Virus record (IMG/VR): IMGVR_UViG_3300007734_000725
Location: 1-53,221 of that record
Direction: 5' to 3' (one strand)
DNA: 53,221 nucleotides
Source of the DNA: a virus
Taxonomy: Duplodnaviria; Caudoviricetes
In this document: positions 1 to 53,221 of the stretch, in pieces
How positions within the stretch are numbered: position 1 is the first letter of the stretch
Layout of the letters: each line of letters begins with the position of its first letter
Translations under genes and position numbers: made by a program
Notes under the pieces: model-generated
Database searches by the model: none
Seen by the model: only the letters and a program-made list of their open reading frames with translations
What the model was told of the DNA's origin: nothing

Positions 1-1
1 A

Positions 2-142
2 GGTGAGATGCGGCAAATCGACAGGCTTGCTGGCAAAGGCGCCATCACTGAGAAGAACGCCGATGCACAGCGCGAACTTCAGCAGATTAAGAAGCAGCGT
101 CTAAGGGAAGGTCTAACTGTTGAGGGGGAGAAACGGAAATAG
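2..142 (+). CDS. 3' end of a + strand gene running in from outside the window (possibly the tail of the giant ORF that starts at 51331)
   Basis: Open frame GEMRQIDRLAGKGAITEKNADAQRELQQIKKQRLREGLTVEGEKRK* from base 2 to TAG at 140-142; converges on and overlaps the leftward operon. Confidence 0.55.
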   Translation, partial: GEMRQIDRLAGKGAITEKNADAQRELQQIKKQRLREGLTVEGEKRK

Positions 143-389
143 TTTTCTGATCCCTAACCCAGATGGCAATACTAGCCGCCGTGTCTCCGGGCATGGCGGC
201 TACTTTTATTGCGATCTCATTTAAGGTATTGTTGCGTGTGTCGGTGGCCAATTCAATGAGGCATTCGATTGCATCGGCCGCCATCTTGGGATTGGTCTTA
301 ACAAAATCTTCGGTCCAGATTTTTTCCAATCGTGCGGGACAGTCACGACCTTCGTTGCAATTGTGATTGCATGGTGGGCAAGTCTTCAT
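87..389 (-). CDS. hypothetical protein with N-terminal Cys cluster (CPPCNHNCNEGRDCP)
   Basis: ATG at 389 with GAGG RBS; overlaps the stop of the upstream small ORF. Confidence 0.6.
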   Translation of the reverse strand: MKTCPPCNHNCNEGRDCPARLEKIWTEDFVKTNPKMAADAIECLIELATDTRNNTLNEIAIKVAAMPGDTAASIAIWVRDQKTISVSPPQQLDLPLDAAS

Positions 390-475
390 GTGATCCTCTG
401 TACAAGTAATATGATCGAAGTCCAAAAGCCAATCAAAGCGGCCAGCATTATTAACCAAATAAATCCTGATCTCAT
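386..475 (-). CDS. small membrane peptide (29 aa)
   Basis: Manual translation MRSGFIWLIMLAALIGFWTSIILLVQRIT*; ATGA coupling at both ends; GGAGG RBS. Confidence 0.5.
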   Translation of the reverse strand: MRSGFIWLIMLAALIGFWTSIILLVQRIT

Positions 476-651
476 TGTGCCCTCCTCCACTGTGTGCGCG
501 GCACGTCGGGTTGTTGCGCACGCGTTGAATAAAAATGAATCAAGTAATCAAGCACTTGGTTGTACGTCATCTTGATCCCCAAGTCTGCAGAAAGTTTTTC
601 ACGCATGTCCGCAAGATCTTCGGACACCGTTATCGTAATTCGTTTGTTCAT
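472..651 (-). CDS. small putative DNA-binding protein (ribbon-helix-helix-like, 59 aa)
   Basis: Manual translation MNKRITITVSEDLADMREKLSADLGIKMTYNQVLDYLIHFY...; alternating strand then two helices; ATGA coupled to 648..1130. Confidence 0.55.
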   Translation of the reverse strand: MNKRITITVSEDLADMREKLSADLGIKMTYNQVLDYLIHFYSTRAQQPDVPRTQWRRAQ

Positions 652-1130
652 GCTGCCACCGTTAGTTTAACAATCGGCCGGGCTTTGCCACCCCGGATTT
701 CTTTTTCAATAAGATCTAACGCCCGCTCTATGTCAAGCACGGTAGCTGCATCAAGCTGGGCGTCGTGTATTTCCATGGCCAATTTAAGCGCTACCATTTC
801 AGGGCCCCTGCAAATAAAGTGCTCGGTTGCTACGCCTCTCTGGGCTACGGCAAGCAGCGCGTCCTGCGCCTGTTGAATTTCTTTAACCCAGTCTGCGCCC
901 ATGTCCTCGCGAAGACGGGCAAGCGCCTCAACCATATTGAACGCGCCGATTAAAAAATCAATATGCGTTTTGCTTGCGTTGCCTGTGCAAAGAAGATTCA
1001 GCGCTGTGTGATTTTTAATTCGCAAGTCCAACGCTATGTCTACGTCGTCAAACTTCTTAATGCCTGACATGACATAAGCCATGGTGTCAACACGCACGCC
1101 CTTGGGCCTGTACTTGCTGCGCTTTCTCAT
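648..1130 (-). CDS. hypothetical phage protein
   Basis: 160-aa ORF coupled to the polymerase stop. Confidence 0.75.
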   Translation of the reverse strand: MRKRSKYRPKGVRVDTMAYVMSGIKKFDDVDIALDLRIKNHTALNLLCTGNASKTHIDFLIGAFNMVEALARLREDMGADWVKEIQQAQDALLAVAQRGVATEHFICRGPEMVALKLAMEIHDAQLDAATVLDIERALDLIEKEIRGGKARPIVKLTVAA

Positions 1131-3154
1131 CAGTCAATCTCCTTCATGTAGTAATTGGTTTCAAAGCCGTCGCCGCGCAACGGCAAGCCGGGTGCCCATG
1201 CAATGGCTTTGCCCATAATTGTTTCCGCTATTTTTAAAGTATGGGATTCGGCCCAGCTTACTTCCATGATGACCTCGTCGTGCACCGTGGCCAGTTGTGG
1301 GTAGCCGTACCAGTCCAACGCCAGCATCGACTCGGCCAAACAATCGCGTGCCACTGCTTGCGTGATGTTCTCCACCAGCTTGCCGCCGTACGTAGACAGG
1401 CGCGTCCACTGTTTGGTCTTCTGGTCCTGACCTTCGTATGTCAGTGATCCCGCTCTGGCCGCAATGAACTTGCCGCCCGAGCTGGTCTCTCGCACAAGGT
1501 CCTCAACCTCAATGCGTGGCTTGACGTAAAACAGCTTGCGCTTGCTTGGCAGTTGGATCGTAAGGAACCCGGACTCAAAGGCAAACACCAGTGATGCTTT
1601 CTTGCCAGCAATCCAAAGGGTGACGGCCTTCTTATTCAGCACCGCCTCTTTGGCTGCGCGTTCGCACGCATACCAGAACTGGACGATCTCCGGGTTGGCT
1701 GCACGCCACGCGTCTTTGATAGGCTCAAGCTCATCCTCTGTAAGCCCCATCTCTAACGCGCCCATTGTCTTGAGTGCGCCGGCTCCGCCTTGGTATCCCA
1801 AAGCCAGCTCAGAGATCTTGCCCTTCTGTCGGTACGGACTTTTCTTCGTGACGCTGCCGGCCGGCAAGTTAAACATTTGCTCAGCCGACGCTTCGTAGAT
1901 CTTGCCGTGTGTGGCGAACACATCCAGCCGCCACTGGCACCATGCCATCCAAGCGATCACACGGGCCTCAATGGCGCTGAAGTCGACGATGATGTACCTG
2001 CACCCCTCCCGCGCAACGAACGCCGTCCTAATGAGCTGTGACAGCGTGTCAGGTACATTCCCAAACAGCAGCTCAAGTGTTTCGTAGTCGCGTGCCTTCA
2101 ACAAGTTACGGGCTAAGTCAATGTCGCGCAATTTGTTTTGCGGTAGGTTCTGCACCTGCACCAGACGACCAGCCCATCGACCAGTGCGGTTTGCGCCGTA
2201 GAACTGGGTCAAGCCTTTGACCGCGTCGTCGGTGTCGCACATGGCACGGGCCATGGCGTGGTACTTGGACACGCTGGTCTTGGCCATCTCTTGGCGCAGC
2301 TCCAGCACACGGCGCACCGTCGCACTGTCCGTAGATTCAAGAACCTTGGGCACGCTCTTTTTGGTCAGGTCGATGATCGTGTCGTCGTCCTCCTCGGTCT
2401 GCAACCACTTAAGCAATTGGTCCCGTGAATTGGGGTTGTCTAAACCTGTGAGGGTGATGGCCTCTGCGGTCATCCGCGCTTTGAAAATGTTGTCGCACTC
2501 AATGGCTGCGTTGACCAACTCGCGGTCAACCATCACGCCCTTGTTCATCATGCGTTGATCAAGGTGCCACAACTTCCACTCTTTGTCGGGCACTGGAAAC
2601 TTTGCAATCTTCGTCGCGATCTCGCGCTCTGACTCAACGTCACGCGCACAGTATTCTTTAAACAGCGCCCACTTGTCTGGGTCGTGGTGCCACAAGTTGC
2701 GCACGCGGCCGCCGTTCTTCAATGTCGGTTTGCATGGCAGGCAGAAGTAGCGGATCAGGGCCCAGCCCGATACCAGCTTTTGCTTGTCGGCGCCAAGGCC
2801 TAACACCTTGCCCACGTCACCGAGGCTGCCGGGCAGGCCAAGGTACAACGCATGCACGCTGGTGCAACGCCACTGGGTTTCATCCATTTGTTTTTTAAAA
2901 TGCTTGGTCAAGCAGGCCATCTCAAACGCTGCGTTGTAAGCGGCCTTGTTAACGCTCGGGTCCCACAGGCTACGCTCTACGTGCTGGGGAATCTGCTCGC
3001 CTGCTGCCAAGTCGATAACGTTGACGTCGCTGTCGCCAAACGTATAGGCAAACAACATCACTTCGAAGTTGTCCGACTCGACGTACTTATGCACGCCGCA
3101 CTTTTTCAAGTCGACATCGCTGTACGTCTCAAGGTCAATTCGTAGGGTTGTCAT
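1130..3154 (-). CDS. DNA polymerase, family A (APSE-like), with 3'-5' exonuclease domain
   Basis: ExoI IDLETYS; RTGRWAG; motif A DFSAIEARV; motif B RQKGKISELALGY; ENITQAVARD; motif C TVHDEV. Confidence 0.95.
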   Translation of the reverse strand: MTTLRIDLETYSDVDLKKCGVHKYVESDNFEVMLFAYTFGDSDVNVIDLAAGEQIPQHVERSLWDPSVNKAAYNAAFEMACLTKHFKKQMDETQWRCTSVHALYLGLPGSLGDVGKVLGLGADKQKLVSGWALIRYFCLPCKPTLKNGGRVRNLWHHDPDKWALFKEYCARDVESEREIATKIAKFPVPDKEWKLWHLDQRMMNKGVMVDRELVNAAIECDNIFKARMTAEAITLTGLDNPNSRDQLLKWLQTEEDDDTIIDLTKKSVPKVLESTDSATVRRVLELRQEMAKTSVSKYHAMARAMCDTDDAVKGLTQFYGANRTGRWAGRLVQVQNLPQNKLRDIDLARNLLKARDYETLELLFGNVPDTLSQLIRTAFVAREGCRYIIVDFSAIEARVIAWMAWCQWRLDVFATHGKIYEASAEQMFNLPAGSVTKKSPYRQKGKISELALGYQGGAGALKTMGALEMGLTEDELEPIKDAWRAANPEIVQFWYACERAAKEAVLNKKAVTLWIAGKKASLVFAFESGFLTIQLPSKRKLFYVKPRIEVEDLVRETSSGGKFIAARAGSLTYEGQDQKTKQWTRLSTYGGKLVENITQAVARDCLAESMLALDWYGYPQLATVHDEVIMEVSWAESHTLKIAETIMGKAIAWAPGLPLRGDGFETNYYMKEID

Positions 3155-3242
3155 CTAATTGTTCCAGAAGTAATTGGATCAGGTGCTCGTAATGACGCAC
3201 CAAGATCCAAAGCTCTTCGTTAGTTAGTGGCTTCTGCGCCAT
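3135..3242 (-). CDS. small hypothetical protein (35 aa)
   Basis: MAQKPLTNEELWILVRHYEHLIQLLLEQLDDNPTN fills the gap in the operon. Confidence 0.4.
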   Translation of the reverse strand: MAQKPLTNEELWILVRHYEHLIQLLLEQLDDNPTN

Positions 3243-3417
3243 CTGGTTCTGCTGCTTTTTGCAGCTCGTCCATTTGAAGCATTGCTTGACCACGAATCTC
3301 CATGAAGAGATCCGCAACCTGCTCGTGAGGCAGCTTTGCCAATGCGGCCAACACCAGCTCAACGCCGGCGGGGACCATCTTGATTGTCAAGACAGGGGGT
3401 TTAACTTGCTCGGTCAT
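3220..3417 (-). CDS. hypothetical protein
   Basis: 65-aa ORF coupled to the SSB stop. Confidence 0.65.
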   Translation of the reverse strand: MTEQVKPPVLTIKMVPAGVELVLAALAKLPHEQVADLFMEIRGQAMLQMDELQKAAEPDGAEATN

Positions 3418-3956
3418 GATAGGAAGTCGTCCTCAACAGCAGTGAAATCGTCGGACGCATTAGATGCGCCAGCGCCGCCCAGTGGTTCGCCTTCGGCCAG
3501 CTTCTGCACGTTGTTCAAATAAAACTTGATGCCCTTGTTACCGTCGACGTTGTACGCCGCAGGCATGATGGACACACGACCGTAGCAACCACTGTACAAC
3601 TCTGACTTGTCGATGATGTCATTCATCTTCGCGTCAACAACGCTGGGTTTGTTGTACGTGTTGGCGTTGATGAAGTAGTGACCCTTGTACTCAGGGTACT
3701 TGTCGGTGTCACGCTCTGTATCACCGTCACGCAAAGGCGTTTTGAAACTGGCCAAGAACTTAGAACCCCAAATGGTTACGGCCTTGGCATCGGTCTTGAA
3801 CTTGTCAACAGCGCTGTTGATTTTGGTCAACGTCTCTTTGTCTTTCTTGTCAACCAAGATCATGATTGAATAAGAATTCTTTTCATCAGGTGTGAAAACG
3901 TTCTTGGTGAAAGAGAGGCGAACTTTGCCTGTGATAACTTTGTAGTCGGTAGTCAT
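3414..3956 (-). CDS. single-stranded DNA-binding protein, DUF2815 / T7 gp2.5-like
   Basis: TGKVRLSF, PLRDGD, YSGCYGRV, GNKGI..YLNNVQKL..GEPLGG; acidic C-terminal tail. Confidence 0.9.
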   Translation of the reverse strand: MTTDYKVITGKVRLSFTKNVFTPDEKNSYSIMILVDKKDKETLTKINSAVDKFKTDAKAVTIWGSKFLASFKTPLRDGDTERDTDKYPEYKGHYFINANTYNKPSVVDAKMNDIIDKSELYSGCYGRVSIMPAAYNVDGNKGIKFYLNNVQKLAEGEPLGGAGASNASDDFTAVEDDFLS

Positions 3957-3965
3957 GTTTGTCCT

Positions 3966-5138
3966 TTAGACTGGTTTAGAAAAATCATCTAGTGCGGATG
4001 CACGAGATGTAAGTGCTGGCCTCTTGTCCCCTTCGGGTACCAGCGTTGGTTTGCCTTCAGGCTTGGTGATCAGATCACCCAGCACGTCAGCAAATTTCTT
4101 TTTGCCGATCGCCTTCTCCATGGCAGTGATGCCAAGCAGGCTGCGCTCGTATGCAATCTCATCAGGGACCTCGGCTTCACGCAGCGCTTTGGCCACGGCG
4201 TCTTGGTCACTGTACTTGCGATTGCTCCTGCCCTCGACCAGCTTGTAGCCGGGGACCGTCGTACCTTTCTCGGCCTGCTTAAGTGCATGTGCCTTCAGGT
4301 CTGTGAACCAATCGATCACAGCGTCTGCACTGGGCAGCAGCTCGGCGATGCGGTCCACCGTTAATGTGTCCACCGCCGGTGGCAGCGAACTGAACTCTTG
4401 TCTGGCCACAGCAAGCGCGCCCTCTGCACGTGCAGGGCATGTGTACCTAGCTTTGCAAAAGTTGCTTGTGCAATGAGGCCCGGGGACAAACGTGCCCTCG
4501 CCATCCCAAGCCAGCTTGGCTGCCGGCACAACGGCCTCGTCTGCCCACTTAAGCAAGTCGGCTATCGAAAGCTCTTCGCTACTGTAGTTGCCAAGGCGTG
4601 GCTGGAGTACGGTCATGCGCACGCTTTGTATATCGTACAAGTCAGACAATTCGTTGTATGCACCGAGGCCATACAAACGCATTTGACTGTTGCTCTTCGC
4701 GTCAACGAAGATGCCCTTGCCATACTTCAAATCTAGCACCTCAACAAGCTCGTCAGTGATGATCACAAAGTCACCAGTGCCGAAACCTTCTGGCACCCAG
4801 CGGCTGAAGTCAAGCCTGCGCTCAACGTAGAACACCGGGTCCTTGCACCTAGCACGCGCCGCTTCAATGCGCTTGATGCAGTAGTCAACCGACTCGCGCA
4901 CGTAGTCGACAAGCGCTGGCGAATCAAAGTGCATCAGCTCGTTTGGCAAAGGCTCGACCTCGCGGCCAAGGTAGTGCAGCAGCTCCTGCTCAAACACTGC
5001 GTGGGCAAACGTACCTTCGCGGGCAAACTCGCTGCCCTCGTCTGGGAACGCTTCTTCCATGCGCGCGCTTGGCGTGCAGGTCATCCACTTCTCACTGCCC
5101 GATGCGGACAGTTTGGCGTGTGCTAGTTCGATGGTCAT
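3966..5138 (-). CDS. DUF2800 Cas4-like PD-(D/E)XK exonuclease
   Basis: HAKLSASGS..W..C, EGTFAH, GFGTGD, DLKYGKG, QMRLY, CxxxxC/CPAR cysteines, GYKLVEGRSNR. Confidence 0.9.
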   Translation of the reverse strand: MTIELAHAKLSASGSEKWMTCTPSARMEEAFPDEGSEFAREGTFAHAVFEQELLHYLGREVEPLPNELMHFDSPALVDYVRESVDYCIKRIEAARARCKDPVFYVERRLDFSRWVPEGFGTGDFVIITDELVEVLDLKYGKGIFVDAKSNSQMRLYGLGAYNELSDLYDIQSVRMTVLQPRLGNYSSEELSIADLLKWADEAVVPAAKLAWDGEGTFVPGPHCTSNFCKARYTCPARAEGALAVARQEFSSLPPAVDTLTVDRIAELLPSADAVIDWFTDLKAHALKQAEKGTTVPGYKLVEGRSNRKYSDQDAVAKALREAEVPDEIAYERSLLGITAMEKAIGKKKFADVLGDLITKPEGKPTLVPEGDKRPALTSRASALDDFSKPV

Positions 5139-5365
5139 AGCTCGGCGCCCGGCAAAATGATGCGGCTTGGTTCTTCAACTGGGTCCGGCGTCTGCGACCA
5201 CTTGACCGCGTCGGCCATGATTTTTGCAATGTTGTCTTGCATGTACAGGCCAATGATTTCCGCTGTAGTAAATACCAGCTTGTCCTCAGTCATGAAAGGC
5301 TCAACGCTGCCATGAACCATGACCTCGTCTTCCTTGTCCTCAATGATGATCGTTACTTTTGACAT
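5135..5365 (-). CDS. hypothetical protein
   Basis: 76-aa ORF coupled to both neighbours. Confidence 0.65.
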   Translation of the reverse strand: MSKVTIIIEDKEDEVMVHGSVEPFMTEDKLVFTTAEIIGLYMQDNIAKIMADAVKWSQTPDPVEEPSRIILPGAEL

Positions 5366-6003
5366 TACTTTTTCTCCTCTATGTCATAAAACCAATCGTC
5401 TCCGGCAGCCCACTTGCGCGTGCCGTCAACGGTCCACAATCTTTGCGCTGCTTGAAAGTCTGGAAACTTTGTCTCAGCAGGAATCAAAGACTGGTCGTAC
5501 CACAGGCAACGGTTGTTTGGCTGTGCAGCAAACTGGCCGTTGTCTAGCTGGATAAAGTTAAAGCTCTTGTGCTCTTCAGCCGTCTCGGTGAACCCAGTGT
5601 CCAATGACATTTCATCAGCGCAGAAGTCGACAGTAAACATGTATCGACCAAAGTGCCACTGCTTGTCTTTGCCCAAGAACTTCACGCCCAAGTTACGCAA
5701 ACCAATCTTCTCAACGATTGTGAATCGATAGCCCATACAGTCCCACAATTGCAACGTGTCAATCGGCAAGTAAGGGCCCTGTGAATCCTCTGTGTGCCAA
5801 ACGTACGCATGCAGAGGCAGCTTGTCATACAGCGCGCCGTAGGCAGGCAGCAGCGACTCAATGCGGAACACTTGGCCACGCAAGGCTTTGAGGCTGACCC
5901 AGATGGCCGGCTCCAACTCGCCGTGACCTTTGTGGTCGTTGTACAAAAACTCGCGCTTCACAAAGCACTTGATCGGCGGCAGTGATGCAATGATGTAACT
6001 CAT
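5365..6003 (-). CDS. conserved phage hypothetical protein
   Basis: 212 aa; GALYDKLP, LQLWDC, EHKS, DNGQFAAQPNNR motifs recalled from aquatic phage proteins. Confidence 0.75.
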   Translation of the reverse strand: MSYIIASLPPIKCFVKREFLYNDHKGHGELEPAIWVSLKALRGQVFRIESLLPAYGALYDKLPLHAYVWHTEDSQGPYLPIDTLQLWDCMGYRFTIVEKIGLRNLGVKFLGKDKQWHFGRYMFTVDFCADEMSLDTGFTETAEEHKSFNFIQLDNGQFAAQPNNRCLWYDQSLIPAETKFPDFQAAQRLWTVDGTRKWAAGDDWFYDIEEKK

Positions 6004-6092
6004 TTGATGCTCCTCATAAAGACGTTACACCTAGCGCATTTGTAAATTGGTTGACCCTCGACGGGCTCCCAGCGATGTTGGCACTCGGTCAT
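6000..6092 (-). CDS. small zinc-ribbon-like protein (30 aa)
   Basis: Manual translation MTECQHRWEPVEGQPIYKCARCNVFMRSIK*; CxH...CxxC; GGAGG RBS; ATGA coupling. Confidence 0.5.
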   Translation of the reverse strand: MTECQHRWEPVEGQPIYKCARCNVFMRSIK

Positions 6093-6093
6093 G

Positions 6094-6441
6094 TTACGCG
6101 GCCTCCATGTTGCCCAGCAACTCAGCGTAACGCTCGGGCGGCACTGCGCTCAGGTTGGCACAGCCAACAGTCTCAAACAAATCTTTGAGTGGCTTGCCCT
6201 TTTCTTTGTAGGCCACCAGCTTGGCGCGCACTTCCTCAAGCGTGATGGTTGGCGCAGCAGGGGGTGCCTCTGGCTCAGCAGCAGCGGGGGTCGGCGCAGC
6301 CTTGGCTGCCTTTGGCTTCTTGGCCGGCGCATCTTCTTTGGCCACTGGCTCAGCGTCGCTTGCTTCTAAGAGCTTGGTCATAGCCCAAGCCAAGATCTGA
6401 ACGTGGTCTGCGTTCTGGGGTTGAATGGTAATCGTGATCAT
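6094..6441 (-). CDS. hypothetical protein with Pro/Ala-rich linker
   Basis: 115 aa; C-terminal TLEEVRAKL...LSAVPPERYAELL typical of genes upstream of DUF2800. Confidence 0.75.
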   Translation of the reverse strand: MITITIQPQNADHVQILAWAMTKLLEASDAEPVAKEDAPAKKPKAAKAAPTPAAAEPEAPPAAPTITLEEVRAKLVAYKEKGKPLKDLFETVGCANLSAVPPERYAELLGNMEAA

Positions 6442-6455
6442 TTAAAAACTCCTTG

Positions 6456-6677
6456 TTAAACGGGGGTGTTGGAATCGTCGGCCTTGTTGGCTTCAACAAG
6501 GTAAGCGGCCAAGCGCTTGATGCGATCAAGGTGGTATGCTGAAATTCGGCTTGCGTATTCAGCCGTGCTTTGCGATCTAAGTAATTCGCGACGGGCTTCT
6601 TCAAGCTCGCGTGCAGCAAGCTCTATTGCGGTAGGTGTCTTGAAGAAACTCAAGAACCCTTGGAAGATGTCATTCAT
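6456..6677 (-). CDS. hypothetical protein, first gene of the leftward replication operon
   Basis: 73-aa ORF with AAAGGA RBS. Confidence 0.7.
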   Translation of the reverse strand: MNDIFQGFLSFFKTPTAIELAARELEEARRELLRSQSTAEYASRISAYHLDRIKRLAAYLVEANKADDSNTPV

Positions 6678-6709
6678 GGTTTAGTCCTTTAGGTTGGTTT
6701 AGAGCGGTG

Positions 6710-6780
6710 ATGATAGCACTGCTTTCATTGCTTTTGTAAAAATAAATTTATTGCATGTTACATGTAAACAACGCTATCAT
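6710..6780. promoter_or_regulatory. divergent sigma70-like promoters
   Basis: Rightward TTGCAT(6751)-18 nt-TATCAT(6775); leftward extended -10 TGcTATCAT (6718-6710) with TTTACA/TTACAA upstream; AT-rich centre. Confidence 0.65.
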
Positions 6781-6788
6781 GGCAGCCC

Positions 6789-7010
6789 ATGACTACAAGT
6801 GAAATCATTAGCCGCTTTGGCGGCCCCGTTAACCTGTCCCACTACCTTGGCATACGCTCTCAAGCCGTGTCACTGTGGGCCAGCAAAGATCGCATACCCA
6901 TGGCACGCGTGCCTGAAATGGTACGCATCTCACGCCTGCTGCGACTTGGCCTGCGTGCTGAAGACATGAGGCCAGACATTGATTGGGACGCTCTCAAGGG
7001 GCGCCGGTGA
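6789..7010 (+). CDS. Cro/YdaS-like HTH transcriptional regulator
   Basis: FGGPVNLSHYLGIRSQAVSLW helix-turn-helix and C-terminal MRPDIDW. Confidence 0.85.
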   Translation: MTTSEIISRFGGPVNLSHYLGIRSQAVSLWASKDRIPMARVPEMVRISRLLRLGLRAEDMRPDIDWDALKGRR

Positions 7011-7201
7011 TAGAACTTAGATTAGCCTTGTCCCTTCAAGCGATGCGTGCGATTGCTGAAGGGGCGGAGCTGGTGTTTGACGTGGACGAAGAAGGTGTGC
7101 GCGTGTTCATCTCGTGTGACGACGAAGCGGTTAACGCTTTTAACACACAGGTGCAGCGTGCTCTCCTGCACATGTTGCCTATCAGCGGCATGCCAAATTA
7201 A
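7007..7201 (+). CDS. hypothetical protein
   Basis: GTG start overlapping the Cro-like stop (GTGA). Confidence 0.55.
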   Translation: MIELRLALSLQAMRAIAEGAELVFDVDEEGVRVFISCDDEAVNAFNTQVQRALLHMLPISGMPN

Positions 7202-7242
7202 ACCGATCCGGCCGGATGCCGGTGTTGTATTTAGGAGACGAT

Positions 7243-7440
7243 ATGAATTCTCGATCAGAGTATTTCAAAGATCTTATTGCCGACTGCATTCACGCGGTTG
7301 ATCAAATGGAAATCAACGAGGAGCACCAAGGCGTTGTGATTGCAGCGCTGATCCAGTCCGACAGCTACAACGGCCTGCGCAAAGCGATGCTGCAAGCGAT
7401 GAGCCCCACGTTTGTGATGCAGAGGGGTGATCGGTCATGA
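7243..7440 (+). CDS. hypothetical protein
   Basis: ATG at 7243 with AGGAG RBS; coupled to the primase start. Confidence 0.65.
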   Translation: MNSRSEYFKDLIADCIHAVDQMEINEEHQGVVIAALIQSDSYNGLRKAMLQAMSPTFVMQRGDRS

Positions 7441-9746
7441 CACGCCCTGAAGTACTGGCGCTCAGCCTAGACAACATACCCCAAGACCTGCAAGCACTAG
7501 ACCGCTGGGTCCTGTGGAAGAACGTGCAGCGCAGCAAGCCCAACGGCGAGAAGGTCTGGGCCAAGATGCCGCTCTCTGCTAAGGGCGGTGCGGGCAGCTC
7601 GGCAGATGCGACTACGTGGGTCTCGTTTGGTGCGGCCGTTGACGAATACCTGCTTGGCGATTACGACGGTATCGGCATCGTGCTTGGCGGCACCCTGCAC
7701 GGCATCGACTTAGACGACTGCCGAGACCCGGTCACGGGGGTGTTGTCGGATTTGGCACAAGAAACTCTTGACAGGGTCGAGGGTTACGCCGAAGTGTCGC
7801 CGTCCGGCACTGGCCTGAAAATCTTCACACAGACAAACCTCGACGGCAGTCGCACGAAAAAAGAGGCCGGCGTTGAGCTGTACAAAGACGGCCGGTATTT
7901 CACAGTGACTGGCCATGCAATCAACGGACACGCGTCTCTGCCGGTGCTGCCGCAAGACCTAGGCTGGATGATTGCAAAGGTGTGGGACGAACAGATGGGC
8001 GAGGCAGGCAGCGAGGACGCATTCGCCAACCTGAAGTCTACGCTCGATGGGTGGGAGCTTGACCGCGTGGTCGACGAAGTGCTCGTACACCTTGACCCTG
8101 ACGTGGGCTACGGCGAGTGGCTTAAGGTCGGTGCTGCACTGCACCATCAGAGCGGCGGCGATCCGGAGTGGCTCGACGCATGGGACAACTGGTCGGCTGG
8201 CTCTGGCAAGTGGATCGACGGCTACTGCGCCGAGAAGTGGGAGAGCTTTAGTACGGGGCGCGCGACTGGACGTGGCGCCGTGACGCTGGCGTCTCTGCTG
8301 CACATGACCAAAGACAAGCGCGATGTGGCCAAGCTGGACAAGCGCGATGTGGCCATGGCTGCGGTGATGGACATGGTCGAGAAGTGCACAGAAATAAGGG
8401 ACTTGCAAGAGAAGATCGCTGCTGGCATTGCACACACTGCAGAAGTGTCGGACGTGGAGCGCGAACAGATCGCTGTTGCAATCCAGTTAAAGGCCAAGGA
8501 CCTAGGCACGAAGCTGCCTTTGTCGACTGTACGGGGGTGGGTTCGGGCGCGCGTGAAGGTGACCGGCGGCTTCGTTAACCTGAACGACGACGGCTACCCA
8601 CTGTGCACACTGGACAACTTCTACGTGCTCATGGACAAGCTGGGTTATGGGGTCCGATACAACGTGATCAAGAAAGCAATTGAGCTGCTCATACCGGGGA
8701 GCGCATTCACACGTGACAACAGGGACAACGCGGCCATATCGCACGTCCTGTCTGAGTGCGAGAAGGTCCGCATGTCGACCAAGCACGTCTCTCAATTTCT
8801 GATCACTCTTGCAGACAAGAACCAATACAACCCAGTGGCCACGTGGATCGATAGCTTGGGGTGGGACGGAGTGTCGCGGCTTGAAGACTTCTATGCCACT
8901 GTACGGGGGCCAGCCAGCGGGGCGCAGATAAAGAAAAGCCGCATGCGCAAGTGGCTCATCCAAGCGGTGGCTGCAGCGTTTAGCCCTGATGGCATTGCAG
9001 GGCAGGGCATCTTGACTTTCGTTGGACCGCAGAACATTGGCAAGACAACTTGGTTCCAGAGGCTGGCGCCGGCCTCACTTGACGCGATCCTGACAGGCCA
9101 CACTTTGGACATGCGATCGAAGGACTCGATCTTTATCGCCCTGTCCTACTGGATTGTGGAGCTGGGTGAGCTTGACGCGACGTTCTCAAAGTCTGAGATC
9201 AGCGCGCTGAAGTCATTCACGACACAGGCCATGGACAAGCTGCGCCGGCCATACGCTGCAACCGAATCGAACTTTGGGCGCCGCACCGTGTTTGGTGGAA
9301 CGGTCAACGAATCCCAGTATTTAAACGACCCGACTGGCAATCGCAGGTTCTGGTCGATCGAGGTGGACGGGTTTGATTTGGACAGTGGGATCGACATGCA
9401 GCAGCTTTGGGCTGAGATCAAAACGCTGTGGGAAAAGGGTGAGAGCTGGGTCTTGAACATGCGGGAGATGGGCGAGTTGAACATCCATAACGAAGAATTT
9501 ACGGTGGTCGATCCGATCGAGGAGCGCTTGGCGGCCGCCTTTAACTGGTCGGAATTTGGGCTTGGAAACGATTTGTGGGTGACGGCAACCGATGCGCTGA
9601 TGAAGATTGGTGTGCGAGATCCGTCAAAAGGGCAGACGATTACGGCCGGCAGGGCATTGAAAAAGTTGAACGGAGGTCAGCGCAAAAAGACAAATGGCCG
9701 TGTGGTTTTCTTGGTTCCTGCCGATGAACCAGAATTTACAGGGTAA
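7437..9746 (+). CDS. primase-polymerase (AEP) / PriCT-2 / VirE(VapE)-like SF3 helicase
   Basis: GIDLDDC and EVSPSGTGLK (AEP); YGEWLKVGAALH...WDNWS (PriCT-2); Walker A GPQNIGKTT, WIVELGEL, LNDPTGNRRFW (VirE-like). Confidence 0.9.
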   Translation: MTRPEVLALSLDNIPQDLQALDRWVLWKNVQRSKPNGEKVWAKMPLSAKGGAGSSADATTWVSFGAAVDEYLLGDYDGIGIVLGGTLHGIDLDDCRDPVTGVLSDLAQETLDRVEGYAEVSPSGTGLKIFTQTNLDGSRTKKEAGVELYKDGRYFTVTGHAINGHASLPVLPQDLGWMIAKVWDEQMGEAGSEDAFANLKSTLDGWELDRVVDEVLVHLDPDVGYGEWLKVGAALHHQSGGDPEWLDAWDNWSAGSGKWIDGYCAEKWESFSTGRATGRGAVTLASLLHMTKDKRDVAKLDKRDVAMAAVMDMVEKCTEIRDLQEKIAAGIAHTAEVSDVEREQIAVAIQLKAKDLGTKLPLSTVRGWVRARVKVTGGFVNLNDDGYPLCTLDNFYVLMDKLGYGVRYNVIKKAIELLIPGSAFTRDNRDNAAISHVLSECEKVRMSTKHVSQFLITLADKNQYNPVATWIDSLGWDGVSRLEDFYATVRGPASGAQIKKSRMRKWLIQAVAAAFSPDGIAGQGILTFVGPQNIGKTTWFQRLAPASLDAILTGHTLDMRSKDSIFIALSYWIVELGELDATFSKSEISALKSFTTQAMDKLRRPYAATESNFGRRTVFGGTVNESQYLNDPTGNRRFWSIEVDGFDLDSGIDMQQLWAEIKTLWEKGESWVLNMREMGELNIHNEEFTVVDPIEERLAAAFNWSEFGLGNDLWVTATDALMKIGVRDPSKGQTITAGRALKKLNGGQRKKTNGRVVFLVPADEPEFTG

Positions 9747-9956
9747 TAGGGGCCTATTACCCTGCCTATTACCCTGCCCTATTACCCTGACTTAAGTCTT
9801 TGAAATCATTAAAGAATATAGTAGTTAGGGTAATAAGGGTAATAGAAAAAGATATACATATTTTAGGAAGATGATACTTGACAGTTGTGGCAAATGTTAG
9901 TGTTTGCCAGAGGTATATATAGGGAATCCATTGCCCTTTAATGCCCTATTACCCTG
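9739..9956. repeat. iteron-like array (TATTACCCT x7, both orientations) around an AT-rich spacer; candidate replication origin
   Basis: CCTATTACCCTG at 9753, 9765, 9778, 9945; reverse copies at 9739-9750, 9827-9835, 9836-9845. Confidence 0.75.
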
Positions 9957-9970
9957 CACTGGAAAAAGAG

Positions 9971-10237
9971 ATGTTGGAAAAGAAAATCGAGGAGAGGCTT
10001 AGGAAAAAAGCAAAGGAGGCTGGTGGGCTGGCGGCCAAGTGGGTGTCGCCGTCCATGAGCGGGGTGCCGGACCGGATTGTTTTTCTGCCGGGGGGCAAGA
10101 TTATTTTTGTGGAACTAAAGCGGCCGGGCGAAAAGCCAACGCCGCTTCAGGACCGGATCATTGAAATGCTGAGGGGGCTGGGCGCCGATGTGCGCGTGGT
10201 CGACTCGATGGAGAAGGTAGATGAAATTTTCCGCTAG
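9971..10237 (+). CDS. VRR-NUC domain nuclease
   Basis: LEKKIE...GG...KWVSP..SGVPDR...FVELK.PG.KPTPLQ. Confidence 0.9.
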   Translation: MLEKKIEERLRKKAKEAGGLAAKWVSPSMSGVPDRIVFLPGGKIIFVELKRPGEKPTPLQDRIIEMLRGLGADVRVVDSMEKVDEIFR

Positions 10238-11534
10238 ACCGGCGCAAGCCGTGACGATTCAGAGAATGCTGGATGAGACTTACCAGTTGATTGCGCTTCG
10301 CATGGGGGCTGGAAAGACGGTGGCGACCTTGACCGCTGTCCAGAGGCTGGGTTTGAAGACCCTTGTGGTGGCGCCTAAAAGGGTCGCAGAGCTCGTGTGG
10401 CACACGGAAGCGAGTAAGTGGGACCACCTATCAGGCCTACGTGTATCGAAGGTCCTAGGCCCCATTGCGGCCCGGCTAGAGGCATTGATGGCTGACGCGG
10501 ACGTCTACGTGATCAACCGGGAGAACTTTCGGTGGTTGGTCGATCTGGTCAAAGAGAGCAAACAGCCTTGGCCCTTTGAGTGCGTGGTGATCGATGAGAA
10601 CAGAGGGTTTAAGGACCGGGCCAGCAAAGCGTGGCAGGCGCTGAAATCGGTTCGCAGCCAAATCCAAAAGCTGTACATCCTTACAGGTACGCCAGATCCC
10701 AACGGCGATCTGTTGGATCTGTGGGCCCAGATCAGCGTCATGGACAACGGCAAGAGACTGGGCACCGGCATCACCAAGTACCGGGACAAGTGGTACGTGC
10801 CAGACAAACGCAATGGCCAGACGATCTACAGCTGGAGGCTCAAGAAAGGCGCAAGGCAGGAGATCCAAGATGCGGTAAGGGATGTGATGGTCAGCGTGGA
10901 CAGCGGCGTTGAGATGCCAAAGCGGATCGACAACGTGGTCCAAGTGACGTTTGACATGAAGAGGTATCGGGAGATGGAGGCAACCATGGTGAGCGGGGCC
11001 GTGATGGCGGTCAATGCTGCAGTGCTGGCAGGCAAGCTGGGCCAGATGGCCAACGGCGCGGTGTACGACGACAACCGGTTTGTGCACCCGATACATGATG
11101 CCAAGCTGGATGCACTCGAAGAGATCTTGGATCAAGGTGAGCCGGTGCTTTGTTTTACGGCGTACGTGCACGACATGGGCCGGATCAAGTCAAGGTTTCC
11201 AGACGCGGTTCAGTTTGACGGAGAGCCATCCTTAGCCCGCTGGCAGGCCGGAGAGATCAAGTTGATGGTGATGCACCCAGCAAGCGGCGGCCACGGCGTG
11301 GACGGCCTTCAGGTGGGCGGCAATGTGGCTGTTTGGTTTGGCCTGCCTTTTAGCTTGGACCTGTACGAGCAGGCCACCGCAAGGCTTCACAGGCCCGGCC
11401 AAAAGAATGAGGTTGTTGTGCACCACCTTGTGGCGGTGGGCACAATCGACGAGAGAATCATGGCGGTGCTTGCAAGCAAGGGCAACATGCAGCAAGCATT
11501 GATTGACGCAGTCAACGAAGCAAAGGGGAAGTAA
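10221..11534 (+). CDS. SNF2-related helicase
   Basis: MGAGKT, VVIDE, LTGTP, HPASGGHGVD, QATARLHRPGQ. Confidence 0.9.
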   Translation: MKFSARPAQAVTIQRMLDETYQLIALRMGAGKTVATLTAVQRLGLKTLVVAPKRVAELVWHTEASKWDHLSGLRVSKVLGPIAARLEALMADADVYVINRENFRWLVDLVKESKQPWPFECVVIDENRGFKDRASKAWQALKSVRSQIQKLYILTGTPDPNGDLLDLWAQISVMDNGKRLGTGITKYRDKWYVPDKRNGQTIYSWRLKKGARQEIQDAVRDVMVSVDSGVEMPKRIDNVVQVTFDMKRYREMEATMVSGAVMAVNAAVLAGKLGQMANGAVYDDNRFVHPIHDAKLDALEEILDQGEPVLCFTAYVHDMGRIKSRFPDAVQFDGEPSLARWQAGEIKLMVMHPASGGHGVDGLQVGGNVAVWFGLPFSLDLYEQATARLHRPGQKNEVVVHHLVAVGTIDERIMAVLASKGNMQQALIDAVNEAKGK

Positions 11535-11992
11535 TGTTCAAAGAGCGATTAACCAAAGCGCAAGTGTCCAAGAACCTGAGCGAGGTTCCTGTCAATGAGA
11601 TTGGCGACATCGATTTGGTGAGGGCTTGTGGGATGGCCGGCGCAAACAATCCGCTGGGGCTTGCGATCTGGCGGTGGCGGTATGCAGGAGACACACGTGA
11701 AGTGTTCCATATCGCAGAGACCTTGGTTGAGATGGGCAACTCTCCTTTGGTGGTCTACAACGTGATGCACCACCTGTCCAAAGACGTGTGCCCTGTGTGC
11801 CATGGCAGGGGTTACAGCGTGATCAAAGGCGCGCCGGTCCTAAGCGATGAGATTTGTCTGGACTGCAAGGGCGCAGGACGGAAAGAACTAAAAGGCGAAG
11901 CAGAAACGAAATTGGCCGCCGCAATCACCCGCATGGAGCAGGAGATCGCAGCGGCCATCATGAAGAAGCTAGCTAGACAGATTGAGTTCTGA
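11534..11992 (+). CDS. Zn-finger protein, possible lambda-Q-like late antiterminator
   Basis: CPVCHGRG...CLDCKGAG double CxxCxGxG; last gene of the rightward early operon. Confidence 0.5.
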   Translation: MFKERLTKAQVSKNLSEVPVNEIGDIDLVRACGMAGANNPLGLAIWRWRYAGDTREVFHIAETLVEMGNSPLVVYNVMHHLSKDVCPVCHGRGYSVIKGAPVLSDEICLDCKGAGRKELKGEAETKLAAAITRMEQEIAAAIMKKLARQIEF

Positions 11993-12368
11993 TTACTTGG
12001 TTGCAGCAAGGGCAAACGTCCTTGTCTTCACGGCGTTTGATAGCGCGGTGAACTGCGGACTGGTTAACGCCAATAGCTTTGGCTGCGGCGTAGACCGACA
12101 TGCTGTCTTTCTCAACGAGATCAACAGCCATCATGGTCCGTGACTTAGTGGCAGGGTCAAGGTCTTTCTCCTTGGCCCAAACAGCTACCGCAGTCTCGGG
12201 CCATTCATCAGGCCTAGTTGTGTAAGCTGAAGCAGAGATCTGGCCAGCGTTGTCCCAAGCAACAAGGTATTTGGTGAGCGGGTTCTCTGACGTTTCTCGA
12301 AGTTTCTTTTTAAGATTTTCTGACCAGCCGTTGATTTGTAAAAACTCGTCAAGAGTTTGATGTTTCAT
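11973..12368 (-). CDS. HTH DNA-binding protein with C-terminal CPCC
   Basis: AVDLVEKDSMSVYAAAKAIGVNQSAVHRAIKR; AAGGA RBS before the ATG at 12368. Confidence 0.7.
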   Translation of the reverse strand: MKHQTLDEFLQINGWSENLKKKLRETSENPLTKYLVAWDNAGQISASAYTTRPDEWPETAVAVWAKEKDLDPATKSRTMMAVDLVEKDSMSVYAAAKAIGVNQSAVHRAIKRREDKDVCPCCNQVIRTQSV

Positions 12369-12443
12369 TTGGATTTCCTTTGTATGTATTTGGCCCAGCA
12401 AGTAGCACATAGCCACTTGATTCCTGAGATTTCACAGCCGCCT

Positions 12444-12635
12444 TCAGTCAGCCGGTTCTTTTGACATGTTGTGCACTTTCGCCAAGCGGTCATCTTTGTA
12501 TTCTTTCAAAAGTTTTTTAGCCCGGTTCTTAATCCGTTGCCGAGCCCGGGAAGTCTCGGCCGATCCATCGTAGTCAGGCATGGCAAGCAAGGCCTCAAGG
12601 GCCTTGACAAGGTCATCAATCAAAACGGCCTCCAT
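12444..12635 (-). CDS. hypothetical protein
   Basis: 63-aa ORF; start may be the TTG near 12623. Confidence 0.55.
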   Translation of the reverse strand: MEAVLIDDLVKALEALLAMPDYDGSAETSRARQRIKNRAKKLLKEYKDDRLAKVHNMSKEPAD

Positions 12636-12700
12636 ACCATGAGGTCCATGAAAAGGACGACAAGCCCGAGGGCGTAAAGGGTTGCGTATGCGTAGTTCAT
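12620..12700 (-). CDS. small membrane peptide (26 aa)
   Basis: Manual translation MNYAYATLYALGLVVLFMDLMVWRPF*; ATGA coupling. Confidence 0.45.
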   Translation of the reverse strand: MNYAYATLYALGLVVLFMDLMVWRPF

Positions 12701-13050
12701 GGCTTTACCTTTCCCAATAAAAGCTGTTCTTCGTAAGCAAGCGAAACGATCTGATCCATTTTTGCGTCGATGGCAGTTTCAGTTGCAGCAGACACCAAGA
12801 AGTTGTATCCGTAGTTCTGCTTGATCTCCCGGGGCACACCGGGTATGCGAAACACGGTGCTGAATTCACGAGCCCGATTGCACAGGCCGTTGTTGTACAG
12901 GTCGTAATAGCAATTCACGGCCTTGCGAAACTTCTCAAGGTATTTGTTGGTCACCTTGTTGTCAGGCACCTCACCAAAACTTGGCAGCAGTTTTTCAAGC
13001 GCATCTGCCTCGGCCTGATACAGGCCTTTGCTTTCCCAGTACGTACTCAT
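12697..13050 (-). CDS. conserved phage hypothetical protein
   Basis: MSTYWESKGLYQ...YYDLYNNGLCN; AGGAG RBS. Confidence 0.7.
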   Translation of the reverse strand: MSTYWESKGLYQAEADALEKLLPSFGEVPDNKVTNKYLEKFRKAVNCYYDLYNNGLCNRAREFSTVFRIPGVPREIKQNYGYNFLVSAATETAIDAKMDQIVSLAYEEQLLLGKVKP

Positions 13051-13253
13051 GCGAGCTCCTTCTGTTTCAATTTCATTTGGCGATCGCGCAAGGCGTCGAT
13101 CTCCGCCCAAAGCCTGACCGCGTAGTCAGGGTTGATGTCTTCACCCCAGATCTTCAGGGTGTCGTGGCAGTCGAGCAAAGCCCGGCGGCAAGTGTAGAAG
13201 TCGTAGTCCTTTACCTTGTTGGTAAAGACGGCGTAATAGTTGTTGTAGTTCAT
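13047..13253 (-). CDS. hypothetical protein
   Basis: 68-aa ORF coupled on both sides. Confidence 0.65.
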   Translation of the reverse strand: MNYNNYYAVFTNKVKDYDFYTCRRALLDCHDTLKIWGEDINPDYAVRLWAEIDALRDRQMKLKQKELA

Positions 13254-13588
13254 GCAACTTCCTTCTGAGCATAAAACTCAAAAACTCTTTCTTTGATCTC
13301 AGCCCAGCGCGCAACGGCGCGGGCCTGTTGAGCAGCAACGTTCTTGTCGGTGCAGCGAACCTTCTTGCCAATCTCAAGGACCTTGAAGTAATCGGCAAAG
13401 ATGGCAGTCGTCACAATGCCGGGCTGGTTTACAAAACCAATGCTGGCGTAGGTGGCCAAGTCACCAGAAGAATTCTTTGATGTGGTGATCTCAAGCTGAG
13501 CAGTGCGGCCGTTCAAAGGGAAGGTCTCTTTGGTTTCAGCCCTCCAGCTTTTGTTGCCCCAGCGCTCACGGCGAATAAGTGTTTCCAT
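13250..13588 (-). CDS. hypothetical protein
   Basis: ATG at 13588 with GGAG RBS. Confidence 0.7.
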   Translation of the reverse strand: METLIRRERWGNKSWRAETKETFPLNGRTAQLEITTSKNSSGDLATYASIGFVNQPGIVTTAIFADYFKVLEIGKKVRCTDKNVAAQQARAVARWAEIKERVFEFYAQKEVA

Positions 13589-13678
13589 GGTCAATCTCCA
13601 AAAGGTTCTGACATCCGGTCAGATCGGTTGTGCAATCGCACTGCATAGAGCACCCAGCGGGTGCCCTACACGCTACGA

Positions 13679-14635
13679 TCAGGCAGGCATCAAAGCAGCC
13701 AGAGCGCGCTGCTTGAGGTCAGCGCCAGCGCCCCACTGAGAAGCCACAAAGCGGTTCTCGTCAGAGCGAGCACGGACGTGGTGGTCAGCGTACTCTGTGA
13801 ACGCGTTGAGCAAGCCCCAACGTGTACCCATCACGCCGTCCATCTGAGCGCCCATGCCGGCGCCGTTGAACAACGACAGGACTTTCTTGAAGCCAGCAGC
13901 TTCGCGAACTTTCTCGCCGTTGCCAAAGACGTTGGCGGTGATCTCGCCGGCCTCTTCTTCGAGCAACTCGATGTTGGCCAACTTGACAACGTTGTGGCGG
14001 AAGGCGTCCCAAGCAGCAGTGTTCAGGCCCATGAATTCCTTGACGGATTCTGGATCAAACACAGAGCGGTGAGTAACCTTGATTGTTGACTTCTCAGCCA
14101 GCGCCATGGCCAGTGTGTTTTTGCACACAGTGCGCACGGTGGTACGACGTACCTCAGTGGCCAACGATCCGTCAGCGCTTGTGCTGATCAAGATGTAGCC
14201 GCCGATCTTGTCTGCTACCGAAGTAGGAGCAGCTTCGCCGATCTTGGCTGTTGCCCAGAAGCGCTTGCCACCGTAGATGGTTCCTGCTGCAGACAATTCC
14301 AAGCCACCAGCGCGGGCAATGTCGCGGAAGAATTCCACAACATCACCGGGCTGAACAACTTGGTAGCGATTGGACACAACACCGAGCGGCGCCTTTGTGT
14401 CAGAGCGGAACAGAACGTGTTGTTCTGGCAACTCTAACTGTGAGCCGTCGAAGTCAGTGTTGTAGCGAACGATACCGCGCTTGATCTTCCAGTCCATGCC
14501 AGCGGCTACGCGCCAAGCATCGAGGCTAGTGCCATCTTCGAGTGCTTGACCCAAACCGTGCCATGGTGTTCCGTCCGAAGCGAGGTATGCAAATTCGACG
14601 CGGCCATCAGCGTGAGTGGTGAGTTCGTGAGACAT
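13679..14635 (-). CDS. DUF932 / TIGR03299 phage-plasmid-like protein
   Basis: PWHGLG, AGMDW, LGVVSNRYQVVQP, AGTIYGGKRFW, STSADGS, VRTVCKNTL, TRWGLLNAFTEYADH. Confidence 0.9.
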   Translation of the reverse strand: MSHELTTHADGRVEFAYLASDGTPWHGLGQALEDGTSLDAWRVAAGMDWKIKRGIVRYNTDFDGSQLELPEQHVLFRSDTKAPLGVVSNRYQVVQPGDVVEFFRDIARAGGLELSAAGTIYGGKRFWATAKIGEAAPTSVADKIGGYILISTSADGSLATEVRRTTVRTVCKNTLAMALAEKSTIKVTHRSVFDPESVKEFMGLNTAAWDAFRHNVVKLANIELLEEEAGEITANVFGNGEKVREAAGFKKVLSLFNGAGMGAQMDGVMGTRWGLLNAFTEYADHHVRARSDENRFVASQWGAGADLKQRALAALMPA

Positions 14636-14726
14636 GATTAAATTTCCTTTAGGTTGGTTTAGATACTGGCGTTAGCCAGAGTGCGGATCGCACTGCACAG
14701 GGCACGTCATGCCCTGCACGCTGTGA

Positions 14727-14939
14727 TCAGCCACGCATCTCGCGGAATATCAAAGCCTTGGCCTTGTTGAGGTATTGCCGGGCAGACTCAACGTCGCCAA
14801 AGGCCATCATCTCTTGAGCGTCAGACATCAAACCAGCGACCACCATCAAAGGGCCAGCGGTTTTGTAAGTGATCGAATCTTCAACGCTGTCGATGAAGTC
14901 GTCGATCATGCAGCCGTACATTCTTATTTCGTTGTTCAT
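14727..14939 (-). CDS. hypothetical protein
   Basis: MNNEIRMYGC...MSDAQEMM...ARQYLNKAK; AAGGA RBS. Confidence 0.7.
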   Translation of the reverse strand: MNNEIRMYGCMIDDFIDSVEDSITYKTAGPLMVVAGLMSDAQEMMAFGDVESARQYLNKAKALIFREMRG

Positions 14940-14940
14940 T

Positions 14941-15129
14941 TCAATTCCTTTCAAGGCAAGCAGTGTAGGTAGCGGGGCCGTTGGTGAAGCCGCAGTTGTC
15001 GTTGTATTCACGACGAACGATTTTGATCGCGTTGCTGCGGCTGGTAGCACTGACAGGCGTCGTGTAGGGGTTGCAATTCCAAGATATAAACTTGGGCATC
15101 ACAGTCACAAGGTAGGTGCGAAAGATCAT
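14941..15129 (-). CDS. hypothetical protein
   Basis: 62-aa ORF, GGAGG RBS, coupled. Confidence 0.55.
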   Translation of the reverse strand: MIFRTYLVTVMPKFISWNCNPYTTPVSATSRSNAIKIVRREYNDNCGFTNGPATYTACLERN

Positions 15130-15308
15130 ATCGCCTCCACTCTTGTGTAACCTTCTTCTTCCAGAATGCGACGGAAGGTCATAGCCAAACCACTTTCGAT
15201 TTTGAAAGTCTCGAAAGCACCAGTCACAGGGCTTACAGCCCGGAGCTCTTTTGGATAGTACGGAAAGCTCATTGAACCGTAGGTTTCATAAAACTCAGCG
15301 CGTGTCAT
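15126..15308 (-). CDS. hypothetical protein
   Basis: MTRAEFYETYGS...; GGAGG RBS. Confidence 0.6.
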   Translation of the reverse strand: MTRAEFYETYGSMSFPYYPKELRAVSPVTGAFETFKIESGLAMTFRRILEEEGYTRVEAI

Positions 15309-15309
15309 T

Positions 15310-15480
15310 TCAAACCTCCTCAGTAAAAGACAATGCGGTTTCGATCGCCTCTGCGCGATCTGTGGTGAAGTAGTCCGCCTCTGCAAGGTAGACGCCTTCG
15401 CGATAAAACTTCACAACGAATTCTTCGTATTCGAATTCGTAGAACACGGTGGCCGAAGGGGCCCTAAAAACAACTCTCAT
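15310..15480 (-). CDS. hypothetical protein
   Basis: MRVVFRAP...EYEEFVVKFY...ADYFTTDRAEAIETA; GAGGAG RBS. Confidence 0.65.
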   Translation of the reverse strand: MRVVFRAPSATVFYEFEYEEFVVKFYREGVYLAEADYFTTDRAEAIETALSFTEEV

Positions 15481-15490
15481 GATGCACTCC

Positions 15491-15685
15491 TCAATCAAAC
15501 TCGCACCCCACTTCGATGGGTGCGTTGTTAAGCGCTTCGGCGTAAAGCCGGGCGTCGTATTCAGCGTCAGGTCCGTAAAAACTTTCAATGATGGGCGAAA
15601 TATTCGAACCAGCAATTGATTTGTAAACGAACCAGCAAGGCAGGCGATCGTCGTCGCCCGGGCAGTCATCGACTTTGTATTCCAT
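15491..15685 (-). CDS. hypothetical protein
   Basis: MEYKVDDCPGDD...; fills the operon. Confidence 0.55.
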   Translation of the reverse strand: MEYKVDDCPGDDDRLPCWFVYKSIAGSNISPIIESFYGPDAEYDARLYAEALNNAPIEVGCEFD

Positions 15686-15696
15686 GACTGCCACCC

Positions 15697-15984
15697 TTAT
15701 GCTTTGCGAGCAGTGACTTTGACACTGATCACTTTGCTGACTCTTTCGACTTGGCTGACCAAGTCACCTAGCAGCTCTTCGACCTTGCGTGGGTCGTAGC
15801 TGGTGCGGTCCTGCTTAACCACAACAGCGCTGAACACCTCGCCGTCGTAGCTATCCAAACCACCTTCTTTCAAACGCAATTTGATTGCGTCAGCTTCCTT
15901 GGTCAAGCGGCTGATGTCAGCCAGCAAGATACCCAAGGTATCGATGTCGTCGGCGGTAATCGCCTGAATGATTGCTTTTGCCAT
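15697..15984 (-). CDS. hypothetical phage protein
   Basis: MAKAIIQ...IDTLGILLADISRLTKEADAIK; GGAG RBS. Confidence 0.7.
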   Translation of the reverse strand: MAKAIIQAITADDIDTLGILLADISRLTKEADAIKLRLKEGGLDSYDGEVFSAVVVKQDRTSYDPRKVEELLGDLVSQVERVSKVISVKVTARKA

Positions 15985-16072
15985 GATGATCTCCAAAGGC
16001 ACACCAGCATCCGGCTGGATCGGAGTGTTAATCACACTGCACTACACCCTGTCACGGTGCAGCACGCTGGGA

Positions 16073-16168
16073 TTAAGAGTTGAGCCACTCTTCAAAAGAT
16101 TTGATGGGCAAGCCGAGCGACTTGGCACAGGCCACATAGATTTGATAACGCGATTGCAAAGTTTCCAT
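16073..16168 (-). CDS. small hypothetical protein (31 aa)
   Basis: Manual translation METLQSRYQIYVACAKSLGLPIKSFEEWLNS*; GGAG RBS. Confidence 0.6.
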   Translation of the reverse strand: METLQSRYQIYVACAKSLGLPIKSFEEWLNS

Positions 16169-16170
16169 AA

Positions 16171-16380
16171 TTAACTCCAAACAGAATAAGGTTCGCCACC
16201 GCTGAGCGCGATGTCGTACGGTGAAAAGACTGGGATAAACCGACGAGCATTGCAGGTCAAGTTGACCGCGTTGTCGTAGAAGTCTTCGCGCAGGGTGTCG
16301 AGGCGTTTACCACCCAGCTCAACCAGCGGCATGTACAACTTGACAAGCTGGACAACGATCGGTTCGTTGCGGTATCTCAT
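16171..16380 (-). CDS. hypothetical protein
   Basis: 69-aa ORF, AAGGA RBS. Confidence 0.6.
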   Translation of the reverse strand: MRYRNEPIVVQLVKLYMPLVELGGKRLDTLREDFYDNAVNLTCNARRFIPVFSPYDIALSGGEPYSVWS

Positions 16381-16391
16381 AGTAATTTCCT

Positions 16392-16571
16392 TTATGCGGG
16401 AGCAAACATTGCACGACCTTCGCGCATAAACACGCGAAGAGCCACGGCTTCTCTGTTGTCCAACTCATCGTTGTCCAACATCTCTCTCATCACGATCACG
16501 GTGTCGAGCAAGCTCATACCGTAGATTTCGCGTCTGTCGTTGATGATTTGGATTGCAGTAGTGATGTTCAT
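16392..16571 (-). CDS. hypothetical protein (59 aa)
   Basis: Manual translation MNITTAIQIINDRREIYGMSLLDTV...FMREGRAMFAPA*; AGGAG RBS. Confidence 0.6.
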   Translation of the reverse strand: MNITTAIQIINDRREIYGMSLLDTVIVMREMLDNDELDNREAVALRVFMREGRAMFAPA

Positions 16572-16583
16572 AGTGATCTCCTG

Positions 16584-16778
16584 TTAAACCTGAGCAGCAA
16601 CATAAGCGTTGCTGTATTGAATTTCAAAGCCAAGGGCCTTGATGTCAGCAACTTGCTGAGCGTTAAAAGTTTTGGCGCCAATCAACTTGGCGAGCCGCAA
16701 AGCAGTGGCGTTGTTTGGATCAGGGTAGATCTTGGGAACGCCGTAAACAATTTTGATGGTAAGAAAAACAACTGGCAT
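16584..16778 (-). CDS. hypothetical phage protein
   Basis: VYGVPKIYP...A.LIGAKTF....IKALGFEI; GGAG RBS. Confidence 0.7.
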   Translation of the reverse strand: MPVVFLTIKIVYGVPKIYPDPNNATALRLAKLIGAKTFNAQQVADIKALGFEIQYSNAYVAAQV

Positions 16779-16794
16779 ATCAATCTCCAAAAAG

Positions 16795-17058
16795 TTAGAC
16801 CAAATCAAGGTCCTTGATGTCTTGGCCCGAAGCCAAACGACCGTTAGCAGCAATGCTGTACTCAATCTGAGCAAGCGTTGGCTTGTAGCAGTCACCGTAG
16901 TCTGTCCACTGGCCACTCATACGCTTGCCTTCGAACCAAACAACGTAAATGTTGAAGCCCCGAATTGCAGCTACGGTGTAGACCTGAGCGTCAGCGTGTG
17001 GGCCGCGCACAATCAATTGACCAAGGTAAAGCTGCTTGAGAGTTAATCTACTTGCCAT
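16795..17058 (-). CDS. hypothetical protein, first gene of the leftward early cluster
   Basis: 87-aa ORF, AGGAG RBS. Confidence 0.7.
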   Translation of the reverse strand: MASRLTLKQLYLGQLIVRGPHADAQVYTVAAIRGFNIYVVWFEGKRMSGQWTDYGDCYKPTLAQIEYSIAANGRLASGQDIKDLDLV

Positions 17059-17313
17059 TTAAAACTCCTAAAAATATCAAGCTGTCACGGCCGCCTGAAT
17101 ACGCCGCCAATGCCAAGCACGCTTGGCATTAGTTGTGGGCGGGGGATTACCAACGTGCCCGATTAAGGACCTTTACGTACCGGTTTAGCTCACCGCCTCA
17201 AGACTCTTGCCCTCGTGGACTCTGTCTAACCAGAACATCTCTCGGTCGTCTGGAACGTATCCCCTAGTCGGTTGGGTGGGGAAGCAAACAAAGAACAATC
17301 AACCGACAACTCA

Positions 17314-17341
17314 AATGTAGCACAGTGACAGGCACTGTCAA
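17314..17341 (-). promoter_or_regulatory. leftward early sigma70-like promoter with overlapping palindrome
   Basis: TTGACA-16 nt-TACATT with extended TG; TGACAG-gca-CTGTCA inverted repeat over the -35/spacer. Confidence 0.7.
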
Positions 17342-17427
17342 CTACTTTTTTAAATGTTGCGCAAATACAACTAAAATAATTTAAAAGCGTTGTTTTTATG
17401 CAACTAAAAATAGTTGAGTTTTCCCAC

Positions 17428-17456
17428 TTGACCCGAAAATCTGGTTGGTATATTCT
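17428..17456 (+). promoter_or_regulatory. late promoter 1
   Basis: TTGACC-17 nt-TATTCT. Confidence 0.65.
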
Positions 17457-17501
17457 CTGCGTGCGCAGGTGTGCCCGCTCAAAGGCAAACAAACCCCTAA
17501 G

Positions 17502-17528
17502 AAAAGCCGTCAATTCATGCGGCTTTTT
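17502..17528 (+). terminator. leader intrinsic terminator upstream of the first late gene
   Basis: AAAAGCCGT-caattcat-GCGGCTTTTT. Confidence 0.65.
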
Positions 17529-17545
17529 GCACATTTGGAGCCCTC

Positions 17546-17788
17546 ATGGCCAAGACAATTACTATCGAAATGGCTGATGACGGCACGGTCATGGTTTCAA
17601 GCAGCGAAGGCGGTGAGCCTTATATGTGCGAGAGCATCGATGAGTGCCGTCAATACGTGGACAATATGCTGGCTGAAGAAGCCGGCGAGAGCCCACAAGA
17701 ACAAACCATGGAAGGCCCCGAGGAGTACGGCCAGATGTGGAATGAAGAAGCGGCCAGCCGCAAACCCCAACCGGGCCTGATGGCCTAA
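17546..17788 (+). CDS. hypothetical acidic protein
   Basis: 80-aa ORF, GGAG RBS. Confidence 0.7.
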   Translation: MAKTITIEMADDGTVMVSSSEGGEPYMCESIDECRQYVDNMLAEEAGESPQEQTMEGPEEYGQMWNEEAASRKPQPGLMA

Positions 17789-17804
17789 TCTCAAGGAGCT
17801 ACAC

Positions 17805-18059
17805 ATGCAAGACTATTCAAACCCAGAATCACGTAACAAAATGCGCGCAGCAGGCGGCATGACAGGCAACGCGGCCAAGATGCCCGGCGCTGCTATTGGC
17901 GGTGGCGGCAACCAGACGCAAGGCGCTGGCGAGATCCCCGGCAAAGTGTCCGTGCCAATGCCCGGCACCAACACCACACAGCCCGCGTTCAAGAAAGAAG
18001 GCGGCGCGGTCAAGGCACCCGTTGGATTCAACAACGGCATCATCAACGGAATGATCTAA
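17805..18059 (+). CDS. hypothetical Gly-rich protein
   Basis: 84-aa ORF, AAGGAG RBS. Confidence 0.7.
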   Translation: MQDYSNPESRNKMRAAGGMTGNAAKMPGAAIGGGGNQTQGAGEIPGKVSVPMPGTNTTQPAFKKEGGAVKAPVGFNNGIINGMI

Positions 18060-18238
18060 TGCCAAGCCCAGCCAAGCCCGGCTTGTACGCCAACATCCAA
18101 GCCAAGAGGGCACGTATAGCCTCTGGCTCGGGTGAGCGTATGCGCCAGCCCGGCGATAAGGGCGCACCCAGCAAGGCTGACTTTGACGAGTCGGCCAAGA
18201 CGGCTAAGGTTGGCCTGATCAAAAAGGCTATGAGGTGA
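18059..18238 (+). CDS. small basic conserved phage protein (59 aa)
   Basis: Manual translation MPSPAKPGLYANIQAKRARIASGSGERMRQPGDKGAPSKADFDESAKTAK...; motif recalled from aquatic phages. Confidence 0.7.
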   Translation: MPSPAKPGLYANIQAKRARIASGSGERMRQPGDKGAPSKADFDESAKTAKVGLIKKAMR

Positions 18239-18555
18239 AGAGCCCCGCTTGGCAACGCAAAGAAGGCAAGGCGCCGTCAGGCGGCTTGAACGAGAAGGGC
18301 CGCGCCAGCGCAAAGGCTGAGGGGATGAACCTCAAAGCTCCAGTCAAAGCCGGCGACAATCCTCGCCGCGCTTCCTTCTTGGCGCGCATGGGCAATATGC
18401 CCGGCCCTGAACGCAAAGACGGTGAGCCAACGCGCTTGCTGCTCAGTCTCAATGCTTGGGGTGCCAGCAGCAAAGCTGACGCCAAGAGCAAGGCCAAGGC
18501 GATCAGCGCGCGCAACGAAGGCCTTGTGCGAGGAGCAATGAAGAATGGCAAGTAG
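18235..18555 (+). CDS. basic conserved phage protein (DUF6321-like)
   Basis: AWQRKEGK..SGGLNEKGRAS...NPRRASFLARM. Confidence 0.75.
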   Translation: MKSPAWQRKEGKAPSGGLNEKGRASAKAEGMNLKAPVKAGDNPRRASFLARMGNMPGPERKDGEPTRLLLSLNAWGASSKADAKSKAKAISARNEGLVRGAMKNGK

Positions 18556-19009
18556 ACGAAACCCAAGTCGCAACGCCGACCTAGCCGGGGCGCCACCAAA
18601 GCTGGCGACCATGGACGATCTGGCGTTTCCGACAGCAGCTAAGACTGGCCGTGCTCATCCAGTGAGCAAGAGCGCCAGCACAAGCCGCGCGCCGCACCGT
18701 ATCAACCTTCGCGCTGTTGCAGAAGCATGCATTGAAGAGGGGCTCGACCCAGCCGTTGAGATCGCCAAGGCCTTGAAGGCCACGATCCCAATGATGCGTG
18801 GTGGCCATCAGGTGCTGGACAACGAAGGCAAGGCGGTCATGGTGCCGCTGCTTGACGTTGACACGCGCATGCGAACGCTCAACGAGTTTCTGCAATACAC
18901 GCAGCCAAAGCTGAAAAGCATTGAGGTCAAGATGTCCGGCACGCTGGACCTGACCAGTGAGCAGCTGGACAACCGACTGAACATGCTGCTTGCAAAGGCT
19001 GCGAGATGA
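18545..19009 (+). CDS. probable terminase small subunit
   Basis: Directly upstream of and coupled to TerL; QYTQPKLKSIE and LTSEQLDNRL tail. Confidence 0.6.
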   Translation: MASRRNPSRNADLAGAPPKLATMDDLAFPTAAKTGRAHPVSKSASTSRAPHRINLRAVAEACIEEGLDPAVEIAKALKATIPMMRGGHQVLDNEGKAVMVPLLDVDTRMRTLNEFLQYTQPKLKSIEVKMSGTLDLTSEQLDNRLNMLLAKAAR

Positions 19010-20475
19010 TCCAGCTCGACCGCATCGACACAGCGCTGCTGGATGACGATGAGAAGCGCGAGCTGTACGAGCTGCTGCGCCTGAAAGACATCAGGGCCAA
19101 GCGCAATCGCTTGTTGACCTATGCGCCGTACAAGAAGCAAATCGAATTTCACAATGCTGGTGCTGACTTCCGCGAACGATTGTTCATGGCAGGCAACCAG
19201 CTTGGCAAGACGTGGGCCGGGGCCTTTGAGGTCGCGATGCACACGACAGGCCGCTATCCATCATGGTGGAAGGGCAAGCGATACAACTACGCCATTCGGT
19301 GCATGGTTGGATCCGAATCGGCCGAGTTGACCCGCAAGGGTATTCAGCGCTTGCTGCTCGGGCCCCCAGAGATGCGGGAGGAGTGGGGCACAGGCGCCAT
19401 TCCGTTTGACTGTGTGCGCGACACCAGCATGAAGCAGGGCGTGCCCGATGCAGTCTCAAGCATTGTGGTCCGCCACGAATGCGGCGAAGATAGCGTGATC
19501 CAGTTCAACAGCTACGACCAAGGCCGCACCAAGTGGCAGGCCGACACTGTGGACTTGGTGTGGTTCGATGAGGAGCCACCGTTGTCGATTTACTCAGAGG
19601 GCTTGACCCGTACTCAGGCAACAGCCGGTCAGGTCTTCGTGACCTTCACGCCGTTGCTCGGCATGTCCGAGGTTGTCAAGCGATACCTGCTGGAGAAACC
19701 AGCTGGGTCCAATGTGACCAACATGACGATCAGCGACGCCGAGCACTACACGCCCGAGCAGGCTGCAGCGATCATCGCCAGCTACCCTGAGCATGAACGC
19801 GAAGCACGTGCCAAGGGCATTCCCATTTTGGGATCTGGCCGTGTGTTTCCCGTGGTCGAAGAGGCCATCAAGATCAGGGCGTTCCCGATCCCGCCTCACT
19901 GGTCGCGTATTGCGGCGATTGACTTTGGTGTCGATCACCCTACCGCCGTCGTGTGGATGGCTTGGGACAAAGACAGCGATACGCTTTATGTGACTGACTG
20001 CTACAGACGCAGCGAACCGGGCATTGCTGGCCACTCAATGGCCGTACGAGCGCGCGGCGAGTGGGTGCCAATGGCTTGGCCCCATGACGGCTTGCAGCGC
20101 GATAAGGGCGGTTCTGGCGAACAGCTGGCCAAGCAGTACAAGGACCAAGGCTTGAACATGATGCCCAATCGGGCTACGTTTGAGGATGGCAGCAACGGCG
20201 TTGAGGCCGGCTTGTCCGAGATGCTGACACGCATGCAGACCATGCGCTTGCGCGTGTTCTCGCATTTGGAAGACTGGTTTGAAGAATTCAGGCTGTACCA
20301 CCGTAAAGACGGTATGGTCGTTAAAATCAGCGATGACTTGATGTCCGCAACAAGGTACGCCATGATGATGCGGCGCTTTGCCAAGACGCAAGAAGAAGCC
20401 GAGGGCCGCATGCGTTCTAGCCGCATGGCCCCGACGCTTGAGTTCAACGTATTCGACCCGGTCACCGGGTATTGA
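19006..20475 (+). CDS. terL: terminase large subunit (P22 gp2-like)
   Basis: ERLFMAGNQLGKT, VWFDEEP, TFTPLLG, IDFGVDHPTA, WPHDG, DDLMSATRY. Confidence 0.95.
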   Translation: MIQLDRIDTALLDDDEKRELYELLRLKDIRAKRNRLLTYAPYKKQIEFHNAGADFRERLFMAGNQLGKTWAGAFEVAMHTTGRYPSWWKGKRYNYAIRCMVGSESAELTRKGIQRLLLGPPEMREEWGTGAIPFDCVRDTSMKQGVPDAVSSIVVRHECGEDSVIQFNSYDQGRTKWQADTVDLVWFDEEPPLSIYSEGLTRTQATAGQVFVTFTPLLGMSEVVKRYLLEKPAGSNVTNMTISDAEHYTPEQAAAIIASYPEHEREARAKGIPILGSGRVFPVVEEAIKIRAFPIPPHWSRIAAIDFGVDHPTAVVWMAWDKDSDTLYVTDCYRRSEPGIAGHSMAVRARGEWVPMAWPHDGLQRDKGGSGEQLAKQYKDQGLNMMPNRATFEDGSNGVEAGLSEMLTRMQTMRLRVFSHLEDWFEEFRLYHRKDGMVVKISDDLMSATRYAMMMRRFAKTQEEAEGRMRSSRMAPTLEFNVFDPVTGY

Positions 20476-20499
20476 TTAACCTTAACAGAGGAAACTTTC

Positions 20500-20863
20500 A
20501 TGGCTACTATCACACCAACAATTGACCGCGATTCAGTGCCCGGCGCCGTACTGGCTACATGGGCCGCCATGGCTACCGGCGACGTCGGCGCGGGCGTGCC
20601 CATTGCCTATGCAGCTGACTTAACCGGCCAAGTGACCGGCACCTTTGGCGGCGGCACGATTACGTGGCAAGGGTCCAATGACAACACCAACTGGCACCCG
20701 TTGACCCGAGGCAGTTGGAACGGACATGGCTTACACCTCTGCTGCTGTGCACACTGCCAACGAAAACCCAGCGTGGGTTCGTCCCGCAGTTACCAGCGGC
20801 ACAAGCGTTGTAATCAAAGGCGTGATGGCCATCCACGCACGCTACGCCAAAGCACCTTACTAA
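20500..20863 (+). pseudogene. small virion-type beta-sandwich protein with a frameshift near 20708 (or an assembly error)
   Basis: N-half ...GTFGGGTITWQGSNDNTNWHPLT continues plausibly only in the +1 frame (VGTDMAYTSAAVHTANENPAWVRPAVTSG...APY*, TAA 20861-20863). Confidence 0.6.
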
Positions 20864-20880
20864 GCTGAGGACTGAACCCC

Positions 20881-23109
20881 ATGGAAATCCAACCACAACA
20901 AATCGACGTCGAGGTCGAGTACGAAGACCAAGAAGAGCGGATGCGCAAGAGGGCCGAGAAGCTGCAATCCTTCGGCTCTTCGCTTGGTGGCCAACGTGAC
21001 GAATGGATTCGTTCGCGCGGCTCCTACGGCGTTGACAAGCGTTGGATCGAAGACGAGGATCAGTACAACGGCAAAGACAACATAGCCAAGGCGGCCAGCC
21101 AGATGATGACCAGCGTGGAGCAGGGCTACCCTGTGACCACGCAGATGGCCAAGCCCCACCGCTCGACGGTGTTCATTGGCATGACGCGCCAGAAGACCAA
21201 TGCTGCCGAAGCTCGCCTTGCAGACATCCTGCTACCAACGGACGATCGCAACTGGGGCATCCAGCCTACGCCGGACCCACAGTTGATGGGCATGAGCAAA
21301 GACAACAAAGCGGCCATGGACCAACAGGGCCAGCCGGTCATGGACGATAACGGGCAGCCAGCCCGCGTGCGTGACGTTGTCAAGGCAGTGCTTGAGGTGG
21401 CCAACAAGAAGGCCGAGGCCATGCAGACCGAGATCGAAGATCAGCTGGTCGAATGCAATTACAACGGCGAGTTGCGCAAGATGATCCACGACGCCGCCGT
21501 GCTTGGCACCGGCGTGGTCAAAGGACCTATCGTCACCAACCGCACACGCAAGGCTTGGCAGCCTATCACCGACAGCACGGGCCAGACGGTCCATCAAGTT
21601 GAGATCGTGCAAGAGATCAGCCCCGCTTCATTCCGCGTTGACCCGCGCAACGTATGGCCAGATCCCGGTTGCGGTGAGTCTGTGCACAACGGCAAGGGCA
21701 TCTATGAGCGCGAACAGATTACAGCCAAACAGATCCGCGACCTTGCCAAGCAGCCCGGCTTCCTAAAGGCCCAGCTGCGCAAGGTGCTGGAAGAGGGGCC
21801 TAAGCAGTCCGCTACTTTGCGCGAGTTGACGGACGAAGATCAGCGCGACATGACCCGCCTGACCTACGAGATGTGGACCTATTGGGGCGAAGTAGATCAC
21901 GACGACCTTGAGTCTGCCGGCGTTGGCGTAGGCGAGAAGGACGAGCTTCGCACCATCAGCGCGTGCGTTGTCATGATCAACAACACTGTGGTCAAAGCGT
22001 TTATGAACCCACTGGAAGGTGGCGACATACCTTATGACTTCTACGTCTGGGAGAAAGTTGCTGGCACGATCTGGGGCTACGGCATTCCATACCTTATGCG
22101 CTCACAGCAGAAAGTCTTGAACGCAGCGTGGCGCCAGATGATGGACAACGCTGGCGTGTCCAGTGGCCCACAGATTGTCATCAAACCCGGAGCTATCCAG
22201 CCAGCGGACAAACAGTGGCAACTGTCAGCCCGCAAGATCTGGTATGCAACCGACGACATCGACGATGTGCGCAAAGCGTTCTCGACCTTTGAGTTCAACT
22301 CGCATCAAAACGAATTGGCCGGCATCATTAAGATGGCCACCGAGTTAGCAGATGCGGAGACCGGCGTGCCTACGATCATGCAGGGCGAGAAGGGCGCAGC
22401 GCCCGACACCGTTGGCGGTATGCAGATGTTGATGAACAGCGCCAACGTGGTTTTGCGCAGGCTCGTCAAACAGTTTGATGACATGGTCACCAAGCCCCAT
22501 ATTCGTCGCTACTACGACTACAACATGATGTACAACGAGGACGAAGAGATCAAGGGCGACTTCACAATCGACGCCCGTGGTTCTAGTGCCTTGGTGGTCC
22601 GTGACATTCAGAATCAATCGTTCTTGAACTTGCTTGCAGCTGGAGCTAATCCAATCTACGGCATGTACCTTGACACACAGAAGCTGTTCGAGAAAGCCTT
22701 GCAGGCCCAGCATATCGATCCAGCCGAAGTGTTCAAGCCAGAGGAAGAGATTGAGCAAATCAAAGAAGCACAGAAGCAGGCAGCGGCTCAAGGCCCAGCA
22801 CCCGACCCAGCCTTGGCTGTGGCTCAGGTTCGTGCGCAGGCAGAGATGCAGAAGGTCCAAGCCCAGAACCAAGGCGACTTGCAAGAGCTTCAGGTGCGCC
22901 AGCAAATTGCTGCGCAAGAGGCCGACCTGCACATCATGCAATTACAGATGACACGCGAGATCGAGATGTTGAAGTTGTCTAACTCGCAGAACATCAGCCT
23001 TGAGAAAATCAAGGCTCAACTGGCCGACACCGCCATGAAGGAGCGCAGCCGTAAAGAGCTGTTTGCTGCTGAGCGCGACTTAGCCCTTAAGACTGGCTCA
23101 GGAATATAA
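20881..23109 (+). CDS. portal protein (P22-like, with C-terminal coiled-coil barrel)
   Basis: 742 aa after TerL; AVLGTGVVKG, WGYGIP..MRSQQ..LNAAWR.MMDN; Q/A/E-rich helical tail. Confidence 0.88.
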   Translation: MEIQPQQIDVEVEYEDQEERMRKRAEKLQSFGSSLGGQRDEWIRSRGSYGVDKRWIEDEDQYNGKDNIAKAASQMMTSVEQGYPVTTQMAKPHRSTVFIGMTRQKTNAAEARLADILLPTDDRNWGIQPTPDPQLMGMSKDNKAAMDQQGQPVMDDNGQPARVRDVVKAVLEVANKKAEAMQTEIEDQLVECNYNGELRKMIHDAAVLGTGVVKGPIVTNRTRKAWQPITDSTGQTVHQVEIVQEISPASFRVDPRNVWPDPGCGESVHNGKGIYEREQITAKQIRDLAKQPGFLKAQLRKVLEEGPKQSATLRELTDEDQRDMTRLTYEMWTYWGEVDHDDLESAGVGVGEKDELRTISACVVMINNTVVKAFMNPLEGGDIPYDFYVWEKVAGTIWGYGIPYLMRSQQKVLNAAWRQMMDNAGVSSGPQIVIKPGAIQPADKQWQLSARKIWYATDDIDDVRKAFSTFEFNSHQNELAGIIKMATELADAETGVPTIMQGEKGAAPDTVGGMQMLMNSANVVLRRLVKQFDDMVTKPHIRRYYDYNMMYNEDEEIKGDFTIDARGSSALVVRDIQNQSFLNLLAAGANPIYGMYLDTQKLFEKALQAQHIDPAEVFKPEEEIEQIKEAQKQAAAQGPAPDPALAVAQVRAQAEMQKVQAQNQGDLQELQVRQQIAAQEADLHIMQLQMTREIEMLKLSNSQNISLEKIKAQLADTAMKERSRKELFAAERDLALKTGSGI

Positions 23110-23121
23110 GGAGAATATCTC

Positions 23122-24546
23122 ATGGCTACAAGCGACGAAGCATACGCGCTTTATACCAAAGCTAGAACCGACGCCACTAAGGCGGCGCAAGCCCTTCTTG
23201 ATTTCTCAGGCCCCGGCGGATCTGCGACACAAGCGTCTATGGATAAAGCCAATGCGCTACAAAACAGGGCTGGCTCTGACGCATTAGCAGCCATTGGTTA
23301 CTATGCAGATGCTAACGGTGAGATGGTTAAGGGAACAAAACCCACAACAACTACTGACGCAGCTGCCACTACTGGCACAGCCGTCGGCTACACCGGTTTT
23401 ACCGCTGGACAATCAAACAGCCCGCCAGCCGGGGTGGATATGAGGACCATGATTGAAAGAACTACTGGCAAGGCCTTTGACAGTTCTTTCTATAGCGGGC
23501 CTGATGCCGACGCAAACCTTGCCTTACTTACCCGAATCTCAAACGCGCTGTATGGCGACGTCGGCGCCAACATAGACGCGCGCAACTGGACCGCCATCAT
23601 GGCCTCCAGCAACCCGCTTAAGGCGGCTGAAGACGCCCTTGCGGCCATGTACAGCGACAAGGCTTATTTAACCGCTAACACGCAGTACGTGATGAACCAA
23701 GGTTACTTGCCAGAGCAAGCAGACTACACATACCAGCAAATGGCTGACCGCGTGGGTTCTACGTACACACCTACATGGGTAGAGGGCACGAAGTTTGAGG
23801 GGGTTGACCCGGCTACCAAGCAGCCAAAAATGGATACGGCAACGTATCTTAAGAACGTCAGCAGCATGGCGCCTGACCAGCTTGCATCCTACACAGCCAC
23901 ACGTTGGAACCAATGGGGCGGCAATCCAACAACCAAGAAGAGCGGCGTAATTGATACGGGTACGTCTGCAAGCTCCGTGTTTACACCCGCAACAACTGCT
24001 GGCCAAATAACCGGAACGAGTAACGTTACGCCCGGGGCAGTTATTGGAACAAGTAATGTTACGCCCGGAACAAGCACTGTTACGCCCGGCAGCACGGGCA
24101 GCACAGGCCTTATTACCGGGGCCACAACAGCTAACTCAACTGCGGCAGCTACCCCGCAAACTGCGCCTACACAACTTAATACGCCCACAGCGGCGGGCGG
24201 CACCGGCTTGGTGACGGGGGCTAATACCCTTACGCCCGGCACATTCAACCTACCCAACACAACGATAGGCAATGTCAACAGTGGCGGTTTGATTTCAGGT
24301 GTGCAGCAGCAACTAACCACTCAGAACGCGCAGGTCGGTTTGCCTACGGGCGTGACGGCAAAGGTCGGCGCAATGGGCAACAACACAGGCGGCGCAAGCA
24401 TGACGCCCTACAACCCGTACGGTTTCACCGGCTCAATGGCCGGCACAGGCGCGCAGCAGAACTGGTACAACGCCAAGACTGGCCAGCGCTACACAGCGCC
24501 CGTCGGCTCATGGACGCCACCTAGCGCGGACTGGACCCGTGCATGA
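23122..24546 (+). CDS. hypothetical Thr/Gly-rich protein, probably virion-associated
   Basis: 474 aa, AAGGAG RBS; GTSNVTPG-type tandem repeats. Confidence 0.7.
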   Translation: MATSDEAYALYTKARTDATKAAQALLDFSGPGGSATQASMDKANALQNRAGSDALAAIGYYADANGEMVKGTKPTTTTDAAATTGTAVGYTGFTAGQSNSPPAGVDMRTMIERTTGKAFDSSFYSGPDADANLALLTRISNALYGDVGANIDARNWTAIMASSNPLKAAEDALAAMYSDKAYLTANTQYVMNQGYLPEQADYTYQQMADRVGSTYTPTWVEGTKFEGVDPATKQPKMDTATYLKNVSSMAPDQLASYTATRWNQWGGNPTTKKSGVIDTGTSASSVFTPATTAGQITGTSNVTPGAVIGTSNVTPGTSTVTPGSTGSTGLITGATTANSTAAATPQTAPTQLNTPTAAGGTGLVTGANTLTPGTFNLPNTTIGNVNSGGLISGVQQQLTTQNAQVGLPTGVTAKVGAMGNNTGGASMTPYNPYGFTGSMAGTGAQQNWYNAKTGQRYTAPVGSWTPPSADWTRA

Positions 24547-25169
24547 GCGTATTAGCTCGCGACCTTGATGCGTATAACCGCGCCCTCACCGCCTACCAGC
24601 GGCGAGTGGGCGGGTACAACCGCAGCGTTGATAAATACAACGATTCAATGGTGCGTGACGCCAACGGCAACATATTGATCCAAGGAATGGGCGGCGGCTC
24701 GTCAGGTACCGATGCAAGCGATGCTACGCCAGACACGGCGTATCTGATGGCTGTTGATACAACGGGCAAGGTCATTGCGGCTAAACCCGCCGAGGGCTTT
24801 AATGAAAGCGCCTACGGCACGTCGGCCATTGAGGGCAATACTGGGTACCGCATGCTGCGTCAAAACCCCATAGGCACGGCAGACAACAAGCCTATCTACC
24901 AAGAAAAGCCAGAGGAATGGACCGAAGAATTTAAAGGCAACGCGCCTGATCCCACGTACGCCCAAGTTAAGAAAGCAGGTACTGCGTCCTTGGCTGCCCA
25001 AGAGGCCGGGCTAATTGGCGAGGTGATCAAGGGTGGCGGGCTTAAGACCAGCGGCGGCGGGTTTATTCGCAGCCGCATGGCCAGTGGGGACGAGATTGCC
25101 GAGGAGGCCGCATCCGTGGCCGGCGGCGGTGGAAAACCGGGCACAAAAACATCAACTGTGACCCGTTAA
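24543..25169 (+). CDS. hypothetical protein
   Basis: 208 aa, ATGA coupled. Confidence 0.7.
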   Translation: MSVLARDLDAYNRALTAYQRRVGGYNRSVDKYNDSMVRDANGNILIQGMGGGSSGTDASDATPDTAYLMAVDTTGKVIAAKPAEGFNESAYGTSAIEGNTGYRMLRQNPIGTADNKPIYQEKPEEWTEEFKGNAPDPTYAQVKKAGTASLAAQEAGLIGEVIKGGGLKTSGGGFIRSRMASGDEIAEEAASVAGGGGKPGTKTSTVTR

Positions 25170-25188
25170 AAATGAATAAATTTAACTG

Positions 25189-25218
25189 TTGCATATTACC
25201 CACAACTTGTTATAGAAT
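25189..25218 (+). promoter_or_regulatory. late promoter 2 (head operon)
   Basis: TTGCAT-18 nt-TAGAAT in an AT-rich gap. Confidence 0.6.
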
Positions 25219-25249
25219 TTCTTTGGGCGAAGTGCGCCCAAAATTTACC

Positions 25250-25275
25250 AAAGCCAGCCACCGAGCTGGCTTTTT
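25250..25275 (+). terminator. leader intrinsic terminator
   Basis: AAAGCCAGC-caccga-GCTGGCTTTTT. Confidence 0.65.
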
Positions 25276-25277
25276 CT

Positions 25278-25478
25278 ATGACTGATTACTCATCAAGCAC
25301 ATGGCATGTTTTGCGCAAGTGGGCAGAGGCCCAGCTTGAGCAGGCCAGAACCAAGAACGACGCTGTCGCCCTCTCCGACAATGAGACAGCTGCGTTGCGC
25401 GGTGAGATACGCATGCTAAAAAGATTTCTCGACTTGCCCAATGCGGCAACTCGGGGTGTGGTGGTCGAGCCGGATTAA
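25278..25478 (+). CDS. small conserved head-region protein
   Basis: W..L....E......R..ND.......TAALRGEI..LK.FL.LP pattern. Confidence 0.7.
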   Translation: MTDYSSSTWHVLRKWAEAQLEQARTKNDAVALSDNETAALRGEIRMLKRFLDLPNAATRGVVVEPD

Positions 25479-25536
25479 ATCCCGCTTGGCCTTTTTAGTG
25501 GACTGTTGAAAGACGGTCTTTATTTGGAGAGCAAAA

Positions 25537-26424
25537 GTGGAAGAAAACCAACTGTCTTCGGAAGAAGCGCAAAACCTATGGAATGAAGAGGCATCTAAGC
25601 TAAATGCCGACGATGATACGTCCGCATCTGAGCTTTTAGCCACCGCGCCGGAAACGCCGCAGGACTTCGAACCAGAACAAGCGCAAGTCGAACCGGAACA
25701 GCCGGAAGATCCTCTTGCCGGGCTATCGCCAACGGTGCGTGCCAAGTTGGCACAAATCGATGAGTTAGCACAGGCAAATGCTCAATTGCTGCACCATGTC
25801 AAAACGACCGAGGGTCGCGTGGCAGCGATGCAACGAGAAGCTCAGCAGGCACGTCAAGCAGCAATGCAAGAAGCGCCTACGCAGACAGCTATCGTCAGCG
25901 CCGCCAAGAACCCAGAGAAGTGGGAGCAGCTCAAGCAGGATTTCCCCGAGTGGGCAGGAGCGATGGAGGAATACGTCGCATCGAAGGTGGGAGGCCAGCA
26001 GCAACAAAGTTTGACACCCGAACAGGTAACAGGCTACGTGCAGCAGCAGGTCGCACAAACCCGCGCTGAGATGGGGCGCCTCATGGAAGAAGCGCGAATT
26101 GAAGGTAAGTACGAGAACTGGCGCGATACGGTCAACACGACTGAATTCGCGCAATGGTTTACCGTGCAGTCACCTGAGACTCGGGCCCTCGCTGACAGCT
26201 CGGCAGCTAGAGACGCGATCAAGATGCTTGACTTGTTCAATACATCTAAATCGGTTTCGGCTACGGACATCAAGCAAGAGCGCGGAGCACGTCTCGCTGC
26301 AGCCGCGACAACTCGAACTGGCCAGACACCGCCGCCTAAAACACTTGGCGACATGTCACCAGCTGAACTGTGGAACTACGAAGCCAAGAAACGTGAGCGA
26401 GAGCTCAAAGAACGCGGCTACTAA
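25537..26424 (+). CDS. capsid scaffolding protein
   Basis: Acidic, helical, Q/E/A-rich 295 aa immediately upstream of the capsid gene. Confidence 0.7.
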   Translation: MEENQLSSEEAQNLWNEEASKLNADDDTSASELLATAPETPQDFEPEQAQVEPEQPEDPLAGLSPTVRAKLAQIDELAQANAQLLHHVKTTEGRVAAMQREAQQARQAAMQEAPTQTAIVSAAKNPEKWEQLKQDFPEWAGAMEEYVASKVGGQQQQSLTPEQVTGYVQQQVAQTRAEMGRLMEEARIEGKYENWRDTVNTTEFAQWFTVQSPETRALADSSAARDAIKMLDLFNTSKSVSATDIKQERGARLAAAATTRTGQTPPPKTLGDMSPAELWNYEAKKRERELKERGY

Positions 26425-26452
26425 ATCAATTTTCAAAAAAGGAAACTAGACC

Positions 26453-27511
26453 ATGTCTATTCAAAATTACGGCACCGTAGCATCGCGAAATCTAATCCGC
26501 GCTGCTCAAGGTATGCTTGAACACGCACAGCCCATCACTGTTTTGGGCGACTTCGGTACTCAACGCGAGATGCCCCAGAACTCGACAGACACCTTGGTGT
26601 TCCGTCGTACTCTGCCTTTCGGCGCCTCTACTTCAGGTACAACAATCGAGAACTCTTCTCGCTATGTTGGTACTCCTGACATCACCGCTTCCAACTTCGT
26701 GTTGGCTGAGGGTGTGACACCTAACGCAAACACGATCTCTTTCCAAGACGTGTCTGTTCAGTTGCAACAATATGGCGTGCTTTTTAAGTACTCCAGCAAA
26801 GTTGAGCAGTTGTACGAAGACGACATCCCCGGCGAAATGGTCAAGCTCACAGGCGAGACATTGGCTGAGGTGATGGAGATGGTTCGTTACGGTGTGTTGA
26901 AGGCTGGCTCTACTGTGATCTATGCAAACGGTTCTAGCCGCTCTGCAATCAACACAGCTATCAGCTTGAACGCAATTCGTAAAGCAGCCCGTACGCTTGA
27001 GTCCAACCGTTCACGCCGCGTGACCAGCCGTCTGGCTCCCGGTGTTAACTTTGGCACTCGCGCTGTGCAGCCCGCATACGTTATCTTCTGCCACACTGAC
27101 GCTGTCAGCGACATCCGTAACTTGCCCGGCTTCACCCGCGTGGAAGAGTACGGTTCATTCAAGCCAATCCATGACCGCGAAATCGGCGCTTGCGAAGACT
27201 TCCGTTTCATCAGCTCACCCCTGTTGAAATCCTTTGCTGCTGCTGGTTCTGCAACCTTGAACGGCATGTTGTCTGTTGGCGCTGCTAACGTTGACGTGTA
27301 TCCCTTCATCATCATTGGTGAAGACTGCTGGGGCCAAGTCGCTCTCAAGGGCATGTCTGCCATCAAGCCTGTGGTCCTCAAAGCCTCACAGACCAACCAC
27401 GCCAACCCATTGGGCCAATTCGGCTACGTGGGCGCTTCTACATGGTTCGCGACTGTGCGTCTGAACGACGCCTTCATGGCCCGTATCGAAGCTGGTGTGA
27501 CCGCTCTGTAA
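26453..27511 (+). CDS. major capsid protein, N4-gp56 family
   Basis: LAEGVTP, LQQYG, HTD..SDIR.LPGF..VEEYG, EIGA.E..RF, NPLGQFGYVG. Confidence 0.9.
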   Translation: MSIQNYGTVASRNLIRAAQGMLEHAQPITVLGDFGTQREMPQNSTDTLVFRRTLPFGASTSGTTIENSSRYVGTPDITASNFVLAEGVTPNANTISFQDVSVQLQQYGVLFKYSSKVEQLYEDDIPGEMVKLTGETLAEVMEMVRYGVLKAGSTVIYANGSSRSAINTAISLNAIRKAARTLESNRSRRVTSRLAPGVNFGTRAVQPAYVIFCHTDAVSDIRNLPGFTRVEEYGSFKPIHDREIGACEDFRFISSPLLKSFAAAGSATLNGMLSVGAANVDVYPFIIIGEDCWGQVALKGMSAIKPVVLKASQTNHANPLGQFGYVGASTWFATVRLNDAFMARIEAGVTAL

Positions 27512-27561
27512 TGACCAGTCGGGGCTTTATGCCCCGGCGTCTTAACTAAAAGGAACACATC

Positions 27562-28032
27562 ATGCAATCGAACTACTGGAAACTTCTAAACGAAGACCGT
27601 TTGAACGACGTATCCGCATTGTCTGTTACGGCTCCCATCTTGGGTCCCGTTGCAAACGCTACGCTTGCTGCCGCGTCATCACTGACAGCGGCGGACAGCG
27701 GCGAGACATATTTTTTGTCTTCGGCTACTGAATTCGTAACTACTCTGCCCTTGCCTGCTGCGGGTTTGACCTACACTTTCATTGTGGCTGCGGCACCTTC
27801 TGGTGCCAGCTACACGGTTGTGACTAACGCCAGCGCCAATATCATCAAGGGCCAAGCGTACCCCGCTTCTGGCGCCGCTGGTGACACTGGCACAGCCGAC
27901 GACACCATCTCTTTTGTAGATGGCCAGTCGGTTGCAGGCGACCGCGTAACTGTCATTAGTGATGGCACAAGTTGGTTTGCCTACGCGCATTGCGCAGTGG
28001 CTGCTGGCGTGACATTTACTCAGGCTTCTTAA
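27562..28032 (+). CDS. putative capsid decoration / minor structural protein
   Basis: TLPLPAAGLTYTF...GDRV..ISDGTSWF beta-rich pattern; follows the capsid gene. Confidence 0.6.
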   Translation: MQSNYWKLLNEDRLNDVSALSVTAPILGPVANATLAAASSLTAADSGETYFLSSATEFVTTLPLPAAGLTYTFIVAAAPSGASYTVVTNASANIIKGQAYPASGAAGDTGTADDTISFVDGQSVAGDRVTVISDGTSWFAYAHCAVAAGVTFTQAS

Positions 28033-28058
28033 TAATCTTTTTCCTAAAGGAATAAATC

Positions 28059-28496
28059 ATGTCATACAACATCGAACAAGCCAATAGTGGCTATCTCTCG
28101 CTGACCGCTGCCGGCCTAGCCGAAGGCACTAACAGTGCAACTTTTAAGACTGTTAACACCTTGACTTTTACAAGCAATGGTATTTTTAAGTCTAAGGCTG
28201 CTACTGACAACTTGACATTCACTGCCGGTACAGCTTTGGCTGCATCACAGGCTTGCTTGTTTGCAGTGTGGATTACATCTGGCGGCACGGTATCGACCTC
28301 GCAAGGTCCTATCGTTGCAGCAGGCGATCCATGCCCAGTGCCCGGTCAGGTTACAGCCGGTACAACTTTGGTCGGTTTGATCAAAGTCACTACCAGTTCT
28401 GCCGTTACGTTCACGCCAGCTACTACCGATCTGTCTGCCTCCGGCATCACAGCCGCGTACTCTGATTGCATGGACATGCCCGGCTCAGCCCAGTAA
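28059..28496 (+). CDS. putative structural protein
   Basis: 145 aa, A/T-rich, strong RBS, followed by a terminator. Confidence 0.65.
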   Translation: MSYNIEQANSGYLSLTAAGLAEGTNSATFKTVNTLTFTSNGIFKSKAATDNLTFTAGTALAASQACLFAVWITSGGTVSTSQGPIVAAGDPCPVPGQVTAGTTLVGLIKVTTSSAVTFTPATTDLSASGITAAYSDCMDMPGSAQ

Positions 28497-28524
28497 GTTG
28501 CCATCTCTCCTAACGGAGGGTTTC

Positions 28525-28553
28525 GCAGGTTGCCTTCGGGCAGCCTGCTTTTT
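28525..28553 (+). terminator. intrinsic terminator ending the head operon
   Basis: GCAGGTTGCC-TTCG-GGCAGCCTGC-TTTTT. Confidence 0.85.
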
Positions 28554-28591
28554 GGCAAACTAATTTTTTTAAACCTAACGGAGAATAGAAG

Positions 28592-29014
28592 ATGGCAAAA
28601 AAAGAAGTAGTCGCAGGAATTGAAATCATTGACGACACACCAACAGTTGATCCAGTTTCCCAAGTTGTAGATTTTCGTGAGCTTGCAGCAAGCGAAGCAT
28701 TCATGAACGAAATGGTTGAAGTCATGGTGCACGCTAGCACTGACGAAAACCAATCTCCTCATGTAATTCTTAATTGCAATGGAACTAATCAACCAATCAT
28801 GCGCGGCGTGCCAATGCGCGTTCGTCGCAAGTATGTCGAGATCTTGGCACGTATGAAGGAAACTAAATACAGCCAAGTAACTCGCAACCCAGCAGCGCCC
28901 GATCAAATCGACATGATTGCGCGCCATGGTTTGGCTTATCCTTTTGAGTTGATGCACGACGACAATCCTCGCGGACGTGCATGGCTTCAAAACGTTTTGG
29001 CTGAACCCGCTTAA
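28592..29014 (+). CDS. hypothetical morphogenesis protein
   Basis: 140 aa, GGAG RBS. Confidence 0.7.
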   Translation: MAKKEVVAGIEIIDDTPTVDPVSQVVDFRELAASEAFMNEMVEVMVHASTDENQSPHVILNCNGTNQPIMRGVPMRVRRKYVEILARMKETKYSQVTRNPAAPDQIDMIARHGLAYPFELMHDDNPRGRAWLQNVLAEPA

Positions 29015-29029
29015 ACACGGGGTGACCTA

Positions 29030-29722
29030 GTGAACTATCTCCAGCTTATCAACCGGCTGCGCGTGGAGTGCGGCGTCTCCGGCGCCAGCACGCCGCTGAT
29101 CACCGTTACTGGTTTGACCGGCGAATCCTACCGGATGGCAAGCTGGATCAATAGTGCTTGGGTCGATGTGCAAACGGCCAAAGAAGACTGGCAGTGGATG
29201 CGTTATCCAGTGCAATTCAACACGGTCACACAACAACAAATTTACACCCCCACCGAAGCCGGTGTGGGGTCTACTTTTGGAAACTGGAAACGCGATAGTT
29301 GGCGCGCTTCGTCTGTAGGACAAAACTACAAAGACGAGCAGCTGATGAACTACATGGACTACACGACGTTCCGCAACCTGTACATGTACGGGAATATGCG
29401 TACAACGTATGCGCGCCCAGTAGTCGTCACGATTGACCCAGATAAGAACTTAGGCTTCGGCTCAATACCAGATCAGCCCTACGTCATTGTGGGCGAGTAC
29501 TATGTTCAGCCGACAGAGTTTGTTGATGCTACGGACGCACCGCCCAGCGTGTTTCCTACGCGCTTTCAGATGATGATTGTTTACAGAGCCATGATGTTTT
29601 ACGGCGGTTATGAATCAGCGCCAGAAGTCTATCAACGTGGCGAATTTGAATTTAAGCGATTGATGAACCGACTGGACATCGATCAGCTGCCAACAGTCGT
29701 CAGCGGCCCGCCCCTTGCATAA
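29030..29722 (+). CDS. head-tail adaptor / tail tubular protein A-like
   Basis: MNYLQLINRLR.E, WINSAW..V....W.WMR, P.RF...IVYRAM pattern; position. Confidence 0.7.
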   Translation: MNYLQLINRLRVECGVSGASTPLITVTGLTGESYRMASWINSAWVDVQTAKEDWQWMRYPVQFNTVTQQQIYTPTEAGVGSTFGNWKRDSWRASSVGQNYKDEQLMNYMDYTTFRNLYMYGNMRTTYARPVVVTIDPDKNLGFGSIPDQPYVIVGEYYVQPTEFVDATDAPPSVFPTRFQMMIVYRAMMFYGGYESAPEVYQRGEFEFKRLMNRLDIDQLPTVVSGPPLA

Positions 29723-29731
29723 GGCGCACAA

Positions 29732-31777
29732 ATGCAGCTGACCACGCCTAAAGTCAATTACGATCTAATCCGCCTTAACGGCGGCTTGGATCAGGTTACC
29801 CCAACACTTTCTTTGCCCCCGGGCGTAGCGCGACGCGCTGCTAATTTTGAGTGTTCAATCACTGGCGGCTACACACGCATTGCGGGCTATGAGCGTTTTG
29901 ATGGGCGGCCCAGTCCGTCGTCTGCTACTTACAACATTTTGGTTTGCACGTTTACGGGCACGGTTACTGTTGGCCAAACGGTTACCGGATCTATATCGGC
30001 AGCTACCGGTAGAGTAATTGCTGTTACCGTTGCGTCGGTGGTTATTACCCGTGAGACCGGAAACTTTGTAGTTAACGATGTTTTAAACAACGGCGCCGGT
30101 ACTGTGGCCACCGTTACGGCGGTTCAAGGCGTGTCGGCCGATGGACTGACCGACGCAACATATCAAAACCTTGCGGCCGACAATTACCGAGCTGACATTA
30201 CCGCTGTGCCCGGATCGGGCTCCGTTCTTGGTGTAGCCTATTACAACGGCGTCTGCTACGCGTGGCGTAATAACGCCGGCGGTACTGCTGCCGTGATGCA
30301 CCGGTCAAGCAGCTCTGGCTGGGTTGCGGTTACTCTTGGCAAGACCATGTCGTTTGATAGCGGCATTCTTGCTATACCAGACGGCTCTACCCTAACCGGT
30401 CAAAGCAGCGGGGCCACGGGCGTGGTTGCGCGCACAGTGCTTGAGGACGGTAGCTGGGCAGCGCACGACGCTTCAGGCCAATTGATCTTGTCCAGCACTA
30501 CCGGCACGTTTACCGTGGGCGAGAATTTGCGAATTGGGGCGACGGTTTACGCGCACGTTTTAACGGTGCCCGTACAAATTACTTTGGCGGTCGGCGGCCG
30601 GTACGAAACCACCGTTGCAAATTTTGGCGGCGGCACAGCAAATTACAAGTTGTATGGAGCAAGCGGTGTAAACAGTGCCTTTGAGTTTGATGGTACAACC
30701 TATGTGCCAATTAGGACCGGCATGGCTGTTGACACACCTTTACACATTTGCTTTCACAAACAACATTTGTTTTTGAGTTTTGGCGCCTCTGTGCAATTTT
30801 CAGCTCTTGGCTACCCTTACCAGTGGACGCCGTTGCTGGGCGCTGGCGAAATTGCAATGAACGGTGAAGTTACTAACATGCTGGTGCTGCCGGGCGATCA
30901 GTCAAGCGGCGCTTTAGGCGTTTACACACGAAGCGACACCTCGGTGCTGTACGGCACAAGCTCCGCAAATTTTAGTTTGTCTACATTTAACAGCGGCACG
31001 GGTGCTATTGCATACACGGCGCAGAACATGGACCAAGCGTATGTGTTGGACGACAGGGGCATTATTAGTCTGGGCACATCGCTGAACTTTGGTAACTTTG
31101 TGCCGGCGTCGTTGACCATGAACATTCCTAAATTTATCGAGCAGCACCGAGGACTGGCTGTTGGCAGTACGGTCAACCGAGACAAGGGCCAGTACCGGGT
31201 GTTCTTTTCAGACGGAACAGGCCTTTACATGACAATCCTAAACGGCCAAGTTTTGGGCAGTATGCCAATACAGTTTGCGCACAACATTAACTGTTCCGTT
31301 GACAGCGAAGCGCCTAGCGGCGGCACGGTCCAATTCTTTGGTTCGACTAATGGGTACGTGTACCAAATGGATTTAGGTACGAGCTTTGACGGCGACTTTA
31401 TTCCGGCCAACATAAACTTGGTTTACAACTCAACAAAATCGCCTCGAATTTTAAAACGTTATCGCAAAGCTGCTGTAGAGTTGTCGGGGGATTCCTACGC
31501 CGAAATTCAATTTGGTTATGACCTTGGCTACCGTACAGCAGCATTGACCCAGCCCGATGATGCCTCATACCAAAACGACTTGAGATCAAGCTACTGGGAC
31601 GACATGAGTTGGGACAATTTTGTGTGGGATGGGTCTGACATATCTCCGTCTGAGATTGAAGTTACGGGAACCGCCGAAAACATGGCCATTCGCGTTTCTA
31701 CAAACTCTGATCTTTTTGAGCCTTTTACGGTGAATAACATTATTGTGCACTACACCCTACGCCGAGGACTTCGATGA
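29732..31777 (+). CDS. tail tubular protein B / DNA-stabilisation (nozzle) protein
   Basis: 681 aa, beta-rich, N-terminal GGLD...NFE....GGY.RI.GY.RFD; podovirus synteny. Confidence 0.7.
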   Translation: MQLTTPKVNYDLIRLNGGLDQVTPTLSLPPGVARRAANFECSITGGYTRIAGYERFDGRPSPSSATYNILVCTFTGTVTVGQTVTGSISAATGRVIAVTVASVVITRETGNFVVNDVLNNGAGTVATVTAVQGVSADGLTDATYQNLAADNYRADITAVPGSGSVLGVAYYNGVCYAWRNNAGGTAAVMHRSSSSGWVAVTLGKTMSFDSGILAIPDGSTLTGQSSGATGVVARTVLEDGSWAAHDASGQLILSSTTGTFTVGENLRIGATVYAHVLTVPVQITLAVGGRYETTVANFGGGTANYKLYGASGVNSAFEFDGTTYVPIRTGMAVDTPLHICFHKQHLFLSFGASVQFSALGYPYQWTPLLGAGEIAMNGEVTNMLVLPGDQSSGALGVYTRSDTSVLYGTSSANFSLSTFNSGTGAIAYTAQNMDQAYVLDDRGIISLGTSLNFGNFVPASLTMNIPKFIEQHRGLAVGSTVNRDKGQYRVFFSDGTGLYMTILNGQVLGSMPIQFAHNINCSVDSEAPSGGTVQFFGSTNGYVYQMDLGTSFDGDFIPANINLVYNSTKSPRILKRYRKAAVELSGDSYAEIQFGYDLGYRTAALTQPDDASYQNDLRSSYWDDMSWDNFVWDGSDISPSEIEVTGTAENMAIRVSTNSDLFEPFTVNNIIVHYTLRRGLR

Positions 31778-33906
31778 GCAATCCGTACTATACCCACACC
31801 ACCTATCCAACGCCCAACTCGCCGGGCTCATCGGCATCGTTGCGCAATGAGCTAGAGAACATCACCCTTGGTTTTGATTTGTTGCCGACTTTGGCCGCCA
31901 ACGGTTACAAAGTTGCAATGGTCAATTCCGCAGGCACGGCGCTGATTGCTTCGGCTGCTTTGCAGGCTTTGGCCATCACGTCTTCAACAATCAATAGCAC
32001 AACGATTGGCGCCTCAAGCCCGAGCACCGGTGCCTTCACTACTGTCAGCGCAACGACCTTTACCGGGGCTGTTGTAGGCAACGCGTCGACGGCGACTGCT
32101 TTGGCTACGGCCAGAACAATTGGCGGCACCAGCTTTGACGGTACGGCTAATGTCACGTCTTTTCCCGCGCCCGGTGCTATTGGCAACGCAACCCCAAACA
32201 CCGGGGCTTTTACCACCCTTAGTGCAACAGGGGCCACCACGCTATCTGCTGCTTTAACTTATGGTGGCGTAACCCTTAGTAATGCAGTCACCGGAACTGG
32301 AAATATGGTGCTATCCACCAGCCCAGTTCTTGTAACCCCCAATCTTGGTACACCTAGCACCTTGGTTGGAACAAACATCACAGGTACTGCAGCGGGCCTT
32401 ACTGCGGGTAATGTCACGACCAATGCCAACCTAACTGGTGAGGTAACCTCAGTAGGTAATGCAGCAACGCTAACTAATGCTTCTGTGATTGGCAAGGTGC
32501 TAACAGGTTATGTATCTGGCGCGGGAACGGTTGCGGCCACTGATTCAATTTTGCAAGCCATTCAAAAATTAAATGGCAATGCTGCAACTATTCCAAATTT
32601 AACGGGCGCAATTACTTCCGTTGGAAATGCCACATCCCTTGGCTCTTTTAGTTCAGCTAACCTTTTGGGTGCTCTAACAGATGAGACCGGCACAGGGTCT
32701 GCGGTATTTGCCACAAGTCCAACTCTAGTTACACCTATTCTCGGTACACCAACAAGTGCGACTTTGACCAATGCCACAGGGCTTCCAATTTCAACCGGCG
32801 TGTCTGGCCTAGGTACAGGCGTAGCAACGGCTCTAGCGGTTAATGTAGGCTCTTCTGGCGCACCTTTGGTCAATGGTGGTGTGCTTGGTACGCCATCTAG
32901 CGGAACTGCGACGAACCTCACGGGTCTACCAATCTCAACTGGCGTAAGTGGTTTAGGTACGGGTATAGCAACTTTCCTAGCAACCCCTTCAAGTGCAAAC
33001 CTAATCTCTGCTGTAACAGATGAAACTGGCACAGGATCGTTAGTCTTTGCCACAAGTCCAACTCTAGTTACACCTATTCTTGGTACACCAACAAGTGCGA
33101 CTTTGACCAATGCAACTGGTTTGCCTCTGACAACTGGCGTAACAGGTCAGCTCCCTGTTGCCAATGGTGGAACAGGAACAGCAACTCCTAGTATCGTTGC
33201 GGGTACAAACGTAACTGTTACTGGTACATGGCCTAATCAGACTATTAACTCCACAGCAAGCGGAACTGGCGATGTTGTTGGCCCTGCCTCCTCAACAGAT
33301 AATGCTTTTGCTCGTTTTGATAGCACTACAGGTAAGTTGCTTCAGAACTCTACTGGTGCGACATTGAGTGATACTGGTGCGGCTGTGTTTACAGGGGCCT
33401 TAGATGTTCTTGGGAACTCAACTGCTGGCTCTAATTTAAAGCTGTATGAAGACACAGATAACGGCACAAACTATGTGTCATTTAAAGCACCAGACACCAT
33501 TGCTGCCAATGTAACTTGGACACTCCCTGCTGCTGATGGAACAAGCGCACAAGTCTTGTCAACCAATGGCACAGGAACTTTGTCATGGGCTACTGCGGGT
33601 GGAACAGTATCTCTGTCTAACGACACCTCCACAGCCACTAACGTCTATCCTTTGTTTGCAGATGCAACATCTGGTACGGCTACAACGCTGTACACTGGCA
33701 ATGCTAAGTTGCTGTACAAACCAAGCACTGGTGAACTTGCTTCTTCGGTTATCAATGCAAGCAATGGTATTGTGGTGAACAGCCAAACAGTATCTGTAAG
33801 TTACACGATAGCAACAGGAAGTTCGGGCATGTCTTCTGGTCCCGTCACTGTGGCATCCGGTCAATCAGTCACAATTTCTAGCGGTTCACGCTGGGTTGTT
33901 TTGTAA
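31774..33906 (+). CDS. tail fibre protein with internal repeats
   Basis: 710 aa, T/G/A/S-rich; duplicated TDETGTGSxVFATSPTLVTPILGTPTSATLTNATGLP; GDVVGPASSTDNA..RFD.TTGKLLQNS. Confidence 0.8.
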   Translation: MSNPYYTHTTYPTPNSPGSSASLRNELENITLGFDLLPTLAANGYKVAMVNSAGTALIASAALQALAITSSTINSTTIGASSPSTGAFTTVSATTFTGAVVGNASTATALATARTIGGTSFDGTANVTSFPAPGAIGNATPNTGAFTTLSATGATTLSAALTYGGVTLSNAVTGTGNMVLSTSPVLVTPNLGTPSTLVGTNITGTAAGLTAGNVTTNANLTGEVTSVGNAATLTNASVIGKVLTGYVSGAGTVAATDSILQAIQKLNGNAATIPNLTGAITSVGNATSLGSFSSANLLGALTDETGTGSAVFATSPTLVTPILGTPTSATLTNATGLPISTGVSGLGTGVATALAVNVGSSGAPLVNGGVLGTPSSGTATNLTGLPISTGVSGLGTGIATFLATPSSANLISAVTDETGTGSLVFATSPTLVTPILGTPTSATLTNATGLPLTTGVTGQLPVANGGTGTATPSIVAGTNVTVTGTWPNQTINSTASGTGDVVGPASSTDNAFARFDSTTGKLLQNSTGATLSDTGAAVFTGALDVLGNSTAGSNLKLYEDTDNGTNYVSFKAPDTIAANVTWTLPAADGTSAQVLSTNGTGTLSWATAGGTVSLSNDTSTATNVYPLFADATSGTATTLYTGNAKLLYKPSTGELASSVINASNGIVVNSQTVSVSYTIATGSSGMSSGPVTVASGQSVTISSGSRWVVL
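32707..33113 (+). repeat. 68-nt direct repeat within the fibre gene
   Basis: 32707-32774 and 33046-33113 differ at one base. Confidence 0.85.
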
Positions 33907-33915
33907 GGAAATTTT

Positions 33916-35589
33916 ATGAGTTCAATAGTTATTGCTGGCGACACATCGGGCAGCGTCACGCTACAAGCCCCTGCGGTGGCGGGGACAACAACTTTAAATC
34001 TTCCGTCTACAACAGGAACAATAGCACTTACATCGGGTCTGCCTTCTGCCGCTACGCCTACTGCATTGGGTACTGTGTATGGCAAGCAAACGACAAGCGG
34101 TGGGACACCTTATTTAACTGCTATTGGATATAATGCCGCTAGTTCTACTACTGGAGTTGGCGCAACTGCTGTTGGTGTAGAAGCGTTATATACAAACTCT
34201 ACTGGCGCACGAAGTACCGCTATGGGGTATAGGGCTGGTTACTCAAATACTGGTGATAATAATTTATTTATTGGCAATCAATCAGGTTTTACTAACACAA
34301 CAGGAACTGCAAACTCTTTTGTAGGTGGGATGGATTCTAATAATTGGCCTCCCGGTTACTACAACACAACTGGAAGCAACAATAGCGCATTTGGTGGTGG
34401 GGCATTAAGGGCAAACACCACAGGTTCAAATAATACCGCAGTCGGAACAGATGCTTTGCACCTTAACACCACAGCATCTAACAACACTGCCGTAGGTTAT
34501 GCCGCATTAGATGCAAATACAACTGGTGTTGAAAATACCGCTGTTGGTTTTAATGCGTTAGGGGCTACCACTACGGGTCAATATGATGTAGGTGTTGGCG
34601 CATATGCACTTGCACTTAACACCACGGGAAGTAACAATGTTGGGGTTGGTTATGGCGCACTTGTTGGCAATACCACGGCATCAGACAACACCTCTACTGG
34701 TTATTATGCCCTTCAAGCTAATACAACAGGGGCAAACAACACGGCTGTTGGGTCTCAAGCCGCTTACACAAATACAACGGGTGCTAACAATGTTGCTATT
34801 GGAGGTTTAGCTCTTACCTCTAACACCACGGCTAGTTACAACAATGCAATGGGGTATCAAGCGCTTAAATTTAACACCACAGGAAGTGAAAATACGGCTA
34901 CTGGCAATGGTGCAATGTTTACAAACACCACTGGTTCTTATTGTGCGGCTCATGGGGCGGCGGCTCTTTACAATAATACCACCGGCACAAGCAACACTGG
35001 TTTGGGATACCTAGCGGGGTATAACGTCACAACTGGAACTGACAACACATTTGTCGGAAGAAGTGCAGGTTCTAATTTAACAACAGGTTCGTATTCAATT
35101 TATATTGGGCAAGGCGCTCAACCATCTTCCGCTGGTAACTCATCAGAACTTGTAATAGGGGCGCAAGCCGTAGGTAAAGGAAGCGGAACAAGTTTAATTT
35201 ATGGTGGTAGTGGTGGTGCTTATCAGGGTAACAACTCATCTACATGGTCAACAACTTCTGACCAAAGACTGAAGAAAAACATTGTTGACAATACAGTTGG
35301 CTTAAATGCAATCAACTCTATTCGAGTACGCAACTTTGAGTATCGTTTGCCCGATGAAGTTGATGCCGAACTCAAGCCAACTGACGCAATCAAAAAGTCT
35401 GGTGTTCAACTTGGTGTAATTGCTCAAGAACTGCAAGCCGTTCTGCCTGAGTGCGTAAAGACTGAATCAACTGGTGTTATGTCTGTAGATACCGATAACC
35501 TAACTTGGTACATGATAAATGCCATCAAGGAACAGCAAGCCTTAATCACTACGTTGACAGAACGTATCACAGCGTTAGAAGGAGCCTAA
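33916..35589 (+). CDS. tail fibre/spike with NTTGxxNTAVG repeats and C-terminal peptidase S74 intramolecular chaperone
   Basis: 14-aa repeats; [23 protein letters not shown]. Confidence 0.85.
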   Translation: MSSIVIAGDTSGSVTLQAPAVAGTTTLNLPSTTGTIALTSGLPSAATPTALGTVYGKQTTSGGTPYLTAIGYNAASSTTGVGATAVGVEALYTNSTGARSTAMGYRAGYSNTGDNNLFIGNQSGFTNTTGTANSFVGGMDSNNWPPGYYNTTGSNNSAFGGGALRANTTGSNNTAVGTDALHLNTTASNNTAVGYAALDANTTGVENTAVGFNALGATTTGQYDVGVGAYALALNTTGSNNVGVGYGALVGNTTASDNTSTGYYALQANTTGANNTAVGSQAAYTNTTGANNVAIGGLALTSNTTASYNNAMGYQALKFNTTGSENTATGNGAMFTNTTGSYCAAHGAAALYNNTTGTSNTGLGYLAGYNVTTGTDNTFVGRSAGSNLTTGSYSIYIGQGAQPSSAGNSSELVIGAQAVGKGSGTSLIYGGSGGAYQGNNSSTWSTTSDQRLKKNIVDNTVGLNAINSIRVRNFEYRLPDEVDAELKPTDAIKKSGVQLGVIAQELQAVLPECVKTESTGVMSVDTDNLTWYMINAIKEQQALITTLTERITALEGA

Positions 35590-35591
35590 TC

Positions 35592-36377
35592 ATGGCAAGC
35601 ATAATCAATGCAGCAACATCAGGTGGGCTAGTCACCACTGCTGACACATCGGGCATCTTACAACTGCAAACGGCAGGGACTACTGCTGTGACTGTGGATG
35701 CTTCACAAAGAGTTGGTATTGGAACTACAACTCCTGCAAAACCTTTAAATATTGCTAGTTCTGCTACTACTGAGGTTTGGATTGAATCAACTAGCACTCA
35801 AAAAGCAATTTTAAGTTTGTCTGCGGGTGACACTTCGGTTGGTATCACATCTACATACAACTCAGGTGGTTCAGCACCTAGACCATTTATTTTTTACAAT
35901 GTTAGTACACCACTTCTTCAGTTTGATTTAGGTAAATCGATTGCACTTCAAGGTGCAACACCTGCAACAGGCACAGGCATCACATTCCCTGCAACTCAAT
36001 CAGCATCTACAGACGCTAATACCTTAGATGACTATGAGGAGGGGACTTGGACACCAACTGTTACTCTAAACACTGGAACTGCTACAGCTTACACAATTGG
36101 AACTGCAACTTATACAAAAACAGGAAGAGTGGTTGTTGTTATAGGCTCAATAATTGGCACTAATGGAACTTTTGGTAGTACAAATAGTTATGCACGAATG
36201 ACAGGGTTACCCTTTACTTGTGCTACACGGGTTGGTACAGGGTCTGGTGGAAATAGCAGTAATTTAAATAATGGTGTAGCAACAACATTTGCTTATTCAA
36301 CAACAGTAGATGTAGCTTTTACATCTGGCGTTACTAGCACCAATGAGTTTGCTTTTACAGCAACTTATTTCGTTTAA
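35592..36377 (+). CDS. tail fibre-like protein
   Basis: RVGIGTTTP, GITFPATQSASTDANTLDDYEEGTWTP, YTKTGRVV. Confidence 0.75.
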   Translation: MASIINAATSGGLVTTADTSGILQLQTAGTTAVTVDASQRVGIGTTTPAKPLNIASSATTEVWIESTSTQKAILSLSAGDTSVGITSTYNSGGSAPRPFIFYNVSTPLLQFDLGKSIALQGATPATGTGITFPATQSASTDANTLDDYEEGTWTPTVTLNTGTATAYTIGTATYTKTGRVVVVIGSIIGTNGTFGSTNSYARMTGLPFTCATRVGTGSGGNSSNLNNGVATTFAYSTTVDVAFTSGVTSTNEFAFTATYFV

Positions 36378-36390
36378 TTGAAAGCACAAT

Positions 36391-36654
36391 ATGTCTTTAA
36401 CTAAAACTACCACAGTCGATCAAATTACAGTAACCGAGAACGGCATCGTTCTCTATCGTGAGGCTACACGCATCATGGAAGATGGCAACCAAATCAGCCA
36501 AACATTCCATCGTTCAAGCCTCACACCCGCACAAGACTTGACAGGCGTTCCCGATAATGTCGTTGCAATCTGCAATGCGGCTTGGACTGCTGAGGTGGTA
36601 GCGGCTTATCAAGCGGCACAGGCTGCGGCTGAAGCGGCACGACAAGGAGCTTAA
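36391..36654 (+). CDS. small fibre-associated protein
   Basis: VDQITV.ENG.V..R.AT.I.EDG..IS..FHR...[16 protein letters not shown]. Confidence 0.7.
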
Positions 36655-36656
36655 TC

Positions 36657-38069
36657 ATGGCAGTAACAATATCAGGCGACACAGGTATATCCCTTGCCAC
36701 AGGCGTAAGTGGCAACCTACCTGTTACAAATCTAAACTCAGGAACATCAGCATCATCTAGCACATTCTGGCGTGGTGATGGTTCATGGGCAACACCAGCA
36801 AGTGGTGCTTCTGCCGCTACGCCTACTGCGTTGGGTACTGTGTATGGAAATACTCCAACAGCATCTACTGCAAATATGTCAGTTGGTTATCAAGCGGCAA
36901 ATGCTTTAACTACTGCTTATGGAGTAACTGCGGTTGGTTATCAAGTATTAAAAGCCAACACAACAGGATTTTCTAATACAGCGATGGGTGAACAATCAAT
37001 GTTCACAAATATAGCTGGAAATTACAACGCTGGTTTTGGTGGATACACTTTATATTCAAACACAACTGGTCAATACAATGCGGGTCTTTCTTATAGCGCA
37101 TTGGCAACCAATACAACTGGTTCATATAACACGGCTGTTGGTGCGGCCGCACTTAACCTAAACACCACAGCATCTAACAATGTAGCTTTAGGTTATCAAG
37201 CACTTTATGCAAATACAACAGGTTCTTATAATGTTTGCGGTGGAAATCTTGCGCTTGTTGGTAATACTACGGGTAGTGAAAATACGGCTTTTGGTAATTC
37301 TTCAATGTATTCCAACACCACTGCTTCAAATAATGTAGCGTATGGTGCGGCATCTCTTTATACCAACAGTACAGGAACAAGCAATACGGCTATAGGCTAT
37401 GCGGCTTTGTATACCAATACTGGTAGTTACAACACGGCACTTGGATATCAGGCTTTAAATTCAAATACCTCAAATAATAACAACACGGGTATTGGAAATG
37501 AATCTTTAAAAACAGCAACTGGTGCATCAAATACAGGTTGTGGAGATAGGTCTGGGTATGGACTTACATCAGGCAGTTATAACTGTTTTTTTGGTCACTA
37601 TGCTTATGGTTCTGCCGCAGGGAATAGCAACGAAATTGTTATTGGATATAACTCAGTTGGCAAGGGCGGCTCTACTGGCTTTATTAACCCCGGTAGTGGC
37701 GGTGTATATCAAGGCAATAATGGGGCAACATGGTCTGTAACTTCTGACCAGCGTCTAAAGAAAAACATAGTTGATAACAATATTGGCTTGAGTGTAATTA
37801 ACTCAATTCGTGTTCGCAACTTTGAATATCGTGTTGCAGAAGAAGTTACAGAATTGCCAGCACATAGTGTTATATCAAAACAAGGTGTTCAACTTGGTGT
37901 GATTGCTCAAGAATTACAAGCAGTTTTGCCCGAGTGCGTAAAGACTGAATCTACTGGTGTGATGACTGTAGACCAAGACAATCTAACTTGGTACATGATT
38001 AACGCCATTAAAGAACTTAAAGCAGAAAACGATTCTCTTAAGGCACGACTTGATGCCGCTAATCTTTAA
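36657..38069 (+). CDS. second tail fibre/spike with peptidase S74 chaperone (paralogue of 33916)
   Basis: Same repeats and a near-identical [13 protein letters not shown]...[23 protein letters not shown] domain. Confidence 0.85.
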
Positions 38070-38078
38070 AGGAAAATT

Positions 38079-38291
38079 ATGATTGATACACAAACCCCCG
38101 AACAAATTGCCAAGCACTACTCTGCCGCAATGGATAGCGTAAACCTAATCAATGATGGCAAGCCAGAAAACATGACTGATGCTGATTGGGCTGATTGCCT
38201 ATCACGCAACAAAGAACATTTGAAAATCATGTTGGCTAAAGACTATTGGACAAATGAGAATCTTGCACCATTGCAAGCCGCTTCTGTCTAG
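38079..38291 (+). CDS. small fibre-associated hypothetical protein
   Basis: EQIAKHYSAAMDSVNLIN...RNKEHLKIMLAKDYWT; AAAGGA RBS. Confidence 0.7.
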   Translation: MIDTQTPEQIAKHYSAAMDSVNLINDGKPENMTDADWADCLSRNKEHLKIMLAKDYWTNENLAPLQAASV

Positions 38292-38293
38292 TC

Positions 38294-38491
38294 ATGGAAG
38301 CAGACGTCGATAAAAGGCTTGCCGTGCACGAAGCCATTTGCGCGGAGCGATACAACAGCATAGAGAATTCTTTGCGTTCTGGGGATAGGCGCATGACCAA
38401 GATTGAGTACTTATTGTACGTAGTGATCTTGGCCGTGTTGCTTGGTCCCGGCGTCGCAGCAGAAGTCTTTAAAAAGATATTTGGAATATGA
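38294..38491 (+). CDS. small membrane protein (lysis region)
   Basis: RLAVHEAICAERY coiled segment plus a C-terminal TM helix. Confidence 0.65.
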   Translation: MEADVDKRLAVHEAICAERYNSIENSLRSGDRRMTKIEYLLYVVILAVLLGPGVAAEVFKKIFGI

Positions 38492-38492
38492 C

Positions 38493-38585
38493 ATGTGGGA
38501 CTGGGCTGAGGCAATCATTGCAGCGGCCGCAATTATCTGTTTTGTAATTGCCTGTTCTTACATAATTGTTTGGGCGTATCCGTGA
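38493..38585 (+). CDS. small membrane peptide (30 aa)
   Basis: Manual translation MWDWAEAIIAAAAIICFVIACSYIIVWAYP*; coupled to the next gene. Confidence 0.45.
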   Translation: MWDWAEAIIAAAAIICFVIACSYIIVWAYP

Positions 38586-38872
38586 AATGGCTGGCAGCAC
38601 TTGTTCTCACTCTTGCCCTTCACTCTACAAGCAAAGACTTGTGCAGCGTGCGTGAGTTTTATGGGATAGCCTACACAATTCACAACCCAACTGAGCGCCA
38701 TCAACAAATGTCAATGTGGCTTACAAATCATCTGCACTTATGTAAAAGTACCGACTTTGTAGTAATTTGGAATAACTTATCCGAGTGGGCGGGTGCTGCT
38801 GATAGCGCAGAGTTAAGGCATAAAGTCATTCAGGGGTACAAGAACGCAATTGAACGGGAGAAGAAAAAGTGA
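38582..38872 (+). CDS. secreted/periplasmic protein with signal peptide
   Basis: MKWLAALVLTLAL N-terminus; two Cys in the mature part. Confidence 0.6.
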   Translation: MKWLAALVLTLALHSTSKDLCSVREFYGIAYTIHNPTERHQQMSMWLTNHLHLCKSTDFVVIWNNLSEWAGAADSAELRHKVIQGYKNAIEREKKK

Positions 38873-39108
38873 TTCCGCCACTAAACAAATGGTATCCAAT
38901 GGTAGCGGCGGCAGACTACCCGACCAAAGCAGATGCTCTTGAGCGCAGGGCCGCGCGCCTTGACGAAGAATACAAGCAAGCGTTGAAGATGAAAAAAGAA
39001 ATAAACAAAATTCAAGACCTTGAGTTTGAGTTGTACGTTAAAAAAGCAGAACAAAACCAACTTAGCCTAGAGATTTTTACTAACCGTAAATTGGACCTGT
39101 ACGCATAA
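38869..39108 (+). CDS. hypothetical protein
   Basis: 79-aa ORF coupled on both sides. Confidence 0.55.
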   Translation: MIPPLNKWYPMVAAADYPTKADALERRAARLDEEYKQALKMKKEINKIQDLEFELYVKKAEQNQLSLEIFTNRKLDLYA

Positions 39109-39836
39109 TGGTTACAAAGAAACCCCCAGCAAAAGTGGCGCCTGTTAAACGGCGTACACCCAAGCCCAAAGCAGAGCAAACAATCAATGTGTCCGTTGCT
39201 GCGCCAGCGCCTGTAAAAGCTGAGGCCAAGAAAGACGACAGCGCTCTTGGAAAAGTCATAGGTTTGATTGAATGGGTTGATAACCCCTTTAAGTTGTTTA
39301 CCGTCATCCTGCTTTCGTTCCTTGCGTTTGCTGGATATTTTGCATGGGACTCACGTCAGGTCATTCTTCACGCCATCACCAACCAAGACAAGATGCCCCA
39401 GCTGGCCAAGCAAGAGAGCTTGCTTGCCCCAGCCCGTGGTTTGCTAAAAGATGTCGATGGTTTAGTTGTGCTGATTCACAAAGCCAATCTAGCAACCAAC
39501 AGCCGCACCACTGTGCTTGCGTTGAACGCCGACGGCTCACGAGAGAAAGCCATGGAGGGCACGGTGACGTCTCTCTTTAACGCCAGCGCAGACCGCAACG
39601 CCGCCATGGTGGCCATGCTAAACAACGAAATTCTCTGCGAAGAATTTAACCCGTCATCCAAGGTGGGTGAGTGGGGTGCAAAGCAAGGTGTCAAGTTCAT
39701 GTGCCGTGGATCTATCCCACCAGACTTAGGTAAGTTTGCAGGGTATATAGCGATCGGATTTAAGGAAAAGCCAGAAGATATTGCGGCTCTAAAAACACGC
39801 ATCAATTTGGCAGCAACTGATTTATCGGAGGAATAA
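39108..39836 (+). CDS. single-TM membrane protein with GAF-like C-terminal domain; candidate T4/T5-type holin
   Basis: One TM (FKLFTVILLSFLAFAGYFAW), then ~160-aa soluble domain ending VKFMCRGSIP...FAGYIAIGFKEKP. Confidence 0.55.
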   Translation: MVTKKPPAKVAPVKRRTPKPKAEQTINVSVAAPAPVKAEAKKDDSALGKVIGLIEWVDNPFKLFTVILLSFLAFAGYFAWDSRQVILHAITNQDKMPQLAKQESLLAPARGLLKDVDGLVVLIHKANLATNSRTTVLALNADGSREKAMEGTVTSLFNASADRNAAMVAMLNNEILCEEFNPSSKVGEWGAKQGVKFMCRGSIPPDLGKFAGYIAIGFKEKPEDIAALKTRINLAATDLSEE

Positions 39837-39838
39837 TT

Positions 39839-40333
39839 ATGTTTGATGTTTTAAGTGGTGGTATTCTGGGTTCCGTCTTTGGCGGTCTGTTTCGTATGGC
39901 CCCCGAGGTGCTCAAGTTTTTTGATAAGAAGAACGAGCGCCAACACGAACTGCTAATGTTCTCTCGCCAGTGCGAACTGGAAACGCTGCGTGGACAACAG
40001 AAGCTAGCTGAGATTGGCGCGCAGCGCGAAGCCGCTATTGACGTAGGTGTCATGGATGCGTTTCAGTCTGCCATAGAACAACAAGCCACAATGGTCAAAG
40101 CCGCTGGTGGTTGGGCCGCGTCTTTATCCGCATCAGTCAGGCCGGTCGTTACGTACTGGGTCCTGTTTGTGTGGAGCTTCATCCACGTGTGGTTTGCGTG
40201 GAACGCATGGATCACTGGCGCGCCTCCCGTAGAAGTGTTCAAGATAATGATGTCGCCAGACTTCTCGGCATTGCTGGCTGGAACAATTAACTTTTGGTTC
40301 CTTGATCGTACCTTGGCTAAGCGTGGGTTATGA
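39839..40333 (+). CDS. holin-like membrane protein (GTA 3TM-holin-like)
   Basis: WAASLSASVRPVVTY plus TM helices and INFWF..R end; directly upstream of the lysozyme. Confidence 0.6.
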   Translation: MFDVLSGGILGSVFGGLFRMAPEVLKFFDKKNERQHELLMFSRQCELETLRGQQKLAEIGAQREAAIDVGVMDAFQSAIEQQATMVKAAGGWAASLSASVRPVVTYWVLFVWSFIHVWFAWNAWITGAPPVEVFKIMMSPDFSALLAGTINFWFLDRTLAKRGL

Positions 40334-40779
40334 ACCTAGAACTAGCCGCTGCTTTGTGCCGTCAATTTGCGGGCTACCGCTCTAAGCCGTACCTATGTCC
40401 GGCCGGAGTGGCCACGATCGGCTACGGCTCAACGTACTACGCGGACAAGCGCAAGGTGACTTTAGAAGACGCGCCAATGGATGAGCCAACGGCACGAGCG
40501 CTGTTGATGATTGAGCTTGAGCACACGTACCTACCGGGTGTTTTGCGCAACTGCCCCGGCCTAATTACTGACGTTCGCAAGTGCAACGCGCTGGTGGACT
40601 TTGCCTACAATTTGGGGACCGGACGTCTCCAGACTTCTACCCTGAAGCGCAAGGTCAACGCCCAAGATTGGGAGGGCGCCAAAGAACAACTCATGCTTTG
40701 GACCAAAGGCGGCGGTAAAGTATTGCCCGGTCTTTTAAAACGCAGGCAAGCAGAATGCTTGTTGTTAAACGATTCTTGA
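40330..40779 (+). CDS. endolysin, GH24 phage lysozyme (catalytic Glu appears as Ala)
   Basis: PYLCPAGVATIGYG, ALVDFAYNLG, STL.RK.N, W.K.GGKVLPGL.KRR.AE; FAG where FEG is expected. Confidence 0.9.
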   Translation: MNLELAAALCRQFAGYRSKPYLCPAGVATIGYGSTYYADKRKVTLEDAPMDEPTARALLMIELEHTYLPGVLRNCPGLITDVRKCNALVDFAYNLGTGRLQTSTLKRKVNAQDWEGAKEQLMLWTKGGGKVLPGLLKRRQAECLLLNDS

Positions 40780-40787
40780 CGTAAAAT
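40759..40787 (+). promoter_or_regulatory. late promoter 3 (ejection-protein operon)
   Basis: TTGTTG-17 nt-TAAAAT. Confidence 0.5.
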
Positions 40788-40812
40788 CTTTGCGGGGCCC
40801 CTGCGCCCGCAA

Positions 40813-40840
40813 GAGGCCGCCTAGAGCGGCTTTCTCATTT
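40813..40840 (+). terminator. leader terminator-like hairpin
   Basis: GAGGCCGC-ctaga-GCGGCTTTCTCATTT. Confidence 0.5.
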
Positions 40841-40851
40841 GTGGAGCAAAT

Positions 40852-42051
40852 ATGGCTATAGCAAACAACCCGTTCGCTTTAAACACCACATCAGGGGCGA
40901 CCCTGCTTGGCGCAGCCACGGGCGCCATTGCCGCACCGCAGGCTACTGGCTACAACGCAGCGACCGCTGGCGCAGCCGGCTACACGGCCAAAGACGCTAA
41001 TCCTTTTGGATACAACGCCAGCACAATGACTGGCCAAGGATACGACGCCGGTTCGCGTACAGCGGCCGGGTATGACGCTTCTACAGCCCTTGGCACAGAC
41101 TGGACCGTTGGCAACAATCAAACAGTTCAAGGTCAAATAGGCGGCATCATTGCTGCCAACTCGCCTTTGCTTCAGCAAGCGCGTGCTAACTCTTTGGCCC
41201 AAATGAACCAACGCGGACTGGTCAATTCCAGCATGGCTTTGGGCGAAGGACAAAAAGCCGTTATCAATACTGCGCTGCCAATTGCCACGCAAGACGCGTC
41301 CACTTACGCCAACGCCGCTCAGGTTAACGCCAACGCCGCAAACCAGCGGGCGCAATTTAACGCTGGCCAAACTAATCAAGCCCTTGGTTTTACAGCCGGC
41401 GCTCAGAATCAAGCTGGCTCAGAAAATCTGGCTGCAGAAAATCAAGCTCTTGGTTTTACCGCAACAGCGGCCAATCAAGCTGCTTTACAAAATCAAGCCG
41501 CAGCAAATCAAGCTATGCAGTTTGGCGCAAACACTGCCAGCCAAACTTCTTTGGCTAATACCAATGCGGCCAATACGGCGGCCCAGTTTACAGCGGGCGC
41601 AACCAATCAAGCTGCGGCAACAAATGCCGCTGCTCAGAACGCTGCTGCTCAATTTACAGCGGCTAACCAGACCGACGTGTCTAAGCAATACGCCACTGCT
41701 TTGAACAGCACCGTTCAGAACATGATGGACCAATCGATGAAGTACGCGCTGTCCAATGCTGACGCGCAAACAAAGATTGAGCTGCAAAACATTGACGCTT
41801 CGACCCGCGCATCTTTGGCCCAGACTGAAGCCCTGTACAAAAATCAAATGCAGGCATCGGCCAGCACCAATGAGATTTTCCAGCAAGTGTCTAAGAACAT
41901 TGCTGACATCATGGCCAACCCCGATCTGGAAACCGCAGCAAAACAAACAGCCGTTGATTCACAGCAAACTTATTTGCAGAATTCGCTTAAGATTCTTAGC
42001 GCCACCTCTGGTATTAGCGGCTTAAAAGATCTGATAACTTGGTCGAAATGA
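40852..42051 (+). CDS. internal virion / DNA ejection protein
   Basis: A/N/Q-rich repeats (NxAAQFxAxxxNQA), MNQRGLVNSSMA, ALPIATQDA. Confidence 0.7.
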   Translation: MAIANNPFALNTTSGATLLGAATGAIAAPQATGYNAATAGAAGYTAKDANPFGYNASTMTGQGYDAGSRTAAGYDASTALGTDWTVGNNQTVQGQIGGIIAANSPLLQQARANSLAQMNQRGLVNSSMALGEGQKAVINTALPIATQDASTYANAAQVNANAANQRAQFNAGQTNQALGFTAGAQNQAGSENLAAENQALGFTATAANQAALQNQAAANQAMQFGANTASQTSLANTNAANTAAQFTAGATNQAAATNAAAQNAAAQFTAANQTDVSKQYATALNSTVQNMMDQSMKYALSNADAQTKIELQNIDASTRASLAQTEALYKNQMQASASTNEIFQQVSKNIADIMANPDLETAAKQTAVDSQQTYLQNSLKILSATSGISGLKDLITWSK

Positions 42052-42437
42052 CGCGTGAAGCCCTTCTCGAACCGATCATCTCTTCGGTCCGTAAGGGCAC
42101 GTCGCTGTCGCGCTACACGATTCTGGATTACTTTGCAGACTGGGATGTTCTCCCGTTTGATTTTGATGGGCAACACGTTTGGACCATGGTGGCCAAAGGG
42201 ACCGAAGTTCATTTTGCGCTTGCGCCCGGGTGGAAACCCAAGGCCAGCATGCGTGGGGCGGTCAGGTCTTTTCTTAAACCGGTGATTGAAAGACATGGGT
42301 TTTTGACTACGCGTGTAGCGCACGGGCGCGCGGCACAAAAAGAATTTGTAAAACGAATTGGCTTTAAGCCTACTTGGAAAGACGGGGACGTTGAGTATTA
42401 TCTGCTTGGCAGCCTACCCTTTGAGAGGAAAATATGA
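42048..42437 (+). CDS. GNAT-fold protein of podovirus ejection modules
   Basis: EVHF...LTTRV......KEFVKRIGFK pattern; position. Confidence 0.6.
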   Translation: MTREALLEPIISSVRKGTSLSRYTILDYFADWDVLPFDFDGQHVWTMVAKGTEVHFALAPGWKPKASMRGAVRSFLKPVIERHGFLTTRVAHGRAAQKEFVKRIGFKPTWKDGDVEYYLLGSLPFERKI

Positions 42438-43462
42438 TCAAGAAAATCTACATGTCTCGGGCTGAAACCCGGGCAATGGCAGCTGAGCATCCTATCGGCG
42501 ATCCCACCGGCGGCCCAGCCTACGGTGAGAAAAACGATCCGATCAGCGCGGCCATTTCAATTGGCACAATGTTTGCTACGGCCGAAGCCGGCTTTGCTGC
42601 TATGACGGTAATGCAAGGCATCACGTTTGCTGGCGCAGCGGTGAGCTTGGTTGGTAATATCACTGGCAACAAGAGCTTGATGAAGCTGGGTGCCATTGCT
42701 GGTATTGCTGGCGGCATAGGTGCTTTTGCTGAAAGCCAAGGCTTGTTTAGCTCCGGCAATCTTGGCGAATCTTTGGGTATGACCACCTCGATTCCTGACG
42801 AAGCCTTACGAGGTTCTGTGGCTGCCGGCGCTCAAACCCCTGTAGTTAACGGCGCTCAAACTAACCCCGTCGTCGACGCTGCTTCGGCGCCGTCTGTTGT
42901 AAATAATCAGCCCCTTAACGTCAACGCGCCCGGTGGTGGGGCCAATCCTCTTAACGCAGGCCCCGGCGGCTTTGCGTCAGAAAACGTGCAGGCTTTGACA
43001 CCGGCCCAACTTAACGCGCCTACGGCCAACACCTTTGGCCAGACACCCGGCCCAGCGGGCCCTAACGCTGTGGCCCCAGCGGGTCCCGGTTTTGTAGACT
43101 CTATCAAAGCCGGCAACTACGGCCAAGCCTTGAGCACCGCCGGCGGCAACGCCATGGACTTGTTGAAGAACAATCCAACTGGTGCCTACGTTGCAGCCCA
43201 AGCTGTTGGCGCTGTGGCCAACGTGCTCAGCGGCAAGACTGGTGCAGAGCTTGAGGCATTAAAAGCCAACACCGGATACGCCAACGCAAAGGCTTTGGAA
43301 GTGCAAGAAGCAATTGCCAAAGAACAACGGCGCCGTGCAAACCTTGCAAACGGTTACGCTAATGTCAAGATGGGTACCATGGCGGTAAATTCCAACGCTA
43401 ACATTACCCAGCCTTGGCAACAACAGGCTCCCGCTGGTTTGATTACCGGCGCACGCGGTTAA
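42434..43462 (+). CDS. internal virion / ejection protein with hydrophobic N-terminal segments
   Basis: G/A-rich hydrophobic stretches, then P/N/G-rich linker. Confidence 0.65.
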   Translation: MIKKIYMSRAETRAMAAEHPIGDPTGGPAYGEKNDPISAAISIGTMFATAEAGFAAMTVMQGITFAGAAVSLVGNITGNKSLMKLGAIAGIAGGIGAFAESQGLFSSGNLGESLGMTTSIPDEALRGSVAAGAQTPVVNGAQTNPVVDAASAPSVVNNQPLNVNAPGGGANPLNAGPGGFASENVQALTPAQLNAPTANTFGQTPGPAGPNAVAPAGPGFVDSIKAGNYGQALSTAGGNAMDLLKNNPTGAYVAAQAVGAVANVLSGKTGAELEALKANTGYANAKALEVQEAIAKEQRRRANLANGYANVKMGTMAVNSNANITQPWQQQAPAGLITGARG

Positions 43463-43472
43463 GGAGAACATT

Positions 43473-43973
43473 ATGGCAACAGGACTAATTCAAGACGAGA
43501 TGGGTCGCCCAGAAGGCGACGACTTAACCAAAGAATCGGTTGAGGAAAATATCAAAATGCCGCCTGAGTTACAGGAGGCTTACGAGCGCGTGGTCATTGC
43601 TGGCATGAAAGTGATGTTCTCTAAAGAAAGTCACAAAGTCATGCTTGAAGAATTGCAGCGTGAAGGCCCTATGGACCAGCGCCTTGGTAAAGGTATTGCT
43701 GGCTTGATGTTGCTTTTGTTTAAAGAATCAAATGAAACAATGCCCCCGGCCGTAATCATTCCAGCTGGTATGAAGTTGATGATGGAAGCCGTAGACTTCA
43801 TGCGTGAGACCGACCTTGGCCAACCAACCAATGCTGAGATTGGCGGCGGCATGCAAATTATGATCTCAACAATCTTAGAAAAGTTTGGCGTTGCGCCAGA
43901 CAAAATGGAACAGATGTTGAACCAGTACAGCAACGAAAACATTCCGGCTGCACCGCAGCAGATGGGAGCTTGA
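43473..43973 (+). CDS. hypothetical protein
   Basis: 166 aa, AAGGAG RBS. Confidence 0.7.
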   Translation: MATGLIQDEMGRPEGDDLTKESVEENIKMPPELQEAYERVVIAGMKVMFSKESHKVMLEELQREGPMDQRLGKGIAGLMLLLFKESNETMPPAVIIPAGMKLMMEAVDFMRETDLGQPTNAEIGGGMQIMISTILEKFGVAPDKMEQMLNQYSNENIPAAPQQMGA

Positions 43974-43974
43974 T

Positions 43975-44757
43975 ATGGGTATCGCTGGCTTGATTGCTGC
44001 CGCTGTAGGCGGGGCTGCTGAAGGCTACGGCAAGGGCGCCGACATGGAAATGAAAAAGCAAAGTGAGCTGGATCTAAGGAAACAGCTTATGGATGCTGAG
44101 ACTGAAAGGCAGTTGCGTGTTGACGAGATCAAACGCGGCCGCGACATTACTGAGGAAACTCGTAAGATGTCTCCAGAGTACATTGCTCAAACCGTTGCTG
44201 CTGATTTGGCAAAAACTCAAGGGGGTCTTGCAAACCGCAAAACGGTGGCTCCTCAAGCAGCTGAGGTCGCAACCTCCGAGTACACCGCTAACAAACCTTT
44301 GGATATAACCAAAGCAGCGGATGCCGTTACCGCCAAGATTACAGAAACAACCTCGCTTTCGGGAAACAAAGACTATCTCAAAGGCGAGGCAGCTTTGAAC
44401 GAAGCCAAAGGCGCAGCCGGTATCAAGGCCGCTCAGATCCGCGCAGACTCTATCAAGGATCGTGCGGTTTCAGGCGGCGGTGGTGCTGTCAAAGTGCGCA
44501 GCACATACACCGATGATTCAGGCCAGAAGATTGCAGTCTTGTCTGACGGTACTACCAAGGTCCTTGGCAAGGCAGCTGACTACGATAAGACCTTGTCCAA
44601 CTTGGTTACCAAGATGGCCAAAGATGATTACAAGTTTGCTAAATTGCCGGAGGCTGAAAAGCGCAAGCAAGCTGAAGAGCGCTTGCGTGGTCAGATCGTT
44701 GTGCCTAGCAGCGGTCGAGACTTGTCTAAATACGAACGCGACGCAACCGCAGACTAA
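43975..44757 (+). CDS. internal virion / ejection protein
   Basis: MGIAGLIAAAVGGAAEGYG N-terminus, then charged coiled coil. Confidence 0.65.
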   Translation: MGIAGLIAAAVGGAAEGYGKGADMEMKKQSELDLRKQLMDAETERQLRVDEIKRGRDITEETRKMSPEYIAQTVAADLAKTQGGLANRKTVAPQAAEVATSEYTANKPLDITKAADAVTAKITETTSLSGNKDYLKGEAALNEAKGAAGIKAAQIRADSIKDRAVSGGGGAVKVRSTYTDDSGQKIAVLSDGTTKVLGKAADYDKTLSNLVTKMAKDDYKFAKLPEAEKRKQAEERLRGQIVVPSSGRDLSKYERDATAD

Positions 44758-44765
44758 GGACCCAC

Positions 44766-47700
44766 ATGGCATTTGACGTCAAAGGTGCTTTAAAGGACGG
44801 ATATAGCCCGGCCGAAATCGCTGATTACCTTGCCAGCAAAAGAAACTTCGACGTTGCCGCCGCCCGCAAGGACGGCGTTAGCGACGACGAAATTATTAGC
44901 CATTTGGTAAGCCGGGTTGATGCCCCCAAAGCTGCGCCTGTGGAAGAAGCGCCCGCTGTGCCTGCGGCTGCCCGTGCGCCTGCGCCCGCTCCCGCGCCTG
45001 CTAAACCAGCCGATACCCGTGGCGTCTTGCAAAAAGTCAAAGACTTTGTCACGCCAGAATACAAGAGTGTGTTGGACACAGCGGCGCCTCCAACGGCGCA
45101 AGAACAACAAGCCGAGATCGACAAGCGCCTGAGTTACGGCGCAGGTCCAGTTAGCAAAGGCACTGTTGCCCAAGCTGATCTGGTCCGCAGCGGCATAACT
45201 CGGACAGAAGACGAGCGCGTCAAACAAGTAGCGCAGGAGATGGACCTGCGGGGCGAAGAATCTATTGGCGGGTTAATTGAGCGCGCTAAGAGGCCTGAGA
45301 ATGTAGCCGCCGCGCGAGACGCAAAAGCTGAAGAATTCCGTACCGCTGGGCAGTGGGCCTTTGATACATTGGTTTCCGCACCCGCTCAGTTTGGCGCGTC
45401 GTTTCTTAGCTTGCCCGTCAACATCATTGCGCCAAGCAGCGCCATTGGCGAAACACTTCGCAAAGCGCAAAAAGATTTTAAAGATCTTGAGTCAGATCAA
45501 CTTAAAGCTCGCCAAGCTCGCATGGCCGCCCGGGTCAATAACGAAGAAGGCTTTATCAATCAGTACGCAACAGTTGTTGGCGAGCTGGTGTCTAGCCCGT
45601 CAATGGCTTTGCAAGAAACGGTCAAGCAGGCCGGTTACTTCTTGGGTGTGCTTGGTTTGGCCAGAGCTGGAAGTGCGGCTGCCGGCGGCTTGGTTGGCCT
45701 TGCTGGCCGCGCAAGCCCGACGCTGGCGTTGGGCGAGGCTATCAGCGGTGGGGCTATTAAAACCGGCGCTCAAATAGCAGGGGCTGCCGTGGGCGGACGT
45801 ACGGCTTCCATGCTTATGGCCGGTGGTGACGCCGCAGGGTCTACTTACGAAGCACTGACAGACCCCAATAAAACACCGCTTAAAGAGTGGCAAAAGAACG
45901 AAGACTACCAACGCTTGACTGCCGGGGGGATGTCTAGCAAAGACGCAATCAAAGAACTTGCTACAACAAAAGCGCGCATTGCCGCTGCAATTGTGGCGCC
46001 GCTTGGCCTTTTTGGTTATGCCGGTGCTGAGGCTGCCATAGTTTCTCGGGGTATTGCCAAGTCTTTAAACCAGCGACTGGCAACCCAAAGCGGCGCAAAG
46101 ATTTTTGGCAAAGAACTTGTTGGCGAAAACATTGAAGAGATGGGAACTCAGCTGGGTAGCAACGTTGTTACCCAAACCGTAAACCCAAATCAAGATTTGT
46201 TAGAAGGTGTGGCCGAAGCCGGCGCTACCGCTACGGTAACCTCTGGCCCGTTCGCTGCGCTTGCAGCCAGAAACGAATACAAACAAGCTCTTGCTGGCCA
46301 ACCCGGGGGCGCGCAGTTTGCAGGCTCGGACCAAGCGGCTCGCTACTTACTTAATCCCCAGACTTACGACGCCCGGTTGATCAGCCCACTGGAAACGTCG
46401 GACCCGTCGCGCATCTTGCAATCGACATCGGTTGACGACGCGGTTGCATCGGCAAATGAATTGGCTGGATCGCTGGAGATCACCCCCGGCCCAGTCGCGC
46501 CAGCACCTTTAGGACCCATAGACACGTTGGGCCGGGTTGAGCCAACGTTTGATCCCAACGCCCCTCTGGCCCCACTGCCCGCCCTTGACACTATGCAGGC
46601 CCTTACCCTGCCTGAGCCAAGTGTTGCTACCGAACAACAGTTTGGTTTGGACAAGTTGCGTTTGAATGCGCCACGCCCACAAAAGATTCAAGGTGTTGCG
46701 GTTTCGCAACTGTCTGACGACCAGCTTCAAACCATTGCAACCGACGAATCCGTCCCCGCAATCACCCGCAGGGGCGCGTCAGTTGAGCTTACAGCGCGTC
46801 AAGCCGAAGGGGCTGGTACTACCCCAGCCACTGGACTTACAAACGCCCCTAGCGTACCATTGGCCAATGCACCAACCGACCAAAACGCAGGCATCATTGC
46901 CGACAAAACTCTTACCCTCCCAGAATCGGAAATGTCTGGTGCCGCAATTGCGCCAGTGGGAGGAGAGTCTGCCGCAGCCGGAGCTAGAGCAACTGCACAA
47001 GCTGCTATCGACAGGTGGGCTACTTCCAACGGTGTAGAAAGCCCGGCGATCTTTAACGCGTCTCCAGCAAATCTGGACAGCGCGATCAATGAAATTGCTC
47101 AGGCTTTAAACAGCCAATTCAGTGGTAGGGTTTACGCTTATAACGACGATCGCTCTAACGCCATAAACGGCGTGGCCATTGGCGGCACAGCCTTTATCAA
47201 TACCGCCAACGTTGACACCAACGTTGCGCGCACGGGCCTTCATGAATTCCACCACACGATTGAACAGCTTGCAAAGCTGGAAACCAATCAAGGCCTGACC
47301 GACACGCCGGCGCAGCGGTACGTGGCCAGCATGAACGGTGTCTTTGATGACATGACCGATGTGGGTAAGCGCGCATACCTTGAAAACTTCTTGCTGAAAG
47401 AAGAGCTGGATGCAATTGCAGATCCTGTTGCGCGAGAGCAACGCCTGCAAGAAGCTATGGCCGGCAAGACCATACGGTCTGAAATGACTGCCGACTTCCT
47501 AGGCAACAGGGCTACAGACAAGAAATTCTGGGAAGACGTGGCGGCTGCTGACCCACAAGGCTTTAAAGGTTTTGTCGACAGATGGATTAAGATCATTGAC
47601 AATTTGATCGACACGCTTAAAGGCACGGCAACTCAAGGCGGGAAAGAATCTGCCAAGGTCGACACCTACTTGCGCGATTTGAACAAGGCAAAAGCAATAG

Positions 47701-50700
47701 CCCGCGACGCCCTCGTTGCGTATAACAAAGGAATTCAAAATGGAAGCATTAACGTTGCAGCAGGTCAAGACGTATCAGGGCCTACAGCGTCAGCTCGACA
47801 ACTCGCTGGTGGAGATGGGGGCAGTCAAGCCCCAGAATACGGAACAGCCCGCGAAGGCGCCGTCTCCGTTATCGGCCGGCACTACTCAACCGAAGCCCGC
47901 ACTTCGTTAAATGGAGCTTATTATGGGACTGGTCTCAAAGGTGCAGAGCGCGATCGACTGGACGGTAGCCCAGATCCTCGCCTCAAAAATCGCGTTTACT
48001 TCTATGTTGACCAAGGCGCCGGCGTCCGACCCGAAGCCGGAGTCGGAGGCATCGCCCACGAAGTCCGACTCAACAACATCTACGACCCCAAAACGCAGAT
48101 ACTTCCGGTCAAAGGAAACTTCAACGCCTTCGAATCCGCAGTAATCAATGGAGGTTTTGACGGCTATATTGCTCCCTTTGGAAACAATCAAGCGGCCGTC
48201 GTCCTGCTGGGCCCGCGCCACTCTGCCGTACCCGTGCGATCCTTGGGTCGCGTGGCCGGTGCCCCAGCCCCTACACCAGCCGAACCTACGACGCTGAAGA
48301 AGGGGCTTCTTTCCAAAGAGCTGGCCATCATCGAGGCTTCCCGTGTACCGGGTGCCCGTGTTGCTGCTGGCAATCTGGAGATCCCCGTTGCTTCACGCGA
48401 CGCAGCCAACACAGAACTGGAACGCATCGGCAGCGATGTTAGGTTTAGCAAGAAGCCCGCAAAGGCAGCGCCTGCTAGGGTTATGTTTGAGGTTGCCCCC
48501 GATCCTAACAATACCGAGCTTACCGCTCGTTGGGACGCGGTGCCCTTTGAACGCAAGATTGAGATCAGCCAAAGGGTTGCTGAGAAGATCATGCCTCAAG
48601 TGTTTAAGCTCGCCGGCGTTAGGGCTAAGATGACCACGCAGTTGGGCGGCTATCTTGAAAAAACAAGTCCTTCGTTTGCTGCGCTTGTCCCAAGCACGGC
48701 GTCTGCTGAGCAGCTTATGGATGTTGCGCGGCTGGGCGGGTTTGGTTTAGCCCAAGACAGCATGATGGTCTTAGATTCCAAACCTTTTGAAGGCTCATTC
48801 CCCACAGGTTTGATCACAATCACGTTGCCAGAAAACATGGTCGATCAAAAATCAGTCGACGCCGTTTATCAAGACTTGCGGCAGGTGTCGCCAGAAAACA
48901 TCAGTGGCCACACAACAGTTGGACAAGAGATGGTTTTGGCCGTTCCTTCTGCTAGTATGGACGACCTTGCATCAAAAATAGAAAGCGTTCTTGGCAGTCG
49001 TCCAGAGAGCTTTATTTTAAAAACCGGGGATGGCCAGATGGCCTTCCCATCCAAAGAGGAGTATGACTATGGTCAAGAGGGAACAGGGTCTCCCGAGCTT
49101 CTTGCAAAACGGGCAGAGGCTCGTCGCATCCGCGAAGAAGCCAGCGCCGCCATCGAAGCCGAACTCGCCAAAGATGAAAGTACCGGTGGGCGCAAAATAG
49201 ACACAGGCGTTTATCGCTCTGTTGCAGACGCCTTCGGCCTTTCCCAAGCAGAGTACAACGCCAGTGCTCTGCCCCTGATGCTGGGCGGCGTGAAGGACAA
49301 GATCTTCCGCGCTCCCAAAATTGGCGGCATTCCAGAAACCATTCAGTGGCTGGACCAGCGATACCAAGATTCAGGCATGCCAACCCTTGACATCAACAAG
49401 GCCGAGGACCGCGCGACCTTGGCCAAGCTGATGGCGGCCGAAGCCGTTGGCGCAATTCGAAGCGCTGGCAACGCAGTCGAATGGTACGACGAGACCATTG
49501 ACAAAATGCTAAGCATCATGTCGGTCAAGTACCCGGAGCTGAACACGGACCCTGACGCGCGCAATGCTTTCTTGATCGCCGTTGCCATCTCTTCTCAGAA
49601 AATGGATGTTGAATCCAATCTGACTTTTGCTTCCAGCCAGTACGAAGCCTTTCGCACAACAGGCAAATTCCCTGAGATTGGCCAAGGCACGGCCATCCCA
49701 GCCATGGTCAAAAACTTTGCATTGGCCAACAAGGTGATGGCTGACATGGGCCCGACCCTGTTGCGCCGGTTCTTGCAAACTGAATTCACCAAGCGTGAAT
49801 TAGAGACTGCTGGATTTCCAATTGGCTCCGAGTCAATGGACGAGAAAATGCTTGGCTCGGCCATCTTTGGACCCAAAATTGGATTTGGCTTTTACAGTAA
49901 CCTGACCGGCAACTTTGAACCAATCACCATGGACATGTGGTTCATGCGTTTTGTTGGCCGTCTAAGCGGCACCCTGCTGGCTTTTGACCCGGTCCTGTTT
50001 CCAAAGCAAGTGGCCAAGCTCCGTGCCGCTTTAAACGAAACCGGAGATTCAAGCCGTGGCGTTTATGCCGCAGACCTTAAGCCAGAAGATGTTGCTGCCG
50101 CGCAAGAAACCGACGAAGGCGCAATTGCTTTGGCGCGTAAAATAAACACCTTGCACAACCGGCAGTTCATCAAAGAACGTGAAGCATTTAACTCTGGCGC
50201 CCGCATCAAAACCGCTTTGGTAGGTGCGTCCAACTCGATCATTAAGTCTTCTGACAAGCCTACTGATGCACCGTCCAGCGGCGGTGAGCGCCAGCGCCTG
50301 CGTGACGTGACTCGACAGATGGTGGCTTTGGTTGAGGAGCAGACAGGTAATCGTGTGCCACCAGCGGCGTTGCAAGCGTTGGTCTGGTATCCAGAACAGG
50401 AGCTTTATAAAAAGCTGGGCGTTGATCTTGCAGTCACTAGCCAAGACTATGCGGGTGCGGCACAATTACTACTTAAGAAAGAAGGCTTTGATGAAAAACA
50501 AATCAGCGCAGCAGCCGAATCTGGACCAAGACAAGCACGACAAGTGGCTGGAAAGCAGGACGCCGGAACAACTGGACAGACTGGCCAGCCGACTGGGCGC
50601 ACTGGCCCGATCCAAGGAGAAGAGCGGGAAACTTTCATTGCAGCCCGAGTCCCCCTCAAAGACATCTTCGTTGGATTAGAAAAACGTGGCCTTGCCAAGG

Positions 50701-50825
50701 CTAACACGGAGGCTATGATTGCGCGTCGGTCAGATGCGGCCCAGATCCAATACATGCAGGACAATTTCCTCGACATCCTCGACGAGCTGGACACATCTGG
50801 CTTAGTCGAAATCAATTGCAAATAA
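44766..50825 (+). CDS. giant multidomain (polyvalent) virion protein: membrane-like region, zincin-like peptidase, ART-like domain, HhH-glycosylase-like domain
   Basis: 2019 aa; HEFHH...SEMTAD (47241-47495); GRHYS...RVYFY...GGFDGY (47870-48170); WYDE...ISSQ...GPKIG..FYSNLTG....TMDMWFMR...LQALVW (49480-50390). Confidence 0.8.
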   Translation: MAFDVKGALKDGYSPAEIADYLASKRNFDVAAARKDGVSDDEIISHLVSRVDAPKAAPVEEAPAVPAAARAPAPAPAPAKPADTRGVLQKVKDFVTPEYKSVLDTAAPPTAQEQQAEIDKRLSYGAGPVSKGTVAQADLVRSGITRTEDERVKQVAQEMDLRGEESIGGLIERAKRPENVAAARDAKAEEFRTAGQWAFDTLVSAPAQFGASFLSLPVNIIAPSSAIGETLRKAQKDFKDLESDQLKARQARMAARVNNEEGFINQYATVVGELVSSPSMALQETVKQAGYFLGVLGLARAGSAAAGGLVGLAGRASPTLALGEAISGGAIKTGAQIAGAAVGGRTASMLMAGGDAAGSTYEALTDPNKTPLKEWQKNEDYQRLTAGGMSSKDAIKELATTKARIAAAIVAPLGLFGYAGAEAAIVSRGIAKSLNQRLATQSGAKIFGKELVGENIEEMGTQLGSNVVTQTVNPNQDLLEGVAEAGATATVTSGPFAALAARNEYKQALAGQPGGAQFAGSDQAARYLLNPQTYDARLISPLETSDPSRILQSTSVDDAVASANELAGSLEITPGPVAPAPLGPIDTLGRVEPTFDPNAPLAPLPALDTMQALTLPEPSVATEQQFGLDKLRLNAPRPQKIQGVAVSQLSDDQLQTIATDESVPAITRRGASVELTARQAEGAGTTPATGLTNAPSVPLANAPTDQNAGIIADKTLTLPESEMSGAAIAPVGGESAAAGARATAQAAIDRWATSNGVESPAIFNASPANLDSAINEIAQALNSQFSGRVYAYNDDRSNAINGVAIGGTAFINTANVDTNVARTGLHEFHHTIEQLAKLETNQGLTDTPAQRYVASMNGVFDDMTDVGKRAYLENFLLKEELDAIADPVAREQRLQEAMAGKTIRSEMTADFLGNRATDKKFWEDVAAADPQGFKGFVDRWIKIIDNLIDTLKGTATQGGKESAKVDTYLRDLNKAKAIARDALVAYNKGIQNGSINVAAGQDVSGPTASARQLAGGDGGSQAPEYGTAREGAVSVIGRHYSTEARTSLNGAYYGTGLKGAERDRLDGSPDPRLKNRVYFYVDQGAGVRPEAGVGGIAHEVRLNNIYDPKTQILPVKGNFNAFESAVINGGFDGYIAPFGNNQAAVVLLGPRHSAVPVRSLGRVAGAPAPTPAEPTTLKKGLLSKELAIIEASRVPGARVAAGNLEIPVASRDAANTELERIGSDVRFSKKPAKAAPARVMFEVAPDPNNTELTARWDAVPFERKIEISQRVAEKIMPQVFKLAGVRAKMTTQLGGYLEKTSPSFAALVPSTASAEQLMDVARLGGFGLAQDSMMVLDSKPFEGSFPTGLITITLPENMVDQKSVDAVYQDLRQVSPENISGHTTVGQEMVLAVPSASMDDLASKIESVLGSRPESFILKTGDGQMAFPSKEEYDYGQEGTGSPELLAKRAEARRIREEASAAIEAELAKDESTGGRKIDTGVYRSVADAFGLSQAEYNASALPLMLGGVKDKIFRAPKIGGIPETIQWLDQRYQDSGMPTLDINKAEDRATLAKLMAAEAVGAIRSAGNAVEWYDETIDKMLSIMSVKYPELNTDPDARNAFLIAVAISSQKMDVESNLTFASSQYEAFRTTGKFPEIGQGTAIPAMVKNFALANKVMADMGPTLLRRFLQTEFTKRELETAGFPIGSESMDEKMLGSAIFGPKIGFGFYSNLTGNFEPITMDMWFMRFVGRLSGTLLAFDPVLFPKQVAKLRAALNETGDSSRGVYAADLKPEDVAAAQETDEGAIALARKINTLHNRQFIKEREAFNSGARIKTALVGASNSIIKSSDKPTDAPSSGGERQRLRDVTRQMVALVEEQTGNRVPPAALQALVWYPEQELYKKLGVDLAVTSQDYAGAAQLLLKKEGFDEKQISAAAESGPRQARQVAGKQDAGTTGQTGQPTGRTGPIQGEERETFIAARVPLKDIFVGLEKRGLAKANTEAMIARRSDAAQIQYMQDNFLDILDELDTSGLVEINCK

Positions 50826-50834
50826 GGGTTTACC

Positions 50835-51326
50835 ATGACACCAACAATGATCATCTCCGCTGACATCAAGCGCATGCTTGACGACGCAATCCACGCTGAG
50901 CTTTACGCAGCAAACCTGTACAAGCACATTGCCAATCAGGTGCAGCGCCTTGGCTACCTTGGCGCAATGAAATTCTTTTTGAAAGAAAGCGAAGCCGAGT
51001 TAAATCACTACCAACTGCACGCCCAATTTCAAAACGACGTGGGCACTGTGGCCAAGGTCCCGATGATTGAAGCCATGACCGATTCGGTCAAGTCTTTTTC
51101 TGACGCCATGGAACTGGCTTATGAAACTGAGCTTGAGTTGTACAACACCTACAAAAATATGTACTCTCAGACCAGTAGCGACCCCGTGGTTCAGCAATTC
51201 CTGCTTCAGTTCTTGGAGCTACAGCGCACCAGCGTTGGTGAGTATGGCGATTTGCTTGCCCGTATCCAGTTAGTGGATGGCGACAAGGCAGGCATGCTCT
51301 TGATCGATCAGGAGCTGGGAGCCTGA
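50835..51326 (+). CDS. ferritin-like di-iron four-helix protein
   Basis: AELYAANLY, GAMKFF...SEAELNH, AYETE, D.VVQQFL.QFLELQ match the FtnA helix pattern. Confidence 0.85.
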   Translation: MTPTMIISADIKRMLDDAIHAELYAANLYKHIANQVQRLGYLGAMKFFLKESEAELNHYQLHAQFQNDVGTVAKVPMIEAMTDSVKSFSDAMELAYETELELYNTYKNMYSQTSSDPVVQQFLLQFLELQRTSVGEYGDLLARIQLVDGDKAGMLLIDQELGA

Positions 51327-51330
51327 CCAC

Positions 51331-53221
51331 ATGGCAACCTGTAAATACACGTTCATTGGTGCTGACGGTAAGAGCACCACGGTTGAGGGTATACCCGCCC
51401 TTAAAGAATTCCTGCTTCAAGGCGGGCTTGAACAATACTTGCCCGGTCGTGCAGCAGAAATGCTGGCGCCTAAAGCTGACGACGATGTCGGCACCCCTTT
51501 TGACGTAGCTTTTAGCGGCCGACAAACGCCGGCTAAAGATTGGCCCCGGGCAGAAGAGCCCGGCGAGTTTGAAGCCAAACCCGGTGACTCCATTACCGTG
51601 GTCCGCTTGGCCAACATGGAAGGCCTTGGAAACGCGAACGCCGCCAGTGTCCAAGGCTTGGCCAGCTACATCTCTATGATTGACGACGACGAGACCGGCG
51701 CTGGATCAGAGGGCGTCAACTCAGACAACATCTACGTGTACAAAGTCAAAGTTCCTGAAAGCGGCTTTGGTGAATACAACTTGATGCGCGGTGGCAAGAC
51801 CGTGTCTGGTAAAGGCTCTGAAAAAGATGGCCGCCAAGAAGCCCGCTATGGCGGCTACTGGTATTCATTTACCGAAGGCACAGAAGCCGATCTCCTTGCC
51901 ACCGTTCCTTTGGCCAACGTGCGCAAAGCGGCTGCAGTCATTGAAAGGGAGCGAGAAGACGCAGCACCTTGGAACAAAGGTCCCATGACCGATGAGCAAG
52001 CGGCTACGCTTAAAGGTAACTTTGATCGCATTGGCACCGAGGCAGGGACCAAAGCGTTGCGTGACGCGTTTGCTGGCGCAGGCATAAGCCTTAGCCGCCG
52101 CGAACAAAAGAACGCCGCTGCGAGCCGCGTATCCAACGTCAGTTCTGATCGATTCAAACGCACCGACGAATTGCAGCAAGCCGTCACTGACTTGCAAGAA
52201 GGCAAGATTACCCAAGACGAATACAACGCCATGGTCGACAACCTTCGCCCGGTTTATCCGTACGAAAAAGTCCCTGCGCTTACAACCCCGGCCGACGCTA
52301 AATATGCCTTGGCCAATGGCCGTGGTCAAAGCCTAGAGAAGGCGGCCAAGTACGGCCTGCCATCAGACACCTTGGCCAAAGGCGACTTTGCCCAGCTACG
52401 CTTGGACATCCCTTCGTACCAAGAGCACGACGCATGGGTGGTCAGTGTGCACACACCCAAGTCCACCAACCGTCAAGTGCAAGCAGCCTACGACGCAGGC
52501 ACTGTCATTGGATACGAATCTGCAGCAGCAATGACCGACGCAACTTTTGGCATGAACCAAAAGGCGGCAACCAAGATTGCACAGGGTACAAGCAAGGGCA
52601 CGATTGCCACCATACTTGGAAAGTGGAAACCAATCAGCAACCAAGCCGCAAAGGTTCGGGCTGATGCTGCTATCAAGGACCCGGCTTGGACACAGGTGGG
52701 CATGGACCCATTCCGCCACAGTTACTTTTACGATCGCGACACAATGCGCCCAGTGCTGAGCGCCGATGAAGTGATTCAGCTCGGCCCTTTGGTGTTGGCC
52801 AAAAACGCCACCTTCAGCGAAGACGGCAAAGACATCACCGGCGCGCCAATTGCTTTTAGTCCTAGGGAAGGCGGCAGTCTTAACTCCAAACTTGAGCAGC
52901 TCATTCTGTCTGACTTTGGTGGCGCTGTTCGGCAGTACGCCGAAATTGAGGGGACCGAGAAGGGTAAGAAGATTGACGTCGACCTTATCCGCAACCTGTC
53001 CCCCGAGTACCGTGCAGACCGCAGCCTTGCACCACAAGTGCATGAGGCGTCCAGTGCATTCAGTCAGATGCTGTACGACCAACGGCTTGAAGAGTCTAGG
53101 CCGGGCGGCGTGATCACGTTTATGTCCGGTGGCGGCGGCGCGGGTAAGTCTTCAGCCGAAGCCCTGCTTAAGCCTATACTTGACGAATCGCACACAATCT
53201 TTGACGGCACGCTGTCCAGCA
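51331..53221 (+). CDS. second giant polyvalent protein, truncated by the window end; includes a zeta-toxin-like P-loop kinase
   Basis: Manual translation open for 630 codons from ATG 51331 (MATCKYTF...); RLDIPSY..WVVSVH...QVGMDPFRHSYFYDR...EVIQLGPLVLAKN domain; IDVDLIR...PEY...VHEASS, GGGGAGKSS, IFDGTLS. Confidence 0.85.
   Translation, partial: MATCKYTFIGADGKSTTVEGIPALKEFLLQGGLEQYLPGRAAEMLAPKADDDVGTPFDVAFSGRQTPAKDWPRAEEPGEFEAKPGDSITVVRLANMEGLGNANAASVQGLASYISMIDDDETGAGSEGVNSDNIYVYKVKVPESGFGEYNLMRGGKTVSGKGSEKDGRQEARYGGYWYSFTEGTEADLLATVPLANVRKAAAVIEREREDAAPWNKGPMTDEQAATLKGNFDRIGTEAGTKALRDAFAGAGISLSRREQKNAAASRVSNVSSDRFKRTDELQQAVTDLQEGKITQDEYNAMVDNLRPVYPYEKVPALTTPADAKYALANGRGQSLEKAAKYGLPSDTLAKGDFAQLRLDIPSYQEHDAWVVSVHTPKSTNRQVQAAYDAGTVIGYESAAAMTDATFGMNQKAATKIAQGTSKGTIATILGKWKPISNQAAKVRADAAIKDPAWTQVGMDPFRHSYFYDRDTMRPVLSADEVIQLGPLVLAKNATFSEDGKDITGAPIAFSPREGGSLNSKLEQLILSDFGGAVRQYAEIEGTEKGKKIDVDLIRNLSPEYRADRSLAPQVHEASSAFSQMLYDQRLEESRPGGVITFMSGGGGAGKSSAEALLKPILDESHTIFDGTLSS

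Follow-up and report, generated by a model that had tools for sequence, protein, structure and literature searches.

A 20-nt covarying leader element with potential for pseudoknot-type folding heads early gene blocks in an uncultured freshwater phage

In phage early regions, small uncharacterised genes form a mosaic, and the way in which newly acquired genes come to be correctly expressed is poorly understood. Stabilising stem-loops of the ompA type stand at the 5′ terminus of the message and need no conserved loop or flank, while the loop of the lambda nut site is purine-rich, GNRA-like and read by an arginine-rich peptide. Escherichia coli rpsO carries a translational-operator pseudoknot before its ribosome-binding site (RBS); this pseudoknot and that of T4 gene 32 are single-copy structures, each autoregulating one gene through the gene's own product. 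The start-associated sequences of Cluster K mycobacteriophages are reportedly sequence motifs that overlap the RBS. A translational-operator pseudoknot before the RBS is mentioned for gene 32 (PMC10690425), the Cluster K sequences lie shortly before the start codons of certain genes (PMC3203893), and the promoter-early stem-loop (PeSL) cassettes of T4-type phages associate a strong sigma-70-like promoter with a terminator stem-loop (PMC2839356).

The window studied here, i.e. the whole stretch of 53,221 nt that was analysed, is the entire record of an uncultured freshwater phage (approx. 95% complete). A preliminary description of this DNA had reported three 20-mers, at 7203–7222 (+), 13627–13608 (−) and 16023–16004 (−), each with a perfectly paired 5-bp stem ending 20, 19 and 19 nt, respectively, before an ATG (7243, 13588 and 15984). 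These claims are borne out: the three sequences match the window letters exactly, the stems pair perfectly in 3/3 copies and the gaps are as given. The features discussed below are the following:

7203–7222, + strand: copy 1 of the element (type A), 44.4 bits; CCG 7203–7205, linker 7206–7207, stem 7208–7212, loop 7213–7217 (CGG 7213–7215), second stem strand 7218–7222
7223–7245, + strand: U-rich spacer, GGAG 7234–7237, ATG 7243 of orf65
13586–13607, − strand: spacer, GGAG 13599–13596, ATG 13588 of orf112
13608–13627, − strand: copy 2 (type A), stem CTGAC/GTCAG, 36.7 bits
13628–13678, − strand: conserved module 5′ of copy 2, after the DUF932 stop (13681–13679)
15982–16003, − strand: spacer, GGAG 15994–15991, ATG 15984 of orf95
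16004–16023, − strand: copy 3 (type A), stem CCAGC/GCTGG, 40.1 bits
16024–16072, − strand: conserved module 5′ of copy 3, after the stop at 16075–16073
17064–17139, − strand: type B leader before orf87 (ATG 17058)
17314–17341, − strand: sigma-70-like promoter (TTGACA, 16 nt, TACATT), palindrome TGACAGGCACTGTCA

The leader element is confirmed as a genuine signal in the window. The exact pattern CCGAT-N5-CGGAT occurs three times in the window, and five times when one mismatch is allowed, versus a mean of 1.64 in 100 shuffles; the reversed pattern has no match in the window. With a covariance model built from 35 copies, which include the three window copies so that their scores arise partly by construction, copies 1, 3 and 2 reached 44.4, 40.1 and 36.7 bits, versus 11.4 bits for the next-best match in the window (12 matches at E ≤ 10; filters off, both strands).

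The element is also kept in related phages, placed tightly before the RBS of early genes. An unbiased pairing test covered 154 distinct CCGNN-N5-CGGNN-N5 contexts with a Shine–Dalgarno sequence (SD) and a start codon downstream: all five stem pairs were present in 84/154 and four of five in 4/154, versus all five in 15 of the 1453 contexts lacking an SD. In a 35-sequence alignment, pre-selected for pairing, both-side changes were found at all five stem pairs (44 cells). From set A1, 4/39 unique matches (L020 twice, L032 and L056) had been dropped for their coding or tandem-repeat context, and from set A2 one coding match in L033 together with matches within 32–44 nt of a locus end. The compensatory changes announced in the preliminary description are thus real, the sense-strand hairpin existing in 16 stem versions among relatives; its stem is of 5 bp, rarely 6 bp. 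The invariance then ascribed to flank and loop holds inside this genome and breaks down in the relatives, where fixity is confined to the flank CCG and the loop CGG: the flank linker reads AT, AG, AA, TG, GG, CA or CG, and the loop linker AT, TT, TC, CT or CC.

Five relatives that are 92–100% complete contain two or three copies each, none outside the early region, and 52 covariance-model matches at E < 0.005 were retrieved from 80 primase loci. The element persists while the protein identity of neighbouring genes falls from 90% to about 46–60%. Judged against Rfam 15, it is uncatalogued: no family matched at the gathering score in the whole window, none at E ≤ 5 over 13540–17560, and over 6400–7300 only a chance snoRNA match (E 3.6) appeared, off the element. 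Positions 6000–17000 had no megablast match in 50,697 phage records searched for cultured relatives, the primase gave only partial tblastn matches (<50% identity), and a scan of species genomes retrieved four MAG contigs, without host assignment.

Variation of the loop bears directly on binding by CsrA/RsmA, to which the element had been likened and which would engage a pair of GGA motifs, in the hairpin loop and in the SD. All three window copies do combine a loop GGA with a GGAG 14–20 nt downstream. However, a second GGA in the SD (GGAG 6–14 nt past the stem) is trivially true of any GGAG-type RBS, and just 52 of the 84 loops hold GGA (CGGAT), the other 32 being CGGTT (24), CGGTC (5), CGGCT (2) and CGGCC (1). 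Five loop bases are present instead of the usual six, and the fixed CCG flank would be left unexplained. These counts do not support the analogy, and we give a CsrA/RsmA site next to no credence.

The flank CCG and the loop CGG are mutually complementary, a point absent from the preliminary description, and because of this complementarity the element could fold, as judged from its letters, into a 20-nt H-type pseudoknot (S1 of 3 bp, L1 of 2 nt, S2 of 5 bp, L3 of 2–3 nt). The helix order a-b-a′-b′ is found with Watson–Crick complementarity, CCG/CGG being present in 84/84 by selection. Among 595 hairpins preceding an RBS, flank–loop pairing occurred at the predicted offset in 59, versus 4–22 at other offsets; CCG:CGG accounts for 45 of these 59, and the 14 complementary cases other than CCG compare with about nine expected by chance. 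The proposed flank–loop pairing is backed by three invariant pairs and by double changes that preserve it in three lineages, namely GCG:CGC at the orthologous site in L142/L174, CGG:CCG in L026 and TCG:CGA in L091/L092, where the genome also holds a standard copy; a G/A mismatch was seen in one doubtful copy (L017). An L3 of 2 nt over a 3-bp stem is at the lower limit for such a fold, and single-sequence folds of short leaders were no stabler than shuffles (z about +0.3). Two other pairings were considered and rejected: extension of the stem by the flank, which figures in the minimum-free-energy structures of copies 1 and 2, is worth approximately 2 kcal/mol and is unconserved, and inspection by eye of pairing between loop or flank and the SD, the start codon or the 16S 3′ end revealed nothing consistent, CC–GG matches being unspecific.

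The first helix is nearly always CCG:CGG, although stability alone should let S1 vary among G–C triplets, which points to a sequence-specific reader. Such a reader could be a trans-acting RNA-binding protein, of phage or host origin, for which the element would be an operator: recognizing the CCG:CGG helix or the loop and bound at −20 to −40, it would block or recruit the 30S subunit and thereby repress or activate translation of the first cistron of each early block, as happens with other translational operators of phages. The fixity of CCG/CGG while stems vary freely within one genome, the tight spacing to SD and start codon, and the presence of just two or three copies per genome, all at block heads of the early region, speak in favour of an operator. 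However, mutual pairing can explain all invariant bases, unpaired linker bases vary, and the early ORFs tested yielded no RNA-binding family. Moreover, the L091 genome has a variant triplet as well as a standard one, and relatives fill the same intergenic slot with type B (see below) or a plain GC-rich tetraloop hairpin instead. We hold an operator to be possible, though unlikely.

In all instances, the element lies on the strand of the downstream gene, the stem ending 6–14 nt before the SD and 15–25 nt before the start codon (19–20 nt in 47/81). The genes that follow belong to 22 unrelated protein groups and the element sits at mosaic junctions, so that the earlier proposal of a co-regulation of three particular genes finds no support. 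At the junction with respect to L088 and L099, for instance, identity is 89–94% upstream, 100% over the element and 56–64% after it. This marking of mosaic junctions, as well as the fact that CCG/CGG is an inverted repeat in the duplex too, would suit a DNA-level site, be it a signal for recombination or replication or an inverted repeat CCG-N7-CGG bound by a protein. Duplex binding, however, leaves the freely covarying, interleaved second inverted repeat unexplained, and the constant strand, the spacing tied to the SD and the G–U pairs of the accompanying helices, which exist on the sense strand only, argue against it; a DNA-level role appears most improbable.

Within the window, the element heads three blocks, i.e. 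the replication block, a block ending with the DUF932 gene and the block after DUF932. Copy 1 begins one base past the TAA stop of orf72 (7199–7201); a Cro-like gene precedes it and replication genes come after, orf65 opening a block made up of orf65, primase-helicase, VRR-NUC, SNF2 helicase and orf152, to 11992. On the opposite strand, orf95 is the first gene of the block closed by the DUF932 gene (13679), and orf112 the first of the block extending to 11973. The modules 5′ of copies 2 and 3 share one plan, with AGCGTG (13674–13669), a 9-bp hairpin H1 using sense-strand G–U (13667–13647) and a small second helix (13641–13630) at copy 2, and CAGCGTGCTG, a covarying hairpin and AGTGT-loop-ACACT at copy 3; a 115-nt fold at the copy-2 module has z = −2.7.

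A sigma-70-like promoter with its −10 ending 7–14 nt before CCG was detected in 9/83 instances (shuffles: mean 1.5, maximum 4). In these nine, the predicted start lies 0–7 nt upstream of the element. In one sub-lineage such a promoter directly precedes the element, which would there stand at the transcript 5′ end. No recognizable promoter emerged from a scan upstream of the window's own three copies, and a sigma-70 or sigma-54 promoter in the H1/H2 module was rejected, as neither eye nor scan found an acceptable −10/−35 or −24/−12 there. The promoter at 17314–17341 is the likely start of a leftward early operon carrying type B and copies 3 and 2.

The site of copy 1, between a Cro-like gene and replication genes, resembles nutR, and the geometry of a 5-bp stem with a pentaloop, together with the position just past a promoter in one sub-lineage, might evoke a processive antitermination site (nut- or put-like), whose nascent RNA would modify RNA polymerase for terminator read-through in the early blocks. 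Yet there is no common single-stranded box 5′ of the hairpin, the conserved upstream bases covarying as helix strands at copies 2 and 3 and being absent at copy 1; the loop is not purine-rich, a constant SD distance is unexpected for a nut site, and a simple scan shows no convincing downstream terminators. About 30 early ORFs, among which small novel proteins could escape detection, yielded no Pfam or PHROG match to an N-like antiterminator, and their translations no obvious arginine-rich N-terminus. With no boxA-like block, no purine-rich loop and no N-like protein found, the lambda boxB/nut analogy put forward earlier is not supported, and we consider antitermination very unlikely.

Our terminator scan scored copy 1 as terminator-like (five G–C pairs, then TGTTGTATTT), and in many relatives this slot is occupied by a plain GC-rich hairpin, which in some of them has a T-run, as would be expected if the element were a weak intrinsic terminator or attenuator, a hairpin then a U-rich tract, ending the upstream block. 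A 5-bp stem is nonetheless short, the tails of copy-2-type instances (AACC..., GACTCAGG, GGATCAGG) are not U-rich, conservation of a 5′ flank and of a loop is not typical of terminators, and the element lies downstream of a promoter in 9/83 instances, making this role highly improbable.

A second pseudoknot-type leader, type B, was observed in the same phages, where it is more abundant than type A. At orf87, it comprises a hairpin (17130–17109) and a stem pairing 17097–17093 with 17082–17078, and its flank CGGC (17106–17103) is complementary to the loop GCCG (17091–17088); it shares the topology of type A though unrelated to it. Across 52 sequences, one type B flank–loop pair is UA in 31, CG in 20, UG in one and unpaired in none, with sense-strand G–U in 39/52, but this covariation tracks genome lineage and may reflect only few events.

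RNA evidence comes from Logan contigs of a single study, X18 and X19, with uncovered stretches and differences in depth set aside. A weak hint is given by an RNA run of a relative, where the end of one adaptor-tagged fragment falls 1–2 nt 5′ of copy 2; about six unrelated places likewise show tagged ends, and another such end, which falls within the copy 1 loop, may be an artefact of the palindrome. Copy 3 is read straight through by an X19 contig, and no place passed the filter ‘many molecules begin or end’. An N4-like DNA-hairpin promoter was rejected, no RNA polymerase being found among the large ORFs and the one RNA end lying 5′ of the hairpin, not 3′. The 2019-aa ORF had no match in Pfam, PHROG or PDB; its nearest Atlas clusters carry polyvalent-protein domains, with lead-level scores.

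Taken with moderate confidence, our preferred reading is that of a portable, cis-acting RNA structure in early-mRNA leaders, placed in front of early gene blocks and exerting its effect either on the 5′ end or on translation initiation. With its own end 6–14 nt before the SD, the element would mark the 5′ limit of the translation-initiation region, and it would move between genomes as a portable module for junctions, found where early blocks of several genes begin. The mRNA of a block would begin at or just before the element, its 5′ end arising when a polycistronic early RNA is processed or else, in one sub-lineage, from transcription that starts at the upstream promoter. Once folded, the element may bury this end and keep upstream RNA from pairing with the RBS, the presumed outcome being a stabilised message and an expression of the following gene that is independent of context; the strict CCG:CGG would leave room for a specific reader, protein or ribosome. 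A bolder version, which we regard as improbable, would unite types A and B as ‘block leaders’, a novel class of minimal pseudoknots, with a host or phage nuclease, or self-cleavage, cutting 1–2 nt before the element, so that one signal would serve processing, capping and insulation as well as being the joint for cassette swaps; each early block would thereby receive its own mRNA, with its 5′ end tucked into the pseudoknot.

If a self-contained 20-nt leader can stand before any gene, this would account for cassettes remaining functional once they have been exchanged. The element would rank among the smallest natural pseudoknots and could be of use as a compact insulator part in synthetic operons. 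Were it recognised by a protein, it would mark out a small regulon of early genes in a group of freshwater phages that is abundant and uncultured.

Compared with known systems, the element shares with CsrA/RsmE hairpins the loop GGA and the second GGA in the SD of the window copies, but differs by its pentaloop, by GGA in 52/84 only and by a conserved CCG flank that CsrA/RsmE hairpins do not explain. With lambda nut, it has in common a 5-bp stem and five-base loop in an early transcript, one copy following a Cro-like gene; unlike nut, it has no boxA-like block, its loop is not purine-rich and its SD distance is fixed. It resembles the Cluster K start-associated sequences as a short conserved repeat before the starts of a subset of phage genes, whereas, relative to the motifs these are said to be, it is a covarying structure 5′ of the RBS. 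As in PeSL cassettes (PMC2839356; see also PMC4122927), short repeated units lie directly upstream of small, uncharacterised early genes, at points of gene gain, loss or replacement between related phages. Unlike PeSLs, a promoter accompanies the element in 9/83 instances only (0/3 in the window), its hairpin comes after the promoter, in the transcript, with a fixed flank/loop pair, and there are two or three copies per genome versus about 50 PeSLs; as for their terminator feature, copy 1 scored terminator-like, and H1 lacks a T-run at copies 2 and 3. Like ompA-type stem-loops, the element is a small hairpin before the RBS, presumed to lie at or near the message 5′ end, with a free stem sequence; in contrast to them, its 5′ triplet can pair into the loop, which would bury the end, the 5′-terminal position being deduced for most copies. 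Finally, it shares with T4 gene 32 and rpsO a predicted H-type pseudoknot that precedes the SD and has an unstructured, U/A-rich stretch after it, but it heads 22 unrelated gene groups and, at 20 nt, is far smaller.

Three copies of one 20-nt element lie ahead of early genes in the window, as the preliminary description had reported. The element, hereafter type A, consists of a CCGNN flank, a 5-bp stem and a CGGNN loop. It occurs at 7203–7222 (+; copy 1), 13627–13608 (−; copy 2) and 16023–16004 (−; copy 3), with perfect 5-bp stems and an ATG 20, 19 and 19 nt downstream, respectively. CCGAT-N5-CGGAT has three exact matches genome-wide, namely these copies only. With a covariance model for which 35 copies served as input, 3 of them from the window, the window copies scored 36.7–44.4 bits versus at most 11.4 for all else (every position, both strands). 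The record (53,221 bp, an IMG/VR virus record taken in full; estimated completeness 95%; G+C 52.8%) is laid out as follows:

1130–3154, leftward replication set: family A polymerase
3414–3956, leftward replication set: Enc34-type ssDNA-binding protein
3966–5138, leftward replication set: DUF2800 nuclease
6789–7010, rightward operon: Cro-like HTH
between the Cro-like HTH and the primase-helicase, rightward operon: orf72, then orf65
7437–9746, rightward operon: PriCT-2/VapE primase-helicase
after the primase-helicase, rightward operon: VRR-NUC and SNF2 helicase
approx. 17.3 kb down to 11973, leftward early operon: small unknown genes and the DUF932 protein
13679–14635, leftward early operon: DUF932 protein
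rightward late operon: terminase (19006), SU10-like portal (20881), major head protein (26453), tail fibres
44766–50825 (+), rightward late operon: 2019-aa ORF

None of the window genes was recognised as coding for an RNA polymerase, and no close cultured relative of the phage was found. For the 2019-aa ORF, sequence comparison with Pfam, PHROG and PDB gave no match; the Atlas clusters nearest to it (scores 0.75–0.89, lead level only) have ART-PolyVal and LPD22 domains, suggesting an injected polyvalent protein.

Each copy heads a block of genes: copy 1, which begins one base past a stop codon, the block from orf65 to orf152 (replication helicases); copy 2 that from orf112 to the HTH protein at 11973; and copy 3 that from orf95 to DUF932. 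Copies 2 and 3, not copy 1, are preceded by approximately 50 nt of conserved covarying hairpins (13628–13678 and 16024–16072, both −), in the order AGCGTG, a GC-rich hairpin of 7–10 bp with G-U pairs, and either a small helix, AGTGY-loop-RCACT, or a long-range one. For the copy-2 region, folding of 115 nt gives z = −2.7.

Conservation was assessed in loci fetched from related phages: 80 around primase relatives (41–96% identity), 80 around DUF932 relatives and 80 around a divergent DUF932 protein. As many of these overlap, distinct sequence contexts were counted. The claim that flank and loop are invariant stood for CCG and CGG, which are fixed, and not for the two bases after each, which vary in relatives. 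To avoid circularity, every CCGNN-N5-CGGNN-N5 match was taken, pairing not being required. Among 154 contexts with a Shine–Dalgarno sequence (SD) and a start codon downstream, 84 had five of five stem pairs, in 16 stem versions, and 4 had four pairs, the remainder resembling background; without an SD, 15 of 1453 had five. The compensatory changes initially proposed were recovered, each stem pair being altered on both sides in a 35-sequence alignment that was selected for pairing. The model returned 52 matches at E < 0.005 in the 80 primase loci, and some of the weaker ones (E 0.03–0.5) have a loop of 6 bases or a stem of 6 bp. Five relatives (92–100% complete) bear 2–3 copies apiece, all adjoining the primase/DUF932 region, and their structural module has no type A copy. 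Type A is a real, conserved and structured leader element. Two near-identical 36-nt stretches 156 bp apart in a repetitive, probably coding region of one locus (L020, 21932–22123, −) were excluded as copies, being a chance match to the loose motif pattern.

The flank CCG is complementary to the loop CGG, and the order flank, stem, loop, second stem strand is that of an H-type pseudoknot. In a set of 595 distinct hairpins (5-bp stem, 5-nt loop) located before an SD plus start codon, complementarity between loop bases 1–3 and the triplet two bases 5′ of the stem was seen in 59, versus 4–22 at other offsets; CCG:CGG made up 45 of these 59. Three lineages have changed on both sides together. The first is L142/L143/L174 (GCG with CGC, orthologous position downstream of DUF932). 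L026 has CGG with CCG before its orf65 homologue, its relative L024, whose stem is identical, having CCG with CGG. L091/L092 have TCG with CGA ahead of the gene that opens the late operon, and a standard copy is present in the same genome. A doubtful copy in L017 (two stem G-U pairs, another gene downstream) shows a G/A mismatch between flank and loop. Since the non-CCG complementary cases (14 versus approx. 9 by chance) are not clearly above expectation, the flank–loop helix is likely, judging from sequence, and not proven.

Across relatives, 22 groups of unrelated proteins lie downstream of type A, at a stem-to-SD distance of 6–14 nt and a stem-to-start distance of 15–25 nt (19–20 nt in 47/81). 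Identity of the window to L088 and L099 is 89–94% before the element, 100% inside it and 56–64% after it, a drop which marks the element as a mosaic joint. In 9 of 83 contexts (shuffle mean 1.5, maximum 4), the upstream hairpins and type A are separated by an inserted sigma-70-like promoter that contains an operator-like palindrome and whose −10 ends 7–14 nt before CCG. In those nine, type A would be the transcript start, and would thus act downstream of promoters, in RNA. A role as a DNA site is very improbable. The palindrome, TGACA-N5-TGTCA in the promoter spacer, probably serves a phage repressor as operator; it was seen in one sub-lineage (L118–L124, L126, L127 and L130), approximately 50–100 nt past the DUF932 stop. 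The window has this design, as a single exact match, only at 17314–17341 (−), heading the leftward early operon. The stretch 17428–17545 (+) holds a promoter-like site facing rightward (TTGACC...TATATT/TATTCT) and, downstream of it, a hairpin, AGCCG-(10-nt loop)-CGGCT, placed 11 nt ahead of the SD of the gene that opens the late operon (ATG 17546); L091/L092 have this stem with a five-base loop and a flank fitting the type A design.

RNA evidence came from Logan contigs of three metatranscriptome runs with relatives 88–95% alike, two of which, X18 and X19, come from the same study. An X18 contig with the copy-2 leader ends at 13628, running into adaptor, that is, a fragment end 1–2 nt 5′ of CCG. 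In X19, one contig has its adaptor start at 7214, inside the copy 1 loop, which may be a palindrome artefact; a second ends at 13673, just past the DUF932 stop; and one reads through copy 3. Further adaptor-tagged ends fall at 6687, 14690, 14977, 15493 and 15956. These contig ends do no more than hint that 5′ ends can lie at type A. Most likely, type A would be a minimal pseudoknot acting in cis on the mRNA, at its 5′ end and/or at translation start, and also a cassette joint; a structural 5′-end or insulator leader has about an even chance of being its function.

A second leader, type B, lies at 17139–17064 (−), ahead of the leftward early operon's first gene. Its flank, CGGC, has its complement, GCCG, in the next hairpin's loop, 9 nt before the SD. 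The general pattern is a CGTG-loop hairpin, then GGCGGYG...CAGGCGRCCG...GCYTG, flank CGGY pairing with loop RCCG. Searched with both variable flank–loop positions left free, 52 distinct copies gave U-A in 31, C-G in 20, U-G in 1 and no unpaired case; copies of one genome share their pair state, so these represent few independent events. One stem pair is G-U in 39/52, which fits the sense strand only. Type B is abundant in relatives (L018, L020, L104, L114, L203 and others), where as many as four copies lie within 4 kb; Rfam has no match for it. The window copy ends an unusually long, GC-rich untranslated leader of approximately 250 nt (17058–17313, −) running from the early promoter to the first gene, itself with no Rfam match at E ≤ 5. 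In relatives, the slot after DUF932 holds type A with upstream hairpins, type B, or a plain GC-rich tetraloop hairpin. The latter, GGGGGC-TTCG-GCCCCC, directly follows the DUF932 stop in many (L091, L106, L107, L112, L141, L151 and others), 2–9 nt before the next SD, with a T-run in some; often a type B unit follows it at once. What merits testing is the pseudoknot design, seen again in type B.

Type A has no match in Rfam 15. The suggested likeness to CsrA targets is not supported, GGA being absent from 32/84 loops, and a CsrA site is hardly credible. Nor is the lambda boxB/nut analogy supported: a boxA-like block is lacking, the loop is not rich in purines, SD spacing is fixed and no N-like protein was found among about 30 early ORFs, so that an antitermination site is improbable; an attenuator, too, we consider improbable. 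A protein operator is a less remote prospect, though still unlikely. Pseudoknot operators such as that of T4 gene 32, which PMC10690425 mentions, resemble type A in kind of fold and in location, but each autoregulates a single gene. PeSL cassettes, as defined in PMC2839356, likewise stand at cassette junctions, but combine a promoter with a terminator, whereas type A comes with a promoter in only 9/83 contexts. Type A belongs to an already known kind, phage regulatory cassettes, of which it is itself a new variant.

What the first reader, a model, noticed from the sequence alone, without database searches (positions are those of the whole stretch)
47740..50679. RBS-led small ORFs overprinted in the +1 frame at domain ends of the 2019-aa polyvalent protein (possible nested antidote genes)
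Seen: three ORFs, all in the +1 frame of the giant gene, each beginning where a globular domain ends. 47740-47910 (AAAGGA-7 nt-ATG; MEALTLQQVKTYQGLQRQLDNSLVEMG..., after the HExxH peptidase). 49069-49200 (GAGGAG-7 nt-ATG; the weakest). 50491-50679 (AAGAAGG-5 nt-ATG; MKNKSAQQPNLDQDKHDKWLESRTPEQLDRLASRLGALARSKEK..., after the glycosylase-like domain). For the first and third, the main frame reads as G/Q/T/A-rich linker (AGKQDAGTTGQTGQPTGRTG) while the +1 frame reads as amphipathic helix. Known: polymorphic toxin domains are typically followed by small immunity genes. Inference: cognate inhibitors hidden inside the effector gene keep each domain quiet during virion assembly, leaving it active once injected.
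Basis: partly seen in the sequence, partly recalled or inferred. Interest (0 to 1): 0.75.

Follow-up and report, generated by a model that had tools for sequence, protein, structure and literature searches.

The report
Hidden small genes inside giant phage gene
Three short genes read in a shifted frame really are nested inside a 2019-residue phage virion protein gene, each placed just after one protein domain, inherited together with that domain and probably binding to it, an arrangement of genes that has not been described.

Summary
The three +1-frame ORFs (47740-47910, 49069-49200, 50491-50679) exist as described. In the window alone they are not beyond chance. Comparison with about 90 related phage contigs shows they are real nested genes.

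- The most variable codon position switches to the +1 frame at exactly these three places.
- pN/pS is 0.38-0.56 in the +1 frame against 0.70-1.57 in the main frame. Four control +1 ORFs give 1.0-1.8 against 0.18-0.51.
- Ribosome-binding site and ATG are conserved. ORF C persists where the flanking domain is only 36-40% identical.
- The main frame is also kept open: 63 of 63 sequences, against 0.9% expected.
- Domains are shuffled among relatives, and ORF B always follows domain D3 and ORF C always follows D4.
- A complex model puts peptide C into D4's most conserved groove: ipSAE 0.87, best control 0.00.

The "antidote" role is unproven, and D4 is not glycosylase-like; it resembles DUF7178, a domain of unknown function. 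The C motif also occurs in ordinary genes. This is a new variant of gene overlap. Interest is high.

The parts
44766..50825 (+). Host gene: 2019-aa multidomain ('polyvalent') virion-module protein, frame 0
   Evidence: One open frame. It lies after the terminase, portal, major head and tail-fibre genes. Homologues of 1700-2200 aa are open throughout. No Pfam, PHROG or NCBIfam hit for the whole protein.
47103..47735 (+). HExxH (zincin-like) region of the host protein, residues about 780-990; HEFHH at 47241-47255
   Evidence: Motif seen in the translation. No family match. Boundaries come from BLAST blocks.
47727..47732 (+). Shine-Dalgarno-like AAAGGA of ORF A
   Evidence: AAAGGA or CAAGGAG lies 5-8 nt before the ATG in 12 of 12 sequences that span it.
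47740..47910 (+). Nested gene A, +1 frame, 56 aa; the part under +1-frame selection is about 47740-47835
   Evidence: Core pN/pS is 0.40 in the +1 frame and 1.57 in frame 0; the tail 47836-47910 reverts to 1.13 and 0.38. Phase switch at 47736-47870 and 47721-47855. Found in the +1 frame in 12 of 12 spanning sequences and in 22 further new loci.
47823..48365 (+). Domain D2 of the host protein (residues about 1020-1200), unknown family
   Evidence: BLAST block that moves independently among relatives. The atlas leads (SAM lyase 0.84, ART-PolyVal 0.79) are below its 0.9 mark. Model pLDDT below 50 here.
48462..49067 (+). Domain D3 of the host protein (residues about 1233-1434)
   Evidence: Block lost together with ORF B in L008-type relatives and placed after D4 in others. 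The model (whole-model mean pLDDT 58.9; 10-residue block means 51-92 over this part) resembles tandem ferredoxin/ACT-like folds, best Foldseek E 4.5e-4.
49056..49061 (+). Shine-Dalgarno GAGGAG of ORF B
   Evidence: Conserved inside the frame-0 motif K-E-E-Y-D-Y at the end of D3, also in relatives with 27-40% D3 identity.
49069..49200 (+). Nested gene B, +1 frame, 43 aa
   Evidence: pN/pS is 0.56 in the +1 frame and 0.70 in frame 0, so both frames are constrained. Phase switch at 49041-49175. The ATG at 49069 is invariant, while the upstream ATG at 49063 is lost in many relatives. A B-type ORF follows D3 in 28 of 31 loci by the automatic scan; the other 3 (L009, L011, L014) were found.
49200..50480 (+). 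Domain D4 of the host protein (residues 1479-1905), all-alpha, DUF7178-like
   Evidence: AlphaFold2 model with pLDDT 90.4. No PDB fold match at E <= 0.001. 14 BFVD matches at E <= 0.001, in proteins named as polyvalent-protein associated. DUF7178 matched by 6 of 45 members, best E 1.4e-4, and not by the window's own copy. Atlas lead.
50479..50485 (+). Shine-Dalgarno-like AAGAAGG of ORF C
   Evidence: An SD-like motif lies at -16..-4 in 64 of 64 unique ORF C loci.
50491..50679 (+). Nested gene C, +1 frame, 62 aa
   Evidence: pN/pS is 0.38 in the +1 frame and 1.07 in frame 0; 0.62 and 1.06 over 63 unique relatives. Phase switch at 50481-50660. A +1 ATG ORF lies at the end of D4 in 83 of 87 informative loci. 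Frame 0 is open in 63 of 63, against 0.9% expected. Predicted to bind D4: ipSAE 0.87, best control 0.00.
50655..50822 (+). C-terminal tail of the host protein (residues about 1964-2019)
   Evidence: Conserved frame-0 block after ORF C in the close relatives. Other domains stand in its place in distant relatives.
46867..47037 (+). Candidate fourth nested ORF ('Z'), +1 frame, 56 aa, just before the HExxH region; uncertain
   Evidence: Weak phase switch at 46836-47000. The conserved +1 peptide core has pN/pS 0.65 in the +1 frame and 1.01 in frame 0 over 11 unique sequences. There is no SD-like motif before its ATG in the window, but GGAG precedes an ATG in the L009/L014/L028/L043 lineage.

Best explanation
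The three ORFs are real, independently initiated genes nested in the +1 frame of a giant multidomain virion protein gene. Each lies over the 3' end and linker that follow one domain: A after the HExxH region, B after D3, C after D4. There the main frame needs only to stay open as a flexible low-complexity linker, while the +1 frame carries the constrained peptide. Each small gene belongs to the domain upstream of it and moves with that domain when domains are lost or reordered.

I take the products (43-62 aa, hydrophilic, with a helix-forming core) to be partner peptides made from the same late mRNA that bind their own domain. Peptide C lays its invariant N-L-D-Q-D-x-H-D segment and the following helix into the most conserved groove of D4.

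Most likely role (inferred, about 1 in 3): a cap that masks or chaperones the domain in the producing cell and during packaging. Shown by computation: dual coding, start signals, linkage to the upstream domain. Supported by a model only: binding of C to D4. Inferred: binding of A and B, and any masking function.
For: 1. Codon-phase switch at exactly three places in the well-aligned 3' 3.1 kb, coinciding with the three ORFs; A and C repeat with another set of sequences.
2. pN/pS in the +1 frame against frame 0: A core 0.40 and 1.57; B 0.56 and 0.70; C 0.38 and 1.07. Four control +1 ORFs give 1.01-1.81 and 0.18-0.51.
3. ATG and SD are conserved: A in 12 of 12 spanning sequences, B in 13 of 14 (L008 lacks the whole segment), C in 15 of 15. 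Over all fetched loci, C is found in 83 of 87 informative loci, down to 36-40% D4 identity, and B in 28 of 31 plus the 3 seen.
4. Every profile match to A, B or C lies in the +1 frame and inside the giant ORF.
5. Frame 0 is open in 63 of 63 unique C regions. When the +1 peptide is kept and its codons redrawn, the mean chance is 0.009.
6. Linkage to the upstream domain. D3 and B are deleted together in L008-type genes. The order D4-C-D3-B-D2 occurs in L054-56, L062 and L065, and D4-C-D3-B in L051-53, L059-61, L063, L069-71 and L077. Different domains follow C in L079-L097.
7. Complex model of D4 with peptide C: ipSAE 0.87, 0.88 and 0.84, best of 3 controls 0.00. That mark was reached by 58 of 80 solved complexes and 2 of 110 mismatched pairs. 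Contacts agree in at least 88% and partner pLDDT is at least 73. D4 has no solved look-alike, so the pass is unlikely to come from memory of a known complex.
8. Interface residues are enriched in invariant columns: 16 of 54 against 41 of 373, Fisher p = 5.7e-4.
9. The C profile finds 116 protein clusters at E <= 0.001 among 1.84 billion representatives, so it is a real peptide family.
Against: - There is no evidence of translation. RNA-library contigs of relatives cover the region but say nothing about reading frames.
- Binding rests on one model, and only for C. The tool's calibration holds only roughly with alignments of my own.
- No domain is shown to be an enzyme or toxic. D4 has an unknown fold, D3 looks ACT/ferredoxin-like on a low-confidence model, and D2 and the HExxH region have no family hit.
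- The C motif also occurs in frame in ordinary proteins: P0182 is a stand-alone 259-aa gene with no D4 within 12 kb. It is also fused with the B motif in small proteins (P0142, P0152, P0168, P0172, P0173, P0236). This fits a general docking tag or subunit as well as a cap.
- A cannot be assigned to the upstream rather than the downstream domain, because both always flank it where it is found. All that is seen is that D2 occurs without A in L055-type genes.
- In the window alone the open +1 frames are unremarkable.
Confidence: 0.6

Rival explanations
1. The peptides are positive partners, not antidotes. They are docking tags, adaptors or obligatory small subunits. D4 (and D3) would be peptide-binding hubs of the injected protein, and the C or B motif, whether on a free peptide or on a larger protein, would attach cargo or assemble the complex for packaging.
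For: The C motif lies in frame at the C-terminal part of ordinary globular-looking proteins (P0182, P0126, P0178, P0237, P0206). It is combined with the B motif in one chain (P0142, P0152, P0168, P0172, P0173, P0236; P0147 has C, then B, then a further domain). P0182 is a normal gene with its own SD, next to terminase- and portal-sized ORFs. Further short motifs recur in longer +1 ORFs. The most conserved surface of D4 is the predicted peptide site, as expected if binding this peptide is the domain's conserved job.
Against: No DNA context could be fetched for the B-C fusion proteins, so some may be +1 ORFs of other giant genes called by gene finders. No D4 was seen beside P0182. Nothing separates this reading from a cap on present data.
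Confidence: 0.25
2. The small proteins act on something else, such as the host or phage regulation. They merely use unconstrained linker DNA as free coding space, and their linkage to the upstream domain is only physical.
For: Overprinting onto unconstrained regions is common in viruses (PMC8227390, search listing and start of abstract only). In the overlaps frame 0 has pN/pS of about 1. Adjacent DNA is co-inherited in any case.
Against: The high-scoring complex model with zero-scoring controls, and the conserved-groove interface. B and C keep the same upstream partner across three or more different downstream contexts and down to 27-40% domain identity.
Confidence: 0.1
3. The +1 peptides are not separate proteins. 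They are alternative C-terminal tails added to truncated forms of the giant protein by programmed +1 (or -2) ribosomal frameshifting, with the purine-rich element acting as a stimulator.
For: SD-like elements are known to stimulate frameshifting in prfB and dnaX (recalled; review PMC5009743 seen only in the search listing). A tail folding back onto its own domain would also explain the complex model.
Against: 41 of 64 unique C loci have a +1-frame stop 6 codons or fewer upstream of the ATG. The ATG is kept in 12 of 12, 13 of 14 and 15 of 15 close sequences and in most distant ones. In L074 it is made from different frame-0 codons. No shared slippery sequence is visible between SD and ATG across lineages. 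A-rich second codons are typical of start sites.
Confidence: 0.04
4. Chance ORFs, or constraint at the nucleotide or RNA level, with no +1 protein.
For: In the window alone the ORF lengths are ordinary.
Against: Three-base periodicity of substitutions in the +1 frame, with low pN/pS there only. Peptide-level conservation where the DNA has diverged strongly. 116 database clusters match the profile. The control ORFs behave oppositely.
Confidence: 0.01

Closest known systems
Rz/Rz1 spanin genes of phage lambda (Rz1 embedded in the +1 frame of Rz); recalled from general knowledge, not from a call
   Same: A small gene with its own ribosome-binding site lies wholly inside a larger phage gene in the +1 frame. 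The two products are partners that bind each other.
   Different: Here one 6-kb gene holds three (perhaps four) nested genes, each at a domain junction. The peptides have no lipoprotein signal or membrane segment (sequence). The host gene is a virion-module multidomain protein, not a lysis gene. The nested genes move as modules with single domains.
Toxin-immunity cassettes of polymorphic toxins (CdiA-CT/CdiI, Rhs, colicin-immunity); recalled
   Same: A variable domain is followed at once by a small cognate gene, and the pair is inherited and exchanged as a module. The partner is predicted to cover a conserved surface of the domain.
   Different: Immunity genes follow the toxin's stop codon and do not overlap it. 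Here the polypeptide continues through the small gene in another frame. Toxicity of the domains and neutralisation are untested. The peptides are shorter than typical immunity proteins.
Polyvalent proteins of phages and conjugative elements (Iyer et al. 2017, PMC5512222; 12 passages read with 'find')
   Same: Many unrelated domains in one polypeptide, encoded in a virion module and likely packaged and injected, with a zincin-type peptidase motif. The D4 fold matches viral proteins named after polyvalent-protein domains.
   Different: In the passages seen, that paper does not mention genes nested in another frame ('reading frame' occurs once, for neighbouring small ORFs; 'immunity protein' 0 times). 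Pfam's polyvalent-protein models do not hit the window's protein.
Out-of-frame genes hidden in in-frame insertions: ShiLan element with hidden HNH (PMC11855218) and out-of-frame homing endonuclease in a dnaX intein (bioRxiv 10.64898/2026.09.14.751524); search listing and start of abstract only
   Same: A segment that stays open in the host gene's frame while a second protein is read from another frame.
   Different: Those encode homing nucleases of mobile insertions. The peptides here are 43-62 aa without nuclease motifs and have no family match. They are tied to neighbouring domains.
Secretion chaperones and adaptors encoded beside their effector (type III chaperones, type VI Eag/Tap-type adaptors); recalled
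   Same: A small protein encoded next to a delivered effector binds one region of it before delivery. This is a possible functional analogue.
   Different: No sequence or fold relation was tested. Those genes do not overlap the effector gene.

Membership tests
Nested (overprinted) protein-coding gene | Alternative-frame ORF kept open at the same place across homologues | tested here: met
   A 12 of 12, B 13 of 14, C 15 of 15 close sequences. C in 83 of 87 informative loci. B in 28 of 31, plus 3 seen.
Nested (overprinted) protein-coding gene | Purifying selection on the alternative-frame protein, not explained by the host frame | tested here: met
   pN/pS in the +1 frame 0.38-0.56 against 0.70-1.57 in frame 0; the controls are reversed. 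Phase switch. Broad C set 0.62 against 1.06.
Nested (overprinted) protein-coding gene | Conserved translation start signals (SD plus start codon) | tested here: met
   SD-like motif in 64 of 64 unique C loci.
Nested (overprinted) protein-coding gene | Host frame also maintained (true dual coding) | tested here: met
   Frame 0 open in 63 of 63 unique C regions, against a mean of 0.009 expected. All homologous giant ORFs are open.
Nested (overprinted) protein-coding gene | The product is made (ribosome footprints or peptide detected) | not testable with these tools
   Only RNA-library contigs of relatives could be laid. They show neither frame nor translation.
Effector-antidote (toxin-immunity) module | The upstream domain is a toxic or harmful activity | tested here: inconclusive
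   D4: no PDB fold match and only a domain of unknown function. D3: ACT/ferredoxin-like on a low-confidence model. HExxH motif present but no family hit.
Effector-antidote (toxin-immunity) module | Small gene directly 3' of the domain and co-inherited with it | tested here: met
   B goes with D3 and C with D4 through deletion and reordering. A cannot be resolved.
Effector-antidote (toxin-immunity) module | The small protein binds the domain | tested here: inconclusive
   Model only, and for C only: ipSAE 0.87 against best control 0.00.
Effector-antidote (toxin-immunity) module | The small protein neutralises the domain's activity | not testable with these tools
   Needs expression and rescue assays.
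Programmed ribosomal frameshift product | Conserved slippery site, and the +1 frame open from that site into the new tail | tested here: not met
   +1-frame stop 6 codons or fewer before the ATG in 41 of 64 unique C loci. No shared slippery motif in the upstream sequences listed.
Polyvalent protein (sense of PMC5512222) | Several unrelated domains in one polypeptide, with variable architecture among relatives, in a virion-gene context | tested here: met
   Domain blocks are reordered or lost among relatives. Terminase, portal, head and tail-fibre genes lie upstream.
Polyvalent protein (sense of PMC5512222) | Match to the curated polyvalent-protein domain models (LPD, ART-PolyVal, MPTase-PolyVal) | tested here: not met
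   0 Pfam families for the whole protein at E <= 0.1 and for its parts. LPD7 is hit weakly by 1 of 45 D4 members. The D4 fold does match BFVD entries carrying such names.
Rz/Rz1-type embedded spanin pair | The embedded product is a lipoprotein and the host product a membrane protein | tested here: not met
   Peptides A, B and C are hydrophilic, without a Cys lipobox or hydrophobic segment (sequences).

The most novel reading that the evidence does not exclude
Giant injected 'polyvalent' phage proteins carry a second, hidden coding layer. A family of short modular partner peptides (types A, B and C, and further recurring motifs) is written in the +1 frame across the linkers between domains. Each peptide is bound to and inherited with the domain before it, so that 'domain plus nested partner' is the unit of shuffling. 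In effect this is an effector-partner cassette compressed into a single open reading frame. It would be widespread in freshwater phages and invisible to gene callers.
Probability: 0.45. Interest if true: 0.88.

Novelty: new variant of a known kind. Interest (0 to 1): 0.8.

Why it matters
- Gene finders discard ORFs nested inside longer genes, so this coding layer is missing from annotation. In the one annotated isolate record examined, the giant gene is a single 'hypothetical protein' CDS with no nested feature.
- If each domain of an injected multidomain protein brings its own partner peptide, there is a handle for working out what unknown domains such as DUF7178 do: a ready-made ligand or inhibitor for each.
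- It would also explain how such proteins are kept harmless, folded or loaded.
- It shows that disordered linkers can be chosen as sites of dual coding.
- It provides a clean natural test set, three positives and four negatives in one gene, for methods that detect overlapping genes.

Tried and rejected
- Family searches gave no usable match. PHROGs, Pfam and NCBIfam on the peptides gave nothing at PHROGs and NCBIfam and only sub-threshold Pfam hits on ORF C and candidate Z (E 0.05-0.2, below cut-off); the giant protein gave nothing. Pfam on ten motif-bearing database proteins gave nothing.
- PDB sequence profiles for D4 and for D2+D3 gave nothing useful: 0 hits, and one designed protein at E 0.003.
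- Nucleotide search of the phage collection gave no match. The protein search gave 4 distant records.
- In L019, the frame-0 tail after D4 looked to me like peptide C. The profile score is E 0.44 in a tiny database, so I dropped it as evidence.
- Further +1 ORFs in distant giants (L055 2878-3112 and 5635-5818, with their counterparts) show only a weak contrast: pN/pS 0.73-0.81 against 1.04-1.32, from 3-4 sequences. They remain candidates.
- The distant B-type set shows no contrast at saturation: 0.83 against 0.91.
- DNA context of the B-C fusion proteins and of P0182 in viral contigs found no relative. The metagenome scan found P0182 and two relatives.
- Promoter-like and terminator-like sites in 44000-51500 are at chance level.
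- Sequencing runs: three RNA libraries hold 5-7% of the sampled words. When laid, contigs of relatives at least 85% alike cover parts of 47000-51000. Such contigs cannot show strand, ends, frame or translation, and DNA can be present in RNA libraries. A joint 49083->50503 in X1 has a side of 28 letters, which is unreliable.
- Supplements of papers were not consulted.
Full report
**What the window is**

The window is a 53,221-base virus record estimated 95% complete. PHROG matches identify a DNA polymerase, primase/helicase, terminase, portal, major head protein and tail fibres. The giant ORF 44766-50825 (2019 aa) lies at the end of this structural block. The whole protein matches no Pfam, PHROG or NCBIfam model.

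**Checking the observation**

All three ORFs are in the +1 frame of the giant gene, and the stated purine-rich elements and spacings are correct. On the window alone they are not remarkable:
- The +1 frame holds eight ATG ORFs of 49 aa or more, several of them longer than the three picked.
- If the frame-0 protein is kept and its codons redrawn, the +1 frame stays stop-free over these lengths with P = 0.32, 0.65 and 0.24.
Only 5 of 14 ATG-started alternative-frame ORFs of 35 aa or more have one: the three ORFs, the in-frame ATG two codons before B, and one other at 47923.

**Comparative evidence**

A scan of viral contigs gave 14 loci with 58-85% identical giant genes. A second scan, with a shorter relative as query, gave 78 more loci, of which 6 are contigs already fetched.

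In a nucleotide alignment of the window with the first 14 loci, the most variable codon position is the frame-0 wobble everywhere in the well-aligned 3' 3.1 kb, except in three stretches where it becomes the +1-frame wobble. These are 47736-47870, 49041-49175 and 50481-50660, which are the three ORFs. In the poorly aligned 5' part, four windows deviate weakly.

Summed over all pairs, pN/pS is as follows:

| Region | +1 frame | Frame 0 |
|---|---|---|
| A core (47740-47835) | 0.40 | 1.57 |
| B | 0.56 | 0.70 |
| C | 0.38 | 1.07 |
| Four other +1 ORFs of the same gene | 1.01-1.81 | 0.18-0.51 |
| Three flanks | 1.05-1.38 | 0.15-0.36 |

The ATG and SD are kept in 12 of 12 (A), 13 of 14 (B; L008 lacks the whole segment) and 15 of 15 (C) sequences that span them. 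For B, the ATG at 49069 never varies, whereas the TAT two codons upstream is often TAC, which removes the ATG at 49063. With a different set of 18 relatives, A and C again stand out.

**Depth of conservation**

Profiles of the three peptides hit only the +1 frame, and only inside the giant ORF, in the new loci.

A +1 ATG ORF of 35 aa or more lies at the end of domain D4 in 83 of 87 informative loci.
- The four without one are L017-L019, where the gene ends at D4, and L078, which has the homologous open stretch but no ATG.
- I left four of the 83 (L016, L020, L034, L095) out of the family alignment as doubtful. Afterwards L095 matched the profile at E 1e-6 and L016 at 0.046.
- The family reaches relatives whose D4 is only 36-40% identical. 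There the peptide still reads ..N-K-E-Q-D-K-F-D-K.. followed by a helix.
- Over 63 unique sequences, pN/pS is 0.62 in the +1 frame and 1.06 in frame 0, with distances near saturation.

B-type ORFs follow D3 in 28 of 31 loci by an automatic scan. The three misses (L009, L011, L014) were mapping errors, since one search shows their ORFs.

**True dual coding**

Frame 0 is open across all 63 unique C regions. If the +1 peptide is kept and its codons redrawn, the mean chance of that is 0.009. The giant protein is therefore selected to read through the small gene. It does so as a G/Q/R/T/A-rich stretch whose residues drift freely.

**Independent initiation, not frameshifting**

All 64 unique C loci have an SD-like motif at -16..-4, and 41 have a +1-frame stop within six codons upstream of the ATG. 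The sequences between SD and ATG share no slippery pattern. In L074 the ATG is built from different frame-0 codons.

**Architecture and linkage**

BLAST blocks define the parts of the window's protein:
- the HExxH region (about residues 780-990)
- D2 (about 1020-1200)
- D3 (about 1233-1434)
- D4 (1479-1905)
- a C-terminal tail

Relatives shuffle these blocks:
- L008-type genes lack residues 1234-1478, that is D3 together with ORF B.
- L054-56, L062 and L065 have the order D4, D3, D2.
- L051-53, L059-61, L063, L069-71 and L077 have D4 then D3.
- L079-L097 have other sequence after D4.

In every arrangement C follows D4 and B follows D3. The small genes therefore belong to the domain upstream. 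A is always flanked by the HExxH region and D2 where it occurs, so it cannot be assigned. D2 does occur without A in L055-type genes.

**What the domains are**

D4 gives a confident all-alpha model with pLDDT 90.4. It has no PDB fold match: 0 hits at E <= 0.001 and a best E of 0.41. It has 14 matches in predicted viral structures, in proteins named 'Large polyvalent protein associated domain-containing', 'ART-PolyVal-like domain-containing' or 'RelA/SpoT'. Six of 45 D4 members weakly match DUF7178, but the window's copy does not, and the protein atlas points the same way. No paper in the library mentions DUF7178. 'Glycosylase-like' is therefore unsupported, while 'polyvalent protein' is reasonable.

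The D2+D3 model is poor, with pLDDT 58.9. Its D3 part resembles tandem ferredoxin/ACT-like folds. The leads for D2 are below the atlas's own mark.

**Binding**

The single complex job paired D4 (alignment A1, 45 rows) with peptide C (A3, 42 rows).
- Scores: ipSAE 0.87, 0.88 and 0.84, and 0.00 for all three controls.
- Calibration: that mark was reached by 58 of 80 solved complexes and 2 of 110 mismatched pairs. The tool notes this holds only roughly with alignments of one's own.
- Consistency: the runs share at least 88% of contacts, and partner pLDDT is at least 73.

The model supports binding but does not show it. Since D4 resembles no solved structure, memory of a known complex is unlikely.

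The interface uses peptide residues 3-51. The invariant Gln13 touches D4 residues 224-226. On D4 the interface covers 54 residues, of which 16 are invariant in A1, against 41 of the other 373 (Fisher p = 5.7e-4). So the peptide is placed on the domain's most conserved surface.

**The peptides are modular motifs**

A profile of C, run against 1.84 billion representative proteins, finds 116 clusters at E <= 0.001 and 30 at E <= 1e-10. Most are 47-120 aa. Of the 18 I read:
- Six carry a B-type motif and a C-type motif in one chain.
- One has C, then B, then a further domain.
- Five have a globular-looking N-terminal part followed by the C motif.

One of the last kind, P0182, is an ordinary 259-aa gene with its own SD in a phage-like contig. 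It has a 79% identical relative that keeps the motif, and no D4 lies within the 12 kb held. None of these proteins has a Pfam match. I could not obtain the DNA context of the fusions.

This shows that the motif is a genuine protein module. It also suggests that the linker frame, not the peptide frame, is the younger reading (inference). It weakens a pure 'antidote' reading in favour of 'docking peptide'.

**Mechanism and odds**

| Claim | Probability |
|---|---|
| Real nested coding genes | about 0.93 |
| Each product binds its upstream domain | about 0.6 (C about 0.7) |
| Role is as adaptor, subunit or docking tag | about 0.25 |
| Unrelated function using free linker space | about 0.1 |
| Frameshift tails | about 0.04 |
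| Chance | about 0.01 |

**Novelty**

Three literature searches found no nested genes in polyvalent or internal virion protein genes. Twelve passages of the founding paper on polyvalent proteins (PMC5512222) do not mention them either. The nearest things in print that I saw, in listings only, are out-of-frame homing nucleases inside in-frame insertions. Rz/Rz1 is the classical embedded +1 pair (recalled). The general phenomenon, overlapping genes in phages, is known. Nesting at domain junctions of a giant injected protein, with domain-linked inheritance and predicted cognate binding, appears not to be.

Noticed in passing
window 46867-47037 (+1 frame of the giant gene): Possible fourth nested ORF just before the HExxH region. 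A conserved +1 peptide core (..L-R-Q-W-E-E-S-L..E-Q-L..) has pN/pS 0.65 in the +1 frame against 1.01 in frame 0 over 11 unique sequences. There is no SD before its ATG in the window, but GGAG precedes an ATG in a sister lineage.
   Followed up: partly
L099 (Limnohabitans phage DC33, PQ492659) locus 7130-7345, inside the CDS at locus 3292-12669: A cultured phage has a 71-aa +1 ORF with a strong SD at the end of its D4-like domain. It matches the C profile only weakly (E 0.033). The record annotates one 3126-aa hypothetical protein there and nothing nested. Its taxonomy line reads Inoviridae, although the genome is 39 kb.
   Followed up: partly
L055 2878-3112 and 5635-5818; L056 2989-3223 and 5719-5902; L062 3301-3481 and 5266-5452; L065 2584-2791: Two further families of SD-led +1 ORFs at other junctions of the roughly 3000-aa giant genes of distant relatives. 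The pN/pS contrast is weak: 0.73-0.81 in the +1 frame against 1.04-1.32 in frame 0, from 3-4 sequences.
   Followed up: partly
Database proteins P0142, P0152, P0168, P0172, P0173, P0236, P0147; also the longer +1 ORFs of L062, L069, L074, L098, L058, L064 and L066: Short motifs recur in different orders in small proteins and in the longer nested ORFs: the B and C motifs, P-L-D-L-Q-N-L-P-F-D-P-A, E-x-D-G-x-R-A-E-A-x-R-R-L, and a terminal L-E-M-A-R-x-L-G-F. They look like a modular peptide vocabulary.
   Followed up: no
L100 1435-2211 and L101 2521-3303: An ordinary 259-aa gene carries the C motif in its own frame in a phage-like contig, upstream of terminase- and portal-sized ORFs. No D4 domain lies in the 12 kb held.
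   Followed up: partly
L017 about 2050-2265, L018 2043 onward, L019 up to 2212: Where the gene ends at D4, the next gene (L017, L018) or the in-frame tail (L019) begins with a shared W-[LIV]-E-D-P-D-E-P-D motif. There is no significant relation to peptide C.
   Followed up: partly
window 47911-48144 and 48148-48297: Two more +1 ORFs follow ORF A head to tail in the same frame: TAA then ATG at 47908-47913, and a 3-nt gap at 48145-48147. They look like an operon, but they evolve as non-coding in that frame, with pN/pS 1.31 and 1.81.
   Followed up: yes
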